Source of the DNA: a virus
Taxonomy: Duplodnaviria; Caudoviricetes
Direction: 5' to 3' (one strand)
IMG/VR virus record: IMGVR_UViG_3300028844_002929
Coordinates: 1 to 61,223 of that record
DNA length: 61,223 nucleotides
Positions 1-61,223 of this stretch are shown here, one piece after another. The notes below the pieces were generated by a model. It was given only the letters and a program-made list of their open reading frames with translations, did not search any database and had not been told where the DNA came from. The stretch's first letter is position 1. Each line of letters starts with the position of its first letter. The translations under genes were made by a program, and so were the position numbers.

Positions 1-144
1 AAGTAGACAAGACCGCACCCTTCTGGGTTGCGCTTGAAGATGAAAACGCGCCAACAATTATTGTAGATGGAGTGAAGATGAAGCACGCTGTGTGGAATCT
101 ACTGATCCACCTCAGAGACATGAGGATGTACTGTGGGCCCATCA
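1..144 (+). repeat. Terminal direct repeat copy 1 (assembly circularisation overlap)
   Basis: Identical to 61080-61223. Confidence 0.97.
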
Positions 145-275
145 GTATGAAGCCTCACAGGAATTGGAAAATCACCACCGTCAAGAAATACTACGGTCTC
201 AAAGGTGGCAAGCATAAAATCCATGACAGCCTTCGCCATATCTACAAAGAACTGCGGGAGAAAAACAAGAAATAA
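3..275 (+). CDS. 3' part of a 101-aa hypothetical protein that starts at 61049 and crosses the circular junction
   Basis: Frame open from ATG 61049 (MTAKVDPGLNQVDKTAPFW...) to TAA 275. Confidence 0.8.
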   Translation, partial: VDKTAPFWVALEDENAPTIIVDGVKMKHAVWNLLIHLRDMRMYCGPISMKPHRNWKITTVKKYYGLKGGKHKIHDSLRHIYKELREKNKK

Positions 276-308
276 TTTGCAGGTATAGACAAGATTCCTA
301 TAAGTTTG
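276..308 (+). promoter_or_regulatory. Bacteroidota-type housekeeping promoter
   Basis: TTTG (276-279), 21-nt spacer, TAAGTTTG (301-308). Confidence 0.75.
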
Positions 309-330
309 CGACAATCAATTGACATGAGTG

Positions 331-414
331 ATGAAAGATATTGACTTCACAGCAATTGGATGGGCAGGAATATTTCTGTGCATCCTTGCCCTCATGGTAA
401 TTAAATTCATATGA
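331..414 (+). CDS. 27-aa membrane peptide (not in ORF track)
   Basis: MKDIDFTAIGWAGIFLCILALMVIKFI; follows promoter; ATGA overlap with next gene. Confidence 0.55.
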   Translation: MKDIDFTAIGWAGIFLCILALMVIKFI

Positions 415-893
415 AAGAGAAAAAGTACAAGGTGCGATTCCACCTTGCCGCTGGGCCTAACTATCAACGGTGGCAAGTGCGGCATGGTGATGACGTAAAA
501 TACTACGACCCTGAAGATGTCACTTTAGATATGCACGGGTGCCAGTTGCGTAACCAAGCTAAAACCGCAGAGGGTATTTACTTAGGTAAGAGCAAGACGG
601 TATGTGCATGGGTAGAGTGCGACTCTCTGGAAGTGAAGGCCCGCCATGAGCATACCCTTCCTGATCCCAAAGGATTTGTTGCGGTCCAATACAACCCACG
701 CAAGGCTCCTCATTGGTTCAGGGACAACTACAAAAACAACGTCGATAATATGAGGTACTTGTGCCTCACAACCATAGGTCGTCTCATTGTAATACCAGAT
801 ATTAATGAAGAGTGGAAGCGTTCTCAAGCATCTCGAAAAGCTACACGGTCAAGCGAGATCGTGCAGAGTGAAAGTAATAGCACAAACAAGTGA
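411..893 (+). CDS. Conserved phage hypothetical protein
   Basis: 160-aa ORF in operon; VRFHL..G.N..WQV and KTVCAW motifs. Confidence 0.75.
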   Translation: MKEKKYKVRFHLAAGPNYQRWQVRHGDDVKYYDPEDVTLDMHGCQLRNQAKTAEGIYLGKSKTVCAWVECDSLEVKARHEHTLPDPKGFVAVQYNPRKAPHWFRDNYKNNVDNMRYLCLTTIGRLIVIPDINEEWKRSQASRKATRSSEIVQSESNSTNK

Positions 894-900
894 AATAAGT

Positions 901-1407
901 ATGTCTAAAACAGAAACGATTATTGCCAACGTTGTTATGAACTCTGTATGCTCAGTGTTCATGGTGACCCCCTCGGATATTCGAGGCTTATCACGCCACA
1001 GTAGTATCATCAACGCCCGCCATGCATATGTTATGCTGCGCAACCAACTGAGCTCCCCTACCTACACTCAAATAGGATCTGAGTTGAATGGTCGTAGCCA
1101 TAGCACAGTGATCTCCAGCTTGCGCAAGAGTAGCGAGCTCATTGAACAGGATAATGTGTTTAGGCTGCAGTGCAAAACAGTTATGGATCAGTTGGCTGAA
1201 TCTGATAACGTGGTGGTGCAGACCCTTGCGCGAGACACAAATCGAAAAGGACAGGCAGACTCAGTGAAGGGAGACACTGCCCGTAAACTTATGCGAGAGT
1301 TCCTCAACACCTTTGATGGCTTCATACAGGGCAACTCATCAGCAGTTGTGCTCAAGAAACTACATGGCATCAGAGAAGAAGCTATTGATGCAAACCTTAA
1401 TGACTAA
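901..1407 (+). CDS. DnaA C-terminal (domain IV) HTH protein
   Basis: SR..SI..ARH...IG.EL.GRSHSTVI signature; ATG 901 preferred over 805. Confidence 0.8.
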   Translation: MSKTETIIANVVMNSVCSVFMVTPSDIRGLSRHSSIINARHAYVMLRNQLSSPTYTQIGSELNGRSHSTVISSLRKSSELIEQDNVFRLQCKTVMDQLAESDNVVVQTLARDTNRKGQADSVKGDTARKLMREFLNTFDGFIQGNSSAVVLKKLHGIREEAIDANLND

Positions 1408-1419
1408 ACCCCAAAACCA

Positions 1420-1614
1420 ATGACGAAGCGAAAGCTGACTCAGCAAGAGCGTGACGACAAAGTCGAACGATACATTGACAGCGCCCTCGACGGAGTATCC
1501 TACTCCGACCTGCACGACATGGTCTGTGAATACATACGCAGCAGCTTTGCTGACGTGTCCGATGAGGAACTCAACGCTCACATTGACGACCACTTCGGTC
1601 AGTACGAAAAATAA
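1420..1614 (+). CDS. Hypothetical protein
   Basis: 64-aa ORF with A/C-rich leader. Confidence 0.7.
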   Translation: MTKRKLTQQERDDKVERYIDSALDGVSYSDLHDMVCEYIRSSFADVSDEELNAHIDDHFGQYEK

Positions 1615-1635
1615 ACCCCAAACCCTAAATTCAAA

Positions 1636-2028
1636 ATGAGTTCATCCCAAAAGACTTGGACATCCAGCGAATTGGCTGTTGTCCACCATCACCTTGCTGA
1701 TATCCTAGAGGAGAGTAAGGGCGGTGTGTCCTCCACGTCCCCAACCCTGCATCGATTGCATGCACAATTCCCCGACCGCACCTTCAGTGCAGTATCCAAC
1801 AAAGTTCGTGTAGAGATGGCGCGGAAGGGCTTGGTCGAGCCTAAAACAAAACAGATTGAAGCGCTCAGGAAACAGCTTGAGCTAATGAATTCAGACGAAA
1901 CTCCGCCAGTACTCGTCTTGCCTGAGCCTAAGCCGCAGGTCAATGCTGGATCCATCGTGTCGGTCCCTTTGAAAAAACTGTACGGCAAAGTAGACTATGA
2001 AACATTTATGTCCCTGATCAATGAGTGA
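1636..2028 (+). CDS. Hypothetical protein, possible helical DNA-binding N-terminus
   Basis: WT..E...and RT..AV..K pattern; A-rich leader. Confidence 0.65.
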   Translation: MSSSQKTWTSSELAVVHHHLADILEESKGGVSSTSPTLHRLHAQFPDRTFSAVSNKVRVEMARKGLVEPKTKQIEALRKQLELMNSDETPPVLVLPEPKPQVNAGSIVSVPLKKLYGKVDYETFMSLINE

Positions 2029-2665
2029 ACCTAAGAAACCACGTGCGCCACGCACGACGACCTCTGTGTATACGCGCCTCAATACAGTTGATGTTCGCCC
2101 TCGTGTAAGAAAGAAAGGTAAGGTTGAGTACATATCCTGGGCGGATGCCTGGCACATGCTGATGACCGAGTTCCCTGACTCAACTAGGAAGGTGTACAAG
2201 GATGAAGCCACAGGCCTGAACTTCTTTACCGATGGACGCACCGCCTATGTGGAGGTGGGTGTCACAGTGAAGGGGACCGAGCATGTCGTAGACCTACCTG
2301 TTATGGACTTCCGTAACAACTCCATCCCCATCGACAAGATGAACAGCTTCGACGTCAACAAGACAGTCCAACGTGCTATGGTAAAAGCCATAGCTATGCA
2401 TGGGCTGGGCTTACAACTGTGGACCAAGGAGGATCTGTATGATGCGGATGAGAAAGCCCCTGTGCAACAGGCAGCCGCGCCTGTCGCTAAGCAGGCAGCT
2501 GTAGATACCAATGACCCAAGTGCCATTGTAGATGCGACCATCAACTACCTGAAGACTCTTCCGAACGTCACAGCTAAGACTAAAGCGTCTCAGAGTATGA
2601 TCAAGAAGTACAAGGACAAGCTCTCTGAGCAAGACATCGAGAAGATTAACAAGTTTGTACGATGA
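2021..2665 (+). CDS. Sak3/DUF1071-like single-strand annealing protein
   Basis: YISWADAW, LPVMDFRNNSI, FDVNKTVQRAMVKAIAMHGLGL motifs. Confidence 0.85.
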   Translation: MSEPKKPRAPRTTTSVYTRLNTVDVRPRVRKKGKVEYISWADAWHMLMTEFPDSTRKVYKDEATGLNFFTDGRTAYVEVGVTVKGTEHVVDLPVMDFRNNSIPIDKMNSFDVNKTVQRAMVKAIAMHGLGLQLWTKEDLYDADEKAPVQQAAAPVAKQAAVDTNDPSAIVDATINYLKTLPNVTAKTKASQSMIKKYKDKLSEQDIEKINKFVR

Positions 2666-3441
2666 GCATGAGAGAATTATTACAGGAGAGGTACGGTAAG
2701 GGACACTTGTCGTACTCATCTATCAAGCATGCCCTCGGTGACATGCGCAAGTGGGAGATGTATATGCGTGGTGAGTTGAAGAAAGAGTCTACGGCTTTGA
2801 ACTTCGGATCGCTTTACGACTGTATGCTACTGACACCTGATGAATTTGATAGTAGGTATATGATCCTGCACGAAGAGGATGTCCTAGCTGCTTGCAGTAA
2901 GGAGACCCGTTCCAAGAGCAGGCCTACGACAACCAAAGAGTACGGTCAGGTGGTCGCTATGCTGACAGAGGATAGTGGCAAAGAGGTGGTCAAGGCTAGT
3001 GATCATAAGGAGGCCCTGCTAATGATCGAGCGCCTAGGTAACGAAGGGCTGATAGATCAGTATCTGACAGGCGGACAGGCCCAGGTGGAGTTCAACGTTG
3101 ATGTCCATGACGTACCCTTGAGAGGATTCTTAGACTATTTACATGACGATTATATCTTGGACAGCAAGACAGTCGGCAGGGAGTCATCTAAGTTCAAGTG
3201 GGATGTGCAGTCATGGAGCTATGACATCCAAGCATACATCTATATGCAGGTCTTCCCTCGTGATGAATTCCTATGGCTAATACAGGAGAAGTCAGCACCT
3301 TTCTATCCTGGCGTAGTTACCTGCACCCAGCAGACCTTGTTTAACGGTGAGATGAAGTTTGAGGAGGCGCTTGATAACATCAAAGCGTGGTTGTCAACAG
3401 ACCCTAGTGAACAAACAGGCCATGGACGATTTTCAGTTTGA
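2662..3441 (+). CDS. PD-(D/E)XK exonuclease (RecE/exonuclease VIII-like)
   Basis: LSYSSIK, FGSLYD, G.LD..., DSKT, YDIQAYIY; adjacent to annealase. Confidence 0.8.
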   Translation: MSMRELLQERYGKGHLSYSSIKHALGDMRKWEMYMRGELKKESTALNFGSLYDCMLLTPDEFDSRYMILHEEDVLAACSKETRSKSRPTTTKEYGQVVAMLTEDSGKEVVKASDHKEALLMIERLGNEGLIDQYLTGGQAQVEFNVDVHDVPLRGFLDYLHDDYILDSKTVGRESSKFKWDVQSWSYDIQAYIYMQVFPRDEFLWLIQEKSAPFYPGVVTCTQQTLFNGEMKFEEALDNIKAWLSTDPSEQTGHGRFSV

Positions 3442-3495
3442 CGTTTTCTTATACGTGATATTAATTACCTTGCTGTCACTAAATTTTTTATAGCC

Positions 3496-3804
3496 ATGAG
3501 CGAAGAGATGAAATCAGATAGTGTTCTGATTGGGTGGACCGACCCACAAAAGCAAGCTGAAGACGGGAGTTGCAAGTCTTGGAGAGTCAAGTTCAAAGCA
3601 GCTGAGTTGAAAGACATGCTTGACAACTACGTCACCACTACAAATAGTGAGGGGCATGGTGGCAATGTCTATGTGACCCTCTTTGTTTCGAAGTCTGGCA
3701 AGTCATGCTGCAGAGTATGGGACCCCAACAGCGAGGGTGCCAAGCAGCAGAGAGCCAACACTGCGAAAAAGAAGGAGTCACTGGCAGATGACCTGCCATT
3801 CTAA
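3496..3804 (+). CDS. Probable single-stranded DNA-binding protein
   Basis: C-terminal DDLPF tail; in recombination cluster. Confidence 0.65.
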   Translation: MSEEMKSDSVLIGWTDPQKQAEDGSCKSWRVKFKAAELKDMLDNYVTTTNSEGHGGNVYVTLFVSKSGKSCCRVWDPNSEGAKQQRANTAKKKESLADDLPF

Positions 3805-4078
3805 AGCGACGATCTATCTCCTAGACCTTGAGGTGCAGGTTAAAAAAAAACAGCACTTCAAGACCTTTAAATCATGGGCGGTGTCTTGCTTTACTGATCC
3901 CCTCGACATTCTGAAACACGACAAGAAGACTGTCACTAGGTTGATGAACGAGGGATATGGTAAGGGCAAGGTGAAGCAGCGCCTGATCAAGATTAAAAGT
4001 GTTACAGTGATAAAGGAGATAGGGAAATCGCAGCAAACCTTGGATGACAAGAAGAGACCAGATAGTAGCAGCGACTAA
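3788..4078 (+). CDS. Hypothetical basic protein
   Basis: ORF fills gap between neighbours; ATG 3788 preferred. Confidence 0.6.
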   Translation: MTCHSKATIYLLDLEVQVKKKQHFKTFKSWAVSCFTDPLDILKHDKKTVTRLMNEGYGKGKVKQRLIKIKSVTVIKEIGKSQQTLDDKKRPDSSSD

Positions 4079-4424
4079 CAAAGTTAGGGAGTTGCTCCTT
4101 GAAAAGAATGATGCTTACGGTGACAGTGCGCTGTCCCCCCTGAACATCTTTTCTTCCGCCAACGCCGAGTACGGGATACGAAACCGCATCGATGATAAGC
4201 TGAAGCGCATAAAAAACGCTGGCTTAAATGATGATACGGAGGATACCCTACTCGACTTGGCGGGGTACATCATCCTGCTAATGATTGCACGGGATGAAGG
4301 TCACCATATTCAAAACAATATTCGAGACGAGCGACCCGAAGTATCGGGATCTGTCAGTCATACTGAACAGGATTCGGGATGGAGCGTCTCGTATGACCGT
4401 GGAAGCGGTACGACAGGGGAATAA
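4044..4424 (+). CDS. DUF1599 / nucleotide-modification-associated domain protein
   Basis: KN.AYGDSA, RIDDKLKRI, EDTLLDLAGY motifs. Confidence 0.75.
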   Translation: MTRRDQIVAATNKVRELLLEKNDAYGDSALSPLNIFSSANAEYGIRNRIDDKLKRIKNAGLNDDTEDTLLDLAGYIILLMIARDEGHHIQNNIRDERPEVSGSVSHTEQDSGWSVSYDRGSGTTGE

Positions 4425-6201
4425 AGAGAGGAAGAAAGACCTTCCTGCAGTCCTGTTTAGCGGGACATTTGAGTCAAGGTCAGACGATAGTATACAGGAC
4501 CACAATGGTCTTATCGTATTAGACTTTGACCACGTTGACGTAGAAGCAACGAAGTCTGCGCTTGCTATGGATGAGCACATCCAAGCATGCTGGATATCAC
4601 CTTCAGGTGATGGCATAAAAGCCCTCACTAAAATAACAAACCCTGAGCGGCACCGCGATCACTTTCGTGCACTGGTCAGGTACTTCGATGAGAGGTATGG
4701 CCTGGCTCTAGACGAGTCAGGCAAGAATGAAAGTCGGGCTTGCTGGGAGAGCTATGACCCCGACATCATAATCAAAGGCAAGTGCGCACCCTTTGGAAAG
4801 TTTGTAAGTGAGGAGGTAGCAAACGCCCCTCCTGCTGCACCGACAGTCAGCACTACAGACTACACGAAACTGCAGATAGCTGTACGCATGATACAGAATG
4901 CTGCCGATGGTGAGAAGCACCATGTCTTAATCAAAGCTGCCACCCTCTGCGGAGGATATGTGGCAGCAGGTAAGATCGAGGAAGACGAGGTTCACCGCAT
5001 CCTATTGCGAGAGATCCTGAAGCGTGACATAAGCAGCGAAAAGAATGCCATCGATGCCATACAAGAGGGAGTAGAGTATGGCAAGACGCGCCCGATCAGA
5101 GAGATTATTCAGGAAGAGGAGGAGCAACTGCGACTCATGGAGGTCATGGATGGGGACATGTCATTCATCAGCAGTGATGAAGATGACTACCATTGGATCG
5201 ATGACTTCAGTGAAGGTCGTATTGAGCATGGCCTGGAGTCAGGGAATGAGACATGGGATAAGTACTTCAGGTACAAGAGGGAGTTGACTATCATCAACGG
5301 GCACAGCAACGTAGGTAAGACGACCACTGCGCTGTACCTCATCGTGAACAGTGCAATTCGTCATGGCTGGAAGTGGTTGATTTACAGTGCTGAGAACAAG
5401 ACTGCGTCCGTGAAGATGACGTTGATGCAGATGGCTGCTGATAAGCCTGTGTCTAGCATGACCTACAGCGAGAAGAAGAACAGCTATGATTGGGTTAAGA
5501 AGCATTTCTATATCGTCAGCAACACGAAGGTGTACAGCTACCTGGACATCCTCTTGTTTATGGAGAAGGTTCACCATTACAACAAGATTGACGGTGTCTT
5601 TGTAGACCCATACAATAGCCTGCGCTTGGATCTCAGAAGATCGGAGATGCAGAACACACACGACTATCACTACGAAGCGGCTACTGCTTTCCTGACCTTC
5701 AGCACCAACAACAACATAGCCGTGTGGTTGAACATGCACGCAGTCACTGAAGCTCAACGCAGGAAGGGACCTGATGGATTGCCTAGCGCCCCGTATGCGG
5801 AGGACACAGAGGGTGGCGGTAAGTTTGTGAATAGGGCGGACTGCTTCTTGACCATCCACAGAAAGGTCCAGGCTCCTGACCCACATATTCGGCAGTTGAG
5901 TGAGGTTCATGTGCGGAAAGTAAGGACCACTGAGACAGGAGGCAAGCCTACACCTTTGGCAGATCCATTGACCTTGCTCATTAACACTCGGCATACAGGA
6001 TTTACTGCGACTGGACTCAAGCCACTTGTATCTAAGATTGACTTCAGCACCTTTGGTGAGCAGACGGAGATGTTAGATAAAATGACTTGGGATATGTATC
6101 AATCGTCAATAGATAATAACGTCGATTTTCTTACTACATTGCCTATCAATGAGGAAGAAAGCAGCAGCTCGGAGGCCAAGTCGAAAAAAGAATCTAGGTA
6201 A
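4294..6201 (+). CDS. Primase-helicase (VirE-N/BT4734-like N-terminus + DnaB-like SF4 helicase)
   Basis: LPAVLFSG, IVLDFD, ISPSGDGIK; Walker A GHSNVGKT; Walker B FVDPYN. Confidence 0.88.
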   Translation: MKVTIFKTIFETSDPKYRDLSVILNRIRDGASRMTVEAVRQGNKERKKDLPAVLFSGTFESRSDDSIQDHNGLIVLDFDHVDVEATKSALAMDEHIQACWISPSGDGIKALTKITNPERHRDHFRALVRYFDERYGLALDESGKNESRACWESYDPDIIIKGKCAPFGKFVSEEVANAPPAAPTVSTTDYTKLQIAVRMIQNAADGEKHHVLIKAATLCGGYVAAGKIEEDEVHRILLREILKRDISSEKNAIDAIQEGVEYGKTRPIREIIQEEEEQLRLMEVMDGDMSFISSDEDDYHWIDDFSEGRIEHGLESGNETWDKYFRYKRELTIINGHSNVGKTTTALYLIVNSAIRHGWKWLIYSAENKTASVKMTLMQMAADKPVSSMTYSEKKNSYDWVKKHFYIVSNTKVYSYLDILLFMEKVHHYNKIDGVFVDPYNSLRLDLRRSEMQNTHDYHYEAATAFLTFSTNNNIAVWLNMHAVTEAQRRKGPDGLPSAPYAEDTEGGGKFVNRADCFLTIHRKVQAPDPHIRQLSEVHVRKVRTTETGGKPTPLADPLTLLINTRHTGFTATGLKPLVSKIDFSTFGEQTEMLDKMTWDMYQSSIDNNVDFLTTLPINEEESSSSEAKSKKESR

Positions 6202-6601
6202 ATTTAAAAGTGGGATTGAGAAGTATTGCAATGATCAACTTCGAGCCGCTGGCCTAGCATTTGAGTACGAGGGCAAAGAGTATTTATTGGCAGAGAAGTT
6301 CAGATACCCTGGTAGATACCTGAAGATGACTGCTAAGCGCAAAGACCTTAGCGATCGTACTGACACTATACAGCTGCCGATTAGGTATACCCCTGACTTT
6401 GTTGCAAAGGATGAGAGCTGGGTCATTGAGACGAAAGGTTATGTCCATTCCCATCATGACTTCCCAATGAGGTGGAAGCTTTTCCTGAAACATCTTGTTG
6501 ATAATAACAAGACGTGTGCTGTATATATTGCAAAGAATAAGTCGCAAATTGATAGCGTCATTGCAGATATAAAACGTATTCGAGATGAAGGAACTGAGTG
6601 A
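6149..6601 (+). CDS. T7 endonuclease I-like resolvase
   Basis: FKSGIE, YTPDF, IETKG motifs. Confidence 0.8.
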   Translation: MRKKAAARRPSRKKNLGKFKSGIEKYCNDQLRAAGLAFEYEGKEYLLAEKFRYPGRYLKMTAKRKDLSDRTDTIQLPIRYTPDFVAKDESWVIETKGYVHSHHDFPMRWKLFLKHLVDNNKTCAVYIAKNKSQIDSVIADIKRIRDEGTE

Positions 6602-6809
6602 GCTGTTTCAAGGTGCATGTCAAAGGATGCATACTGCCACTACAAACCTGTATGAGGTCTTGCATGGGGATGACGGCTTGCCGATTACAGATAGGGAGTT
6701 AGTTGCGAGTAAGCTAACTGAGTGGAGGCAGTGGGTGAACATTGAAGTGGACTTGATTAGACAGTCCGTGAGAGAACACGAAGAGTATTTTGGACAAAAG
6801 CCTAAGTAG
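6585..6809 (+). CDS. Hypothetical protein
   Basis: 74-aa ORF overlapping both neighbours. Confidence 0.7.
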   Translation: MKELSELFQGACQRMHTATTNLYEVLHGDDGLPITDRELVASKLTEWRQWVNIEVDLIRQSVREHEEYFGQKPK

Positions 6810-7311
6810 GATCCGCAGTTGGCAGCGTGGCAACAACGCAGCTAAGAGGTACGAACGTGCCAACCCTGATGTACGCAAGTCATCACGGGGTGAGGATATA
6901 TTTATGCATGTCGATTACTGGCACGACGACGAAGGTGTGGATGTAAAAGGCAACAACCTTCCCGATGAAATCTGGGTGGAGTTTAAGAACGTCAATGGTA
7001 ATAAGGGGTGGCTCTTTGGTGAGGCTACCACTATTGCATTTGACATGCCCGAACTAGCAGGCTTTGTAGTCGTCGATCGTAAAGACCTGGCTGACTACTG
7101 CAAAGAGAACGTAGACTTCTCTGCCACTGTTCCGCGCAAAGACGCATACAAGAAGGTGTATCGCCGTCATGGCAGGCAAGACATGATAACTAAGCTGTGC
7201 TTAGAGGACCTTCAAACCCTTGATAGTTACCGAGTCATGGGGTACTGTCAGACTTACACACATCCAGCAGAATATTACATTTGTAGTATTAGCAACGAGG
7301 ACATACTTTAG
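6790..7311 (+). CDS. Probable PD-(D/E)XK nuclease-fold protein
   Basis: HVD...VDVKG...WVEFKNV.G.KGWL.G.A pattern; TTG start uncertain. Confidence 0.6.
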   Translation: MDKSLSRIRSWQRGNNAAKRYERANPDVRKSSRGEDIFMHVDYWHDDEGVDVKGNNLPDEIWVEFKNVNGNKGWLFGEATTIAFDMPELAGFVVVDRKDLADYCKENVDFSATVPRKDAYKKVYRRHGRQDMITKLCLEDLQTLDSYRVMGYCQTYTHPAEYYICSISNEDIL

Positions 7312-7378
7312 TGTCGAGATCCAGCACACCCCTTGCCTGATCGGGGCATGGTTTACAAAGATCAGGCGGTGTTAGTGG

Positions 7379-7413
7379 GAGGGAGTAGGCAAGGTCAAAG
7401 CCGCTCCCTCTTT
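7379..7413 (+). terminator. Putative terminator of the + arm
   Basis: GAGGGAG...CTCCCTC stem followed by TTT. Confidence 0.55.
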
Positions 7414-7488
7414 ACACATTATACAAAAGTAGATGCGTACATTGATCTCATGCGGACAAGCGCATGAGTTTGGTTTACATTGCGAAGA

Positions 7489-7513
7489 AGAGGGGGGCAA
7501 CGGCCTCCCTTTT
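7489..7513. terminator. Putative hairpin terminator at the arm convergence
   Basis: Imperfect purine-rich/pyrimidine-rich stem with T tail, next to stop of 7513-7821. Confidence 0.45.
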
Positions 7514-7821
7514 CATTGGCAGTCTTTTTGCCTGAGCTCGTCCACGAGCACCTCTAGGTGTGCAATGCGCTTCTCAACGTGCATCAGCCTTAAGTTCTGC
7601 TCCGCATCATCAGGTAGGCTGCCCATCTCTCCTCGTGGCCACTTCACCCTGAATTCAGAGTTCAGCTCTATCTCCTGGTTGTGACGCAGCGTTTCAAGCT
7701 CCAGGTTATTGAGCGAAGAAATAATGGTAAAGTACAAGGTGACCGCAGCACCTACGCCCAAGACGATTTGAATCAACCACTTGATGTTGATCCCCATGCT
7801 GGTGTTGTCGTCAAGATTCAT
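7513..7821 (-). CDS. Single-TM coiled-coil protein (lysis-associated?)
   Basis: N-terminal hydrophobic helix; follows holin. Confidence 0.65.
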   Translation of the reverse strand: MNLDDNTSMGINIKWLIQIVLGVGAAVTLYFTIISSLNNLELETLRHNQEIELNSEFRVKWPRGEMGSLPDDAEQNLRLMHVEKRIAHLEVLVDELRQKDCQ

Positions 7822-7853
7822 TGTGTTAAGAGAATGTTATGTACCTTTGTAAG

Positions 7854-7907
7854 ATGATTGAATTTATAATTTTTGTGTTTGGCCTGGCGGTCATGGTCAA
7901 CGCCTGA
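7854..7907 (+). CDS. Candidate 17-aa hydrophobic peptide
   Basis: TACCTTTG + 4 nt + ATG; MIEFIIFVFGLAVMVNA. Confidence 0.35.
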   Translation: MIEFIIFVFGLAVMVNA

Positions 7908-8325
7908 CTTTTTCTACTGTTCGCCCCGCGAAGTATGCTCCGAATACTGTGAGCATAAGAATCTCTAAGAGGTTGATGTAGTTTTCTGGTGGCATAAACG
8001 AGGGGTCAACGCCATCCCATACGGTGAGGATCATATAGAAGAGGCAGAGGGCAATCAGCATCACTGGTCGGATGAGCTTCGCCAGTGTTACATCTGACTG
8101 GGCATCCGCTTTCCACCGATCCGTTACATTCTGCTGGGCCTCCATCTCCGAATCCAGTACTGCCTTGAAGCTCTCGCTGTCCAGGGTAGGGTCCTTGTCC
8201 ACCAAATTCTTGATGACACCTAAGACACCTCGATCGGGCAAGACATCGCCCACTACATCGAGAACAGAGGGCGCCTTGTCTTTCAGCCACTCCCCCACCT
8301 TCGTGTCCTTTAGCTTCTTGTTCAT
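7897..8325 (-). CDS. Holin (GTA 3TM-holin-like)
   Basis: RWKAD..SD..LAK.IRP followed by two TM helices and YFAGRT.EK. Confidence 0.75.
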   Translation of the reverse strand: MNKKLKDTKVGEWLKDKAPSVLDVVGDVLPDRGVLGVIKNLVDKDPTLDSESFKAVLDSEMEAQQNVTDRWKADAQSDVTLAKLIRPVMLIALCLFYMILTVWDGVDPSFMPPENYINLLEILMLTVFGAYFAGRTVEKVRR

Positions 8326-11300
8326 CAGGGATCAGGCTTAAGGTATTGATCTGCATAACGAAGAAAGAGAATCATGAGTGTCTCAGTCCTAGAATCATGG
8401 GCAGCCAGTTCTTGATTGAGCTTGTAGTATTCATTGCGGGTACTGTCTGGAGAATTCCAGGTGTAGTCAAGCTCATTGATCTTACGTTTGATGGCAGCAC
8501 GTTGTGTACCCATACCTACACGGTTCATACCACTGAGGTCACGTTTCAGTGACAGTTCGCCTCCCCCCATCACCTGATTCAGCTGCTGCTGTACCAAGCC
8601 TGCCATGAGGTACGCTTCGTTACGATCGAACACGGAAGCGTCATCACCGAATACACGTCCGTCAACGGCATCCCTCTCAGGTTCCGTCATGTTCTCGTAC
8701 TTATCCCAGTCTAGAAAGTCTGTAAGTTGATCCCGCTGCGGAGCCAGGCGCTCTAGTGTTTCGTAGTAACGCTGTGCAATCTGATTGTTTGGGGCCTCCT
8801 CGTAGTAATACCTAACAACAGGTGTGTTGTTGGCACTCAACAAACGACTAGGTGTTTCTACGATCTGGCGAATCATGTCTGCACCCTGTCGAACCTCTTG
8901 CTCTTGATTGACATAAAAACTTTTATCGTTGGCAGGGATATCACTCTCCTTCACATACTCACCAGTATGGATGTGTTGATAGAACTCCTCAGCACCTACC
9001 TGCTTATTGACTGAATCCAGCTCAGCTTGCAAGGCCCCTTGCCCACTAGCAATGGTTTGTTTTGTGGAGTACCAGTTCCCTACACTGTTGAATGTCATAT
9101 AGACTCCCCCCATGTACGATTGAATAGGATACCACAAGTAGTCAGGATTAATATCGACGCCTCCAGATCGATAGTCATCGCCACCCGTGTTCAGGTTCAT
9201 CATCTGAAAAAACTCCTTCACAGGCTTAGGGGCCATGCGACTGCGCTCTGCGTTCGACATTTTACTGAGATACTCTGGCTCGATAGGCATACCATTGTAC
9301 ATCTCGTTAGTCATCACGTCAACGACAGGTTGTAAGGCACTGGGTAGCACAACATCTGCCATCTCTTTGGCAAAATTTGCACTAGGCTCTCGTGCTGCAT
9401 CCTCTACATAAGAGTGATCCGTAATCATCCAGGGGCTAAAGTTGTGCTTAAGCCCTGTGACTATGTCTCCACCTGCCTCCATCATACTCTGCCTTCCGTT
9501 CATCGTCTCTACTAATTCACGGCCCATGTCAGTGAAGAAACCTACGGCATACGGCTTAGGTAACTTAAGCATATCACCATCAGTTCCAGGTAGCATAATA
9601 ACGAAGTTGCGCTGAAGGGTGCTATGATCAAGCTGATCGTAGTAAGGGATGCCCGTCTCATCGACATCTCCAAAGAGCATGTTCCACTCTGTTAGGAATG
9701 CTCCAAACGCAACCCCTGCCGCTGTCATTTTCTGCATGATCTGCCTGCGGTTTTTGATTGGCTGACCATCCATATCTAGCTCAGGTTTCTTGGATGTAAC
9801 CATACGGGAAAAGTTGTCTAGTCCCTCTGCACTAGGGTTAAAGAACCAGTACCACTGACCAAGTTGATCAGTCATGCTCCCCTTACGATTAAAGTCTACA
9901 GAGAAGTCACGACCAAATGCTGTAGCGTACTCCCTGCTCACCCCTTGATCTCGCAATGCCATATAGCTGGCAAACCTCACGCCATTCTCTGCCGTATTGT
10001 TCATGGCCTCAATCATCTTGAAGAAGTTGACCCGATCAAAAGCGCTACGGGCTTTATCGTACCTCTTGGCAGGGTCAGTTTCCCTCTCTATCTGCTGCTG
10101 GATTTTAAGCATATCATCGAGGTGACCATAACCTGTGACAAGGCCGTCTTGCTTTGCCTCATTCCAATACTTGTGATGCTTGCGCGATAGGTTTGGATCC
10201 TTTACACCTCTTAATAAACCAGTGGTATTGAACTCATCTCTACCTACAGCGTACATAGCCATAGGAATCTTCTTTGTGACTTCTGCTAAGACCGTCGAGC
10301 TCTTAAGCTGGTTGCCCTTGGCGTCAGTTAATCCCCATCCAAACTCTTTTTGCGTGTTTACGTATGCGTTGTGATAGCCGAATACGATGTCCCTAACTGG
10401 AGCGTAGGTTACAAACAAAGGATTGTACGAGGTAAATGTCTTCCTGAACTTAGAAGTAAACTGAAAGAATGACTTCCCCATTCCTAGAAGGGCTTTCGTT
10501 TCGCGTGGACTAGCATTGGTTATCGCATCGACAAACCTATGACCACGGATAGTGACCATGTCCTCATCGCGTGCCCTTTCCACCCGATCAAACATCGGTT
10601 GGTTGCCTCTTCTCCTAGATCTGGCATCCCTATACATCTGATAGCGATCACGGTTTGTCTTGGATACCTCCTTATCTAAGAACATAATGTAATGCTCCTG
10701 GCCATCTTTGAAACTAAGCAGCACATTAGGGGCGAGGTTACCCTTAACGTCGCGGAGCGGGCCGACAGGGTCATCCTTAGAGCCATACTGAATGTGCTTC
10801 TCGTAGCTTTCTTTGGTGAACGTGCGATATGAAGAGTCAGGATACTCGTTAAAGAAATCCCAGTAGCTCTGCATGACTTTGTTCTTAGCAGCCAAGATGT
10901 AGTTACGTTCGTGCTGTTGCACCATGCGCCCGATTACGTCAGTGATCTGCCCCTCCCTACCCATGGACTCTCGGTAAGGATACCTTTCTGCAAACTCCTT
11001 AGGTACATTGGGGTAGGCTCCAGTGCTTACGGGTACACCATCGGCATCAATCTCTGATCCATAGAGTTGGATGTAGTTTTTAAATCGGGCTTTGCCGTCA
11101 ACATATGCTTGCTGACTGAGAAAGCCACTCTCATACATGATGTCCCAATTGCTATCAAAGTCCTTTCGCAAAACTTTGTTGAGCTTCTCGAAAGAAGTAA
11201 GTAGCTCATCAGGCAGTGCCTTAATAAACTGTCCTGCTGCTTCATCAGTAAAGCCACTACCTGACCGACTGTTGATACGATCCAGTTCATCTTGCTCATC

Positions 11301-14132
11301 CTGCCGCAATTGCTTCTTCGACATCAAAGTCTGACGCCTCTTCTGTGTCTCTGCCTTATTGTAGATGAAGTCATTGCGCTCTGAAGCATGGACAGCTTGA
11401 AGCAAATAGCTGAGAAATCCGTCTGTCGTTCTAGGGAAATCCTTAGGCAGAAGGTCAAACTCAGCTTCCGTAAGGCCCTTGCCCCATGCTAAAATCTGAT
11501 CATACATCCCGCCCTTGCCAACACGGGCGTCTTGATACCTCTTCAAGTAGTCCTCTGTCTGTGTGCCTAGGAGTTTATACAAGACCTCTGGGTCCATGCC
11601 TTTGTTCAACGGAGGACGTAAGCCACGCTTAGCCTCAGGTTCCTGACTCCACCTATCTAGTACCAACCTATCTAAAGAAGCTGAGCTACTCTTAGCTTCC
11701 TCATACCACCGAGCATATGGTCGCGTGGTGAGAGGGTACAGCGGCACAAGCTTTTGATCATTCTCACGAGGTACAAAGTAGAGAGATCCATCCCGCTCAG
11801 GGATACCATCTTGCAATGGCTTGAGAGGAACTTCGTTCTCTCCCCTCTCATAAAACATCTCTAGCTTATTACGCTGGACAGTGAGCTCTTCAAACTTCAC
11901 CTTTAGAACTTCCGATTCATCTTCTGTAGAAACGCGCAGCTTCCTGAGTAGATCGGTCTGCTCTAGGCTAATCACTCGAAGGGCTTCAATATCCTCAGGG
12001 TTCATGTTTGCATAGAACTCTTCATCCTGCAATAGCCTGCTGGTGCTAGGCGTGTTGTACAGATCCCTCAACTGCTGCTCCATCCTCTGCTTGTAAGCAG
12101 TGCTGACATCCTCACGTAGCAACTCTTTACGAAGAATCATCTCGGTCTGATGGAACTTCAGGTTGCGACCACCCCGCCCATACGAGTCTCTAGACAGTGC
12201 AATGCCAGTCATCACACCTGCAGAACTCATGCCACCAGCCAAGACTCCGCCTCTTACAGCAGCTTCCACGCCAACCTCCCTAAGCTCAGCCCATGTAGCT
12301 GTCCTACCTGCAAGCTCTTGCTCATCGGCATATTGCTGCATGGCTACGACCCCACTAATAGTCGCACCTTGAGGCACACTTATACCTGAAGCGATCAGGT
12401 GGTGCTTCCACCACTGCATCCCTGCCCCTGTGACATTGTTTGGCGCAATGCTACGCAAGCCACGAACAAAAGCCAGGCTGGTTACACCATCAACCACGAA
12501 GTTGGTTAGAAAAACCTTGCTTAAGAAACCGTTCTTGGCATTAGGGTTAGTCTCCTTCGCCCACTCTACTTTTGAATTAGGGTTTTCCTGCTCGAACTGC
12601 ATATAGCCCTCGTAGTCAAGGACCTCTTCTGTTTGAGGGTTGGTGTATGTCTGGAAGAACGGGCTGTCTACATACCGAGCAGCGGTTGTTGCCGTATGTA
12701 AAGTCGCCCCCTCTAAAGCAGTGAGTGCTACAATCCAGGTCGGCCCAATACCTGTCATACTAAGAGCCACACCAGATGGAACGAGAAGGCTCATAGTGGG
12801 GGCCGCCTCTAGGAATCCCCCCATTGCCTGCTCTGCTTTCTGTTGAAACTCAGCTTCAGTAATCCCCTGCTCGTACTGTCGCGTGGTCCCCCTGGTTTCT
12901 TCGGCACGCTTAGCATAGTCCTTTGCAAGTTGGGGTTCATTCGAAAGCATAGCCCATGCAGAAAGCAGATCCATTTCCCCCGCTTCCAGCATATCGGCTA
13001 CGTATCCCGTCCACTTAGGTACAGGAAACTGGAACCCGCCCGTACCATTACGTCCATCACCACCATACATCTGCCAGCCTTCCCAACGAGCAAAGGGTAC
13101 ATTGCCTACAATGCCATCCTTATCCATGTCAAGCATAGTACCATACTCTTCCAGGAAGTACTGCTCAAGACCCTCGATGTACGCGTCATCTGTTTGATAC
13201 TCCGTAGGCAGCATCTTCAGGTACTGTTCGGCTAGGGAATCATACAAGGTCTTCTCCATATACTGAGAAACCTCGTACTTCAGGTCAGCCCTAGACTTCA
13301 TCTGCTTATTGGGGAACATCATAGATTCGACAGGAATCTCAGGCGCCCCGTCAACAGGGCGTCCTTCATTGTCCCGCCAGTACAGCATACCCTTGTAATT
13401 CTTAGCGTTGTTCTCAGCACTGCCTTCGTGGAACATACTGATGTTCATCTGCTGCAGGATATCAGGGCTTTGCATAGCCAAGTCCCCGATGGCACTGAAC
13501 CCTTCAAACGCAGGGGTGTTTCCAAAGACAACCTGCTGCATGATGTCATTAACCTGTTGGCCCTGCTCTTCATTCCAATTGAAAAGCTTTTGGCTGCGCG
13601 AAATCACATCGACCCCAGCTATCTCCGCTAGACTATAAAAAGCCTCTGGACTTTTCAGAGCCTGCTCGTAGGCATTGACGTCTTGAACTGATTCCGCAAT
13701 GACATCAGCCTGATTAAATTTGCGCGAATCAAACGGGGAGTCTACTAAAATCTGATGAGCTGACTGAGCAGCATCTCTCCTTCGAGCCTCGTAGTTCGGA
13801 CCTTCGTAATTAAGACCAGGTACATCCTGCTCGATAGACCCTGGATCCAATGTGGAAGGAGAGTCCAAAGAAGTTGCCGCTTCTACCGAAGGAGGCGGAG
13901 AAAGTTGTGGGGTTCCCCCAAGTGCGGTCTCGTCTTTTTTTTTTAAAGGATCGGATACACCGTAATCAATCTGCCCCTGGTACTGTGGGTATTGCTCCTC
14001 AATAGATCGAGCCACCTCCTCATCACTCATGTTGTCATAAGTACCAGGACTTTTCTGCCTGATTTGAGCAGCAAAATCCTGGACTGTGAAGATTGTCGAT
14101 GGTCCTGTGACCCCTGTTGGTTCTGTAATCAT
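8325..14132 (-). CDS. Large internal virion/ejection protein with LPD38-like C-terminus
   Basis: 1935 aa; VDFNRKG, FFNPS.EG, LKLPKPY motifs; position after tail genes. Confidence 0.75.
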   Translation of the reverse strand: MITEPTGVTGPSTIFTVQDFAAQIRQKSPGTYDNMSDEEVARSIEEQYPQYQGQIDYGVSDPLKKKDETALGGTPQLSPPPSVEAATSLDSPSTLDPGSIEQDVPGLNYEGPNYEARRRDAAQSAHQILVDSPFDSRKFNQADVIAESVQDVNAYEQALKSPEAFYSLAEIAGVDVISRSQKLFNWNEEQGQQVNDIMQQVVFGNTPAFEGFSAIGDLAMQSPDILQQMNISMFHEGSAENNAKNYKGMLYWRDNEGRPVDGAPEIPVESMMFPNKQMKSRADLKYEVSQYMEKTLYDSLAEQYLKMLPTEYQTDDAYIEGLEQYFLEEYGTMLDMDKDGIVGNVPFARWEGWQMYGGDGRNGTGGFQFPVPKWTGYVADMLEAGEMDLLSAWAMLSNEPQLAKDYAKRAEETRGTTRQYEQGITEAEFQQKAEQAMGGFLEAAPTMSLLVPSGVALSMTGIGPTWIVALTALEGATLHTATTAARYVDSPFFQTYTNPQTEEVLDYEGYMQFEQENPNSKVEWAKETNPNAKNGFLSKVFLTNFVVDGVTSLAFVRGLRSIAPNNVTGAGMQWWKHHLIASGISVPQGATISGVVAMQQYADEQELAGRTATWAELREVGVEAAVRGGVLAGGMSSAGVMTGIALSRDSYGRGGRNLKFHQTEMILRKELLREDVSTAYKQRMEQQLRDLYNTPSTSRLLQDEEFYANMNPEDIEALRVISLEQTDLLRKLRVSTEDESEVLKVKFEELTVQRNKLEMFYERGENEVPLKPLQDGIPERDGSLYFVPRENDQKLVPLYPLTTRPYARWYEEAKSSSASLDRLVLDRWSQEPEAKRGLRPPLNKGMDPEVLYKLLGTQTEDYLKRYQDARVGKGGMYDQILAWGKGLTEAEFDLLPKDFPRTTDGFLSYLLQAVHASERNDFIYNKAETQKRRQTLMSKKQLRQDEQDELDRINSRSGSGFTDEAAGQFIKALPDELLTSFEKLNKVLRKDFDSNWDIMYESGFLSQQAYVDGKARFKNYIQLYGSEIDADGVPVSTGAYPNVPKEFAERYPYRESMGREGQITDVIGRMVQQHERNYILAAKNKVMQSYWDFFNEYPDSSYRTFTKESYEKHIQYGSKDDPVGPLRDVKGNLAPNVLLSFKDGQEHYIMFLDKEVSKTNRDRYQMYRDARSRRRGNQPMFDRVERARDEDMVTIRGHRFVDAITNASPRETKALLGMGKSFFQFTSKFRKTFTSYNPLFVTYAPVRDIVFGYHNAYVNTQKEFGWGLTDAKGNQLKSSTVLAEVTKKIPMAMYAVGRDEFNTTGLLRGVKDPNLSRKHHKYWNEAKQDGLVTGYGHLDDMLKIQQQIERETDPAKRYDKARSAFDRVNFFKMIEAMNNTAENGVRFASYMALRDQGVSREYATAFGRDFSVDFNRKGSMTDQLGQWYWFFNPSAEGLDNFSRMVTSKKPELDMDGQPIKNRRQIMQKMTAAGVAFGAFLTEWNMLFGDVDETGIPYYDQLDHSTLQRNFVIMLPGTDGDMLKLPKPYAVGFFTDMGRELVETMNGRQSMMEAGGDIVTGLKHNFSPWMITDHSYVEDAAREPSANFAKEMADVVLPSALQPVVDVMTNEMYNGMPIEPEYLSKMSNAERSRMAPKPVKEFFQMMNLNTGGDDYRSGGVDINPDYLWYPIQSYMGGVYMTFNSVGNWYSTKQTIASGQGALQAELDSVNKQVGAEEFYQHIHTGEYVKESDIPANDKSFYVNQEQEVRQGADMIRQIVETPSRLLSANNTPVVRYYYEEAPNNQIAQRYYETLERLAPQRDQLTDFLDWDKYENMTEPERDAVDGRVFGDDASVFDRNEAYLMAGLVQQQLNQVMGGGELSLKRDLSGMNRVGMGTQRAAIKRKINELDYTWNSPDSTRNEYYKLNQELAAHDSRTETLMILFLRYADQYLKPDP

Positions 14133-14135
14133 CCT

Positions 14136-15833
14136 TTAATTTCTACTTCCAGTTCCTGGTCGGCCTTGATTTGATGATCGCACACCCAGTGGGTTAGGGT
14201 CTACCAAACCTAGCAACTGTACCAAAGAGCTTGGTGGGTTGGCGTTTAACAATGCCTGCTGAACGTTAGACAAAATTGCTGATTCGCTTGGTGTACGTTT
14301 AGTCTGATCCATAGAGATTGCAACAGGTGTTACGTGACCTACAGGCTGGACCATCAAGATGTCATTGCGATCATCAATCTTTCCTATTCCTGACACCTCA
14401 ATGTTGGCATACGGATTACCCCTCACCATCTGATCAATCAATGAAACTAGAGTGTTGTCGGTTGGTGTGTTTGCTCCTTTGCTAAAGTTTCCAGTTAGCG
14501 GATTAAACTTGACAAACTTTTTTTCGAGCCAAAACGCAGCACCTCTAGCAAAATCAGGCTTTAAGAAGTCACCCTTTATTGTTTGGATTCCTTGGCTGCC
14601 TAAAGATTGAATACCCAGCATTTGAAGTTGACCAATGGGCTTCTGTTTTTGAGGATCATTGTTTGCCGAAAAATTCAACACCTCTGTGTTGCTCCAGTAC
14701 TGACTAGCCAGTACATCAGTCAGCTCAGAAGGCATGGCCGCTTCGTCGTAAAGAGTTTCCAAGGGCCTACCTGATCCACTACCCTTTGGTAGGAAATATT
14801 TCACCATGGGCTCGAAGACATCATTCCATTCTTTCTTGAGCTCCTGCTTAATGGTGGTGGAGAGCGTTGGATAGTCCTCTTGTGCCTTGGCATCCAGGTC
14901 AAACATCTCAACCAGTACCTCTGGTGGCATCTGTGCTGCAATTTGATTGTACCTATCACTGTCAGGGTTGCGCATGTCCATCATAATGCGCTCAGCTGCA
15001 GCCATCCTCCACTCGTATGATTCAGACTCACGATTGCTTGTCGCAAAATCCATAGGGTCCTGCCAGTGCCGACTTAAGTTAGCAGTGATGGCGCTCCAGT
15101 CGTATTCATTTCTACGGCCAGAGTAGCTACCTGCAATATCTTGAGCGATCTCTTCGTACTGACGGGGGGCAACACGCATGGTGCTAGGAGAAAACCAACT
15201 CTCATCATTGAAGTGCTTCCCCATGCGCCCATCAATCTCTGTTGCACTTACTGGTTGCCCTGTTGTAGGGTCAACGTCGAAGCCCATGACACTGAACGAA
15301 CCGTCACGGTTGTATACGTTGTGCGCACCTTGCAACAACCCTTTTGTCTGGTAGTTCCATTTCTCCTGAAACTCCTGCATGCTGGCGTTCAACCTACGGT
15401 CAGCAGGAAGTGATGCCTGCATGGTGCTATACGACTCAGTATTGGGATCGATATACCCAGGGTATTCCTGGGCCTTGTTAATCATGTCTTGATTTACTTT
15501 GTACTTGTCTACAGAACTGACAAAGCTTTCATACTTCATCTTCATCATCCCTGGAGCAAGGCTAGGATCCATGGCTAAGATCTGAGGCACCTCTTCACTC
15601 TTGAAACGTTCCCATGCTTCAGTGACGTAAGGCTTATAGAACGGGTGGATGTCTTGCTCAATACCCCCCAACTGAGCCAAAGCCTTAGATCGCGCATCAT
15701 TCGCTGCCTTCAACGCATCGGCCTGTTGCTTTCGCCCAGCTGCATACGCCTTATTACGAGCAATGTATGCCTGGGGGATCATCTCCATCCCCTTAGTCAG
15801 GTCAGGTATAGCAATCTTTCCTGTATACTTCAT
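14136..15833 (-). CDS. Putative ejection/internal virion protein
   Basis: 565 aa, helical; lies between two other ejection-type genes. Confidence 0.6.
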   Translation of the reverse strand: MKYTGKIAIPDLTKGMEMIPQAYIARNKAYAAGRKQQADALKAANDARSKALAQLGGIEQDIHPFYKPYVTEAWERFKSEEVPQILAMDPSLAPGMMKMKYESFVSSVDKYKVNQDMINKAQEYPGYIDPNTESYSTMQASLPADRRLNASMQEFQEKWNYQTKGLLQGAHNVYNRDGSFSVMGFDVDPTTGQPVSATEIDGRMGKHFNDESWFSPSTMRVAPRQYEEIAQDIAGSYSGRRNEYDWSAITANLSRHWQDPMDFATSNRESESYEWRMAAAERIMMDMRNPDSDRYNQIAAQMPPEVLVEMFDLDAKAQEDYPTLSTTIKQELKKEWNDVFEPMVKYFLPKGSGSGRPLETLYDEAAMPSELTDVLASQYWSNTEVLNFSANNDPQKQKPIGQLQMLGIQSLGSQGIQTIKGDFLKPDFARGAAFWLEKKFVKFNPLTGNFSKGANTPTDNTLVSLIDQMVRGNPYANIEVSGIGKIDDRNDILMVQPVGHVTPVAISMDQTKRTPSESAILSNVQQALLNANPPSSLVQLLGLVDPNPLGVRSSNQGRPGTGSRN

Positions 15834-17026
15834 GCCTCTTGGAATTGCGGTAAGGAGAAGAGCATGCTCATATAGTTCAGCAGCCCCTCGGCGTCCCGTC
15901 CTTCCACAAAGTCTTCGATCTTATCTGTCTGCTCTGGGTTAAACACGATCTCCCCTCCAGTCAACTCACCTTCCTTCTGTCCGTTCTCCTCGTCGATGAT
16001 TGCCTTCTTGTTAGTCTCGTGGCTGAACTCCCCTTCAGTCACACCACCACCCTCGGCGATGTAGCCACCCTTCTCATTACGGTAAAACTGGCCTATGCCT
16101 AATCCAGATTGATTAGGGAAGTCATCGACGTCCATACCGACTGGATTGATCTGCATGCCGAATGGCAAGGGGGGTAGGTCAAGCTCAACGTTGAGTGAAT
16201 CTAAACCGACACCTGTACTATAATTGTTGAGCCCGCCTGCACCCTGAGAAAAAGCACTGTTGTTTATCCCAAAAGGAGTCCCTGAATTATACAGAGCATC
16301 ATGCTGCGCCTCTGTTCCATCAAAAACCTCTTGAGACCTCCCCATAATTCTTTCAAAAGGGGTATCACCCTCATTGAGGTAGTTGATCTCAGTACCATCA
16401 GCACCTCCGCCACCGCCCTGACGCTGGGCTCTTGCCAAGGCCCGCTGATTAGGCGTACCTGAAGCAGCAATCAGTGAGCTGCTTAGGGTGGTGCCTGCTG
16501 CTGCAAACTGTTCCGCCGCCGCTGCCTTACTACCGAAGTAAGCGTCCATGCCCGTGTTGATGCGGGCTAGGTCACGCTCCCTGGTGTCAGCGATGTTAAA
16601 CTCCATGCCGCGCTTAGTGTCTTCAAGACCTTCAGCCCGCTTAGTAAGCCCCGCTTCACCTTGAAGTTTCATGAGCGCACCCTCTAACCGAGCGTCACGC
16701 TTACCCTTCATTACGTCTTTGACCTTTCCAATAGCAGCCATCTCCTCACGGGAGTCGCCGATGCCCGCCATCATCTGTGAGGCGATCTCATCTGCGTCTG
16801 CTACACCAGCTTTGGATAGCTCCTCGGCAATCTGATAGTGGGTGTCCCGTAGCTTATAGCTCTGCTGCGAAAGTCCTACGTCGTCAGCAATCTTAGACAG
16901 GCGGTTGATGGACAGATCATAATCTGCCTCCCCGCCCGCTGCCAAGGCTTCACCTTCTTCCCCTAGCTTTTGATTCTCCTTGTACCCTAAGTACTGACCT
17001 GCTGCAAATGGTATTAACTGCCACAT
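15830..17026 (-). CDS. Putative ejection/internal virion protein
   Basis: Ala/Gly-rich helical N-half; C-terminal GEFSH...ELTGGEIVFNP domain. Confidence 0.65.
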   Translation of the reverse strand: MWQLIPFAAGQYLGYKENQKLGEEGEALAAGGEADYDLSINRLSKIADDVGLSQQSYKLRDTHYQIAEELSKAGVADADEIASQMMAGIGDSREEMAAIGKVKDVMKGKRDARLEGALMKLQGEAGLTKRAEGLEDTKRGMEFNIADTRERDLARINTGMDAYFGSKAAAAEQFAAAGTTLSSSLIAASGTPNQRALARAQRQGGGGGADGTEINYLNEGDTPFERIMGRSQEVFDGTEAQHDALYNSGTPFGINNSAFSQGAGGLNNYSTGVGLDSLNVELDLPPLPFGMQINPVGMDVDDFPNQSGLGIGQFYRNEKGGYIAEGGGVTEGEFSHETNKKAIIDEENGQKEGELTGGEIVFNPEQTDKIEDFVEGRDAEGLLNYMSMLFSLPQFQEA

Positions 17027-17034
17027 TATTATTA

Positions 17035-17042
17035 CAAAAGTA
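17035..17042 (-). promoter_or_regulatory. -7 promoter element
   Basis: TACTTTTG 8 nt before ATG 17026. Confidence 0.55.
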
Positions 17043-17047
17043 AATGA

Positions 17048-17866
17048 TTATTGTCTACGACGCCTTTGGTTCCCTGACGTTCTACGCCTTGATCTTTGTG
17101 GCGTTACAGCCGTTTCGCGATGATCATAGTCTGTTGCTTCATACTCTAGGTTTAAAGCATACAACTCATAGTCAGCCGCACCCAGCGTAAGAACTGCATT
17201 AACAGTATGTCCGCGTGCCTGCTCTCCATTAATATTGCCTGGAGTCACGGAGTATAGGTAGACATTACCTGTTTGAGGTAGGACAATCTCACCGCCAGAT
17301 AAGTATATAACATTGGTGCCTATACTTTCCTGGTCAACTAAAGGAGCTAAACTCAAAGCTTCTGGGATACCATCGTAAGTCTGGATCCCAATCGGAGCCG
17401 CAACATTAAACTGAAAGTATGTCGTGTTCGTCGTGCCATCAGGGTTGTCCTGAATATTGGCCAAGAAATACTTTGTATCCCCATCTTGATCGAAGTTGTA
17501 TGCCACGCCCCGTTCCGTAAGTATAGATGCGGCTGGGTTGACTGTCTGATTAGCAACGGTACTATCGTTTACAGTTAAGACTGAAATGCCTTCTACATTA
17601 TTCGTTGACTCTAATGAAAGAGATTTATAGATCTTGTTTCTACTAGGCTTGTCATTGAATGACACTGCAATAGAACTACCACCAGCTGCGCCATAAAAGT
17701 TCGTTCGTCCAGCGCCCTCTGCGTTGTGCTCCCAGATCGGCTGTCGCTCAAACACTTGATTGAAGCTAAAAAACAGGCGGTCAATGAAGGCATAACAGTA
17801 GCTGTAAAAGCTATACCGAGTCTTCCAGAACCCCCCCTTATGGCTAAATGCTATTGTCCTAGGCAT
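17048..17866 (-). CDS. C-terminal segment of tail muzzle/stabilisation protein, encoded separately
   Basis: TIAFS....W.TRYSF, WEHN, NFYG, FND.PS.NKIYKSLSLES; ATG overlaps the upstream stop. Confidence 0.65.
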   Translation of the reverse strand: MPRTIAFSHKGGFWKTRYSFYSYCYAFIDRLFFSFNQVFERQPIWEHNAEGAGRTNFYGAAGGSSIAVSFNDKPSRNKIYKSLSLESTNNVEGISVLTVNDSTVANQTVNPAASILTERGVAYNFDQDGDTKYFLANIQDNPDGTTNTTYFQFNVAAPIGIQTYDGIPEALSLAPLVDQESIGTNVIYLSGGEIVLPQTGNVYLYSVTPGNINGEQARGHTVNAVLTLGAADYELYALNLEYEATDYDHRETAVTPQRSRRRTSGNQRRRRQ

Positions 17867-20800
17867 TATAGTTATTAATTGCGTCCACGATGGCCTGATT
17901 AATGCTCGCTGCACTTAAATTAGTACCGTTTCCACTACGTCTTCCAAAAAAGTTAGATCCTGCAATAGCATTTTGTGGATTAGTAATGCTCCATTCTGCG
18001 TTCTCTTCAATGCCTACTTCCGTTTCAAGCGCCACTTGATTTATAGTTGGGTTTGCATTTCCCCCATCAACTAACCTTCTATACGCCAAGGTGATGTAAA
18101 ACCACTTTGGTGGTGAAGGTATTCCTCCATAGATTAGGTCTAAGATGAAGGAAAAAGGCGCAAATTCGATGAGGCCTAGATATACGAGGGCATCATTGTT
18201 TATTGGCATACTCTGATTGTCCAGAAGTAAACTATTAGGTGAGATTGGGGCTATAGCAATGTTATCTGCCTCTAACTTTGTTATCATTACCGTAGGATCG
18301 TCGGGCGACGGCACCATTGTATAGGCGTAGTCCTCTGTCTCTGGATTCCAAAACAAATAGCCACCTTTAATCCACTGAAAAAATTTAGTGCGAATAACAA
18401 ATTTTGTATTCCAGTCTTTTGCACCGCCATTAGCATTTGGTCCCCACCTATTTTCAAAGGTCAAGCCAGCTGCATTGGCGGTGGCCAGCCAAGCATCAAA
18501 AGGATCGCTGCTCACGGTAGCCGAGTCGAGCCAAGATTGATACGCCGATATCATATTAAGAGACGGCAGGAGAGGAGCAGCTGGAAACTGGCTGTTATAT
18601 AAGCCTAGGCCCGAAGTGTCGGGGTCATTATAACGGGAGAATGAAGCGAGCAAGTCAGCAGTGGTATATCCTGCGCTGCCAGTAATATTATAAGGATCAA
18701 CAAATGCGGTGTAGTTCGACAGTATTGTAGCAGTCGGATTTGAGGAGTTAGAAACTAGATTGCCTAACGACTGTAAAGATAGATTGGGTTTGTCCGAGGA
18801 TAAACTATTGCCGTCTAATTCGTCGGGGCTCGTTGCAGTAACGTCAGCACCCGCTAGGTTACCTAAGACCTCAAACGCGAGCCTTGCTACTGCATCAGGC
18901 TCTAGTTCTATAGCTCCAGGATTACTAAGACCGAGGTTGTCCACGATGAACTGAATACTCTCAAGACTAAAGTCACGCTGTACATCGTTAAAACCTAAGA
19001 CCCCATCACCAGCAATCGTAGATATAGTTGTAGACTCAAGCTGACCAGAAGTGACATTAGGTATAAACGAAGCTGCACCTGGAGCGAAGCTACTAGGAGC
19101 GTCACTTAAAGCCTGGACTTGATCAGCCAGTACATCAACCTGACCCCGTAGCGTTGAAGCTGTGTCAATTAACCTTGCAACAGCGGAACTAATGTCGATG
19201 GAGTTTAGGTTCAGCAGTGGCGTAATGCTATCACCGACATTATTGACTAGGCTCTTAAGCTGCGATAGACTGTTAATCTCTGGCCCACTCAAGGGGTAAT
19301 CGCTTAGCTGAAAGCTGGTCAGTCCTGTAACAATTGTTGAGGGTTTATACTTAGAGACATACTGGATACTGATGGATGGACCAGCCATCATCACAGTACT
19401 CATATAATCCTGCAGCTCTTGGTTTGCAAGAACTGTCGCGTTCAACAGCACAGCAATATTAGGCTCGGTACTTAGTCCCGCTAAAGACAACTGATCTGAC
19501 ACATCTATAACTGTATCTCCGATATCCGTAATGAGTTGTACAATCTGATCCTCTGGACCTGTTTTTAAGCCTACAATTATGTCAAGTATGGTGTCGGCTA
19601 AAGCAAGGCTCCTAATTTGAAGGGCCTGCCTCAAAGTCACACCAGGTAAGTTAGGGTTGTTAGACTGAATCAAATTATTATCGAGGTAATCCTCGTAATT
19701 TGCAATATCCGTCAGGCCTACACTTATGTCCGCAAGACCATTTGCGGGATCAATATTGGTATTGACTTCAGTGATCAGGCCAGAGCTTGCTTTAAAATTA
19801 CCTAAGTAAGCGCCTTCCCCATTGGTCAGGGTGAAGTCCCCTAAGGTCCCTGCAGCTCCATCAGTGAAGACCCCCTTTGTACTTATGGTAACCCCCGTGG
19901 TGGGATCACCTGAAGCGTCATCCCAAGATGTAGGTTCATATGGAGGGTTATACCCAGTTGGGCTATTACCATTGAAGTAATCTAGAATACGATCTTTATT
20001 GAAGTCTGCAACGCTGACTGTTCCAGGAGGATTCGTCGGGGGGTAGGGGTCCGCATCCGTTGGGACCACACCGTCTGGTGCTGTGCCACCTGTGTCAACC
20101 ACCTCATCCACTAATTCTTCTATCGGCCCACCGTAAGTGTCATCCCATTCAGTAATGCCGTCGCCATCTTCACCAGGAGAAAATCCGCCGCTGTTTCCAC
20201 CGCCCTGATCTCCGAGTAGAGCTAGGTCTGGCTGTGTGTATGTTGAATAAGCGTTCGATGCGATCACATTGGTAGTCATTACCGTTATGATGTACTCATC
20301 ATTGAGTGGGTCGTAACCACTAACAACGCGCACTAAATCACCATAACCGTACTCCTCAAAAGTATCGACGAAGTATGCGTTCATACCTGCATCAGAGATG
20401 ACCTCGACACCCTTTTTAGGATTGTACCGATAGACCTGCTTCTTTGTTTTGTGAGCAAAGTATACACTGTCGTCAACCTTAATGACACTCTCTCTATTGT
20501 TGTCCGCACCTGCGCTGCTGGGCATCATCTGTTGATTGCCAACAACTTTACTGGTAGCGATCAGGCTTTCTGCTCCAAGGACATCACTAATAATCTGCCT
20601 GTTTACAGGGAGCATGCTCACCTTGTCCTCTTGCACCACGAACAAAGAGTCGTTGTAGTTTAAGAGTGCATTGATGTTTCCAAACTCGTTGGGCAGATCT
20701 TTAAATGGAGCGAGATAAGGATTGAATACCGTAAACCTCAAGCGCCGCACACTGTAGTTGTTCTCGTCACTAAATATGACACTTGAAAATCGGCGGACTT

Positions 20801-23800
20801 GAGCAGCGTCAGGCTTGTACCTTTTTACTTTACCTAATCCATTAACGTCACACCCTGGAAAGGTGTCGTTGAAGGTGTCGGTTTCAAGATAAACACTACG
20901 GAATCGTGGCTGTGTAGAGAAGGGATTGTCATTTCCCAAAGCATCCACATCAGGTTGAATGATGTTTATGAAACTACTGTCTTGGTAGTCATTGATGTTA
21001 ACAGGAACAGCCCTCCACCACACATCACCATTAGCAAACAGTAGCGTTGGGGTCTGGTAGTATACACCCGTATTATTCCGAGCTACATTGTATACCTGTG
21101 ATGTCTCCCTATACACAATTTCATCACCCTCAGCCAAACGGTTTGGGGTCACAATCTCTACTATGCACCGACCCCGCCAAAAGTTATCTCCTTGAGGGTT
21201 GTTGTTGTCGAGAAGGACTGACTCAAAGCTGAAGCCACCAGATTGTTGATTGTTCTTGAGTATTAAGAACTGACCTGTCAAGTGAACCGCATCTACATTA
21301 TCAGCCTCCATAAGGGGATTCGTATCCGAATCCGAGGTTAAGGTTACTTGCCCTGCAATCTCAAAAATAAGATTCGAAGGGTAGATCTGAGTAGTGTCGT
21401 CCGTAAAGTAGCTTATGACTCTTAGGTAATCACCTGGAGAATAAACGTAAAGATCGCTAGTGCCATCAGGATGCACCGCACCAAAGGCCTCAGCGTATGA
21501 GACAGAAGGATTGAACTGGAGGTAGTTCAAAGAGACGTAGATATTGTTTAACGCCTCCTCCTCAGAGTCAATGGCATGATATCCACCACCAACGCTGTAC
21601 TGAATAAAGTCTTGAACTGTACTGCTACCCGCATAAACTAGCTGGTAATAGAACGCCCAATCTGGAGGATCACTAAGCAATGCTATCTCCATACCAACAC
21701 GCCCCTGACGGCCAGTACCACCTCTCTCTGCTGGAGAATACCCTGGTACAAAAACAGTGGGGAGTGGACGAACGTTTCCTGGTCGGCCTCTTTGATCGTA
21801 ATGGATGATACCTAAGGCGTGAGTAGCATTGGTCTTAAATGTGCGGAATGCACCGCTGAAATCAGTCTCTCCTAAGAATATATCAGTTGCGATTTCTGCC
21901 CTAGGTCCTGCAGTAGAAGTGGTTTGAGTGAATTCGTATAGGTCTGTAGGGTCCCCTGCTCCGTCATCTGCTGCACCGACGCCTCCAGAATTAATGAGTT
22001 GCCCCCCAATCCTTTCAAGCGAACTAGCAAAATTAAAACCTTCAGGCAGCAGGTCACCTTCCGCCGCACCCTCAAGGTTTTGATTAAACGATGTCGCCCA
22101 GGCAGCAACACCAAATAAGATTGCCATAGATCCATAAGGTCCTATCTCAGGGTCACTATCTGTGAAAATGTGATCGGAGCCTGAACCTGCTTCTGGTGTG
22201 TTATAATCCACGTATTCTCCTCGGTAGATAGCGGCATGGATTTCTCCGTCACATAGCGAAGTAGCCGCTATAAAAAGCGTGGGGCTATTTAGGACTATTT
22301 CATCTGGCTCGATATCCTGACTTTGCAGATACTCGATTCTCCGAGTCTCATTGTTAACGAAGAGGTCTTCACCAGGAACTGGACCCGTGAGGGCCCCCTC
22401 TGTACTATACAGCCACCCTAGAAGTCGCGACCGTCTAGTCAGTGAAAGCAAATCATTATCGGGTCCGCCCGCTATATTCGCTAAGAAGGCAGTCTGATCC
22501 CGTGGGTCAGCAAGGGAAAAACCAAACAGATTGTTTTCAGACAAGTAGCTGGGGGAGAAGACACGCCAACCTTCAAACCTCAAGCGCTGATCCAAAGGTC
22601 CTACACCGCCAGCTAGGGTGCCAGCAGAATTGAGGACAGGTAGGCACGTTCGTACATCGCAATCACTTAAAGAACCAATCTCTAAGTGCATTACAAGCGT
22701 ACCGTTAGGGTCAGATTGTATCGGGGTTTGCCTAAGCCTAAAGCTAATAGAAGCAGAGTTTACAATAGAGTACCCTAGTGGAGCATTTGAACCCCATACG
22801 CCTGACGAGCTACCATACGTAGTGTTTGCATTTATAGCGGCTACTGGAAAGATGAGCTTAGATACGTCTAGGTGACTACTGTTTTTAGTAGGAAGAATAG
22901 CGTACTCTGGCGTGTCTGTATTAATGGCGTTGTATGTTGCCACGTAATTGTCGCCAGGTGCGTCAGGACCTGTGCCCAATGTCAATGCCCCAACACCTTC
23001 GATGCCTGTAACCGCAGTTCCAGCATCATTTAGATAATCTACGTAGAGGTCGTTATCAGTCGGGTCCTTAAGTCCTAAATCAAAACCATATGATGGATTG
23101 ACCTGTGAGTTGGATACCGTCCAGTTGGCTGGAGTCGTCGCAGCAGGCCCGCCACTTAACCCAAAATTTAAGATCTGACTGATCTGTACTAGTGTGTTCG
23201 TAATAGCCTCAGTCGCCGTAGCAGTAAAAGAAAAAGTTAGTTGCTCTGCCGACCCTTGCGGACCACGGAAACGAAGGGGAGACAAACCATGCATGCCAAC
23301 TTTAGCTGGTGAGTTATTTTGGTTGCCAAATAGACCTTCACCCTCTGCTGTAGTCCTCCACCGTAAATTGGGTGATCCAACACCAGTACCAATACCGCCG
23401 ACAGGGAGTGCCCCGTAGTCAGCATTTGTACTAGCATAAAGACTACCAGGCTGTTGACCGTTGCTAAAGGCATTATTGTTAGCAAAGTCAAGGGTTTGAG
23501 CATTCGATGCGATTGAGTCTACACCTATAGTTTGACTAGCGTGGTAATTATCTTCTGCTTGATACGCCTCAATAGCCCCTCCAAAAGCCACACGAATTTG
23601 AGCGGTTATTGTCGTTCCTGCGGGCAAGGACTCAGGCAATTGAGACAGGTCCATCACAAATCCCGTGGATCTGTTTGAGAAGTTAGAGGGGTCACCTTCT
23701 AATGTAGTAGCATCCTCATCGATAGGTACCACTGCTGCCCGTACAGGGATGTTGATGTTAATGAACTCGTTAGGTCGGTCTTGGTATAGGAGCGTGATGT

Positions 23801-24935
23801 TAGCTTCTATAGGCTCCTCATCAAAACCCTCAACATAATTGCCATAGAACAACCTGTTTTCAACCACAGATACAGCCTCAGCAACTTGAGGGTGGGCATC
23901 GAAATCCCTGTTCTGTTCTTCGTTGGTCAGTCCTGTAAGAACCTCATCGTTATAGAAGTCGTATACAATAGGGTTGCCTCCAAAACCAGGCCATTCTACT
24001 TCGTCGATTTCATACCACGCTCCAATATTACCCTGCCTCACCAAGAGACGAACCCGATCTACTTCTTCGGAAAAGTTGGGCATCCCGTCAACTAGAGACG
24101 GTGCAACAAGCCGAATAAACATCGGGAGCTCCAACTGCGTAGCTGCAAAGCCTTGACGCAGATACTCCTCTGGTACAGCAATGTCAGAATAAGTTGATAT
24201 AGCCGACTCTTCGCCAGTAAAGTAGATGCATTGAAAAGCAAACTGTAATCCAGGTATGCGACGGAAGTTGCTTTGAGCCCGCGTCGGGTCAGCCTCGAAA
24301 GTAAACTGGATGGGATGGATAGGGGCCTTAGTACAAGCCGTTATTAGGTCCACGTCATCTACACTGTTTTCTGTATAGTTAAACCCTGTAGGTCCATAAC
24401 CATTTTCTACACAGCGCAGAACGTCTAGTCTCCGAGGCTCATTCTCGTTGTCCGTAAAGTATAGGATGGGACGGTACGTATCGTTAGGGCCTGTGATATG
24501 GACTACGTCACCGACAACTCTGGCGGTAGAGTTGAATTGAAACTCACTCGTTGTATATATCGGCCTCCAAGCTTGATCACCCCCAGCAAAAAATCCATAA
24601 GCATCGTAAGCATACACCCCCATTTCACTAGGGTTCTGGGAATAGATGAACATATAGATAACTCCCGATCTGGGGTCACTTATCCTACCCAGTACCCGTC
24701 GTTGATAGACTGGCTCAGGCGGAAACACTGCATCTAAGTCAAACGTTTTAATATTTCTTACCTCATTACCTTTCTGAGGCTTTATTACACCTGAATCACC
24801 ACCCTCATTCGCTCCCGCCAACTGATCAAAGTCGTCTGTAACTACGACGTTGAGGGCGTCGTTCATCTCAGTTTTGTTTCGGATCCGATTGTCCTTTCCT
24901 GAATTAAGAAGTCTGGGAAATAACTTATCGATCAT
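17859..24935 (-). CDS. Tail muzzle/stabilisation protein with large insertions
   Basis: N-terminal D.R......DALN, YFTDN.NEPR, NRLFYGNY, GIIHYDQRGR, GYDPLNDEY motifs. Confidence 0.75.
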   Translation of the reverse strand: MIDKLFPRLLNSGKDNRIRNKTEMNDALNVVVTDDFDQLAGANEGGDSGVIKPQKGNEVRNIKTFDLDAVFPPEPVYQRRVLGRISDPRSGVIYMFIYSQNPSEMGVYAYDAYGFFAGGDQAWRPIYTTSEFQFNSTARVVGDVVHITGPNDTYRPILYFTDNENEPRRLDVLRCVENGYGPTGFNYTENSVDDVDLITACTKAPIHPIQFTFEADPTRAQSNFRRIPGLQFAFQCIYFTGEESAISTYSDIAVPEEYLRQGFAATQLELPMFIRLVAPSLVDGMPNFSEEVDRVRLLVRQGNIGAWYEIDEVEWPGFGGNPIVYDFYNDEVLTGLTNEEQNRDFDAHPQVAEAVSVVENRLFYGNYVEGFDEEPIEANITLLYQDRPNEFININIPVRAAVVPIDEDATTLEGDPSNFSNRSTGFVMDLSQLPESLPAGTTITAQIRVAFGGAIEAYQAEDNYHASQTIGVDSIASNAQTLDFANNNAFSNGQQPGSLYASTNADYGALPVGGIGTGVGSPNLRWRTTAEGEGLFGNQNNSPAKVGMHGLSPLRFRGPQGSAEQLTFSFTATATEAITNTLVQISQILNFGLSGGPAATTPANWTVSNSQVNPSYGFDLGLKDPTDNDLYVDYLNDAGTAVTGIEGVGALTLGTGPDAPGDNYVATYNAINTDTPEYAILPTKNSSHLDVSKLIFPVAAINANTTYGSSSGVWGSNAPLGYSIVNSASISFRLRQTPIQSDPNGTLVMHLEIGSLSDCDVRTCLPVLNSAGTLAGGVGPLDQRLRFEGWRVFSPSYLSENNLFGFSLADPRDQTAFLANIAGGPDNDLLSLTRRSRLLGWLYSTEGALTGPVPGEDLFVNNETRRIEYLQSQDIEPDEIVLNSPTLFIAATSLCDGEIHAAIYRGEYVDYNTPEAGSGSDHIFTDSDPEIGPYGSMAILFGVAAWATSFNQNLEGAAEGDLLPEGFNFASSLERIGGQLINSGGVGAADDGAGDPTDLYEFTQTTSTAGPRAEIATDIFLGETDFSGAFRTFKTNATHALGIIHYDQRGRPGNVRPLPTVFVPGYSPAERGGTGRQGRVGMEIALLSDPPDWAFYYQLVYAGSSTVQDFIQYSVGGGYHAIDSEEEALNNIYVSLNYLQFNPSVSYAEAFGAVHPDGTSDLYVYSPGDYLRVISYFTDDTTQIYPSNLIFEIAGQVTLTSDSDTNPLMEADNVDAVHLTGQFLILKNNQQSGGFSFESVLLDNNNPQGDNFWRGRCIVEIVTPNRLAEGDEIVYRETSQVYNVARNNTGVYYQTPTLLFANGDVWWRAVPVNINDYQDSSFINIIQPDVDALGNDNPFSTQPRFRSVYLETDTFNDTFPGCDVNGLGKVKRYKPDAAQVRRFSSVIFSDENNYSVRRLRFTVFNPYLAPFKDLPNEFGNINALLNYNDSLFVVQEDKVSMLPVNRQIISDVLGAESLIATSKVVGNQQMMPSSAGADNNRESVIKVDDSVYFAHKTKKQVYRYNPKKGVEVISDAGMNAYFVDTFEEYGYGDLVRVVSGYDPLNDEYIITVMTTNVIASNAYSTYTQPDLALLGDQGGGNSGGFSPGEDGDGITEWDDTYGGPIEELVDEVVDTGGTAPDGVVPTDADPYPPTNPPGTVSVADFNKDRILDYFNGNSPTGYNPPYEPTSWDDASGDPTTGVTISTKGVFTDGAAGTLGDFTLTNGEGAYLGNFKASSGLITEVNTNIDPANGLADISVGLTDIANYEDYLDNNLIQSNNPNLPGVTLRQALQIRSLALADTILDIIVGLKTGPEDQIVQLITDIGDTVIDVSDQLSLAGLSTEPNIAVLLNATVLANQELQDYMSTVMMAGPSISIQYVSKYKPSTIVTGLTSFQLSDYPLSGPEINSLSQLKSLVNNVGDSITPLLNLNSIDISSAVARLIDTASTLRGQVDVLADQVQALSDAPSSFAPGAASFIPNVTSGQLESTTISTIAGDGVLGFNDVQRDFSLESIQFIVDNLGLSNPGAIELEPDAVARLAFEVLGNLAGADVTATSPDELDGNSLSSDKPNLSLQSLGNLVSNSSNPTATILSNYTAFVDPYNITGSAGYTTADLLASFSRYNDPDTSGLGLYNSQFPAAPLLPSLNMISAYQSWLDSATVSSDPFDAWLATANAAGLTFENRWGPNANGGAKDWNTKFVIRTKFFQWIKGGYLFWNPETEDYAYTMVPSPDDPTVMITKLEADNIAIAPISPNSLLLDNQSMPINNDALVYLGLIEFAPFSFILDLIYGGIPSPPKWFYITLAYRRLVDGGNANPTINQVALETEVGIEENAEWSITNPQNAIAGSNFFGRRSGNGTNLSAASINQAIVDAINNYNA

Positions 24936-25798
24936 CAGTGCTTGGGGGACTGTCGGAAGTTCTGACGCACAGTCTTCAACGCCTCTTCTTTCGTAAAGTT
25001 GTTCATCCGTGCCTTAGACTTGCGTCGCTCATTGTAATACTCTTGCCGAGCCCGTGCCTTCTCTCCCTGAGGAATCGTTGACTTACGCTCACACAACTTG
25101 TAGTACATGTAACTACGAAGGGCTTCTTCAGCATAAACATGAATGACAGGGAATGTAGAACGCGCCTCATCTGCCACATACTCAAGGACTACCTCAGATG
25201 TACTGGAGTGAGTATCAAGTTCAATCCTATTCTGCTCCAGGTTCATGCGGTAATAACCGCGAAGGTGGCCCCCACCAGAACCATAGAGTCGGCCCAAGCC
25301 GCCCTGGTATAGGTAGTTCTGAAACACATAGAAGTCGTGATCGTTTTCACCACTGCTGGCACCCGCCGTATCTGTGCCATCAGCGTCGCGATTATCAATG
25401 AGATTGGCTTCAATAGGTAGAGTACCGCCTTCACTGTCCGTTTCACTAATTACATTGTCTACCGCAGGCTCGATGACTTGACTCATATTCAAGTGCTTGT
25501 TCTCACCTAGCACATACACCACACCTCCTGAAACCACGCCAAGCTTAATTAGATCTACAAAGTCATCAGGCAAGGTTACCGTATTTGTTGCAGCATCGAT
25601 GGTCCTCTTCAGAGATCTCACTCGACTCGTCACGTCAAACCCAAACTCACGGATACCCCGTAGCGCGATGTTGCGGATTGCAGTATCGTTGACATTACTG
25701 ATGTAATCATCAGTGTCCATTGTAATAATGAAATCATCAATCACCTGTCGGAGACTGACGTAGTTCATGGCATCCTGTGCGACGTTAGTTAATGGCAT
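24935..25798 (-). CDS. Tail ring/tubular adaptor protein
   Basis: LPDDFVDLIKL, VVLEYVAD, YAEEAL..Y motifs. Confidence 0.7.
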   Translation of the reverse strand: MPLTNVAQDAMNYVSLRQVIDDFIITMDTDDYISNVNDTAIRNIALRGIREFGFDVTSRVRSLKRTIDAATNTVTLPDDFVDLIKLGVVSGGVVYVLGENKHLNMSQVIEPAVDNVISETDSEGGTLPIEANLIDNRDADGTDTAGASSGENDHDFYVFQNYLYQGGLGRLYGSGGGHLRGYYRMNLEQNRIELDTHSSTSEVVLEYVADEARSTFPVIHVYAEEALRSYMYYKLCERKSTIPQGEKARARQEYYNERRKSKARMNNFTKEEALKTVRQNFRQSPKH

Positions 25799-26655
25799 TA
25801 CTCAGCTTGGGTTTCCATCATTCCATATTGCATCAGCACACTGTCTCTAAGGCGGACGCCAATAAGCTGACAAATCTCCATAACAACCTCATGAATGTAA
25901 TGAGCAGGAAGGTCAAAGCCTCTGCTGCTGTTCAGGTTGGGGACAATAAATCCTGTCCCGTCATTGACTGTATTTGCCACGAATCTTGGTGAACTGTTTG
26001 GGACAAGATCGCCGAGGGCATAGTCCACTGAGGTGGACACTCCATTTACCAATGTGTTCAGCCTGACCGCTGCCTCAGCACGGGATTGTGGCTGCCTGTA
26101 ATACCGAAGTACCACCCCTGTTACATCTGTAGGGAAGACCTGAAACACCTCGTTCATCTCCAAGGCCACAGGGAACTGCAGCGTCGGTGTAGAGAGGTTA
26201 CTATTTAATACTCTATTAGCCTTCTCCGAATCATACAACAGTTCCACGCTGGTATTTGTATTCTCTACCTGCATAGATATTAGGTGACCAAAATCCGCTG
26301 GCCTGCGGAAAGTAAACGCCCCGTCAGGGTTAATCTCTACGGTAATCTCCTGGTCAGGATTGTCAGGATCTGCGACCGTGTCCTCATATGCATCAATGTC
26401 TACAGTGATAAGACGGTTGTTGATGTAGGTAGAGAGATCCTCCTCCACCATCTTGTATGCTGACTTGTCTCTACCACCATCCCGACCAGACTTACGCAGG
26501 GCTGTGGCCAGTTTCATTTCATTGAACATCTCGTTATAGATGTTCTGTTGCGCTACCTCTGCAAACGAAGAAAAGACGTTGGGGGATATAAATCCCTTTT
26601 GATCCTTATTCGCCATATCGCGAACAATATTGTACACCCTGACGATACTGACCAT
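25798..26655 (-). CDS. Head-tail ring/adaptor protein
   Basis: VY..V...ANKDQ.G.ISP..F..FA..AQ; YYRQP; ATG 26655. Confidence 0.7.
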   Translation of the reverse strand: MVSIVRVYNIVRDMANKDQKGFISPNVFSSFAEVAQQNIYNEMFNEMKLATALRKSGRDGGRDKSAYKMVEEDLSTYINNRLITVDIDAYEDTVADPDNPDQEITVEINPDGAFTFRRPADFGHLISMQVENTNTSVELLYDSEKANRVLNSNLSTPTLQFPVALEMNEVFQVFPTDVTGVVLRYYRQPQSRAEAAVRLNTLVNGVSTSVDYALGDLVPNSSPRFVANTVNDGTGFIVPNLNSSRGFDLPAHYIHEVVMEICQLIGVRLRDSVLMQYGMMETQAE

Positions 26656-26661
26656 AGTATA

Positions 26662-26669
26662 CAAATATA
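26662..26669 (-). promoter_or_regulatory. -7 promoter element
   Basis: TATATTTG 6 nt before ATG 26655. Confidence 0.65.
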
Positions 26670-26718
26670 AAAAAGAAAAGGCCGCGCTAGGCGACCTTGT
26701 CTCTTGTATGTCAGATAC

Positions 26719-27564
26719 TTAAGCCAGCTTACCTAGCTTGTCTTCAAGGGACCCTAATACCGCTGCTCCCTTCTCTGTCAGACAGAAGCGAGTCATCACA
26801 TCGACTGGACTCATGCCTGCGGGTACACTGACAATAACCTGGTTACTATCAAACCACCGTACTGAGTCAGGCTTCATGGCAATAAACTGATAGTCAGCTG
26901 CCTGTTGCACGATAGATCGGGCGGTGACCATGGGGTCATCGAATGACTGAATGAAGTTGCCAGGATTTTTCTTGGCCACCTGAAGCAGGTTGTAACGGAT
27001 GTCACTTGTGGATGCGTTGACGCTGACACCATGATAAATAGCAACAGCAAGGAGGTCCTCGATTTGCTTCTCCCTAACCATTTGGATAGCATCGTTCAGC
27101 AAGAACTCCTTCTCTAGCTCCTCCTTAGCCTCCTGTCTCTTATCGACCAGCCGAAACAATTTTCCGCCATTGAGATAATTGCCTGGGTGCAGCTCCAAGA
27201 ACTTCTTGAGATTAGGCTTCTCCTTGGGTACAAAGATCCGACCATCCCGAAAGATTACTGCTTCTCGGCGTGCCTTGTCGCCCTGCTCATCTGTCCAGAT
27301 GCTAGGCTCATTGGGGCAATAGCGGATCTCCCGTACAGTATCTTGCTCTGAATCGTATACCGTCACTCCTTTCTGAGGAAGCATAGTAACGATACCCCCA
27401 CCACCAGTAATTTCGTATTCCGTGTTTCCCGTCGGCGCCTCTTTACGCTTTAAGACATTTTTCTTTTTAGTGGGGGTAGCTGTCGCTGCAACGGGCGGGG
27501 TTTCAGCTTTGCTCTCAGATTTGCGTGGACGACCTGGCGCCCTACGTGTAGTAGTTTCACTCAT
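26719..27564 (-). CDS. Conserved virion-module protein
   Basis: IRYCPNEPSIW.DEQ, IF.DG...VP, FL.LHP.N motifs. Confidence 0.7.
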   Translation of the reverse strand: MSETTTRRAPGRPRKSESKAETPPVAATATPTKKKNVLKRKEAPTGNTEYEITGGGGIVTMLPQKGVTVYDSEQDTVREIRYCPNEPSIWTDEQGDKARREAVIFRDGRIFVPKEKPNLKKFLELHPGNYLNGGKLFRLVDKRQEAKEELEKEFLLNDAIQMVREKQIEDLLAVAIYHGVSVNASTSDIRYNLLQVAKKNPGNFIQSFDDPMVTARSIVQQAADYQFIAMKPDSVRWFDSNQVIVSVPAGMSPVDVMTRFCLTEKGAAVLGSLEDKLGKLA

Positions 27565-27583
27565 ATTAATTAAATTTCAACAA

Positions 27584-27591
27584 CAAATATA
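27584..27591 (-). promoter_or_regulatory. -7 promoter element
   Basis: TATATTTG 19 nt before ATG 27564. Confidence 0.6.
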
Positions 27592-28866
27592 CTACAAAGG
27601 ATAATAGTTGTATCTATCGAAAAGCTCCTTGGCAATACGACTAGCCTCAGAGGCTCCAATGTCAGATTCAATCACACCAAATCGAGCTAACTCACCCTTC
27701 CAATCAGGCGAACTCCCTGATCCTCCAAGGCGATCAATCTTCAGGTCCCCATCAGTCCTGTGATCAGTTGAGGCGAGACCACCGACTTTTGCTGGGATAA
27801 AACCTACGGCCTCTCCCGTGTAATCATGTACGTAGATATTGAAATCTTTATCACGCCTAATTACCCATACATTACAGATCCGAGCCTTTAGAGTTGCTTT
27901 GTTAGCTGTAGTCAGGCTGTCTAGTTTGGGATCTTGAAGCTTAATTGCCTTGGTTCCGTAATCGTTGGTGTTCAAGTCTACCTGTGCTGGGCGCCCTACA
28001 TTGCCATCAAAGGTGAAGTACATAGTGTTGTCAGCACGACCGTCACCAAATCCCTGAGTCCGCCCAGAAGCATCCCCATAGATAGGATACATCTGAATGA
28101 TACCAGCCAGCCCGTAAACGACATACATTGTAAAGTCACCCTCTACAGTCAACTCGTTGGCGAAGTGCAGTGAGTCGCTGGCAGTAAGCGTTACAGCATT
28201 AGTAGCTAAGTCGTTATTCCTGGCCCTACTCTTAATGGGATTTCCAGTATCCGCATCTAAATCGTAGGTGTTTCCTCCCCGCCCCGCGTTAACCCATGCA
28301 TTAGTAGCCCCTACGTTAGCTGCTATCGACATTGTTAAGTTCGTCTCATTGAAGTCTACGATAGGAGACAGTGTATGACTGGTGAATCGGATTCCTGCGA
28401 ATTCGTTGGAGACCGTAGATGTCACATCTAAATCATCAGGGTTATTACTGACTAACTGTGTTGACATAACCACTGGCTGCTTGAAGACCTTAGCACTAAT
28501 GGCCTGGGGTACTGTGAGCTGCGGCTGACGAAATGTAGATGTACCTGTGACCACGTCAAACACCATCGTGTTCTTAGTGGATTTATCGTTTGCTATAAAG
28601 TCTAGCACGTCGCGGATCATACTGAACTCCTCACCCTCGCTGCACCCTACGTCAATACTAGTTTTTCTCAGTGCCTCTCTTACACTACTAGTCTGCTGCT
28701 CATAGACTCCTGCATCATTAAATACAAATGTCACTCCTCCCGAAATACCTTTAATGTGAGATATATGTGAGGCTGGGATAGCGATTACCGACAGGTTCTC
28801 CCCTGTGTTTGAAACATCCTCACTAAAAATATTAGGCGTCTCTCTGCGGAATAAGAAGAACTTCAT
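27592..28866 (-). CDS. Structural protein with LamG/ConA-like C-terminal domain
   Basis: DFTMYVV, WVIRRD, IDRLGG...WKGELARFG pattern. Confidence 0.6.
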   Translation of the reverse strand: MKFFLFRRETPNIFSEDVSNTGENLSVIAIPASHISHIKGISGGVTFVFNDAGVYEQQTSSVREALRKTSIDVGCSEGEEFSMIRDVLDFIANDKSTKNTMVFDVVTGTSTFRQPQLTVPQAISAKVFKQPVVMSTQLVSNNPDDLDVTSTVSNEFAGIRFTSHTLSPIVDFNETNLTMSIAANVGATNAWVNAGRGGNTYDLDADTGNPIKSRARNNDLATNAVTLTASDSLHFANELTVEGDFTMYVVYGLAGIIQMYPIYGDASGRTQGFGDGRADNTMYFTFDGNVGRPAQVDLNTNDYGTKAIKLQDPKLDSLTTANKATLKARICNVWVIRRDKDFNIYVHDYTGEAVGFIPAKVGGLASTDHRTDGDLKIDRLGGSGSSPDWKGELARFGVIESDIGASEASRIAKELFDRYNYYPL

Positions 28867-28870
28867 ATTA

Positions 28871-28878
28871 CAAATATA
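28871..28878 (-). promoter_or_regulatory. -7 promoter element (leaderless geometry)
   Basis: TATATTTG 4 nt before ATG 28866. Confidence 0.65.
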
Positions 28879-28886
28879 CCGACAAT

Positions 28887-28914
28887 AAAAAAGGCCCCAC
28901 TAGGGGGCCCTTTT
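28887..28914 (-). terminator. Intrinsic terminator after the capsid operon
   Basis: GGCCCC...GGGGCC stem flanked by A and T runs. Confidence 0.75.
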
Positions 28915-28932
28915 CTATCAGTTGGTGTTTGA

Positions 28933-29328
28933 TCACGCAATCGTGAACCCAGTGTTCTCGAGGATTGCATATCCACTAGTACCCGCCACCAAGAGCAGAG
29001 TGTCGCCAGCGTCAGCAGTTGCAGCAGTTTTACTAGTCCCCGCTAAATTAGGGTAGGTGATAGTAAAAGTACTTCCACCGTCCGTGCCGTGCGTAATCAA
29101 TAGAAGTTGACCGACGGTAACCTTCGGGTCTCCCTTCGCTCCAGTGCGCTCAATCTTAGCATTGTAAGCAGTAGGGGTGGGCAGGGAAGCTGCGTCAGCA
29201 CCAGCGCTGGACGTGATAATAATCTCAAAAGCTCCGTTAGGATCGAGCTCTTGTGTGGTTGTGGACACAGTGATAGCAGTGCTCTGTGTCGCTTTGGGCA
29301 TAATAACCCCAGTGAAAACTGTAGCCAT
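28933..29328 (-). CDS. Probable capsid decoration protein
   Basis: Thr/Ala/Gly-rich 131 aa directly after the capsid gene. Confidence 0.55.
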   Translation of the reverse strand: MATVFTGVIMPKATQSTAITVSTTTQELDPNGAFEIIITSSAGADAASLPTPTAYNAKIERTGAKGDPKVTVGQLLLITHGTDGGSTFTITYPNLAGTSKTAATADAGDTLLLVAGTSGYAILENTGFTIA

Positions 29329-29351
29329 AATCGTTTGTGATTATGAAGGTT

Positions 29352-29375
29352 GAGGGGACCCCGAAGGATCCCCTC
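29352..29375 (-). other. Stable stem-loop after major capsid gene
   Basis: GAGGGGATCC-TTCG-GGGTCCCCTC on - strand (cUUCGg loop); no U tail. Confidence 0.65.
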
Positions 29376-29388
29376 TTACTTCAGGTTA

Positions 29389-30819
29389 TTAGAGTCCCTT
29401 GATGATCACGTGCTTGTTAGCAGCACGGACACACAAAGCAACCTCAGAGCGGTAGTGGAACGTAGCCACGTCGCGACCTGCGTCACCGTTGTTGTTGTGT
29501 CCGAGGACGCCTCCACCAGTAATCCAGTGCTCCATCTCACGGCTGTAACCGTTAGCCTCCTTGTAGTACATGGCCAAAGACGGAGCGCTACCGCCCGTGC
29601 GTGGGTCAGTTACGTTCGCCAATGGGATGCATGCACCCTGAAGGTAGTTGGTCGCACCCAAGAGGGTAGGATCGTTCAGCAACTTCCAATCGTGCTTGTG
29701 GAATGTATACCCACCACGCGTGAAGCTCTTGAAGCCAAGCTTGACAGCCATATCAGCATCGTTGTTGAACGCACCGAACTGACCAGGAAGACCAGCAGTG
29801 ACACTCGTAGCGATACCTGACGCAAGCATGTCGTCGATAGCGAGGTCTTGCTTCCGATTCAAGTACATAGCGTACTCGGCAGGAGCGCCTTGCTTATCCA
29901 GCTCAAGGATGAGGTCGTCAAACTCTGCGAAGCTGTCCATCGGATTTCCGAAAGCTCCAGAGATTACGATACCGCGATCCTCAACAGCAGAGACATAGCC
30001 CTCGGAACCGAGACCCATGTCTTGATCAGCGTCGTATGCTGCAGTATTCCCTGCAGAACCGTCGTTACCAGTCTGTCCGAAGAGCATCATCATCTCACGG
30101 CGATCCTCGAAGCGCTTCCGTGCCTCTTGCTCACCGTACATAAACCAACGGTACTCGCCACCACCGACGTTTACCCAACCGATGTTCGTAGCCTGAGAAC
30201 CGTTCACTTGGTAGCGGTCCTTGACGATCATGAATGGGTTCTTACGCTTCACAGCGTCAGAGTCCGTGAAGTGAGCTGGCTGCTCCGTTCCCTGACCGTA
30301 CATGTTACCGAGGACGATAAACTCACGATCGGTAGAGTTGGCAGCACCTGCGGCTGCTCCATCCAAAGGCTGGATAGTAGCCTCCGTAGCATCGGTCTGA
30401 GACGCGTTGTTTACAACCGTCACAATATAACGGCGACCATCAGCGCTGTCCATCACCACATCGTTTGCACCGATCGGAATTCCGTTGGTGCCGTCTGCCG
30501 AAAAGTGCAGAACCTGAGTGTCAGGGCTCGTGCCAGCGGCGTCATCCGTGCTTGCAGTAAGCGTGCGGTGACGACGTCCAGCTTCCCACCAGTCAACTTG
30601 GTCAGAAGTACCGCCGCTCTTTACAGCGCCAGTAAGGTCGAGGAATCCAGTGATACCCTGATCGCCGTAGGTCTCTACGAGGTCGGGCATAACGAAATCC
30701 TTCGTCGTCTTGACGAGGGTGTCCAGAGTCGTGTAGGTCTCTGGTGTCAGACGCAAGTTTGACTGAGCATCGAATTCAGTTGAGCCCGACGTAGTCGAGG
30801 CTCCAGTAATAGTTGCCAT
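29389..30819 (-). CDS. Major capsid protein
   Basis: 476 aa after scaffold; YGDQGITGFL, W.E.GR, RFEDRREMMMLFG, LGFKSFTRGGYTF; strong codon bias. Confidence 0.85.
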   Translation of the reverse strand: MATITGASTTSGSTEFDAQSNLRLTPETYTTLDTLVKTTKDFVMPDLVETYGDQGITGFLDLTGAVKSGGTSDQVDWWEAGRRHRTLTASTDDAAGTSPDTQVLHFSADGTNGIPIGANDVVMDSADGRRYIVTVVNNASQTDATEATIQPLDGAAAGAANSTDREFIVLGNMYGQGTEQPAHFTDSDAVKRKNPFMIVKDRYQVNGSQATNIGWVNVGGGEYRWFMYGEQEARKRFEDRREMMMLFGQTGNDGSAGNTAAYDADQDMGLGSEGYVSAVEDRGIVISGAFGNPMDSFAEFDDLILELDKQGAPAEYAMYLNRKQDLAIDDMLASGIATSVTAGLPGQFGAFNNDADMAVKLGFKSFTRGGYTFHKHDWKLLNDPTLLGATNYLQGACIPLANVTDPRTGGSAPSLAMYYKEANGYSREMEHWITGGGVLGHNNNGDAGRDVATFHYRSEVALCVRAANKHVIIKGL

Positions 30820-30831
30820 ATTTTCTTGTTC

Positions 30832-32001
30832 TTAGATTTTGAAGGTCATGGTAGACCGATTTCTTTGAAGAATGTCCCTGACCTGTTCGCCCAGGGGATT
30901 CGAGTTCTGTGTCCCCGAAGTATCATCGGGGGATTTTGCTTGCACGTTCGCTGCATTCTGCACTACACCTCGTTGACCGTCACTCATGCCCTGCCGATAA
31001 GCAGACTGCACGATAGTGTCGATGTTGTCAATTACAGTGCGGTGAGAGGACAACATATCGTAGTCCCAGCTTCCGTCTTCATGGACATACGGATCAAAGA
31101 AGTTTTCGAGCTTAGCGTTTTTCTGCGCCAAGTGCTTCTTGTAATCAGCATCCATCCCGAAGGTGAATGTCTTGTCGTTACCGAGATCGAACTCGATACC
31201 TTCCATGGCGTCCAGGTTGTGAGCCATCTCCGAAACCCAGTTCTGATCAATCAGTGGCTCATCAGCCTGCTGAGGGACCTCTTTAGGTTTTGGGGTAGCG
31301 TAACCAGAACGCATACGATCGATACCTGATCGAGCAGTCTCGGCGTCCATCTTCAATTGAAGCTGAGCCATACGCTTCTGATCCTCCGTAGCGTCGGAAC
31401 TAAAAGCATACTTACTCTTAATGAGAAGTCCCAGTTCCTCGCCGTTCAGGTTTGGATGCTCTGACGCCATATGGACACGCACCGCCGTCATATCGTCCAT
31501 CTCGGACGGGTTCAACGACTGATACCTAAACCAATCTTGCGCAGACCTACCAGTGTCCTGCATAAACTTTGAGATAACCTGCAGCCCCTCATCGAGCTGT
31601 GGTTGCGATAAGTCATCGAATGACTGAACTTGCCTCCCCAGCTTCTCGCTGATATAGGACATTACAGCACCATCAACATCTTGTTGCGAAAACTGACCCT
31701 GCTGTGGTTCAGGCTGAAACCTTTGCTGCTCGGCGGGGTTGTTTTGGATAGCCTCTTCCTGAGGCGCGGGCTCGACATCCTGACCTTCTGTAGGCAATGC
31801 AGCCTCTCGCTGCATACTAGCCGCCAGGTCGGCAGGGTTGTCAAAGATCTCAAACGGAGCTTTCGTCTCTGGTGCAGGGGTTTCCTCAACCTGAGATTCT
31901 TGTACTGGTGCCGCTGATGGGGTTTCCTGTACTGTCTCCGTTTCCGCTTGTTGTGCGGGAGCCTGCTCGATGGCAGGCTCTTGTACTAATGCTTCTTCCA
32001 T
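30832..32001 (-). CDS. Probable scaffolding protein
   Basis: Acidic, low-complexity N-terminus and helical body; immediately upstream of the capsid gene. Confidence 0.7.
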   Translation of the reverse strand: MEEALVQEPAIEQAPAQQAETETVQETPSAAPVQESQVEETPAPETKAPFEIFDNPADLAASMQREAALPTEGQDVEPAPQEEAIQNNPAEQQRFQPEPQQGQFSQQDVDGAVMSYISEKLGRQVQSFDDLSQPQLDEGLQVISKFMQDTGRSAQDWFRYQSLNPSEMDDMTAVRVHMASEHPNLNGEELGLLIKSKYAFSSDATEDQKRMAQLQLKMDAETARSGIDRMRSGYATPKPKEVPQQADEPLIDQNWVSEMAHNLDAMEGIEFDLGNDKTFTFGMDADYKKHLAQKNAKLENFFDPYVHEDGSWDYDMLSSHRTVIDNIDTIVQSAYRQGMSDGQRGVVQNAANVQAKSPDDTSGTQNSNPLGEQVRDILQRNRSTMTFKI

Positions 32002-32010
32002 TTAATTTAA

Positions 32011-32400
32011 TTATTTCAGATACGCTATAATTTTATCGGATGCAGTACCTGTGATGCTATTGAAGTTTCCGTAGATGGTGTTGCCAGCCGTACACGGAAT
32101 GACGGTGTCTACCGTCGATACCCTTTCGTAGAACCCAGCATCTTTTCCCTCCGCCAAGTCATTAGCACTCCCATCGACAACCGCAGGGAATGCCGCGCCC
32201 GTATCAGGGTTGATGTACTTGACTACCTCCCCGACAGTTGCACTGTCAATGTCAACGTAAACACGGATGCCACTGCCTTTAACCGTGAGGTTTGCATCTG
32301 CTGCAGCCAAGACATGGATGGCAAAAAAATCCCCCGTGGCCGTCTGGGCTTCGTCGATCAGGACAAACTCTTTCGGAAGTGCGTTACTTGGATGTGCCAT
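32011..32400 (-). CDS. Small structural protein
   Basis: G.TIYG.F.SI.......IAY C-terminal motif. Confidence 0.6.
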   Translation of the reverse strand: MAHPSNALPKEFVLIDEAQTATGDFFAIHVLAAADANLTVKGSGIRVYVDIDSATVGEVVKYINPDTGAAFPAVVDGSANDLAEGKDAGFYERVSTVDTVIPCTAGNTIYGNFNSITGTASDKIIAYLK

Positions 32401-32807
32401 TAGCTAAGTCTTACTGCGGAGCTATCCAATCCGAATACTCCATAATCAATGAGCTGATCCACCTTAGTCCCGTAGGCCTTAAGGCTGGTATCGTTTTGAG
32501 CGGGAAAAAAAGCAAACTCACCAGCAGCAAGTTTCATGATGACGGGATCATCACTAGTGGTGTCCGCATAGATGTAGATGTAGTCCTCCTTCTCTGTAGC
32601 GAGATTCTGAATGAATACGTAGGCTACGTCAAGCTTGTCGCTGGGCTTATTAATTACCGTCGCGTCACTCCCTGCACTGGTACCCAGCACCTTACCTCGA
32701 ATCAAACTTCCTGAGTCTGCCAAAAGGTTTGTGGAAGCACTAAGTGACAAGGGTGAACTCATCACCCCTGGACTCTGAAGCGAGATGTTGGCCCGAATGT
32801 TTGCCAT
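32400..32807 (-). CDS. Small beta-rich structural protein (paralog family)
   Basis: YVFIQN...KLAAGEFAFFP. Confidence 0.65.
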   Translation of the reverse strand: MANIRANISLQSPGVMSSPLSLSASTNLLADSGSLIRGKVLGTSAGSDATVINKPSDKLDVAYVFIQNLATEKEDYIYIYADTTSDDPVIMKLAAGEFAFFPAQNDTSLKAYGTKVDQLIDYGVFGLDSSAVRLS

Positions 32808-33217
32808 TAGGCTTCGAAGATCAGGGCGTATTCAACCGTGAGCGTAGTGGATACACTAGGGGTGTAGAGAATATCCGCATTAGTGCCTGTAGTGTCAGCG
32901 CTCCAGGGGATGAACAACCAATCGCCAGAGTACAAGCGGCCCACTTCAGTACCTCCAATCTTGACAGTAAGAAACTCTGTTGCAACAGTAGAACAGTTCT
33001 TGATGTAGAACTTGTGCCCCTTGTCGTCACTATAGTCAGCAGCAGCAAACAGGGTTACGTCTGCAGTAGCCAAGGTTGTCTTCCGACCTAAACCAGTAGT
33101 CTGATCTAGACCTGTTGTTGTACCAGCCTTGGTCAAGGTAGCGGTGGTGGACAAAGCCAGTGCGTCACCAGTCAGGTCTGAACTTGAGAGAGTTACCGTT
33201 GCAGTTGTCGTAGGCAT
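32807..33217 (-). CDS. Small beta-rich structural protein (paralog family)
   Basis: FYIKN...RLYSGDWLFIPW. Confidence 0.65.
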   Translation of the reverse strand: MPTTTATVTLSSSDLTGDALALSTTATLTKAGTTTGLDQTTGLGRKTTLATADVTLFAAADYSDDKGHKFYIKNCSTVATEFLTVKIGGTEVGRLYSGDWLFIPWSADTTGTNADILYTPSVSTTLTVEYALIFEA

Positions 33218-33238
33218 CTTACTGTTAGTATTTACCTA

Positions 33239-33246
33239 CAAATATA
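33239..33246 (-). promoter_or_regulatory. -7 promoter element
   Basis: TATATTTG 21 nt before ATG 33217. Confidence 0.6.
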
Positions 33247-33255
33247 ATACTAAAT

Positions 33256-33516
33256 CTATTTGCTCTTTTTCTTCTTGATTACCCGAAACTTCTTTGTCTT
33301 CTTCGCAACCTTCTTTGGCTGGGCAACATGTTGCTTGCCCTTCTTATTGCCAGCAGCTTTCGCCTTATTTGTTGCTGCTTTCTCTGCAGCACTCAATGCC
33401 TTCCAAGCAGCGTCTGGCAAATAGCGCTTCTTACCCTTAGACTTACTGCCGTCTGAGGTACGCCATTTCTGTTTAGTCCAGGCTCGTAAGGACTCTTGTG
33501 ATGCCTTCCTTGCCAT
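33256..33516 (-). CDS. Basic protein, DUF5872-like C-half
   Basis: QESLRAWTKQKW.T, RYLP..AW..LS..EKAATN; ATG 33516 overlaps upstream TAA. Confidence 0.7.
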   Translation of the reverse strand: MARKASQESLRAWTKQKWRTSDGSKSKGKKRYLPDAAWKALSAAEKAATNKAKAAGNKKGKQHVAQPKKVAKKTKKFRVIKKKKSK

Positions 33517-33716
33517 TAGTCCCGATAACCTCCCCCTGCGGCTTTGTATTGCTGCGCCAACATCTGCGCCTTTCGAGCAGACCATTGACCTGGCTTGCCA
33601 CCTTTGGATCCTGCTTTGATCTTATTGAACAGCCGTTTACGCATACCAGGCTTGGTGTAGTTGCCAGCCTCATTGACACGCGACTTCGTCTTGCCACCTT
33701 TCTTCAAGACCTTCAT
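33516..33716 (-). CDS. Basic protein, DUF5872-like N-half
   Basis: YTKP.MR..L...GGKPGQWSARKAQMLA..YKAAGGGY. Confidence 0.75.
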   Translation of the reverse strand: MKVLKKGGKTKSRVNEAGNYTKPGMRKRLFNKIKAGSKGGKPGQWSARKAQMLAQQYKAAGGGYRD

Positions 33717-33898
33717 CCGTGAGATACCGTTTTAAACTTCGCTTTCTCTACAGCACCTGGGTGCGGCTTGTACCCACCCTTCATTAGGAAGTACCTACCG
33801 TTCTCTTGCATCCAGTGGTATCCAGACGGTGGGTCTACACTCACAGTCTTCTGGCTAATCTTAAGCTTACCGCCTTTGTTGTACTTGACGGTATTCAT
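33713..33898 (-). CDS. Small basic protein
   Basis: PP.GYHWM motif; N-terminal KYNKGG. Confidence 0.7.
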   Translation of the reverse strand: MNTVKYNKGGKLKISQKTVSVDPPSGYHWMQENGRYFLMKGGYKPHPGAVEKAKFKTVSHG

Positions 33899-34104
33899 TG
33901 CACCTGATTCTTGGCTAAGAGCATTTTGATCTCTTGGATCTCAGTCAACAGAGTGTCCACCTTGCCCTTAAAAGCGCTGTTATCCATCTCTAGAACCTTG
34001 ACTCTAGACTTGAGGGTGGTGAACTCAGACTGAAACTTCAGCCACATCCCAATCAATGCCCCCGCAATACTCAGTAATTCAAATTGTGTCAGATCCATTA
34101 CCAC
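33895..34104 (-). CDS. Small TM + coiled-coil protein
   Basis: Hydrophobic N-helix followed by heptads. Confidence 0.65.
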   Translation of the reverse strand: MVMDLTQFELLSIAGALIGMWLKFQSEFTTLKSRVKVLEMDNSAFKGKVDTLLTEIQEIKMLLAKNQVQ

Positions 34105-34376
34105 TTCACTTTATTAGCCCAGTATGCTGCGCTCATCTTACCCTTCTTAATGTTCCGTGCGTGACGCGCCTTAAATGAAGCACGCTGTTTCGCGTTCTGG
34201 TTTGTCTTGGCTCCCTGCTCTCCAAATCGAATAAGCTTCACCTTGTTCCCTTCCTTAGCCAACACGATGTGTGACTTCTTGGGGTGCTTAGGTGTACGCT
34301 TAGCTTTGTTTACACCTGACAACCCGTGCTTCTTGAGTAGGTTTTTTACTCTAGTTGATGTAGGACTACTCGCCAT
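34098..34376 (-). CDS. Conserved basic phage protein
   Basis: KLIRFG.QG, SFKARH, SAAYWA...W. Confidence 0.75.
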   Translation of the reverse strand: MASSPTSTRVKNLLKKHGLSGVNKAKRTPKHPKKSHIVLAKEGNKVKLIRFGEQGAKTNQNAKQRASFKARHARNIKKGKMSAAYWANKVKW

Positions 34377-34380
34377 TAAG

Positions 34381-34388
34381 CAAATATA
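34381..34388 (-). promoter_or_regulatory. -7 promoter element (leaderless geometry)
   Basis: TATATTTG 4 nt before ATG 34376. Confidence 0.65.
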
Positions 34389-34414
34389 AAATAAGAAACG
34401 ATGCGGTTAACCTT

Positions 34415-34687
34415 TCAATCCTCCCCAGAGAGAGTCGCTTCGTCCTCCTCATCTTTCCAAAAAGGTTTTTGAACCTCAACAAGTATATTGGTATAACTAT
34501 ACTGGCCAGATGCGCCTTGGATAGAAGAAATGCTCTGAGGCATTGCACCTTCATACTTGATTATGAATTTAGTTCCGTCAAGAGAATACCTCAGGTATTC
34601 AGAAGTCTCCAGAACCTCAGTGAAATCTACTAAGGCGATTTCAGACGATGGCACTATAACATAATTCCTGCCTTCTTCAATAACCAT
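34415..34687 (-). CDS. Small fibre-associated protein
   Basis: F..VLETS..LRYSLDGTK..IKY motif; follows LamG gene. Confidence 0.6.
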   Translation of the reverse strand: MVIEEGRNYVIVPSSEIALVDFTEVLETSEYLRYSLDGTKFIIKYEGAMPQSISSIQGASGQYSYTNILVEVQKPFWKDEEDEATLSGED

Positions 34688-35636
34688 ACCTAGCCTTTGT
34701 TGCGTTGAAGTTATTTAGCACTTCTGCGTCTGTAAGTATGTCATTATAGATTTGAATTTGAGATACATGCCCCTGCCTGAAGTTGCCCCTGTTCATACCG
34801 ACACCTCCGTGATACTTTGCAGATTGAGAGCTGGTGAATTTAGCCCGATACCCTACGCCTGAACCTGTTCCGCTTGCAGCAGCATAGCTACTAACCTCTA
34901 CCCCATTTACATACAACTTCGAGTCATTATTTATTTGAGTTGCAGTATCCCCATAAATAACAGCCGTAAAGAGTTGCCAAGAATCAAATGTAAATGAACT
35001 ATCTGCGCTTCTTCTCCATCTCCTATCCCTTGAGGCGTTTCCTCCGTTTCCGTCAAAAATAAAGCATATAATCGCCCCGTTTTGATTGGTGATTAACTCC
35101 ATACCCTGATAGTACTTATATCTACTGCTAGTTGCCTCTGAAGTTGTTACTGAAGTGTTATTACACCACATCATATTTACTTGACCAGTATTACACTTAG
35201 CCCAAATCTGAATAGTTATACCTCCGTCAGCAGCTAAATCTCCGTATGTCCTAGATATACCACTAGATCCTATAGCGTCAACCTCTCCTGAGTCCTCTCC
35301 GATCCTAATTGGCGCAGAATCATCATAATCAAATTTGATTGCATCGTCAACCCCATCAAATAAGAAAGATCCCCCTCCATCAGTAGAGCTATAGGTAGGT
35401 GCTCCCCTGAAGCTGCCATCTACATTATTTGATGTCAAGTCAACCCATGTGGTACCAGATCCAGAGTAACTATTGGAGTCTCCAGCGTCTAGGTGTTGGA
35501 CAAGGTTTGTTGTTATCAAGGTCGGAGCAGCAGCTAAAGACTGAGCGTTGACCTCTGCGATACTCCCCTTAGCTATCCCGTTAAAATCGGATATGTCTGC
35601 CAAAGGAACACTTGAGAACTTTGATAGCGTACCCAT
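34677..35636 (-). CDS. LamG/concanavalin-like fibre or receptor-binding protein
   Basis: HLDAG..NSYSGSGTTW.DL, FDGVDD, LT..EV..NFNA.K.RYG. Confidence 0.8.
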   Translation of the reverse strand: MGTLSKFSSVPLADISDFNGIAKGSIAEVNAQSLAAAPTLITTNLVQHLDAGDSNSYSGSGTTWVDLTSNNVDGSFRGAPTYSSTDGGGSFLFDGVDDAIKFDYDDSAPIRIGEDSGEVDAIGSSGISRTYGDLAADGGITIQIWAKCNTGQVNMMWCNNTSVTTSEATSSRYKYYQGMELITNQNGAIICFIFDGNGGNASRDRRWRRSADSSFTFDSWQLFTAVIYGDTATQINNDSKLYVNGVEVSSYAAASGTGSGVGYRAKFTSSQSAKYHGGVGMNRGNFRQGHVSQIQIYNDILTDAEVLNNFNATKARYGY

Positions 35637-36919
35637 TAAGACAACTCAATATAGTCTGGTGATGGATCAAGATAAATTAGCTGGGTACTCAGAGAATACC
35701 CCACTGCTCGGACATAGTCTCCTGTCGTGTGAGAAGACAAGTCATCGGTAAGTTGACCCGCAGTTAGACTGATATAGAGCGGCGCACCTACGGTAAAGCT
35801 GTTTGACAACGACCTTATCCCCCGCACAAGCAATCCATCTGTTGTTGGGCTAGTCCCTAGAGCCATACCAAACAACCCCTTGGTTTGTATCTCAACATCA
35901 GCATCGGCTTCCTCCCAAAGACCAGTACCGCTATTATCTCTTAATACATAGAACTTTGATGCAGTGAGAGTTCCTGTACCAAACTTAACTACATGACCCT
36001 CAAATGAAGCCGCTCCGTAGGCTGAGGATCGCGTGATTACCTCAAGATAAATACCGTCAAGCTCATTGCTAGATCCAGCAGCACCCGTTGGACCTGTAGG
36101 TCCCGTGACACCAGTCGCGCCATCGCTTCCGTTAGATCCATTAGAACCGTTCGAACCAGCCGCTCCCGCCGCACCCGTGGGACCCGTGGGACCTGTGGCA
36201 CCAGTTGCTCCATCAGAACCATTAGAACCGTTTGAACCATTGCTACCCGCTGCTCCTGCTGCTCCCGTTGGACCTGTAGGACCTGTAGCTCCAGTCGCTC
36301 CATCGCTACCATTACTACCATTAGATCCATTAGATCCTGCAGCACCCGCCGCACCAGTAGGGCCTGTAGGACCTGTCGGGCCTGCTGCACCGTCGCTACC
36401 ATTGGAGCCATTAGAACCATTAGAGCCTGCTGCGCCAGCCGCACCTGTCGGTCCAGTGGCTCCCGTAGGACCTGCCACTGTTGAGTCTGCCCCTCCTGCC
36501 CCTGCTGCTCCTGTCGGACCAGTAGCGCCTGTAGCGCCAACGGCACCATTTGAACCATTGCTGCCTGCTGCACCCGTAGGTCCTGTAGGACCTGCCACAG
36601 TAGAATCTGCACCAGCGGCACCCGTAGGGCCTGTAGCTCCTGTAGGACCTGTAGGGCCTGCCACTGTTGAATCAGCTCCTGTGAGTCCAGTGGCACCTGT
36701 GGGGCCTGTGGCACCAGTAGCACCAGTTGGGCCCGTTGCACCATCCTGACCTGCGGCTCCCGTGGAACCCGTGGGGCCTGTGGCTCCCTTCTCTCCTTTA
36801 CTACCCCTACCTGCTACTGTAACAGATGTATCAGAAGCATCCACGACGGATACCGAAGACGTAGTCGGTACACTAACGTTAATAGAAGTGCTACCCGTTA
36901 CCGTAATCTCCGTAGCCAT
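35636..36919 (-). CDS. Collagen-like fibre protein
   Basis: About 240 aa of Gly-X-Y repeats plus globular C-terminus (G.PLYIS..AG...RAVGY). Confidence 0.88.
36076..36800 (-). repeat. Collagen-coding tandem repeats
   Basis: [16 protein letters not shown] and 30-aa GSNGSN-containing units; synonymous positions diverged. Confidence 0.85.
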
Positions 36920-37386
36920 TAGATACTCTTTGAGACGTCCGAGTTGACTCTAAAGCTGCCCTCTAAAATTGTCTTCTGTGTAGTCCCTACATTGTACTGC
37001 AGGTCATATTTATATCGCCCTGAAGGCACCTTCCGCATATCTTGAGCGGAAAGAAAAACAGTCACGTTCCCGCTGTCATCTTTATTAATGAAGCTGAAAT
37101 TGACTAAGCCTTTAACGCCAGATTCTGAGCTACCAACGACAATACCGTCACTGATCACCGCATCGTCTGAATCCGCTTCTCCGCCACCACCACCAGGAAC
37201 TCTAAGTACTGTAGGACCAACAGTCTTAATGTTCTTTTTAACCTGCATCAGGAAAGTGTAGTCGTCAGTCACTAATGGTAATGCGGCACCCGCAGAATCT
37301 TTAAGTGTTAAGGTCAACTCAAAGGTGTCACCACCTCTACAAGTAATGTCTAGCCGCTCGGCTATGTCAAGATTTACTTTAGACAT
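36919..37386 (-). CDS. BppU-like fibre-attachment protein
   Basis: I...GDTF.L.L...G.Y.YDLQ.......LEGSF.V. Confidence 0.65.
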
Positions 37387-39832
37387 CTATCTGTGTGAGT
37401 ATTGTATCTAGATCAAGAGACATCATGCCAGCCGAAGGATCACCCTGCAACTCTTCCCTGGAACCCTGGCGCTGACTAATTAGTTTGCTTTGCTCTACTG
37501 CTTGCTTTTTCACCCGTTGATCCTTACGGTCATCTTTCTGAGTTTCAATCTCTTTCCTGTTGGACATTTCGCCCTGCTGTGTAGCAGACTGAATCTGCAT
37601 CTTCATCTGCATAATCTCTTTCTCAAACTGATGCTTGATCTTAACGAGCTCGGCATCAGCCATGGCCTTAGCCTGAATGACTTGGACATCAGCCTGAGTC
37701 TGAGTAACAATCTCTTGTTGACGCCCCTGCATTTTAACTGCCTCTGTTTGCTGGGCCTGCTGGGCCTGGGCCTGCTGCATCTGCATCTGCTGATCCTGCA
37801 TCTTCTTCATGCGCTTTTGACGGCGCAGAATCAAAAGACGTTCTGCCTGATTAATATCCTTTAGACTACGGATTGCCATAACATCCTCCAGGTCAATCTC
37901 TTTTTGATTCAAAGACATCTGGATGTTCTGTTCTAAGAACGCCTTGTCTTTATCCTCCATGTCCTTCATGACCTTCACCCCAAAGTTGTACATCGGGAGA
38001 TCAGAAAAGCTACCTAGCACCCGCATGTTCGAGTCCCCAATAGCATTACGGTAATTCTTGTGGATGATTGTTTCCTCAGGCAACACCTGGAGACACTTCA
38101 CTACGTCCTCGCAGACCTTACGATACAAGACCATAGCTGCATTCGTAATGTCATAGGTGGCGTTGTTACTCGCTGCGATCGCCTGCTGCTGAACCCCCAC
38201 CAGGGTATCACCCTTAGGTGTCGAAGCGTCAGCCATCTCATTGATTCCAGTAGTGTCACGGATCATTCGCAGGTAATGATTGTACAAGGCAATCAACTCA
38301 TTGATGTTCCGAATACTATTACCAATCTCTCGAACTGGCGGATTCTGGAAACCACCCTCAGGATTCTTGCTCCTGTAGTAGAACACACCAGTCTGTTCAT
38401 AGATGTCGTGGAGATCCAGAGGTTGGAGCTCGCCACTCTTACCTAATTGGACGTTCTCTAACCCCTCAATATCAATGATCAAACCATCAGGCTTGGCCTT
38501 AGCAATAGCTTGTTGGAGCTTCAGGTGAGTCAGCTGAAGCATATCAGAGAAACCAACACAGCTGTCCACCATAGACTTTGGCATATTTGCCACCATGTTA
38601 GTTGATACCACAGAGTAGGACATTTTAGCCCTAGTGATATCATGCATGTTCTTTGGTGTGTTGTACTGCTTACCATAATTAATCAAGTGATCAGTACCCA
38701 GGATATACATACCCGTGTATACACACTCAATCTCCATGCTATGGGCAGTGCGGTCATACACACTCCCTTTCTTCTCTTTGTACGAGAAGCCCTCATAAAA
38801 GAAGTTGGTATTACCATACTGGTTCTCCTTCTCCTCGAAGTACATGCAGTCCACTGTCTTGAACTCAAACTCCAAAACCTCTACGACATGCCCACTAAAA
38901 TTCTCGCGTTGAACACCGCCACTTGAATAGGGATGATCTGGATATTTACTGGAGCTAGAACGACGGGACTTCTTCAGCAAATCCTTGAGGTCTTTCTCAG
39001 AAATCTGATCCCCTGCAAGACGCTTCAGTTCTGATACAGTGATCTCGCGGACGTGACCCATATACCCAACGTCCTCAAAGTTTGGGTCCTGTGTATACCC
39101 ATGAACAAAGTGGACAGGGTCTACGTAGTCCAGCTTAATACCGTAGTTGGGGTCATTGCTTCTCTTCACCACCGCCATTCCACAGGAGGTCAAGTCATTG
39201 ACGCACCTGCGATAAGACCCATCAGCAAAGCTATTCCACTGCAGAGTTAGTTCAGTAGCCACCTGTGCTGCTATCTCAGCGTCGGTTTTAATATTAGTGT
39301 CTAAGAAAATCTCCGCCTCCTCTTGTGTTTCGGGGATCTGTTCACTGGGCTCATCCAACACTGGGCTCCCCATCTTCTTTTCTAACTCCATGAACATAGG
39401 CCGCATGGCAACCTTGTTCTTCATGATGTTCTTTTGCTGATTCTTCTCACTCGAAGAGAGTGGATCAACAGCCTCCAGGTTGGGATACATATTCCGACCT
39501 AAGATCTTATTTACCACGATACGGACGAACTTGGGTAGGATAGGAACAGGAGTGTAGTCCAGGTTCATCAAAGAACCCTCTCCGTTGTTCGGATCAGATG
39601 TGTTCAGCAGCTGCTTATAAATAGCTGTGTCCTGTGTGCCGTTAGCGTAATCTCTGTTACGAGCAAAGATTGACTTACGACCTCCAAAGGTAGAACTGCT
39701 ATCTTGCGTATTGCCCCATTGAGACTCAATCGCCTTAGCATATTGCAACCCATACTTTTTCGTAAGCTTCTCCTCTTGCGATGCCAGTGGATCTGGAAAA
39801 CCCCCTGGATCACTTGGCTTTTTATTGTACAT
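37379..39832 (-). CDS. Portal protein
   Basis: 817 aa directly after TerL; PVPILPKFV.IVVN, IRDTTGINE; Gln-rich coiled C-terminus. Confidence 0.88.
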   Translation of the reverse strand: MYNKKPSDPGGFPDPLASQEEKLTKKYGLQYAKAIESQWGNTQDSSSTFGGRKSIFARNRDYANGTQDTAIYKQLLNTSDPNNGEGSLMNLDYTPVPILPKFVRIVVNKILGRNMYPNLEAVDPLSSSEKNQQKNIMKNKVAMRPMFMELEKKMGSPVLDEPSEQIPETQEEAEIFLDTNIKTDAEIAAQVATELTLQWNSFADGSYRRCVNDLTSCGMAVVKRSNDPNYGIKLDYVDPVHFVHGYTQDPNFEDVGYMGHVREITVSELKRLAGDQISEKDLKDLLKKSRRSSSSKYPDHPYSSGGVQRENFSGHVVEVLEFEFKTVDCMYFEEKENQYGNTNFFYEGFSYKEKKGSVYDRTAHSMEIECVYTGMYILGTDHLINYGKQYNTPKNMHDITRAKMSYSVVSTNMVANMPKSMVDSCVGFSDMLQLTHLKLQQAIAKAKPDGLIIDIEGLENVQLGKSGELQPLDLHDIYEQTGVFYYRSKNPEGGFQNPPVREIGNSIRNINELIALYNHYLRMIRDTTGINEMADASTPKGDTLVGVQQQAIAASNNATYDITNAAMVLYRKVCEDVVKCLQVLPEETIIHKNYRNAIGDSNMRVLGSFSDLPMYNFGVKVMKDMEDKDKAFLEQNIQMSLNQKEIDLEDVMAIRSLKDINQAERLLILRRQKRMKKMQDQQMQMQQAQAQQAQQTEAVKMQGRQQEIVTQTQADVQVIQAKAMADAELVKIKHQFEKEIMQMKMQIQSATQQGEMSNRKEIETQKDDRKDQRVKKQAVEQSKLISQRQGSREELQGDPSAGMMSLDLDTILTQIDV

Positions 39833-39854
39833 GTGGGTTATCCGTTATCACCCA

Positions 39855-39862
39855 CAAATATA
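39855..39862 (-). promoter_or_regulatory. -7 promoter element of portal gene
   Basis: TATATTTG 22 nt before ATG 39832. Confidence 0.6.
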
Positions 39863-39868
39863 ACTAAT

Positions 39869-41992
39869 TCAACCGCGCACGTCATAACGCCTGAAAAAGC
39901 GCTTCTCGTCAAAATTATCCTTCTTTTTTTTCTGCTTGACTTTCTGTGCTGCTAACAGCGCAAGACCCGAACTAATAGTTAAGTCAAACTTAGTTCTGTT
40001 ATGGATGTCATAGCCAATCCAATCCTCCAAGGTTTTGTTGAAGTACATACTCCCCATCTCCCCACTCTCCCTATTGACCCCTACATATCCGTGGATATAC
40101 GCTTCGATAGCCTGGGCGTGAGACTGTATTACATCCGCTGAGTTTGACGGGATGCCCTTTGTCTTCACCTTTATATTGGTATTGGGTGCGACTAAATGCT
40201 TAGGCCTGTCCATTAAGTAACCATCGTAACCCCGCTGCTCAAAGTACCTGGCTATCCCGTACTTGTTATTCTCGATTAAGATTGGATACCCATAAAACAC
40301 TGCCGCCATTAAGACGTCCTCATAAAATATTGCAGCCAATGGCGGACGGGAAGCGTACTCAAGAACAAACATATTAGCAGGTACTTCCATATTGAACTTG
40401 TTGTACAAATGCAACGCACCCTTGGATCCTCTGCCATCCACAGTAGCATCGAGATCATAGCTATCCACCCCCCCACAACCAAGATGAGAATTGGGTGCGA
40501 TTCGCTTATTTTTTTCATACACCTTTAAGTTCCTGGACTCCTTTGGAGGGAGCCATGCGATATTGAATCGACCCTTAACATCGGGGGTAAAGACCACCTC
40601 ACTATCCTTCTTGCCCCCCTTCCAGCTCAAGCTTCCAGTAATGACGGGATTGGGATATAGGTCGTCATTGTGTTCTATCTGCTCATAGATCTGACCGATA
40701 TTAAAGAGACTCGACTCAATGCTATCCCGAAATGCCTCATCAGTCGTGAAAGGAAACTGTCTTATGACTTCGTTTAACTCACTAGGATCATCACGCAAAC
40801 TATCCCTCTCATTCTTAAGGAAGGTCTTAGCACCCATATGCACCCACTCCCCATCGATACCCTGAACATCTTCTTTCGGATCCTCTACAACAGGACGTCC
40901 ATAAATATCGAAGAACCCCTCTAGTGACTCATAGGCAGGAATGAATAGCCGATACAGCCCCGATCTAGTCCTCCCATTCTTGTTCCTCTCCTGAGGCGCC
41001 GAATCCTCCCATAAATCTTTGTACTCCCTTCCTCCCTTTCCCATAGGATTTACCGTGCTTCCGACCATCGCCTTGCCGACGACCTTGCGACCGACGATTA
41101 AACAAGTCCTCTGAATCCTCCAGGCTTCTCTTATGTCTGTGGGTTTTTCCCATTTCCCCGCTTCGTCTAAGTACAGCAAGTGAACTTTCTCACCGTCATA
41201 AGCATTGTTAGTTGTGTTCTTCCAGTTGATGACGGTGTTCAAGGCGTCTCCAACCAAAGCAGTCTTGTTTTTCTTGGTGATCTTCTTTGATGGCTCACGG
41301 AAAGCCAACTCCATACGAGGGTTAGTAGTACCGTCTTGAATCGGCTTGAAGAAGAATGGATACTTACGGAACATGTTGACCACCTTCTTCATGAAGATGT
41401 TCTCTTGAGCGTCCTTACCAGTCTTGCTCTGTATGCCTATGAGCTTATCCTTAACCTGGGTTGATTCATCAACTATGACAGAAGAACAAATGTTAGTGTA
41501 TCCAGATCGACGACATTTAGTATATAGCTGACCAATACACCTTGGGTCCGCCTCACACGCTGCCAAATGTAAGAAAATATCTCTCTGAAAATCAAGGTAG
41601 TAAGGGGATCCTATGTCTAACTGCCCCCACTGCAACATCATATAGTGTCTACCAGTGATGTATGTAGCATCACCTCGGTTGTAAAACCAAACACCTTCAC
41701 GCCTCCGCCGAAACTCCTCTTCGATATATGGACGAAACTTCTCCCTGAATTCCCTGGGCATTTCCGCCCACTCATCCATAGAACGTATACGCGATAACTC
41801 TTTGGGTATATCAGATCTCCGCCAGAACTGATCCAGCACGGGAAGATTATGGAAGAGGATGCTTCTGATTTTAGGGGTCTTGGGAAGGACAATGACAATC
41901 CCACCGACTTCGACGTGGTCCCCCATCGTACCGTTGGGACAAATCGAGATAGCTGGGTCCTCATAATCCTTTAACTTAATTAATGTATCCAT
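39869..41992 (-). CDS. terL: Terminase large subunit
   Basis: Walker A-like KCRRSGYT, Walker B LYLDEAGK, VGST, nuclease GGVDSYD, LIENNK. Confidence 0.92.
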   Translation of the reverse strand: MDTLIKLKDYEDPAISICPNGTMGDHVEVGGIVIVLPKTPKIRSILFHNLPVLDQFWRRSDIPKELSRIRSMDEWAEMPREFREKFRPYIEEEFRRRREGVWFYNRGDATYITGRHYMMLQWGQLDIGSPYYLDFQRDIFLHLAACEADPRCIGQLYTKCRRSGYTNICSSVIVDESTQVKDKLIGIQSKTGKDAQENIFMKKVVNMFRKYPFFFKPIQDGTTNPRMELAFREPSKKITKKNKTALVGDALNTVINWKNTTNNAYDGEKVHLLYLDEAGKWEKPTDIREAWRIQRTCLIVGRKVVGKAMVGSTVNPMGKGGREYKDLWEDSAPQERNKNGRTRSGLYRLFIPAYESLEGFFDIYGRPVVEDPKEDVQGIDGEWVHMGAKTFLKNERDSLRDDPSELNEVIRQFPFTTDEAFRDSIESSLFNIGQIYEQIEHNDDLYPNPVITGSLSWKGGKKDSEVVFTPDVKGRFNIAWLPPKESRNLKVYEKNKRIAPNSHLGCGGVDSYDLDATVDGRGSKGALHLYNKFNMEVPANMFVLEYASRPPLAAIFYEDVLMAAVFYGYPILIENNKYGIARYFEQRGYDGYLMDRPKHLVAPNTNIKVKTKGIPSNSADVIQSHAQAIEAYIHGYVGVNRESGEMGSMYFNKTLEDWIGYDIHNRTKFDLTISSGLALLAAQKVKQKKKKDNFDEKRFFRRYDVRG

Positions 41993-41997
41993 GATAC

Positions 41998-42732
41998 TTA
42001 ATCGTAAAAGCCCTGCACCAGCATCTGTAGCCTAGGGAAACGCGGTACGATTTGGTTGGACGGAAGGTACTCTGGATAGACCTTACGATAGGACTCGTAG
42101 TTGTGCATGTCCAAGGTACTCTTGACATCGATGCAATCTTCTTCATCAAACTCCACATACTCAATAATATCCTTGCCCCACTTGTCTGTCATCTTGTCCA
42201 GAACCTTTCCGTCAAAGTTAAACTGCTGATCTAAATCGTAGACAGTCAGTATGTTAACAGCATTAGTAAAACTGTAGGTCAAGAAGAACTGACCTGAACT
42301 TATGAGGTAGTGACTGTGAGGTTTGAAGTGACAAGTCTTAGGGGTATCCTTATCTCTATGCAAGATGATGCAATTGCGACTTCCAAAAGTTGCCACCTTA
42401 TTCTCACTGAGTTTGTTCAGCGCCTTCTCCCAGTAGCCATCACTGTGAATGTTGTTGCTGCCCATCCAACAGATGTAGTCTTTGTTCTCTTGTGCCGCTA
42501 ACATCCAAGCATAAGTGAACTTTCCTGAGAGAGGATTGTTAGGATGGCTTTCATGCTTCAACCCCCTGTTTTTTGCAAATCTTGCAATAGCAGAAGAGGA
42601 GCCTATCGTGATCCCCACAGCGTCAATGCCCCGCTCTTTGAATACATCAATAACGTCAGCCATATGATCTATGGCCATTCGAGTTACGGCTGGTCTACGG
42701 TGGTAAACCATAAAAAAGCAAACACTCCTCAT
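41998..42732 (-). CDS. Glycosyltransferase (GT-A/GT2)-like protein
   Basis: N-terminal strand ..YHRRP, N.PLS.K, DYICWMGSNN at the DxD position. Confidence 0.5.
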   Translation of the reverse strand: MRSVCFFMVYHRRPAVTRMAIDHMADVIDVFKERGIDAVGITIGSSSAIARFAKNRGLKHESHPNNPLSGKFTYAWMLAAQENKDYICWMGSNNIHSDGYWEKALNKLSENKVATFGSRNCIILHRDKDTPKTCHFKPHSHYLISSGQFFLTYSFTNAVNILTVYDLDQQFNFDGKVLDKMTDKWGKDIIEYVEFDEEDCIDVKSTLDMHNYESYRKVYPEYLPSNQIVPRFPRLQMLVQGFYD

Positions 42733-43016
42733 GGTTTCTTCTGTACGCGGGCTGCATCCAGATGAACTACCAGTGGCGTCTTAGGCCCTAAGTATCCCCC
42801 CAGAGTATTGTACTGTAAGTGCTCGACCGCAGTCTCATAGCTCATATCGTCTCGATGCATGCACACATCAACCATTTTACTCCAGTCGTAAACCGCCACT
42901 CGCTCAATGCCAACCGTAATCCCCACTAGGGCGTCATCTAGTCCATCCCATGTAATGCATTCCTCTTCTTCTAAAGAGTCCATGAGTCTATCCCAATTCT
43001 CTGCTTGCCAACTCAT
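42729..43016 (-). CDS. Conserved phage hypothetical protein
   Basis: DGLDDALVG, AVYD..K, YN..G.Y.G..TP. Confidence 0.75.
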   Translation of the reverse strand: MSWQAENWDRLMDSLEEEECITWDGLDDALVGITVGIERVAVYDWSKMVDVCMHRDDMSYETAVEHLQYNTLGGYLGPKTPLVVHLDAARVQKKP

Positions 43017-43303
43017 CTTGAAAATCTTTCTGCGAAACCACCAGAGTAATCTTTACCCTCTGGCATTGTTCCACTCAATGTAAGATCTTTCATCATCTGC
43101 TCCAACTTTTGTCTTTCAACAAGCAGCTCTTTACAATCGATCGCCGTCTGCTTAATAGACTGAAGCTCAGCCTTTCTAGCACTACCGTTGATCTCTTTAT
43201 CGACAGGCTTCTTGATCTCCTCGATCATGTTGTTGATAGCTACCTCCATTGAGGCCATGAGGCGCTGGGCCGCATCAATCGCTGTGAACTTCTTGTTCGA
43301 CAT
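43013..43303 (-). CDS. Helical protein, possible terminase small subunit
   Basis: 96-aa coiled protein upstream of TerL, ends GGFAERFSR; TerS call is positional only. Confidence 0.5.
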   Translation of the reverse strand: MSNKKFTAIDAAQRLMASMEVAINNMIEEIKKPVDKEINGSARKAELQSIKQTAIDCKELLVERQKLEQMMKDLTLSGTMPEGKDYSGGFAERFSR

Positions 43304-43874
43304 ACAATAAGTCAGATGTTCGTACACGGTACATAATACCGCCTTCGAGATTTTTAAAGTCGTATCGATACTTGCTGGGGAAGACAACCTTATCAAGCAG
43401 GTTTAGTCCCATATCCTTATGATCACTAGTCACATAAGCTAAGTGTCCCCTATCAGGATTCTCAGTCTTTAAGGACACAGACTCAATGACTGCAGATTCC
43501 TCCCGTATTTCTGCCGCACATGCAGATAGTACTGACCACATAGATAGCGGTATGATCTCATCCGAACCCTGCGGTGTGTAGGCAAACGCATGACAGTTGA
43601 TCATCACGTCTGGATCGTAAGAGACCAAGAACTCACCCTCTCGATCACCAAAGGGCATGCCTCCATCGACCACCACTAAGTGATGAAAGAAGAGCCTGTC
43701 CCCAACGTTTACCGGAGTGTCATACTTCTCTGGCACAGAAATCACCTCACCGTGGCAGACCCGATGATCGAACTCGTTGAACTTGGTGTCCACATATATC
43801 TCCTTGTCCCCAAGGGATACCGTGTCATGTAGCCGCTTGTCAAGCTTGACTACAAAATAGTGTAGCATCCTCAT
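43275..43874 (-). CDS. GroES-like co-chaperonin (tandem domains)
   Basis: GEVISVP.....VGDRLFFHH and a second G.....DKVVF.....Y...G..YRV..SDL unit. Confidence 0.65.
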   Translation of the reverse strand: MRMLHYFVVKLDKRLHDTVSLGDKEIYVDTKFNEFDHRVCHGEVISVPEKYDTPVNVGDRLFFHHLVVVDGGMPFGDREGEFLVSYDPDVMINCHAFAYTPQGSDEIIPLSMWSVLSACAAEIREESAVIESVSLKTENPDRGHLAYVTSDHKDMGLNLLDKVVFPSKYRYDFKNLEGGIMYRVRTSDLLYVEQEVHSD

Positions 43875-44113
43875 CAGAAGTTCAAGTCAAATTCCACCAA
43901 GCAGGGCAGCCCATCGATTGCCTTCCACAAAGACTGGGCGTCCTCAACAGTAATATAGATCATATACCTGCTGACACCGTAGTGGTGTAGGTGTGCTTCA
44001 TCCAGGACAATAGTGGAGACACTCCCGTCACCCACCCGCATACCTACATAGTACGCCATCGCGTCCTTGGGGTTCGGACCGATTATGATTTTTCTAATTA
44101 TTCCATTCATCAA
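43874..44113 (-). CDS. Conserved phage hypothetical protein
   Basis: IRKI.IG...KDAM.Y.VG motif. Confidence 0.75.
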   Translation of the reverse strand: MMNGIIRKIIIGPNPKDAMAYYVGMRVGDGSVSTIVLDEAHLHHYGVSRYMIYITVEDAQSLWKAIDGLPCLVEFDLNF

Positions 44114-44457
44114 TTACAAGATGGGTCAGGACCCCCTCTCGCATTCATCTCATCGATAATTTCTTTAAACCAGTTTTCACTAGCGAAATCAACATCCTCC
44201 TCTAGTGGGAAGAAGTCATCGAAGTAAGAGAATTTCAGGAAATCAAAAACCTCATCCATAAGATCTTCTGAATCAACGTCCAGAGAGAACACTGCCTTGA
44301 GAACAGGCTCATCAAACTCATCACTTGACAAGAATCCCGTCAGCATAACATTAATGACCTCACCTTCTAAGCCATACTTCTTGACCAGCATGTCCACTAT
44401 CTTGTGGACCTTCTGCATTTCGACAAGAAACATTTCCTTATTAGTTTGATCATCCAT
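44110..44457 (-). CDS. Acidic hypothetical protein
   Basis: ATG 44457 preferred, downstream of TATCTTTG at 44504-44511. Confidence 0.65.
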   Translation of the reverse strand: MDDQTNKEMFLVEMQKVHKIVDMLVKKYGLEGEVINVMLTGFLSSDEFDEPVLKAVFSLDVDSEDLMDEVFDFLKFSYFDDFFPLEEDVDFASENWFKEIIDEMNARGGPDPSCN

Positions 44458-44863
44458 GTCAGTATCAAATAAAAAGATCTTTAGGGAACACTCCCGATTA
44501 AAACAAAGATACGTAAACAAAAACGACCTTAAAGACTTGAGAGCCAGGCTACTATCTTTTGAACAGAAGTACGATCTCTATCAAAAAGAAATGTTTTTTA
44601 TTCTATGGGCCTACGACCTGGAGTTCTGGACCCTCAGGTACGCAAGTCAAGAGTATGGGTACGACGAAAAAAAACTAGGAGATAGGATTGTATATCCCCT
44701 TCAAAAAGAAGGATATATCAAAAAGCAGTTTGATAAGCTGACACCCTCACAAAAAAGAGAAGACCACCTCTTCAGAGAAGAGACTAAGTACAACTACAGG
44801 GTACGCTACGCTCTGACCCAGAAAGCTAGGCTAATGGTGCAGAGGTTCTACAACAGCCTTTAG
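44456..44863 (+). CDS. Winged-helix-like protein on the opposite strand
   Basis: L...GYI.K...RYALTQKAR wing pattern; fills a gap with no - strand gene. Confidence 0.6.
   Translation: MSVSNKKIFREHSRLKQRYVNKNDLKDLRARLLSFEQKYDLYQKEMFFILWAYDLEFWTLRYASQEYGYDEKKLGDRIVYPLQKEGYIKKQFDKLTPSQKREDHLFREETKYNYRVRYALTQKARLMVQRFYNSL
44504..44511 (-). promoter_or_regulatory. -7 promoter element for the GroES/TerL operon
   Basis: TATCTTTG inside the + strand gene. Confidence 0.5.
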
Positions 44864-45384
44864 AGAACAGCGTAGATTTTAAGGTCTTTATAATAGACTT
44901 TAGCCCCACTAGCAATGGTGGTCACGTTGCCAGCGCCGTACAGAAAGGCCAACTCTGACGATGCCATCGGAGAGACACCAGATTTAGTAACTGAGAAATC
45001 AATCGCTTGATTGACTGCAAAGTCGCGAGTCGTTGCAGCGTCAGCAAACTGTATTCTCCAAGCAGTGATGGCACCACCCCACTCCGCCGATGTTTCTTCA
45101 AAATAAACCTTCCCTGTTATCCTCCATGCTGTTGCACCTTGAGCATCAGATGGAACAGCAGCAGTGCGACTCATGCCTCCGTTATTCGTTTCTTCGGCAC
45201 CGAATGTTTGCAATAGCCAACCCGTACTGGTATCTGGGGCAGTCTGATTAAAGGTAATTGTGGTGCCCGCTGGCACTGTATATAGAGCCCAACCATTAAC
45301 ACTTGAAGTAAAGTCTGATGAATAAATCAGAACCTCTGTACTTGCTGCCTTGGTACGGCCAAGACCAAGACCAAGACCAAGCAT
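44860..45384 (-). CDS. Structural protein, possible carbohydrate-binding fold
   Basis: MLGLGLGL N-terminus; Y.SDF....GW...YYKDLKI. Confidence 0.6.
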   Translation of the reverse strand: MLGLGLGLGRTKAASTEVLIYSSDFTSSVNGWALYTVPAGTTITFNQTAPDTSTGWLLQTFGAEETNNGGMSRTAAVPSDAQGATAWRITGKVYFEETSAEWGGAITAWRIQFADAATTRDFAVNQAIDFSVTKSGVSPMASSELAFLYGAGNVTTIASGAKVYYKDLKIYAVL

Positions 45385-45545
45385 TACTTCTTGATCCGAT
45401 CAGTAAAGATCATGTTGATGAGTGCATCGATGTAACCAAACACTTGGTTGTCCTTCTCCGTCGGAGTGATATTCACAATGATCTTCGCAAAAGCCAGCAA
45501 ACCAATTACCAGCTCGGCAAGGTTATCAATAATAAAATCCCACAT
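45384..45545 (-). CDS. 53-aa membrane protein, holin-like (not in ORF track)
   Basis: MWDFIIDNLAELVIGLLAFAKIIVNITPTEKDNQ...; next to lysin; TAATG coupling. Confidence 0.7.
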   Translation of the reverse strand: MWDFIIDNLAELVIGLLAFAKIIVNITPTEKDNQVFGYIDALINMIFTDRIKK

Positions 45546-45546
45546 A

Positions 45547-46050
45547 TCAGTTTGTTTTTCTAGGTGTATCGAAATCAGTGTACAAGATAGTAACTAGTTC
45601 CTTTCTCTCCAGAGCAGCAGCGATGTAAGGGTATACGCGGAAATAAGCGCGAGTGCTGTGTCCAATGAAACCATCCTTCTTTACTTGGTTGTTTTCTTGC
45701 GTATCACCCAACAACAAACATCCAGAAGTATGCTCATCAGTATTACCGCAATGAATGAGAATGTATTCAAAATCAGGTACATCACGAACCCAAAGCATTC
45801 CTTTATGTATCGTCCGAAATCGAGAAGCATATTTCTCATGGAATCCACCAACCCTCCGAAAAGAAAGTTTATACTCTCCCGGTGGGATGCGTGTCTCACC
45901 AGCCACCTTCTTATCACGATGCTCGTCTTCTAGAGTGTAGCACAGAAACTTTCTCGTTCCGTTGGAGATATCGAACAATGCTCCGTTGGTTGAGTCCATC
46001 TCCGAGCTGAACCTTACGACCTCCAGCTGCATCCTTTTTAAGTTGCTCAT
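45547..46050 (-). CDS. DUF5675 putative endolysin
   Basis: CYTLED, RIP.G.Y, ILIHCGN...T.GCLL.G. Confidence 0.75.
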   Translation of the reverse strand: MSNLKRMQLEVVRFSSEMDSTNGALFDISNGTRKFLCYTLEDEHRDKKVAGETRIPPGEYKLSFRRVGGFHEKYASRFRTIHKGMLWVRDVPDFEYILIHCGNTDEHTSGCLLLGDTQENNQVKKDGFIGHSTRAYFRVYPYIAAALERKELVTILYTDFDTPRKTN

Positions 46051-46089
46051 ATCTCTTTAACCTGGGGTTGTGATAATACTTGTTAGGCA

Positions 46090-46368
46090 TTAGCAGTTAG
46101 GTTTGGCGCAAGACTCAGATGTTTTCCTTCCCTTTGATTGATTCCTGCGCTTACTAACCTTCTGCTTTACCCTACGCATGAGAGAGTTCCGATTCACAGT
46201 CTTAGGACGACGGGGCTTCTCCTCTTTTTCCTCCTCCGCTTTTTCTTCCATTTCCCCCTCCATCTGAGAAGATGGTAAGAACCTAGGGTTAGACGGCGCT
46301 ACGTTTCTGCGCTTTTTCTTTTTCCTGCGGAACGGTCCGCCGTCGTCATACCTACGAACTTTCATCAA
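46090..46368 (-). CDS. Highly basic protein with N-terminal KVRRYDDGG tag
   Basis: K/R-rich 92 aa. Confidence 0.7.
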   Translation of the reverse strand: MMKVRRYDDGGPFRRKKKKRRNVAPSNPRFLPSSQMEGEMEEKAEEEKEEKPRRPKTVNRNSLMRRVKQKVSKRRNQSKGRKTSESCAKPNC

Positions 46369-46943
46369 TAGGGGCCAAGACCCAGCATCAGTCCAATGCG
46401 CTGCAAGGTGTTCAAATCTGTAGGGATCTGCTGACCACCAGGTCCCATGACGCCTGGCACGGTCTTCGGGGTTTTGCTGTATTCGCTAATACCTATACCA
46501 AGAGCAGCAAGCAAAGCATTTCTGCCCATCATACGAGCACTTTCGTTACGAAAACCCTTTTTCATCATGTCCTCACGGTTGAACCGATCACTAGACAGGC
46601 CGTCTAACAGAAAGGAAACGTCACTAGGACGAGCGGGGAAGGATCCAGTGCGGCGACCCTCACGATTCGCCATGCGGTTCTCCTTTCTCATATCCTGTCT
46701 TAGCTGAGCCAAGATCCCTTTGTCTGCAAAGTATTGATCATTGGCAAAGCGATCACGACCCATGGGTGGGCTAGTCATGCGATCTTCATCAGGGCGCATA
46801 CCTCCATTCTCAGCCATGAAGAACGGGACTTTCTTGCCGTCCTTCTCTACCATCTTCAGGCCTTCCTTGCCATAGTACATACCGCCTCCACCATACTCCT
46901 CGGTTTCGGGACGCATGCCCCCATACTTATACATAGTCTTCAT
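46365..46943 (-). CDS. Putative internal head protein with several xxGG motifs
   Basis: MKTMYKYGG, EYGGGG, MVEKDGKKVPFFMAENGG; ATG 46943. Confidence 0.65.
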   Translation of the reverse strand: MKTMYKYGGMRPETEEYGGGGMYYGKEGLKMVEKDGKKVPFFMAENGGMRPDEDRMTSPPMGRDRFANDQYFADKGILAQLRQDMRKENRMANREGRRTGSFPARPSDVSFLLDGLSSDRFNREDMMKKGFRNESARMMGRNALLAALGIGISEYSKTPKTVPGVMGPGGQQIPTDLNTLQRIGLMLGLGPY

Positions 46944-47392
46944 GTCAATGCTGCAAAAACCTCCAACTGGCAAGACGCGCTGTCTGCCTGAGCGAGGATG
47001 TTATCTATGTCTGTCAAGTTCCCCGCCGCAGCGCTAGAATTACCAGCTGCGTTGGCATCGATCTTACTATTAAATAGAAGGTAGCTTTCGCCAGCATCCA
47101 ATTTAATCATATACTCCTCTGTACCATCGTTCTGGATGGTGATGGCAACAAAGTTTGTTGCGTCTAGATTCGTAATACGGAAGTAAGAGACGTTAGTCGT
47201 AAGCAGAGTACCCCCTGCTGCATTGGCTGCCGAAGCATCCATTTGGACTACGGTCTGCGCCGAAGCCGTACCAACATCCAAGATCCGATGGAATGTCTCA
47301 GTGATGCTCGTGACATCAATAGAAACCTCACTGCCACGCTCCCTTCCATTGAGCTCTAGCTCTTCAGTAACTTTTACTGTTAGTGTTGCCAT
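46940..47392 (-). CDS. Small beta-rich structural protein (paralog family)
   Basis: YFRITNLD..N...KLDAGES. Confidence 0.7.
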   Translation of the reverse strand: MATLTVKVTEELELNGRERGSEVSIDVTSITETFHRILDVGTASAQTVVQMDASAANAAGGTLLTTNVSYFRITNLDATNFVAITIQNDGTEEYMIKLDAGESYLLFNSKIDANAAGNSSAAAGNLTDIDNILAQADSASCQLEVFAALT

Positions 47393-47396
47393 ACTA

Positions 47397-47404
47397 CAAA
47401 TATA
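47397..47404 (-). promoter_or_regulatory. -7 promoter element (leaderless geometry)
   Basis: TATATTTG 4 nt before ATG 47392. Confidence 0.65.
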
Positions 47405-47410
47405 AACAGA

Positions 47411-47445
47411 TTAACCGCTGCAGCTTTCGCAGTCTTCCTCTTCAT
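47411..47445 (-). pseudogene. Internally deleted copy of the 44-aa EDCESCSG gene
   Basis: ATGAAG joined out of frame to GAAGACTGCGAAAGCTGCAGCGGTTAA (EDCESCSG*). Confidence 0.6.
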
Positions 47446-48452
47446 TTCTTAATCACTTTAAAAGGGGTCTTCACCTTACCGCCACTTCCGAACTCAATCT
47501 CGTATTTCTCTCGATACTCTTGAACCTCCTTTTCGCCAAGGTCTCTGACCTTCCACTGTTTTCTTTTATCGTCCCACTCTTTCACGGCGTAAGGAACCTG
47601 GCCTGTCCTAGTGGTCCCCCTACCTCCAGTATTTGCGGCCTTGAATAGATATTCTGGCTGCCTTCCAGTGGGCTCCTTGATTACTCTAAAGTTACGTTCA
47701 GGAATAGGGTCTGGCTCAGGGGACGGTTCTGGTTCTGGCTGGGGCTCAGGCTCAGGCTCAGGGGCAGAAACTTGCTTTGCAACCCTAACCTGTTCTTTCT
47801 CAAAAGGCTCTGGACCATACTTTTCTCTACGCTGTTTCTTTTCTTCTTCCGTGAGGAGGTCATAGGGTTTTACAGCGATAGGATCGTAGTAAGGAAACTC
47901 CACCTTGTCGCCACCAGGACTCTCCTGCTCATAAGGCGGATTTAATTCTCTTACCTCTCTAGGGTTTACAATCGGCACGTATTGCGTGGCGGCACCTCTA
48001 ATTAACCCTTGTGGCTGAATACCAGTGTCATAGTATCCCAGTGGAAGTCTAGGATTTACAACCGAAGTAGTCAACTCTCTAACCCTAGTAACATCACCAT
48101 CAGTCGTAGGGTTATATATCCCGTAATAGTCATCTATAGAATCTATGCCTTCATAATGACCCTGACCTAGAATGCCCCCATCACGAAGATCATTATATAT
48201 TGCTATTTCTGCATCAGTGTATTCTCCTCTAGATTTTCTAAAATGATCTGCCAGTCTTTGTAAGACGTCTTCTCCTGTTTCTACTCTAGTTTCATAAGGC
48301 CACATCTCAACCATTCTTTGTAGCCATTGAGCAGCGTCGTAAGCGTCCAAACTATCCTGTCTAGTAGCTACAGACGCAGGAAAGGCGTCAGTGCCTTCTG
48401 GAGGCCAGTTTCCATGGCTGCCTCCGTGTAGATACTTCCTTCTTACTTTCAT
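47442..48452 (-). CDS. Putative cargo protein (tagged at both ends)
   Basis: MKVRRKYLHGG ... FGSGGKVKTPFKVIKK; ATG 48452. Confidence 0.7.
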   Translation of the reverse strand: MKVRRKYLHGGSHGNWPPEGTDAFPASVATRQDSLDAYDAAQWLQRMVEMWPYETRVETGEDVLQRLADHFRKSRGEYTDAEIAIYNDLRDGGILGQGHYEGIDSIDDYYGIYNPTTDGDVTRVRELTTSVVNPRLPLGYYDTGIQPQGLIRGAATQYVPIVNPREVRELNPPYEQESPGGDKVEFPYYDPIAVKPYDLLTEEEKKQRREKYGPEPFEKEQVRVAKQVSAPEPEPEPQPEPEPSPEPDPIPERNFRVIKEPTGRQPEYLFKAANTGGRGTTRTGQVPYAVKEWDDKRKQWKVRDLGEKEVQEYREKYEIEFGSGGKVKTPFKVIKK

Positions 48453-48583
48453 CCTGAGCAGCTTTCGCAGTCCTCTGGAGAGTCCAGGTTGCACGTGATC
48501 TCCCCACTCTTCAGCTTCTCGGCTGTATCCTGGAGTTTTTTCTTATCAAGGAATGTCGGAGCATCCCATTCTTCTTCCTTCAT
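48449..48583 (-). CDS. 44-aa acidic peptide ending CNLDSPEDCESCSG (not in ORF track)
   Basis: ATGA overlaps at both ends; exactly fills the gap. Confidence 0.8.
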   Translation of the reverse strand: MKEEEWDAPTFLDKKKLQDTAEKLKSGEITCNLDSPEDCESCSG

Positions 48584-51500
48584 TTCTTCAGCACTTTAAA
48601 TGGTGATTTCTTTTTGACCTTAATACGCCCGCCTTGCTTGTACCCTCGGATTTCTCCCGATCCTTGCTGAAGAGACTTCGGAACCTTAAGCTCAAACCAA
48701 GTGTTGCCATGCTCATCCGTTACAGGTTTGAACTCATATCCCAGCTTCTTGGCAACCTTGGGTAGGCGGTCATAACTCTTCATTACTGTTTTATGACTAT
48801 CGCTAACGCCTTCACCACGCAGTAATGCGTCGAGTTGCGATTGAAGGCTGCTCATGTGATTCTCTACAGCTGATACTCTTCCCTTTGCCTCTACACCTCT
48901 CCTCAAATTCTTGCTCAAAATCGCAGCTTGATCACTGAAATTAGCATAGTTGAACATTGGAGACTTATCTGGCCGACCCGAAAGGCTATGGAGTTTATCG
49001 ATATCATCCATCAAGTGCTTATAGAGGTAGTCCTTCTCCATCATCCAGTGGTAATCCTTAGATTCCTGAATAGATGCTTGATTCTGGGGTGGGGGAGTGT
49101 TCCCTGCAATAGGCATATGGAAAGGAATGTCATCTTGCGGGCTCTGTTTAGTTGTGCTTCTATACAGAGCAGCAAAATTATCTTCTACAGACGGTTCGCC
49201 CATAGGCCTGTCATACATCGTCGGAACATAATTCTCTATATACAAATCCACAACGTCTATTGGAGCCATCCGCATCCTATCCAATACAGTATGGGGCTCG
49301 AAGAACCTATTGTTAAACAGATAATTTGAGAAGCGCTCGGCGATTCTCTCCATTGCATCTATACCCCGGTCGTTCACAGCAGAGCCCCGATACTTAGTGT
49401 ATTCTTGGTAATCTGGATGCTCTAAGAAAGCCCCCGATAAATAATCTTCAGCTGGTAATTTTGTTACTACAAGTCTATCTTGAGTCGCAGGCCTCTGATC
49501 CGCTGCCCACTGAGCCTCCTGTACTATATTTTCGACAGCCGTATCCATCTGCCCTGAGCCCTTGAAATCCTCATACAAATTGGATAGTCGAACGTCACTA
49601 GAGAACGTTGCAAAGGTCTGATCCATACTGGCGTACATCTTCCCAGGGACACGACTTGCACTCGTTACATACTGATCTAGCCGACGATCGAATCGATGCC
49701 TAGCAGATTCGCTCATTGCACGCGTTACCCGACCATTTCGCCAGTGATCAGCGAACTTCATGAAGTTGTAACTATGTACAGATTTTTGCCTCGCCAGTGA
49801 TATCTCCCCATTGTATATTTTGTCAGCCGTATCTTCAGAAGAATAAATTAAATCATCAACATAATCAGGAAGCTTGCGAGCAAACTTCTCGGAGTAATCC
49901 TCCATTGAGTCAGTGCCAGTAAGGGCAGATTTACCCTGACTTACAAGAGGTGTCCTAAACAAGAGTTGCTGAGCGCCTTCTCCCAGAGCTTCTATCTGCT
50001 GGCCAAAAATAGTGGCCTCACCATTGTCAAATGGGGTTGCGGTGTTTTCGTACTGACCAAGAGGACTGTCCAAATAGTTCTGAGCGTGGTTAAGCTCCAT
50101 TTGAAGTGTCTCGAGGGCTTGTTGTTGAGTTTCAATATCCTGTTCTACGCGTCGGGGACTTCTAGTGTAGCCCTGAATAACAGCAGTAGTAATGCCAGTA
50201 GGAAAGCGGATAGCGTCATACCCAGAATTTTGACCTACGATTTGTGACAATAAGAACTCATCCTGGTTCTTCACAAAAGCCTTCTGTATTCTTTCGTCAA
50301 CAGGCCCTATCTGATCTTGTCCGAAGTCATCTATATCACCATAGATCTCACCAGTTCCAAACACCTCATCCATCTCTTGCTCCGTACCCTCCATCTCCTC
50401 GACTGCACGACTGAAGCCCTCTAAGGCATTATCATATTCTGATGCGATGTTAGCGTCTGTAAAAGTACCAGGAGGATTTATGTCGTTCTTCTCCAATGCG
50501 TCGATAATCTCACCTGAGAAAAGCTGCAAGTCGTTTGATATGCTTGCGCCCTTAAATTCTTTATCGTCTAACCACTCCAGTGTTTTTTGCCCCTCATCAT
50601 GGGCTTCAATTGCCGCCGCATATAGCTGATCAGACAATTTCCTATGCCTCCTGTCCAAGTCACTATATTCTGGGAATAGATTAGTCACCTTCTTTTGAGT
50701 GTCCATCCACCAATTGACATCATATAGGAAGGCATTATTCTCATCGATGACGCCGTCCTTCATTACCTCAGCAATCTGTTTTTTGACAGAGACACCAGAG
50801 GCCCCTGGGGCCAGATCTTCAACATCAAATCGATAAGAGCCTCCAATATTCTGGAATAGCTCGTGCGGGTTTCGAGCTTGAACCTTACCTACGGTTGGAT
50901 TTACAGTAGCAAACCTTCTGGTCAAAGTGTTGTAGGCTTCATCGGGAAAACTGTACGCGAAACGACGAGGCTCCCCAGGAGTCTGCGTGGCATCTAACTC
51001 CATTATGTTTGTCGGGAAGTCTGGGTTGTAATCGTAACTGTCTTGAATAAATCGACCCCTTTGAGCCACATCCGACTGCATTTCTCCGATGTACAAAGTT
51101 CTCGTTTGAGCCAGATTGCCCCCTCTAACAAACCCTCTGTAGTGACCTACTACATTAGGGGAGATGCTCCTCCAATGACCAGAGTCCTGACCAATGTAAC
51201 TACGACCTACAGGATTCTGAGGATTAGCAATAATAAGTTGAGTGCCAATATCATTGATCTCGGACCGTGGGCCCTGAAGATTACCGAACCCATAGTCAGA
51301 ATACGACTGAGTTTCGTCATGCACGAATCGATCACCTAAAACCTTAGCCGTTTCTTGTCGCACTGAATTCAAGTCATAGAACTCCTTACCCTTTTTACCT
51401 ATGACTGGATCCATATCCATCAAGGCATCCGTGAGTACGATCTTATCGAATTCAGACAGACCTCCTTTACTAAGGTACTGAGCCATCTGAGCCTTCGGTA

Positions 51501-52617
51501 TCAACCCTTGCTTATTAACGCGCTTCTCCAACTCACCCCCTATCATGAGGGAAGGAATCTGCTGGACGTTTTTCTCCTTACGGGCATCAATTGGACCGTA
51601 AGCGTCCTCAAATTTCTCTGCTTGATACAACCCCAACTCATGTGAAAACTGCATCGCACGATCCAGGTCACCACTAGGGGCAGCAGCGGTCATCTCCTGC
51701 TGCGTCATCCCTTGCAGCTTCTTATATGGAATCTTTGCCGCTGCCTCTTCTCCCAGCTTAGAACCTTCAATTAAGTTCCGAGTTACGCGACGCTCTGCGG
51801 TTTCCAGTCTAGGCCCGCCGCCAGGCAAAGCCCGACGGCCAAACACGGCTTCTTCTCCCGCAAGGATCTCTGCCTCCCGTGCTGCCGCCTCCGCTGCATC
51901 ATATATCCCTGACATAGACGGAGGTTGCATTCGAGCCTGGCCCTCACGACTCATCCCCGATGCTAGGCGATCTATCTCATTAGCAAACCTACCTTGCTGC
52001 CCTACTATGTCTGATGTCCGTGCTGTGATCTTAGGGTCCTTCCCCATCATACGACGGAAGAAGTTCTTGACATCCTCTGCACCCTGTCTCAACACACCAC
52101 CGACAGCAGGGCCAGAAGGCATCTTACGCATCGCAGCAGAACCAGCGGTAGCTACTAAGGATGGTAGATCGTCAGTATCGACCCCTTCCCGAAGCAACAT
52201 GTTCATCATCGCGGGATTACCCATCGCACTTAACATCAATGGCAGTTCCATATAGTCCTGATAGAACTTGTTCTGCGCATCGATCACACCCCCCGTCATA
52301 TCCAAGTAGTCCGTCACCCCCTGGCTACCAAGGTTCTGATAGACTGCAGCTAGGTCGCCCTCCGTCCTAGCGATCTGTTCGGGGACGTTGGGACTATACG
52401 CAGGCACACTACCATCAGTCACGACCTCCGCAGCAGGGAGATTCACTTGGGCAACAGGTAAATCGTATGGATCTGTAGGTACCATGGCATTTCCGCCTTG
52501 ATACGTATTGAGATAACTCAGTAGCTCCTGAACATCCTGGGGACGTCCACCTTCCTCATACTTAGATACACGCCGCTTCTTTAAGTGCGTGCCCTTGCGC
52601 TTAGATTTCGACTTCAC
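48580..52617 (-). CDS. Large putative cargo/polyvalent-type protein (tagged at both ends)
   Basis: 1345 aa; KYEEGG ... YKQGGRIKVKKKSPFKVLKK; internal H.R...LYIGEMQSD motif. Confidence 0.7.
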   Translation of the reverse strand: MKSKSKRKGTHLKKRRVSKYEEGGRPQDVQELLSYLNTYQGGNAMVPTDPYDLPVAQVNLPAAEVVTDGSVPAYSPNVPEQIARTEGDLAAVYQNLGSQGVTDYLDMTGGVIDAQNKFYQDYMELPLMLSAMGNPAMMNMLLREGVDTDDLPSLVATAGSAAMRKMPSGPAVGGVLRQGAEDVKNFFRRMMGKDPKITARTSDIVGQQGRFANEIDRLASGMSREGQARMQPPSMSGIYDAAEAAAREAEILAGEEAVFGRRALPGGGPRLETAERRVTRNLIEGSKLGEEAAAKIPYKKLQGMTQQEMTAAAPSGDLDRAMQFSHELGLYQAEKFEDAYGPIDARKEKNVQQIPSLMIGGELEKRVNKQGLIPKAQMAQYLSKGGLSEFDKIVLTDALMDMDPVIGKKGKEFYDLNSVRQETAKVLGDRFVHDETQSYSDYGFGNLQGPRSEINDIGTQLIIANPQNPVGRSYIGQDSGHWRSISPNVVGHYRGFVRGGNLAQTRTLYIGEMQSDVAQRGRFIQDSYDYNPDFPTNIMELDATQTPGEPRRFAYSFPDEAYNTLTRRFATVNPTVGKVQARNPHELFQNIGGSYRFDVEDLAPGASGVSVKKQIAEVMKDGVIDENNAFLYDVNWWMDTQKKVTNLFPEYSDLDRRHRKLSDQLYAAAIEAHDEGQKTLEWLDDKEFKGASISNDLQLFSGEIIDALEKNDINPPGTFTDANIASEYDNALEGFSRAVEEMEGTEQEMDEVFGTGEIYGDIDDFGQDQIGPVDERIQKAFVKNQDEFLLSQIVGQNSGYDAIRFPTGITTAVIQGYTRSPRRVEQDIETQQQALETLQMELNHAQNYLDSPLGQYENTATPFDNGEATIFGQQIEALGEGAQQLLFRTPLVSQGKSALTGTDSMEDYSEKFARKLPDYVDDLIYSSEDTADKIYNGEISLARQKSVHSYNFMKFADHWRNGRVTRAMSESARHRFDRRLDQYVTSASRVPGKMYASMDQTFATFSSDVRLSNLYEDFKGSGQMDTAVENIVQEAQWAADQRPATQDRLVVTKLPAEDYLSGAFLEHPDYQEYTKYRGSAVNDRGIDAMERIAERFSNYLFNNRFFEPHTVLDRMRMAPIDVVDLYIENYVPTMYDRPMGEPSVEDNFAALYRSTTKQSPQDDIPFHMPIAGNTPPPQNQASIQESKDYHWMMEKDYLYKHLMDDIDKLHSLSGRPDKSPMFNYANFSDQAAILSKNLRRGVEAKGRVSAVENHMSSLQSQLDALLRGEGVSDSHKTVMKSYDRLPKVAKKLGYEFKPVTDEHGNTWFELKVPKSLQQGSGEIRGYKQGGRIKVKKKSPFKVLKK

Positions 52618-53270
52618 TTCTTTACGATTTTGTAAGGGATCTTACCACCATCTTTATTCAAACGTGCTGCATTTCTAGCTTGCAGCGCATATCGCCCTGG
52701 ATCAACATTCATACTAGGGGCAATGAAATCATTGGAGTAACCCTGCGCCTGCTGACCCCCGCGCCCTACACTGAACATATCCTCAATGTCACGCAAGAAG
52801 GACTTGTAGCCGATATTGTTCATCCTACCAGTGAGATTCATTTCATCAATGACATTCATAGCACGGCGCTGGACATCAAGGATGTTCATAGACTCGTCTC
52901 TGGCGCCCTCATTGATCGCCCTTTGCGCATAATACTGCAGTGGCTCTGCTGCACGTCTAGGATCTAGTGAAGGCCCTAACTCACCGTATGTCAGTGCTTT
53001 GCGTGGTATTGATGAGGCAGCTGGGGCAGCCTTAGCCCCCAACCCTAAGGCTTGTCCTACAGCGCGAGCCGCAGGAGCCAAGAATCGAGCCAGGGGAAAC
53101 GTCCCTAGCAGATAATCCTGTGGACCAAATGTGTTTTGAATAGCCCCGCTGCCCCCACGAGCATACGGGGACTGAGCCATATACTCCTCCATAGACGAGT
53201 ACTGGGGGATTGTGTCTTGAACAGATGGGGATGAAGGGTCGCCACCTCCTTCTAACTTCTTGATCTTCAT
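52614..53270 (-). CDS. Putative cargo protein (tagged at both ends)
   Basis: MKIKKLEGGG ... NKDGGKIPYKIVKK. Confidence 0.7.
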   Translation of the reverse strand: MKIKKLEGGGDPSSPSVQDTIPQYSSMEEYMAQSPYARGGSGAIQNTFGPQDYLLGTFPLARFLAPAARAVGQALGLGAKAAPAASSIPRKALTYGELGPSLDPRRAAEPLQYYAQRAINEGARDESMNILDVQRRAMNVIDEMNLTGRMNNIGYKSFLRDIEDMFSVGRGGQQAQGYSNDFIAPSMNVDPGRYALQARNAARLNKDGGKIPYKIVKK

Positions 53271-53274
53271 AGTG

Positions 53275-53282
53275 TAAAGATA
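53275..53282 (-). promoter_or_regulatory. Variant -7 element (leaderless geometry)
   Basis: TATCTTTA 4 nt before ATG 53270. Confidence 0.45.
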
Positions 53283-54072
53283 AGAATCCTACTTAGACAA
53301 CAGAAGGCAGTAATAGTCCTTGGGAATAGGGCACAAGTACCGCGAATACACCAAATGTCTCACAGAATCCCAGGGTAATATTATTTTATACCCCCCATTC
53401 CTCTGCGTCTATAAGGTAAAGTTACACCAAAAAATTGACATTGTCAAATTACCCCCAGTATTACACATCACATGCACAATTCCCCTGTTTATCGACTGTC
53501 TCTCTACGCTAGTTTTCGACATTGTCTATAAATCTGCCCTTTTTTTTTCTGAGTACCCATAGTTATAGACGAACTGTAGATAAAGCACCTGGGGTTGAAA
53601 TAGCGAAGGAGGGGTTTTGGGGAAAATAAGAAACGGAGAACACACATCTGAAAAAAAATGGGTGAACATTAGAGATCGGGGATTATATATATGTATATGC
53701 GTTGGCGGCGGCGAACCGAAATGACTTTGCGGCGGTGGCTTTTGTGTTAGTATTTGTATTTGCGCAATTTTTCAGCGTTTTTTCCTGTTAGTATTAGCGT
53801 CTACCCCCCTGATTATCAGGCAATTAGGGGATCCCCCTGCCGGTGGCCCATTAACCTATTACTAATACCCGAATTCAATTGTCTATTATTTGTTTATGCT
53901 AATACTAACAACAACTATATAATATCTATTTGCCCCCCTGTTTTTCGGTTCATCAGTATTACACCATTTTTCTTTCGTCGATAACTTGTTGGTTGTCAGT
54001 GAGTTACACAAAAGGGGGTCATTTTATACGGCTGTATGTCGAATCTTCGCTTCATAGTCGAAAAGTTGTCTA
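53283..54072. other. Divergent non-coding region; candidate origin and/or genome terminus
   Basis: No credible ORF; AT-rich with C/G runs and palindromes; strand switch point. Confidence 0.55.
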
Positions 54073-54080
54073 TACATTTG
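54073..54080 (+). promoter_or_regulatory. First early promoter (-7 element)
   Basis: TACATTTG with TTCG about 20 nt upstream, at the AT-to-GC transition. Confidence 0.6.
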
Positions 54081-54084
54081 GCCC

Positions 54085-54712
54085 TGTCAAGCGACACGGG
54101 GTAACGACTCCTATATAGACCGCTCGACCTACGGCGACCACGCCGTTGATATAGTGTTTATTCAACCGACTACGGCCCCCCCGATATTACCTGACGGGGG
54201 CGACCACAGGACGAACACCAACCGACGAACCGTGCGGTGTGACTCTGAGGTAAGTGTAGGCCCCCGATTGTTCGTGGGGGTTTACGGTGAACCCTACCCA
54301 ACACGGGGCAACTAATAGAATAGACACGGAACCACAGACGCGCCCCTTTTGGGTTTTCGTTTGTGGGTAGGACGTTCACGGCCCCCTTATTACACGGGGT
54401 GTGCGGGCCTGCTGAAGTAACCCACTTACAGGGAGAAGCCGAATACGCGTGTTGACCGCGTTACGAACCTGCATATGTAGTGTGTGCGGGGGTAGGGCAT
54501 AATATGTAAGACGCAAGTACACGGATCGGTGAGCGATTAATGTTTGAGCGGCGTACCCTCACGCCCGCCATGACGACACGCGATGACACGCGATGTACAC
54601 GACTCGGAGCAGTTGTAAAGCGTGTGCGAATAATTGAGGGCGCGTAGATACGGATATGCACGACCTGTGCGGCGGTTCGACTCCCCCCTACGCACGACTC
54701 AATGGTGAGTCA
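54085..54712 (+). ncRNA. Candidate large structured RNA / long leader
   Basis: Dense helices with G-U pairs on + strand, long-range pairings, no credible ORF. Confidence 0.6.
54641..54695 (+). ncRNA. tRNA-like mini-domain (not a canonical tRNA)
   Basis: GCGTAG/CTACGC acceptor-like stem stacked on GGCGG-TTCGACT-CCCCC T arm; no D stem, no CCA. Confidence 0.55.
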
Positions 54713-54728
54713 GTAAAAACCCAATACA

Positions 54729-55178
54729 ATGTTGGTTCAACAACCAAAAATGATGCGAGTACAACTCGCCCAATACAAGTCTGACGGCACTCTTAAAGCA
54801 GAGTACAAGATGACCCAATCGATACGCAAGGCCCGCGACGAACAAGACCTCTTGTTCAAGACGGCAACGCATATCGAATCATGGGCGGGTGAACTCATGA
54901 AGATGAACGAGGTGTTCGGCGACAAGTTCCAGACCCCCAAGGGTAACAGGAAGCGTCTGCCCTGCTCGTTCTCACCCACGCAAAAGATTGCTATCCGCGT
55001 CTACTACGGCGACGATATGCAAGAAGAATGTGTGATGACCACCACGGACTATACGTCCTCTGCGGTATGCGAATACCGCCTCACCCTCAAGAAGTTGGCA
55101 AGCGGTGAAGGCAAGCAAGTTCTGCTGTCCTCGTTCAAGCTGACACATATGCTTGGACAACACATCAAGTTCTCATGA
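54729..55178 (+). CDS. First early hypothetical protein
   Basis: 149 aa, A-rich leader. Confidence 0.75.
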   Translation: MLVQQPKMMRVQLAQYKSDGTLKAEYKMTQSIRKARDEQDLLFKTATHIESWAGELMKMNEVFGDKFQTPKGNRKRLPCSFSPTQKIAIRVYYGDDMQEECVMTTTDYTSSAVCEYRLTLKKLASGEGKQVLLSSFKLTHMLGQHIKFS

Positions 55179-55429
55179 ACATCCACAACACCAAGGGAGG
55201 CCGCGCGACTACACACGCGTGGTCTTCCCCCTTCATGTCCAAGGCGGCACGAGTACAAGTCGTCGGTAAGATTTCACTTGCCGAGGCCCAAGACAAGACG
55301 CCACGATACAAGCGCAGGAAGAAGTGCGCACCACAACACGTCCTACCCAACGAAGTCAAACGATGGGCGAAGCACAAAGGTGTAGCGACCAGGACTAACG
55401 GACGCGGCGAACTCATCATCAAGCTGTAA
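55175..55429 (+). CDS. Basic hypothetical protein
   Basis: ATGA-coupled ORF. Confidence 0.7.
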   Translation: MNIHNTKGGRATTHAWSSPFMSKAARVQVVGKISLAEAQDKTPRYKRRKKCAPQHVLPNEVKRWAKHKGVATRTNGRGELIIKL

Positions 55430-55432
55430 CAC

Positions 55433-55585
55433 ATGACAATGGAGCACGAATGTAGAAAGTGTGGCGGCGAGGGGTTCGTTTACTCGACCCACTACGCCGA
55501 CCCCTATGCTACCACTCGGCGTTGCGAATGCCAAGGCGAACCAGACCCTGACGACAAACACGACAGAGAAAGAGTAGAACGATGA
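55433..55585 (+). CDS. 50-aa zinc-finger-like protein (not in ORF track)
   Basis: CRKCGGEG...CEC; ATGA-coupled to RadC gene. Confidence 0.65.
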   Translation: MTMEHECRKCGGEGFVYSTHYADPYATTRRCECQGEPDPDDKHDRERVER

Positions 55586-56013
55586 CAGATTGGAAAGCAG
55601 GTGAGTTGGCTCTCACCTACAAACGAACAAAGCCAGACGGCAAGAAGGTAACCACCCCCGACCATGTAGTTGACTTGATACGCCAAGCAATCGGCGACGA
55701 GATAGAAGTGCGGGAGGTTGGCGTCATTATCGGTGTCAGTCGCGGCAACAGGGTACGCTCTGTATTCCGATGCGGCGAAGGCGGTGCAAGTGGATGCATC
55801 ATGGATCCGAAGATTGTATTCAGTAGGCTACTACTTGAGAACTGCTCGGCATTTGTGATGGCACACAACCATCCCAGTGGGAATTCATCGCCGTCTATGT
55901 CAGACAAGATGCTGACGCGCAGTTTCAAAAGCGCAGGGGAACTCCTAGACATCAGATTTCTTGACCACATCGTAGTGACAGTAGACAACCACAAATCAGT
56001 CATTGAATCATGA
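55582..56013 (+). CDS. radC: RadC-like JAB-domain protein
   Basis: E...AHNHPSGNSSPS.SD...LDHIVV. Confidence 0.9.
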   Translation: MTDWKAGELALTYKRTKPDGKKVTTPDHVVDLIRQAIGDEIEVREVGVIIGVSRGNRVRSVFRCGEGGASGCIMDPKIVFSRLLLENCSAFVMAHNHPSGNSSPSMSDKMLTRSFKSAGELLDIRFLDHIVVTVDNHKSVIES

Positions 56014-56252
56014 AGACATCACGACCACCATGGCATAGGAAAAATAGCAAGGGCCGCACGAATTGGCGTGGCGGCATGTCAAAAGCAAGGGTGCAGGCCA
56101 TGAAGGACATCACCCAACACCTATGGGAGACCTCGCCATCGTTGCCATATCTCGGCCCCCGTTCCTGTGAGGTAGGGTACTACTGCATCACGCCAAGTCA
56201 GTTACTCAGTGACCCGACAATCACCCCACTTAACAGACAGCTTGGACTATGA
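56010..56252 (+). CDS. Hypothetical protein
   Basis: ATGA-coupled ORF. Confidence 0.6.
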   Translation: MKTSRPPWHRKNSKGRTNWRGGMSKARVQAMKDITQHLWETSPSLPYLGPRSCEVGYYCITPSQLLSDPTITPLNRQLGL

Positions 56253-56563
56253 ATAATGCAGCGATGATAAAGGCTGAGAGCCTCGCACTTATTGAAGAGT
56301 GCAAGAAAGACTTCGAGCCTGTCGCAAGACTCATTAGCAGTAACGCGATGCTTGCATCATGTTTAGCAGGTATGGTAGACCGACCTGACTTACACGTTGA
56401 CGCCATCAAGAGTTGGAGTCTCCAGTGTAAAAACCGAAAGACGTATGAGCACATAGAAGCAGCAGGCATCAAAGTCCTGACCACTATGTACAACCAAGCT
56501 GTAGACGCAAGAAACAAAAGAAACAAAAGCCATGCCCAAAAGAATCAAGACCCGCCTACCTAA
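56249..56563 (+). CDS. Hypothetical protein
   Basis: ATGA-coupled ORF. Confidence 0.65.
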   Translation: MNNAAMIKAESLALIEECKKDFEPVARLISSNAMLASCLAGMVDRPDLHVDAIKSWSLQCKNRKTYEHIEAAGIKVLTTMYNQAVDARNKRNKSHAQKNQDPPT

Positions 56564-57287
56564 ACGTGTCGCGTGGTACGAAGGCGAAGTTCTGCACGTC
56601 ATCCGCCTCGGCAAGACCACCAACGACAAGATTGCCGAGTCATGGATGCAAGTGTTGCAAACGTATCACTTCGACCTACGTCAGTTGTCGCTTGTGCGGT
56701 CACACCTCGACGGCAAGCGCAAGCACACCATGAAGCAGTTCTTCGATCTCGATGGCGCCAACTGCCTCGACTGCCCGCTGTCCAACAACTCTGGCAACGG
56801 CAAGTGCTACACCCACAAGCTACGGCAGTACACGGGTATGCTATCCATGCTCAAGTCCCTGTGCAACGAGGACATCTACGAAGGTGTCAATGCAATGCAA
56901 CGTGCGGCCATCATGAAGATGGCAGAGCGTGCGGACTTCATACGCTTCGGCACTTACGGTGAGCCATCCCTGCTCGACATCGGACTTGTCGGTGACATCG
57001 TGCTGTCCAAGCGCGATAAGGTGCAGTGGACGGGGTACACCCACCAAGCTCGCAAGCCCTGGGCGCAACAGTACAAAGCCTACTTCATGGCCTCGGCTCA
57101 CTCTGACAAGGACGCCGCATCCATCACGGGGTGGCGCTCCTTCGTATGCGTGGAACCCAAGGACACGTCCACCGCAGTGCAATGCCCTGCATCCAAGGAA
57201 CTCAGCTTATCCAACTGCGCTTCCTGTGGGCTATGCTCAGGTGTAGTCGGCAAGGGTGACAAAAACGTCAAGACACTAATCCACTGA
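56532..57287 (+). CDS. Cys-rich conserved phage protein (gp88-like, possible metalloenzyme)
   Basis: C.DCP...CY, IRFGTYGEP, WTGYTH, CPA....C.SCGLC. Confidence 0.65.
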   Translation: MPKRIKTRLPKRVAWYEGEVLHVIRLGKTTNDKIAESWMQVLQTYHFDLRQLSLVRSHLDGKRKHTMKQFFDLDGANCLDCPLSNNSGNGKCYTHKLRQYTGMLSMLKSLCNEDIYEGVNAMQRAAIMKMAERADFIRFGTYGEPSLLDIGLVGDIVLSKRDKVQWTGYTHQARKPWAQQYKAYFMASAHSDKDAASITGWRSFVCVEPKDTSTAVQCPASKELSLSNCASCGLCSGVVGKGDKNVKTLIH

Positions 57288-57288
57288 T

Positions 57289-57444
57289 ATGGACAAATAC
57301 ATACTCATGGGCCTCGACCGAGCAGGAAACTGGAAGATCCTCGCCAAGTGCGACTCTCTGGCCAAAGCAATCAGGCTTAAGAACGATTACCGCAACACTC
57401 GCGGTGTCAGACGCTACAAAGACTATGGAATTAAATACCCCTGA
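57289..57444 (+). CDS. 51-aa hypothetical protein (not in ORF track)
   Basis: MDKYILMGLDRAGNWKIL...; fills the gap. Confidence 0.6.
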   Translation: MDKYILMGLDRAGNWKILAKCDSLAKAIRLKNDYRNTRGVRRYKDYGIKYP

Positions 57445-57445
57445 C

Positions 57446-57673
57446 ATGAACGACACATACAAGATACCTGAGACGATTAAGAGCAAGGATTTTGGTGACA
57501 TCAGGGTCAGCCAAAACGCGGAGTGGGGTAGGCTGTCCCCGCATGAAGATGTAGGCTTCCCTGTAGGTGAGCACCTGTACTGCTTCGTGTACATGAGGAA
57601 TGACTCATCCCTTGGCTACTACTTGACAACTGCGTATGGTTCACAACGACAACTCGAAGACGGACAGATATGA
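57446..57673 (+). CDS. Hypothetical protein
   Basis: ATG 57446 preferred. Confidence 0.6.
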   Translation: MNDTYKIPETIKSKDFGDIRVSQNAEWGRLSPHEDVGFPVGEHLYCFVYMRNDSSLGYYLTTAYGSQRQLEDGQI

Positions 57674-57704
57674 AACTTCATCCCAATAGAATACACCAAG
57701 AGTT

Positions 57705-58046
57705 ATGAGAGACCACATGATCTGCATCCTTCGCGATGCCCGCAAAGTAATAACTGAAGCCGCGTCCGTAGACGTTCAACAACTCGCCGAGTCTATTGAG
57801 ACCGAGGCCATGGCCGCCCTGCATGGCGGGGTAACCATCATCCCAAGCGAGCTGTTCGGAGACATCGACATCCTTCAGAATGTCATCATCGATATGAGCA
57901 ATGGCGCGGACGACCTGTGGTTCAGCGTTGGCAAGTACATCAAAGTCAACATCTTCTACACCTCCCTTGGCTGGCAGTTCGTCATCTACCCCGTCAAGAA
58001 CGGAACCATCGAAGAGCACAACCTCATTGAAAAAGGCAAGCTATGA
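57705..58046 (+). CDS. Hypothetical protein
   Basis: 113-aa ORF in early operon. Confidence 0.65.
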   Translation: MRDHMICILRDARKVITEAASVDVQQLAESIETEAMAALHGGVTIIPSELFGDIDILQNVIIDMSNGADDLWFSVGKYIKVNIFYTSLGWQFVIYPVKNGTIEEHNLIEKGKL

Positions 58047-58231
58047 AGACATACATCGTCATCGAGTGGTCCTGCCCGTGGGATTCAATCCTATTCGCCA
58101 TCACCGACCTGTCCCTGTACTTCAGGGAATTCAATAAAGACTTCGGCACGGACTACTCCACGATGGAGGAGTTCAACGAAGACCAAATCGACCGCACCAT
58201 GTACGAAATAAAAATGCCCAAATCATTATGA
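58043..58231 (+). CDS. Hypothetical protein
   Basis: ATGA-coupled ORF. Confidence 0.65.
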   Translation: MKTYIVIEWSCPWDSILFAITDLSLYFREFNKDFGTDYSTMEEFNEDQIDRTMYEIKMPKSL

Positions 58232-58350
58232 ACAACCCCAAGCCACGAATGGTGGAGGTCCACGAAGAGACCTGCCCCGACTGCGACATGGAAGTGGAGT
58301 TCACAGAAATCTATGAGTTCTGCCCTAACTGCTTATACGCTCTAACCTAA
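58228..58350 (+). CDS. 40-aa zinc-ribbon protein (not in ORF track)
   Basis: CPDC...CPNC; ATGA-coupled. Confidence 0.65.
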   Translation: MNNPKPRMVEVHEETCPDCDMEVEFTEIYEFCPNCLYALT

Positions 58351-58359
58351 ACCGATCCC

Positions 58360-58617
58360 ATGACACAACAAGATAAGAGAGCCTCCGATATTCGGCTAGT
58401 CATAGCCTACACCTGGAGCAACCTTGGCAAAGTCTTAGACTTCAACTTCGCCCTCCACTACACAGTAGAGATGTTGGCCACAAACTTCGTGACTAATCAT
58501 CAACTGCCCGATGAAGAGTATGGCATTGGTGAAGGACGTAAGATGGATTGGGATGAACACGTAGAGACATTCATGCTGCGAGAACTACATGAGAAAGGAC
58601 TACCAGTAAACAAATAA
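58360..58617 (+). CDS. Hypothetical protein
   Basis: 85-aa ORF in operon. Confidence 0.65.
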   Translation: MTQQDKRASDIRLVIAYTWSNLGKVLDFNFALHYTVEMLATNFVTNHQLPDEEYGIGEGRKMDWDEHVETFMLRELHEKGLPVNK

Positions 58618-58620
58618 ATC

Positions 58621-58932
58621 ATGAGTAAAGAAACCCCCCGACTCCCTAAGCTGGAGTATTTCAAGCTACGCCTAGCTCAAGCAGAAGCTGGAGGAGATAA
58701 GCGTAAGGCAAAGTATTATGAAGGGCGCATCAGTGAGATGACGGAACAAAAGTCACGATCGCTTACTAAGAAAGAAGCGGAAGACTTGTTCCTGCGAGCC
58801 GTCTCAGCAATGAACCAACACCTGAACCTACAGAAGGTGCTGATGGTGCCGCTGTCAGACGACTTGAAGCAGTGCGCTTCTGCCTTGCACGAACTCAAAG
58901 ACTATTTCACCCCCCGAACAGATAAATTATGA
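58621..58932 (+). CDS. Hypothetical protein
   Basis: 103-aa ORF in operon. Confidence 0.7.
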   Translation: MSKETPRLPKLEYFKLRLAQAEAGGDKRKAKYYEGRISEMTEQKSRSLTKKEAEDLFLRAVSAMNQHLNLQKVLMVPLSDDLKQCASALHELKDYFTPRTDKL

Positions 58933-59396
58933 AGAGAGGATTCAAAACAGACCGCGTGGCCCAGGCCATCGGAGAAGCAATGACGTATGGTAGTTGCCTA
59001 ATGACCTTCGATGCGCTACTCAACTTAGCATCGACAGGATATTACTACATACCCTATGACCGAGAGGCCGAACCGCTAGGCTTGCCGCCACGGACGTCCG
59101 TCTTTGAGGAAGTGGCAAGACATCAGTCACAGATCTTGCTGAATGGTGACCTTGAAAGTGAGTACGCCATCTTGTTTACAAGCCGCCTTGGTACCAGGCC
59201 CAACGCACTCATCAAAGACAAGGATGTACTGAGTATCCGCGTGCAGCTTGTACGATACTGCTCGAAGTTTCCATGGTCACTTGACGAACTCAAGAAAGAC
59301 TACTTGAATAGTGGAGATGGGCAGGGCAACATCTATGAATACAACAATGGAGAAATCACCACCATTGATTGGGACTACGGACAGGATTATGTGTGA
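58929..59396 (+). CDS. Hypothetical protein
   Basis: ATGA-coupled 155-aa ORF. Confidence 0.7.
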   Translation: MKRGFKTDRVAQAIGEAMTYGSCLMTFDALLNLASTGYYYIPYDREAEPLGLPPRTSVFEEVARHQSQILLNGDLESEYAILFTSRLGTRPNALIKDKDVLSIRVQLVRYCSKFPWSLDELKKDYLNSGDGQGNIYEYNNGEITTIDWDYGQDYV

Positions 59397-59587
59397 TGCA
59401 TTACTACATCTACAACTTCGAAGAGGGCGGTTGGAACTTCAGCCAAGCAGCAAACATGAGGTCTGCTCGTAAGAAAGAGCGGGAACGCTGGAAGGACTGC
59501 CCCAACCTCACCATCAAGAAGGATTCCTTTAGGAGGGTGACCTCAAAAGAGCTCTCAGAAATTTACGCAAAAACTTCACAGCTATGA
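59396..59587 (+). CDS. Hypothetical protein
   Basis: TGATG-coupled start (MHYYIYNFEEGGWN). Confidence 0.65.
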   Translation: MHYYIYNFEEGGWNFSQAANMRSARKKERERWKDCPNLTIKKDSFRRVTSKELSEIYAKTSQL

Positions 59588-59850
59588 GTTACTACGTAAC
59601 GACCAAGAAAGACGTGCTCACGACAAAGGAACGGATGCAATTCAACCGCATTAAGAGAATAGTCGATGAGCATGATGGGCTTATCTCAGACATCTGGAGT
59701 AACCTAGGTCACGGGGTCACCGACACCCTTGAATGCGGGATAGAGATGAGCAACTTCGAAGACGACCTGGTGAACTTCATCTTCAGGTGGGTCATGGGTG
59801 AAAAGATGAATGACATCGAGGCCAGGATAAAAGACATGCAAGAATCATAA
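59584..59850 (+). CDS. Hypothetical protein
   Basis: ATGA-coupled ORF. Confidence 0.65.
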   Translation: MSYYVTTKKDVLTTKERMQFNRIKRIVDEHDGLISDIWSNLGHGVTDTLECGIEMSNFEDDLVNFIFRWVMGEKMNDIEARIKDMQES

Positions 59851-59855
59851 AACAA

Positions 59856-60554
59856 ATGAGACTACCTAATTTACAAACGACAGCTCACTACTTCGTCATC
59901 GACTCCATCGGTGGCATGAACGAAGGCTACTCAGAAACCATCTGCCGCCGCATCACGGACGCGTTGTCTCCTGAGTATGGCAAAGCTATGGTCGAGGAGT
60001 ACATCGACCAGTGGATTCACGATCGGTTGGAATACTATGTGTCCGCCATCGCCCAAACGGGAGCTACGTTCGAGGATCCTGTCAAGTACAACCTTGAGGA
60101 GCATTCACGAGGTGAGTGGGTCAAACTCACCCCTGAGTTCGACAAGAACCTTGACCCTAATCTTCTCGACGAGTTGGGCTACCACACGCTCTGTATCCAT
60201 GCTAATAGATGGATGACGCTCAAAACAGTCTTGGTGTACGACCAAATCAACGACAAGGTATTAGATTACTACGGGAGCAGGTCAACCGCTATCCGCATCG
60301 CTGAGGAGGTCATCTCCGTCGAGGTGGAGGGCATCAAGACCAAGGTGCACACCGATAGAGAACGTGGGTACAAGTTATTCGGCTTCACCAGCCTCCTCCA
60401 CGCTTACGACTCACTCGCTGACGTAGTGCGTTGCCTTGAGCACCCCCAAAAACCACAGTCATGTATGATTGACATCGACGACCGCTGTCTACACTTCTTC
60501 CCCGTGCAGGCTATCCAGAAGATGACCTACGACGATGATAACAGGATCTCATGA
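59856..60554 (+). CDS. Hypothetical protein
   Basis: 232-aa ORF, A-rich leader. Confidence 0.7.
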   Translation: MRLPNLQTTAHYFVIDSIGGMNEGYSETICRRITDALSPEYGKAMVEEYIDQWIHDRLEYYVSAIAQTGATFEDPVKYNLEEHSRGEWVKLTPEFDKNLDPNLLDELGYHTLCIHANRWMTLKTVLVYDQINDKVLDYYGSRSTAIRIAEEVISVEVEGIKTKVHTDRERGYKLFGFTSLLHAYDSLADVVRCLEHPQKPQSCMIDIDDRCLHFFPVQAIQKMTYDDDNRIS

Positions 60555-60569
60555 AGACAATACCTACAA

Positions 60570-60752
60570 ATGAAATACTGTATTCCCAAGCCGTATAGAC
60601 TTCTCTACACCAATCATTTTGGAATTAAGGGGGTAGTATCATACGCTAATAGCAAAGCGCAATTAGTCAGCATGCTTGCGGTCATCTACGCTAGAAAAAA
60701 ATTAAACATCGATGACCTTAAACTGCAAGAAATTGAAGAAAGGAATGAGTAA
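60570..60752 (+). CDS. Hypothetical protein
   Basis: 60-aa ORF filling the gap. Confidence 0.55.
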   Translation: MKYCIPKPYRLLYTNHFGIKGVVSYANSKAQLVSMLAVIYARKKLNIDDLKLQEIEERNE

Positions 60753-61077
60753 GATAAAACATAGTGTAGGTTGTGGTCAGTGTGGCCATCCCACAGGCCC
60801 AGCAGGATGCACTGGTGCTTGCTTCAACACCAACCTTCCAGTCACCCCAATCCGTCCTGATGAACTAACAATTGGTGATGTCAGAGAAGAAGAAAAACTC
60901 CTGACCGAAGTGTCCAAGTCACAACTTGATGATCTGTGGACTCAGGTAGAGTACATGACCGAACAACTGAAAGACGACCCCGACAACCAAGGCTTGGCTA
61001 AGTTGCTGAGCAATACAGTTGCCGAGTATAACGCAAAACTAAAGCAGTATGACAGCCAAAGTAGACCCTGGACTTAA
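60745..61077 (+). CDS. Hypothetical protein with N-terminal Cys cluster
   Basis: CGQCGH....C.G.C then helical hairpin; ATG 60745 preferred. Confidence 0.6.
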   Translation: MSKIKHSVGCGQCGHPTGPAGCTGACFNTNLPVTPIRPDELTIGDVREEEKLLTEVSKSQLDDLWTQVEYMTEQLKDDPDNQGLAKLLSNTVAEYNAKLKQYDSQSRPWT

Positions 61078-61223
61078 TCAAGTAGACAAGACCGCACCCT
61101 TCTGGGTTGCGCTTGAAGATGAAAACGCGCCAACAATTATTGTAGATGGAGTGAAGATGAAGCACGCTGTGTGGAATCTACTGATCCACCTCAGAGACAT
61201 GAGGATGTACTGTGGGCCCATCA
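61049..61223 (+). CDS. 5' part of the junction-spanning 101-aa protein
   Basis: Continues in frame to 275. Confidence 0.75.
   Translation, partial: MTAKVDPGLNQVDKTAPFWVALEDENAPTIIVDGVKMKHAVWNLLIHLRDMRMYCGPI
61080..61223 (+). repeat. Terminal direct repeat copy 2
   Basis: Identical to 1-144. Confidence 0.97.

Follow-up and report, generated by a model that had tools for sequence, protein, structure and literature searches.

In P22-type scaffolding proteins and in encapsulin cargo-loading peptides, a C-terminal peptide that follows a flexible linker docks inside an HK97-fold shell. Adenain cuts adenovirus precursors at (M/I/L)xGG, and in phage T4 the prohead protease removes the capsid-targeting sequence at a site (Leu/Ile-x-Glu) at its end. 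In crAss001, gp45 (cargo protein 1) has been found in virions, where part of it was resolved on the portal and tail barrel (PMC10172136); the accessible text of that paper names the cargo proteins without giving a loading signal, and does not discuss the ends of gp45.

The DNA analysed here, called the window, comprises the 61,223 nt of IMG/VR record IMGVR_UViG_3300028844_002929 (positions 1 to 61,223) and comes from a phage of marine type.

Three adjacent minus-strand genes of the window, encoding P218, P1345 and P350, have both ends in common (Table 1): at the N-terminus a basic stretch followed by [KR][KR]-Y/L-x-x-G-G, and at the C-terminus aromatic-x-x-G-G-K/R...[FY]K[VI]xKK-stop. The N-terminal element (N-tag) stands alone on four further minus-strand genes (P92, P202, P61 and ORF66), and is thus carried by seven window ORFs whose bodies are dissimilar. 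An earlier sequence-only reading of this DNA had reported three dissimilar proteins with the same ends, which we confirm; once the tags were trimmed, the bodies gave no BLASTP match below E = 0.18. All the peptides that it quoted were found, on the minus strand, including the N-tags at 46090, 46365, 33713 and 33516, of which MKTMYKYGG in the 46365 gene is weak, and the C-tag-like core FRVIKK of P86, four residues before the stop; NEKGG and IAEGG in P398 also exist, but are internal and carry little weight.

Table 1. Tagged genes, tags and neighbouring features of the window.
Feature	Position	Strand	Description
P218	52614..53270	-	first gene of leftward block
P218 N-tag	residues 1-10, 53241-53270	-	MKIKKLEGGG
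P218 C-tag	residues 205-218, 52617-52658	-	ends NKDGGKIPYKIVKK-stop
P1345	48580..52617	-	large, matches no known family
P1345 N-tag	residues 1-24, 52546-52617	-	basic 19-mer, then YEEGG
P1345 C-tag	residues 1326-1345, 48583-48642	-	ends YKQGGRIKVKKKSPFKVLKK-stop
P44	48449..48583	-	small, acidic, three Cys
P350	47442..48452	-	Pro/Glu-rich linker inside
P350 N-tag	residues 1-11, 48420-48452	-	MKVRRKYLHGG
P350 C-tag	residues 321-336, 47445-47492	-	ends FGSGGKVKTPFKVIKK-stop
P150	46940..47392	-	untagged, all-beta jelly-roll-like, within tagged module
P202	46365..46943	-	weak N-tag MKTMYKYGG and more [MY]-x-x-GG copies
P92	46090..46365	-	small, very basic, N-tag MKVRRYDDGG
DUF5675 protein	45547..46050	-	related to crAss001 gp30, L,D-carboxypeptidase-type lysis enzyme
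Terminator-like hairpin	44677..44700	-	T8 tail
P61	33713..33898	-	small, N-tag MNTVKYNKGG
ORF66 (phrog_17747)	33516..33716	-	N-tag MKVLKKGG
P86 (phrog_14910)	33256..33516	-	basic, ends ...KKFRVIKKKKSK
Scaffold-like protein	30832..32001	-	just upstream of capsid gene
Major capsid protein (phrog_13704)	29389..30819	-	
Muzzle protein, crassvirus-type (PF25731)	17859..24935	-	
P398	15830-17026		carries internal NEKGG, IAEGG

The N-tag consensus is Met, 3 to 20 mostly basic residues and [KR][KR]-Tyr-x-x-Gly-Gly, and that of the C-tag is aromatic-x-x-Gly-Gly-[KR]-hydrophobic-[KR], an optional basic insert and [FY]-K-[VI]-x-K-K at or near the stop. The aromatic-x-x-GG unit is oriented alike in N-tag and C-tag, and the basic peptide is in every case the distal part; the fifth place (Y-x-x-G-G) is Tyr, Leu or Met in all 52 aligned N-tags, and Tyr stands three residues before GG in 44 of them. 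Gly-Gly codons vary between tags within the window, and this synonymous variation at the DNA level points to selection on the protein.

The payloads between the tags match little that is known. P218, P350 and P1345 belong to no family in PHROGs, Pfam or NCBIfam, Pfam searches of 42 tagged proteins gave only DUF192 at threshold and two sub-threshold matches, and the ESM Atlas returned only unnamed viral clusters (0.80 to 0.83). The P218 body is predicted to be mostly disordered and its tags unstructured (mean pLDDT 42), and in P1345 a conserved C-terminal domain of ~40 residues lies directly before the C-tag. P202 also contains internal YGGGG and MAENGG and a conserved C-terminus (...MLGLGPY), canonical MK.KKY..GG starts recur in the P61 family in IMG/VR, and P44 adjoins tagged genes in relatives too. 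The hairpin may end the transcription unit that contains the tagged genes. P150 is confidently modelled as a jelly-roll (pLDDT 83.5), with weak fold matches to cupins, spore-appendage subunits and unnamed viral proteins; neither it nor P1345 has a match in the phage collection. We considered P150 as a tag receptor and rejected it, its link to the tags being adjacency alone.

Across all six frames of the window the C-tag core [FYM][KR][VI][ILV]K[KR] occurs five times, three times directly at a stop, once four residues before a stop and once at an N-terminus. In the window and four complete relatives, a strict N-tag pattern was matched by 13 of 439 ORF starts versus 3 of 1667 internal Met (Fisher p = 3.6e-7), and by 13 of 262 ORFs on the late strand versus 0 of 177 on the other (p = 0.0012), where late is assigned by strand and neighbours and the tagged genes stand at the start of the leftward block, adjoining the early region. 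The tags lie far beyond chance, which is excluded. In these five complete genomes the tags are confined to the strand of the structural and lysis genes.

Among IMG/VR relatives, found with P150 as the anchor, the tags are the best-conserved segments of their protein families. Pairwise identity in the P218 family falls from 0.54 in the N-tag to 0.20 in the middle and rises again to 0.60 in the C-tag, and invariant columns of the P218 and P350 alignments fall mainly in the tags. The 129 tagged proteins form 47 BLAST clusters, and gene content around them differs: one relative (G004) has a doubly tagged gene of 568 residues at the far end of its late block, and another (G001) is without P218 and P1345. 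The tags are portable between payloads. The strict pattern has no match in 10 of 45 related loci, one of which has a variant C-tag, and in two relatives (L013 and L002) the C-tag is internal, followed by 21 further residues as a conserved module.

The N-tag is also widespread and virus-specific. Its DNA pattern was found in at least 119 IMG/VR stretches versus 18 for a permuted control, and 596 Gb of bacterial genomes yielded 79 matches, mostly short non-ORFs or signal peptides. Nearly all unique viral N-termini (59 of 61) start ORFs of at least 40 residues, and 39 of these 59 ORFs contain a second aromatic-x-x-GG. A signal peptide or lipoprotein leader is ruled out, since none of the 59 viral ORFs has a hydrophobic stretch after GG, past the basic N-terminus, compared with 10 of 33 bacterial look-alikes. 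The GlyGly-CTERM/rhombosortase signal consists of Gly-Gly, a membrane-spanning hydrophobic helix and a basic cluster, and is ruled out by the 7 to 15 mostly basic residues that follow GG here.

The muzzle protein ties the phage to the crass-like tail architecture, and the ends of crassvirus cargo resemble the tags. crAss001 gp45 starts with a basic stretch and FDTGG and ends ...YTGG...GGKVRTKKKK..., and its cargo-1 homologues in Kolpuevirus, DAC15 and IAS virus show the same end pattern as a loose match, GG running on into a glycine-rich hydrophobic stretch in two crassvirus cargo-1 proteins. The pattern is absent from the cargo-2 homologues examined, and neither crassvirus cargo-2 nor the RNA-polymerase cargo proteins gp47 and gp49 carry a tag, so the tag is not required for crassvirus packaging. 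Four crass-like contigs gave a muzzle match; in each of them N-tagged genes follow on the strand of the muzzle, 3.6 to 8.3 kb downstream, in the position of cargo genes, and in one contig four of the five genes next after the muzzle are tagged. The portal-binding domain of cargo-1 (PF25725), found in gp45 (Pfam E = 2.3e-66), was found in none of 40 window proteins searched with Pfam, and P1345, P350 and P398 gave nothing below E = 1 against gp45 by BLASTP; a likeness of P398 to this domain, seen by eye, was therefore dropped.

On balance we lean towards reading the tags, from sequence, as short linear signatures of proteins inside the virion, for cargo or ejection, in a muzzle-bearing podophage lineage, whose hosts are probably Bacteroidota, with a looser form in crassviruses. 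This reading is partly supported by the gp45-like ends in virion cargo and by the N-tagged genes in cargo-gene position downstream of the muzzle. The portable two-part cargo tag that had been proposed is supported as regards its portability, its conservation above that of the payloads, its restriction to the structural and lysis strand and its gp45-like ends; the cut site within it is not supported.

Packaging is inferred only, as are the partner bound by the tags and the direction in which the proteins leave. The payloads would be largely disordered, and the charge of their basic ends could retain them in the procapsid, at first against the very acidic N-terminus of the scaffold and later against DNA; the N-terminus of the scaffold-like protein in the window is strongly acidic. 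The C-tag core (K-F/I-K/R-I/V-L) may attach to the capsid protein on its inner side, since it resembles C-terminal peptides of scaffold-like proteins of related phages. The ends in relatives and window read ...TGTKFKLV, ...GSKLRFKRKK, ...GKGLKIRSPKK and ...STMTFKI, the last (...RSTMTFKI), from the window, having a weak likeness to the C-tag. For a complex of the capsid protein (25 aligned rows) and the final 40 residues of P1345 (9 aligned rows), prediction gave no answer (score 0.00), which speaks neither for nor against docking. The N-tag may lead the protein out via portal and tail, N-terminus first, a direction that is proposed, not demonstrated, for crAss001 gp45.

A bolder form of the cargo reading is tentative, and we would give it perhaps a minor chance: an address code, common to the crassviruses of the human gut and to abundant Bacteroidota podophages of the sea, that would be necessary and sufficient for loading arbitrary, largely unfolded proteins into the capsid and for ejecting them N-terminus first, the C-tag copying the coat-binding end of the scaffold. 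Its parts would be a front of basic-KK-Y-x-x-GG and a back of aromatic-x-x-GG-K-hydrophobic-K-hydrophobic-hydrophobic-KK.

Alternatively, the tags could be DNA-binding or condensing tails, whose basic ends, Tyr and flexible Gly-Gly bind DNA in the head or the cell without acting as an address, their similarity being convergent or due to recombination between neighbours. The tags are extremely basic in composition, and many tagged proteins are themselves small and very basic, as are proteins of Cellulophaga phage phi40:1 that are virion components by mass spectrometry (GenBank record annotation), a point that equally favours the cargo reading. The tags are absent from the cultured relatives phi40:1 and elemoE and from the assembled genome MW202828, which share portal and capsid families with the window phage; a capsid of this type therefore does not depend on them, and a protein receptor in common is not implied; the want of a conserved protein partner across tagged and untagged relatives also suits DNA binding. 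Composition alone, however, does not account for the near-invariant Tyr three residues before GG (44/52), nor for the fixed orientation of the motif and its strict placement at protein ends, and we regard this alternative as unlikely.

Less likely still are removable propeptides, basic ends that a viral or host protease would remove after Gly-Gly as the head matures, on the pattern of adenovirus or T4. The uniform orientation of aromatic-x-x-GG with the basic peptide distal would suit a protease whose cleft recognises residues that precede the cut, the sequence-only reading had drawn an analogy to (M/I/L)xGG sites, and the targeting sequence is the only part common to T4 internal proteins (PMC3012670). 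However, searches of 40 late proteins with PHROGs and Pfam, and of 19 with NCBIfam, revealed no protease family, the adenovirus rule has the hydrophobic residue one place nearer to GG, and tandem copies, present in 39 of 59 viral proteins, would cut proteins into small pieces; in P202-type proteins a binding motif fits the tandem aromatic-x-x-GG better than a single cut site. The C-tag is also followed by the conserved 21-residue module in L013 and L002, and no word starting with 'cleav' or 'proteoly' occurs in the crAss001 structure paper. The cut site at GG proposed earlier is thus not borne out, given the late genes without a protease family and the internal C-tags of two relatives. The DUF5675 protein, the sole peptidase-family member found among the late proteins of the window, was rejected as a missing head protease: crAss001 gp30, with which it shares 31% identity (E = 6e-14), carries an L,D-carboxypeptidase annotation and adjoins the holin, an M15 peptidase stands in for the DUF5675 protein in relatives, and the latter is a lysis-type enzyme.

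We consider it very improbable that the tags are host-directed motifs that dock proteins on membrane, nucleoid or chaperone after injection or synthesis, with packaging irrelevant. The tagged genes come first in the leftward block, beside the early region, and their payloads have no assigned function, but the tags occur on the structural and lysis strand only, they take the cargo-gene position in crass-like contigs, and gp45, the sole experimentally placed protein with such ends, is in the virion. It is scarcely credible that the tags are by-products of gene junctions or translation starts, with Lys-rich starts and ...KK-TGA ends serving initiation or coupled ATGA/GTGA overlaps: four-base overlaps do join P218 to the GTG start of P1345 (...AAG TGA / GTG) and P1345 to P44 (...AAA TGA / ATG), but this gives no rationale for Tyr-x-x-Gly-Gly or its varying Gly codons, a 50-base gap follows the P350 C-tag, and relatives keep the tags in other gene orders and without an overlapping neighbour.

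We found no description of the motif in the literature, as covered outside subscription journals. The question touched is how podophages and crassviruses pick proteins for carrying and injecting. If the motif flags cargo, the injected proteome of thousands of uncultured phages would become readable from sequence (the capsid family by itself has more than 3000 metagenomic members), and the motif would point to fast-evolving payloads, possibly active against host defences. If the address code held, sequence would suffice for predicting virion cargo, and these phages could be loaded with proteins of choice; tags that are DNA-binding tails only would amount to a modest remark on internal-protein composition.

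As in the T4 internal proteins (IPI-III, Alt; PMC3012670), a short N-terminal peptide is the sole common part of diverse proteins, whose location in the head would here be by analogy. Unlike the T4 capsid-targeting sequence, to which it is unrelated in sequence, the window tag ends x-x-Gly-Gly, with a protease family not found among late proteins, it has a C-terminal counterpart and tandem copies, and its phage is a podophage with a crass-type muzzle rather than a T4-type myophage. The scaffold-like proteins of related phages end K-F/L-K/R-hydrophobic, resembling the C-tag core, and by analogy with P22-type scaffolds the C-tag may bind similarly; the consensus of encapsulin cargo-loading peptides differs from it. 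Adenovirus precursors, which are DNA-associated core proteins of basic character, likewise have GG and a hydrophobic residue close to each end, the analogy drawn in the sequence-only reading, but here that residue is at the fifth place, not the fourth, a spacing that differs by one, and no clan CE or other protease was found among the late proteins searched. Compared with crassvirus cargo-1, whose ends are looser, the tagged genes of the window lie elsewhere, at 46-53 kb and 33 kb with the muzzle at 17.9-24.9 kb; like crAss001 gp45, however, the tagged proteins combine a basic N-terminus followed by aromatic-x-x-GG with a basic C-tail, GG-K-V-R and a Lys run in gp45, which also has many internal aromatic-GG motifs.

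All peptides that the sequence-only reading had quoted were found on the minus strand of the window. Beyond the doubly tagged proteins (P218, P1345 and P350, listed in the table), the N-tag, a basic stretch followed by [KR][KR]-Y-x-x-G-G at the protein start, also heads P202, P92, P61 and ORF66, and the core of the C-tag, which joins aromatic-x-x-GG to a basic and hydrophobic end, turns up only five times when the window is read in all six frames, three of the copies lying exactly at a stop codon. A strict N-tag pattern, too strict for the weaker tags on P202 and P61, was applied to the window plus four complete relatives; it matched 13 of 439 ORF starts and 3 of 1667 internal methionines (p = 3.6e-7), statistics that exclude chance as the source of the tags. 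In the same genomes, the strict N-tag was present in 13 of 262 late-strand ORFs and in none of 177 ORFs on the other strand (p = 0.0012), with 'late' defined by strand only; the tags are real and are confined to the structural and lysis strand. The tagged proteins are otherwise dissimilar, as had also been stated, the best E value being 0.18 in BLASTP of tag-trimmed bodies.

Features of the window and of related IMG/VR sequences (minus and plus denote strand)
Feature	Sequence	Position	Strand	Remark
LPD38 giant protein	window	8325-14132	minus	
Muzzle protein	window	17859-24935	minus	crassvirus-type, PF25731
Small all-beta protein	window	28933-29328		
Major capsid protein	window	29389-30819	minus	
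Scaffold-like gene	window	30832-32001	minus	
Small all-beta protein	window	32807-33217		
P86	window	33256-33516	minus	C-tag-like core 4 residues ahead of stop
P92b	window	34098-34376		phrog_7595; small, basic
Portal	window	37379-39832	minus	
Large terminase	window	39869-41992	minus	
Plus-strand ORF	window	44456-44863	plus	within minus-strand late block
Terminator-like hairpin	window	44677-44700		
P174	window	44860-45384		next gene past lysis enzyme
P202	window	46365-46943		
P150	window	46940-47392		small all-beta protein
P350	window	47442-48452	minus	fourth gene of block; N-tag and C-tag
P1345	window	48580-52617	minus	second gene of block; GTG start; N-tag and C-tag
P218	window	52614-53270	minus	first gene of block; N-tag and C-tag
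Region between divergent gene blocks	window	53271-54728		1.4 kb
Holin	window		minus	in minus-strand block
886-residue protein	G001	51575-54235		
KEGRP end-module protein	L013	8107-9855		
KEGRP end-module protein	L002	498-2558		
KEGRP end-module protein	L048	5421-6128		
KEGRP end-module protein	L051	1048-1824		
Consecutive small genes	L052	~1800-9300		288-kb contig

The window is an entire record of 61,223 bases and a podophage genome, with a long minus-strand gene block running from ~53.3 kb down to 7.5 kb and replication-type genes on the plus strand. A Bacteroidota host is likely, because the closest named relatives by portal (26 to 31% identity) are Flavobacterium elemo phages, Cellulophaga phages and an assembled spring genome; metagenomes, Tara samples among them, contain more than 3000 relatives of the capsid protein. 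The tagged genes adjoin the early region and, together with the lysis enzyme, may form a separate unit set off by the terminator-like hairpin. Adjoining this hairpin is the plus-strand ORF, which is conserved in each of the four complete relatives (57 to 76% identity) and may encode a regulator. The region between the divergent gene blocks is without a convincing ORF, GC skew switches sign nearby, and it may be regulatory or an origin. Three small all-beta proteins of the window have similar starts (MATLTV..., MPTTTATVTL... and MATVF...) and may be head decoration or fibre proteins; the predicted structure of one of them, the untagged P150, is a jelly-roll, and up to four such genes lie upstream of the scaffold gene in relatives. 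P202 has a conserved end, ...LQRIGLMLGLGPY, and P174 starts with MLGLGLGLG, and the LGLG pattern of this end and this start is retained in relatives.

Written as a DNA pattern, M-[KR]-x-[KR]-K-Y-x-x-G-G matched at least 119 IMG/VR stretches, and the DNA of 80 of these loci gave 61 unique N-termini, 59 of which head ORFs of at least 40 residues. None of these 59 ORFs has a signal-peptide-like core, 39 contain another aromatic-x-x-GG, and in 25 the tail is basic. When the pattern was permuted with its composition unchanged, it matched 18 IMG/VR stretches, with 5 of 14 unique N-termini heading ORFs of at least 40 residues. In bacterial and archaeal genomes totalling 596 billion bases, the N-tag pattern matched only 79 stretches, mostly short non-ORFs or true signal peptides, one of them apparently phage-like. 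The strict C-tag pattern was found only in seven contigs of the window's phage group. The tags are virus-specific, and they are portable, as proposed: the 129 tagged proteins belong to 47 BLAST clusters, of which 27 are singletons. At E ≤0.01, 39 of 42 tagged proteins had no Pfam match. In L052, from a giant phage, ~20 consecutive small genes share the start MK[IL]TKRQLKRIIREE followed by unrelated sequence; this common start is another candidate N-terminal tag.

To retrieve IMG/VR relatives, P1345, P350 and their neighbour P150 served as anchors. Among 45 P150-anchored loci, 35 had at least one tag-pattern match (2 of the 35 dubious) and 10 had none, one of these carrying a variant C-tag that the pattern overlooked. 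The consensus of 52 unique N-tags is [KR][KR]-Y-x-x-G-G, the Y position being Tyr in 44 and Leu or Met in 4 each, and that of 19 unique C-tags is aromatic-x-x-GG-[KR]-[FIV]-[KRP], an optional basic insert, then [IVY]-x-x-K-[KR]-stop. Judged by alignment, the tags are the best-conserved parts of their protein families: identity within the P218 family is 0.54 in the N-tag, 0.20 in the middle and 0.60 in the C-tag, invariant columns of the P218 and P350 alignments lie mainly within the tags, although the bodies span 216 to 442 residues in the former family and 322 to 627 in the latter. Gly-Gly codons vary between tags, and selection therefore acts at the protein level. Among the relatives the tags move: P218 and P1345 are missing from G001, a gene of 568 residues past the holin in G004 is doubly tagged, and each genome has, upstream of the scaffold gene, additional small basic genes with the N-tag. 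The C-tag need not be terminal, since in two P350 relatives it is followed by a conserved 21-residue module. A second end module, ...KEGRP.DQAVAIALSMRDR..L-stop, ends several otherwise different N-tagged proteins and in L029 lies near an N-terminus instead. P92b corresponds to the N-terminal part of the 886-residue G001 protein at 88% identity: this virion-module gene has been fused or split.

We consider the tag motifs very probably functional, and we lean slightly towards their marking virion cargo. A structure model predicts the P218 body to be largely disordered; ejection proteins are often disordered, and the tagged proteins would be carried in the particle. It is plausible that the basic tags pair by charge with the scaffold in the procapsid and then bind DNA, because the N-terminus of the scaffold-like protein is very acidic. 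The C-termini of scaffold-like proteins in related phages, K-F/L-K/R-hydrophobic, come close to the C-tag core, which weakly suggests that the C-tag copies the coat-binding end of the scaffold; the window's own scaffold-like protein ends only in T-F-K-I. Aromatic-x-x-GG has the same orientation at both protein ends, with the basic peptide always outermost, and this fixed orientation points to directional recognition, which could mean a protease, GG having been proposed as a cut site. However, a search of the late proteins against PHROGs, Pfam and NCBIfam found no protease for tag cleavage, the DUF5675 protein adjoining the tagged genes is a lysis-type enzyme, and tandem motif copies and internal C-tags suit binding better than cutting; the cut-site claim was thus not supported, and we regard cleavage at GG as unlikely.

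For the view that the tags mark virion cargo, gp45 of crAss001 (cargo protein 1) offers a comparison. According to PMC10172136, gp45 is found in virions, parts of it are resolved on the portal wing and within the tail barrel, and the authors propose that it exits N-terminus first. Its ends are similar to the tags, with a basic start followed by F-D-T-G-G resembling the N-tag and an end ...Y-T-G-G-T-K-K-A-K-G-G-K-V-R-T-K-K-K-K... resembling the C-tag, and elsewhere it contains some ten more GG motifs of aromatic or hydrophobic type. Of the 27 listed crAss001 structural-region proteins, no other has ends of this kind, and the cargo-1 homologues of Kolpuevirus, DAC15 and IAS virus have the same end pattern, which was absent from the cargo-2 homologues examined. 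The match of cargo-1 ends to the window tags is loose, and no body homology was found between gp45 and window proteins. A muzzle match was present in four of five large IMG/VR contigs with N-tagged genes, all with in-frame TGA, and each of the four has its N-tagged genes on the strand of the muzzle, 3.6 to 8.3 kb downstream of it; in one crass-like contig, with TGA read as Trp, four of five genes past the muzzle begin with basic residues and [FY]-Q-x-G-G. The muzzle genes of G006, G009, G007 and G010 (L286, L287) have 2 to 4 in-frame TGA codons in the matched stretch, and the crass-like muzzle read with TGA as Trp is a single 1566-residue frame that contains 13 TGA codons altogether, a pattern suggesting that these crass-like phages have reassigned the stop codon. 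Tags are not required for packaging in crassviruses, since cargo-2 and the RNA-polymerase cargo are untagged, and they are absent from cultured and assembled relatives sharing the portal and capsid families.

No description of the tag motif was found in the literature searched, which took in few subscription journals. Shared address tags on phage cargo are established for T4, as described in PMC3012670, and the idea of such tags is thus already there; unlike those of T4, the tags of the window's group stand at two ends, have tandem core motifs and are tied to an experimentally placed crassvirus cargo protein.

Follow-up and report, generated by a model that had tools for sequence, protein, structure and literature searches.

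A large structured RNA, very probably conserved, with a D-armless tRNA-like module at the head of the early arm of a phage genome

What does a phage genome keep in a long stretch between its two divergent arms in which no protein seems to be encoded? The question is raised by the IMG/VR virus record IMGVR_UViG_3300028844_002929, which is complete, carries terminal repeats and was analysed as a whole (61,223 bp); this entire stretch of DNA is called the window hereafter. Its terminase shares 41-48% identity with the enzymes of Flavobacterium and Cellulophaga podophages and of one uncultured phage. According to the labels of the sequencing runs, the source is marine. A preliminary description had placed a large structured RNA at the head of the early arm, and the comparison of homologues reported here makes it very probable that the + strand of 54085-54711 encodes a conserved structured RNA of about 630 nt.

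Genomic setting and early promoter

The following features define the locus.

~7.5 kb to 53,270, - strand: late arm
53271-54728, 1458 nt: non-coding gap between the divergent late and early arms, the largest such gap of the genome
54,729 across the record end to ~7.3 kb, + strand: early arm
54057..54080, + strand: early promoter, made of a conserved upstream block plus a -7 box, TACATTTG, at 54073-54080
54750..55178, + strand: first early ORF, which starts at 54729 in the ORF list; the conserved N-terminus of the relatives begins at the ATG of 54750

The gap had been described as free of any credible ORF up to 54729, and this holds on both strands, as the longest frame it contains does not exceed 69 aa. 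Likewise, no long frame appears in the gap with table 11, with TAG read as Q or with TGA read as W (table 4). The accompanying claim that the sequence turns GC-rich at the RNA stands only in part. The GC content does rise to 0.55-0.57, from 0.39-0.44 just upstream, but that of the coding early arm downstream is also 0.51-0.55, and base composition is therefore no mark separating the RNA from the early arm. The first early ORF has no PHROG match and shares 60% protein identity with its counterpart in a relative, L002 (IMG/VR record G022).

The promoter proposed for the RNA was recovered, with its box at 54073-54080 just upstream of the RNA, and both the box and the upstream block are kept in L002 and in a second relative, L231. 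The box belongs to the pattern TAnnTTTG, which we take to be the -7 box of the -33/-7 promoters of Bacteroidota. This pattern is enriched in the window (47 copies versus 31.7 ± 5.5 in shuffles), and one variant of the box stands 4-22 nt upstream of the start codons of six late genes. Upstream block and box, searched as a combined pattern, occur once in the window for 0.02 expected. From 51004 to the end of the window, the box at 54073-54080 is the sole TAnnTTTG of the + strand, so that the early arm appears to be served by one promoter, from which transcription would start near 54086-54090.

Some 650-670 gene-free nt separate the early box from the first early ORF in a genome that is otherwise almost leaderless. 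Since the boxes of late genes stand within 4-22 nt of the start codons, a leader of some 650 nt is exceptional in this genome. The RNA had been expected to be among the first transcripts made on infection; because a conserved promoter box of the Bacteroidota type stands directly upstream, it would indeed be one of them.

Homologues and conserved pairing

Homologues of the RNA were found in three divergent lineages, represented by the window, L002 and L231, and in three near-identical variants (L234, L233 and L236). L002 was reached through the downstream ORF; the non-coding stretch of its record G022 shares with the window invariant blocks of at most 25 nt, with variable segments between them. 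The third divergent lineage, L231, has an RNA of about 720 nt in which one hairpin bears a large insertion. A metagenome scan with an 18-mer of the longest conserved block returned six stretches, four of them true, namely L231, L234 and two copies of the G022 type. L234 is 97% identical to the window, L233 is of the G022 type with four differences, and L236 is a fragment of the same type comprising the 5' part only.

Wider searches added little to this set. The whole gap, compared by BLAST with 50,697 phage records, gave no match; the RNA, compared likewise with 22 IMG/VR records of related phages, matched G022 only; and a covariance model (R1) run on 50 related IMG/VR records gave two partial matches, both in the tRNA-like part described below. 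When IMG/VR was scanned with a 14-mer, at least 118 stretches were hit and, among the matches listed, G022 alone was related (121 loci); a 16-mer yielded one true match out of seven, a gapped 20-base pattern G022 and L236, and a 19-base pattern G022 only. None of the six stretches retrieved from species genomes with a 17-mer was related. No relatives were found for the protein across the gap, on the far side from the early ORF. In the closest genome relative, G001 (~90% nucleotide identity), the contig ends at window positions 50207 and 56486 and the region is absent, and more distant TerL relatives possess neither the early genes nor the RNA. The family is thus rare in the collections scanned, with three lineages. 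Two metatranscriptome runs contain any of the stretch, with 5-6% of the sampled words and with contigs over 55221-55400 only.

More than 20 helices are common to the homologues of the three divergent lineages, which bears out the claim of a large structured phage RNA. They are arranged in a 5' domain and a 3' core, both upstream of the tRNA-like module.

54085..54369, + strand: 5' domain, the more variable half, with patchy sequence conservation
54085-54096, + strand: 5'-terminal hairpin of the 5' domain
54131-54146, 54175-54201, 54256-54285 and 54332-54366, + strand: other hairpins of the 5' domain
~54287-54331, + strand: conserved single-stranded block of the 5' domain
54370..54640, + strand: 3' core, a strongly conserved multi-helix junction
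54373-78 / 54400-05, with inner part 54382-85 / 54396-99, + strand: P1, whose 10-nt loop is invariant
54425-30 / 54505-10, + strand: P2, a long-range helix
54438-40 / 54496-98, + strand: P2a
54445-61, + strand: P3
54468-90, + strand: P4
54511-14 / 54620-23, + strand: Pa
54517-23 / 54591-98, + strand: P5
54529-31 / 54587-89, + strand: Pc
54533-35 / 54579-81, + strand: Pd
54541-44 / 54575-78, + strand: P6
54548-68, + strand: P7
54599-54616, + strand: P8
54556-54561 / 54635-54640, + strand: candidate pseudoknot of the P7 loop, six pairs, from the model-fitted alignment

The helices were derived by eye and with RNAalifold and were then counted on MAFFT alignments not fitted to the structure. Altogether, 20 of 79 pairs changed on both sides and yet remained paired, as against 0-3 per set when partners were slid; these counts are made on the same sequences from which the structure was derived, and with three independent lineages each change represents one or two events. 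In neither pair set did any of 500 shuffles match the observed number of both-sided changes. For the 3' half (alignment A5; five rows, four distinct; 60 pairs in 12 helices), 94.4% of the cells are paired and nine pairs show both-sided changes, whereas shuffles give 2.5 ± 1.4 (0/500 reach nine) and partners slid by 1-3 columns give 0-3. The second alignment, A6, covers P1, P2 and P2a with six rows, five of them distinct, and 19 pairs; 96.5% of its cells are paired and both-sided changes affect 11 pairs, versus 5.9 ± 1.5 in shuffles (0/500) and 0-3 with slid partners. On the model-fitted alignment, the 3' half rises to 98.3% paired cells and 13 both-sided pairs, figures that are biased to the structure by construction.

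Both-sided changes are spread over several helices: they concern five of six pairs in the outer part of P1, four of six in P2, two of three in P2a, three of seven in P5 and two of three in Pc. In P7, three of seven pairs show them, on the model-fitted alignment only. The two strands of P2 are separated by about 80 nt in the window and by about 140 nt in L231, and this helix is built from three different sequences in the three lineages. For P3, P4 and the two-tier hairpin of 54332-54366, MAFFT columns were inconsistent and the lineages were cut at conserved anchors; the anchor-bounded pieces, folded separately for each lineage, adopt the same layout with different sequences. The 5' domain was left out of the formal pair count on account of such inconsistent columns. 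Folded lineage by lineage, it displays a similar series of hairpins made of different sequences and is less secure than the 3' core. Between the helices of the 3' core, long unpaired runs are invariant.

The close variant L234 differs from the window by 16 changes in 469 compared positions, 224 of which are paired in the model. Six changes concern bases that the model pairs: in four cases the pair is retained, in one U-U becomes A-U, in one an existing mismatch is affected, and in no case is a pair broken.

Four helices named in the preliminary description, at 54131-46, 54256-85, 54332-66 and 54468-90, are present, and the relatives carry a hairpin of different sequence in the same place. Its statement that G-U pairs fall on the + strand also agrees with the model of the window, in which 9 of 116 pairs are G-U and would be A-C if read on the other strand. 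Three further elements did not survive the comparison. The outer helix 54288-93/54373-78 is not kept in the relatives, its 3' strand being part of the covarying P1; nor is the long-range pair 54120/54544, whose 3' strand sits in the covarying hairpin P7; and the pseudoknot 54187/54248 has, by eye, no counterpart in the aligned relatives. Two other pairings were dropped by eye during model building, 54409-12 / 54429-32 for its clash with the covarying P2 and 54417-21 / 54460-64 for being broken in L234.

A different pseudoknot may join the P7 loop to the last six bases of the 3' core. Its six pairs form in all four distinct sequences, five of them being invariant and the sixth passing from C-G to U-G in L231. 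This element is compatible with the data and is kept as a candidate, not as a proven one, since it shows no both-sided change. Its 3' strand ends one base before the tRNA-like module.

Folding energy, set beforehand as a refuting test, points the other way. The whole RNA has a z of -0.47, and 7 of 20 shuffles fold as well; the opposite strand has a z of -1.43. The 3' core even reaches a z of +1.14, with 179 of 200 shuffles as good, and the 5' domain (MFE z = -2.16) is the sole part that stands out. The model fold is not the minimum-energy one, at -197.6 kcal/mol when enforced compared with -222.6 when folding is free. Folding energy counts against the claim of a structured RNA, but it is outweighed by the covariation.

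Comparison with described RNA families gave no assignment. Rfam 15 has no match at gathering scores in the whole window, and at E<=10 nothing within 54085-54728 nor, apart from the sub-threshold match of the L231 module described below, over the RNA of L002 or L231. The RNA had been said to lack the cores of tmRNA, RNase P and group I/II introns; in keeping with this, Rfam gives none of them at E<=10, and ARAGORN gives zero tRNA or tmRNA genes in the window and zero in L002, L231, L243 and L244. Full-text searches of the literature yielded no description, and the RNA can be called undescribed to the extent covered by these searches and by Rfam 15. The catalogue of PMC10690425 contains 10,006 short viral RNA candidates of at most 151 nt each, among which a sub-piece of the present RNA might be listed.

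A tRNA-like module and its possible role in processing

Downstream of the 3' core, the RNA ends with two elements that were absent from the preliminary description.

54641-54695, 55 nt, + strand: D-armless tRNA-like module
54642-47 / 54688-93, + strand: acceptor-like stem of the module, 6 bp, invariant
10 nt, + strand: linker within the module, with a conserved GG
54658-61 / 54667-70, + strand: short hairpin within the module
54671-75 / 54683-87, + strand: T arm, whose 7-nt T loop (54676-82) is canonical; the 3' acceptor strand follows it without a break
54696..54711, + strand: terminal hairpin, 6 bp with a 4-nt loop, one base after the module, with no U run

A scan for a T arm plus acceptor stem detects a single site in the window, at 54642-54693, compared with 0.22 per shuffled window. 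Comparison of L002 with L231, in both of which the T stem is fully paired, shows covariation in this stem; in the window, four of its five pairs form and one position is a C-C mismatch. The acceptor-like stem comprises six pairs and, in the window, no CCA follows it; like the mismatch, this counts against a role of the module in processing. From the acceptor strand to the T arm, there are only 23-27 nt, with one short hairpin. The sequence of the terminal hairpin is identical in all lineages. No variation occurs in the acceptor-like stem, in the terminal hairpin or in five of the six pseudoknot pairs, so that none of these has covariation support.

Modules of like design also occur on their own. 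In two related phages, G002 and G005, which are those partially matched by model R1, free-standing modules of 47 and 50 nt directly follow an ORF, and a third one, of 44 nt, is found in G014; the module of G002 directly precedes the next promoter. Their location after ORFs and, in G002, before a promoter suggests that the tRNA-like module marks the ends of transcripts.

The module recalls the tRNA-like RNAs of the Rfam family mascRNA-menRNA (RF01684), to which the modules that match Rfam at all have their best matches. This model aligns at full length, below its cut-off of 42.5 bits, with the modules of L231 (25.6 bits), G005 (24.6) and G002 (21.4), and it has no match at E<=10 to those of the window and L002. 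In 14 of 14 control genomes it also rings below the cut-off, ordinary tRNAs being among its targets; nine control matches that were inspected correspond to the 3' parts of four tRNAs, two whole tRNAs, two chance matches and one mini module. As the model rings on ordinary tRNAs, the likeness is to be taken as one of shape only and not of kinship.

The reading to which we lean, tentatively and with somewhat less than even confidence, is that of a large structured phage RNA that carries its own processing signal and belongs to a new family. The host RNA polymerase would transcribe it from the sole promoter of the early arm (box at 54073-54080), and it would be the first transcript after injection, physically joined to the early mRNA. 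The host RNase P would then cut just 5' of the acceptor-like stem, at ~54641/54642, and the 3' tRNA-processing nuclease (RNase Z) just after this stem, at ~54694-54695. Such processing by host enzymes at the module, in the style of MALAT1/mascRNA, is plausible, albeit far from assured. Three products would result: a free RNA of ~555 nt with its last six bases buried in the pseudoknot with the P7 loop, a mini tRNA-like RNA, and an early mRNA starting with a protective 5' hairpin. A hairpin at the 5' end of an mRNA is protective against decay that depends on this end. Such an end-forming role agrees with the position of the modules that stand alone behind ORFs in G002 and G005.

More speculatively, the freed RNA would act in trans in host takeover, as a compact and maybe self-assembling particle able to bind or sequester some component of the host. 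A trans-acting particle is leaned to because many invariant unpaired runs surround the multi-helix junction.

The overall organisation may be compared with that of long non-coding RNAs with tRNA-like ends. In MALAT1, the 3' end is protected by an adjacent triple helix, and NEAT1/menRNA is built likewise. Plant mitochondrial t-elements are another tRNA-like case for comparison. An account of MALAT1 in PMC8457004 attributes its mature 3' end to an RNase P cut at the tRNA-like element. Here too, a small tRNA-like structure comes directly after a long non-coding RNA, and the candidate pseudoknot ends one base before it. Unlike in these vertebrate nuclear RNAs, the candidate protective element is a pseudoknot and not a triple helix, and the likeness is one of shape only.

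With tRNA and tmRNA, the module shares a canonical-loop T arm that stacks on the acceptor-like stem. A reduced D region with a conserved GG is another common trait, in this case with the tRNA-like domain of tmRNA. In contrast to a tRNA, no cloverleaf is found by ARAGORN, and there is neither a normal anticodon arm nor a CCA. In contrast to tmRNA, the acceptor stem closes a local domain of 52 nt instead of joining the RNA ends, and there is no tag reading frame.

Competing readings and known large RNAs

The main rival to a processed RNA, possible though less favoured, is a leader acting in cis: the RNA would never be cut out but would stay on the early mRNA and control it, either by making the polymerase resistant to termination, as HK022 put does, or by determining how stable the early operon mRNA is or how it is translated. 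In that case, the tRNA-like module and the hairpin would serve the leader as binding parts for proteins or ribosomes. Such a role would suit an RNA that has the only early promoter upstream and the first early ORF downstream, in which no terminator-like U run comes after the last hairpin and in which the spacing of module, hairpin and ORF is tightly conserved. The put element of HK022 consists of ~70 nt with two stem-loops in the leader RNA of an early promoter. The present RNA resembles it in being structured, in following an early promoter directly and in heading a long operon, but it is about nine times larger and includes a tRNA-like module, and no sequence or model match was found. Its size of 630-720 nt, with more than 20 helices, far exceeds that of the known leader elements of such kind, and the like modules that follow ORFs in G002 and G005, instead of preceding them, are a better fit to an end-forming signal than to part of a leader.

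It is very unlikely that the RNA is a highly divergent member of one of the two known kinds of large phage RNA, GOLLD and ROOL, which we take to be RF01998 and RF03087, respectively. Both of these RNAs form cages. PMC12286853 presents them as large RNAs of phages and prophages, of unknown function and often near tRNA islands; for GOLLD, it mentions a conserved 3' region, a variable 5' region and a first detection in lake and marine metagenomes. The present RNA is like them in exceeding 500 nt (~630 in the window and ~720 in L231), in having more than 20 helices, in being phage-encoded and in being associated with a tRNA-like element, all of which are traits of kind and no proof of kinship. Common size, phage origin, marine source, a layout that is conserved in 3' and variable in 5', and the linked tRNA-like element would thus all suit a divergent member, but neither covariance model matches 53271-54800 of the window, L002 or L231 at E<=10. 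Furthermore, the present RNA differs from GOLLD and ROOL in heading an early operon behind a promoter and in possessing a reduced tRNA-like module instead of neighbouring full tRNAs. On these sequence comparisons, it would be a new family of the GOLLD/ROOL kind and a member of neither.

Still less probable is an element of the divergent control region that acts at the DNA level, for instance a replication origin or a packaging site, whose hairpins would form in single-stranded DNA or serve as binding sites. This explanation draws on the location between divergent arms, in a gap that is larger than any other non-coding one of the genome, and on the contig of a close relative, which breaks on both sides of the region. 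It accounts poorly for compensatory changes that preserve pairing on one strand only, where G-U pairs would be A-C on the opposite one. A canonical T loop and a tRNA-like shape are meaningful only in RNA, the conserved promoter points straight into the region, and covariation in P2 across ~80 nt is unexpected for a DNA site.

That the region is a neutral spacer with the helices that any GC-rich sequence gives is hardly credible and already disfavoured: folding energies equal to those of shuffled sequence (whole RNA and 3' core) and the restriction to three lineages would agree with it, but they are confronted with invariant blocks of up to 25 nt beside a protein just 60% identical, with both-sided changes far above the shuffled and slid controls, and with zero broken pairs in L234.

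The preferred reading, a processed RNA of a new family, may be extended to a broader proposal, which as a whole is rather doubtful. After GOLLD and ROOL, the RNA would represent a third kind of 'ornate' RNA in phages, and it would be the first with MALAT1-style ends, in which a mini tRNA recruits RNase P to yield an RNA of ~555 nt with a pseudoknotted 3' end, the stable particle so formed acts early on the host, and the mini tRNA is a general end signal replacing terminators in this phage group.

To our knowledge, only a handful of large, intricately folded RNAs of bacteria and phages are known, nearly all without known function. The release of a non-coding RNA through a tRNA-like structure is, as far as we know, documented so far for vertebrate MALAT1 and NEAT1 and for organelle transcripts. 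As the family is rare, with three lineages in current data, its general importance is uncertain. The setting of this candidate is unusually clear, with one promoter, the first place in an early operon and a defined 3' module, and this makes it easy to test. If the free-standing mini modules act likewise, they would constitute a class of transcript-end signal that has gone unrecognised in Bacteroidota phages.

The 3' edge of the RNA and the leaders of early and late mRNAs

At the 3' edge of the structured RNA, an AUG lies within the loop of the terminal hairpin and opens a mini-ORF of four codons (54702-54716) in the window. A mini-ORF of four to six codons starting from this hairpin-loop AUG is present in all three lineages, that is, the window, the IMG/VR record G022 and the metagenome locus L231, and its retention is probably explained by conservation of the terminal hairpin itself. 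The first early ORF follows, with a listed start at 54729, whereas the start and N-terminus common to the three lineages begin at 54750 (site 54729-54755).

In the late arm of the window, six start codons are each preceded, at a distance of 4-22 nt, by the same variant of the -7 box.

27584-27591, 28871-28878, 33239-33246, 34381-34388, 39855-39862 and 47397-47404, - strand: six copies of the -7 box variant

With this spacing, late mRNAs would be leaderless or almost leaderless. The early promoter, with its leader of about 650 nt, stands in sharp contrast to them.

Neighboring conserved blocks and distribution of the RNA

The gap that houses the RNA also includes two further non-coding blocks conserved with G022.

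53393-53466: conserved non-coding block, 81% identity to G022
53649-53819: conserved non-coding block, 78% identity to G022

On the - strand, the first looks like a leftward late-arm promoter of the -33/-7 type. In the second, a GC-rich run adjoins an AT-rich run, and this block could be an origin or a further small RNA.

The closest relative by genome, G001, is about 90% identical at the nucleotide level, and its contig ends at window positions 50207 and 56486, thus being devoid of about 6.3 kb of the window, RNA included. Either the strains differ here or the assembly broke near the control region, and both would be possible reasons for this absence. A copy of the RNA identical to the G022 type (L230) is carried by a metagenome contig of 100,208 bp, which far exceeds the 61-kb genome of the window. 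This contig may represent a relative with a larger genome, a concatemer, or a copy integrated into other DNA.

Ordinary tRNA genes and free-standing mini tRNA-like elements

Unlike the related phages G007 (C1:53200-53600) and G012 (C1:44407-44923), in each of which a T-arm/acceptor scan found two ordinary tRNA genes, the window has no tRNA gene. Free-standing mini tRNA-like elements of 44-50 nt, constituted of an acceptor stem, one hairpin or linker and a T arm, were identified in three other related phage records.

G002:C1:17577-17626: mini tRNA-like element L243
G005:C1:48580-48626: mini tRNA-like element L244
G014:C1:18681-18724: mini tRNA-like element L246

ARAGORN identified no tRNA in L243 or L244. 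Both elements lie immediately 3' of an ORF, and in G002 the next promoter begins shortly after the element. Such mini tRNA-like elements may be transcript-end or processing signals within this phage group.
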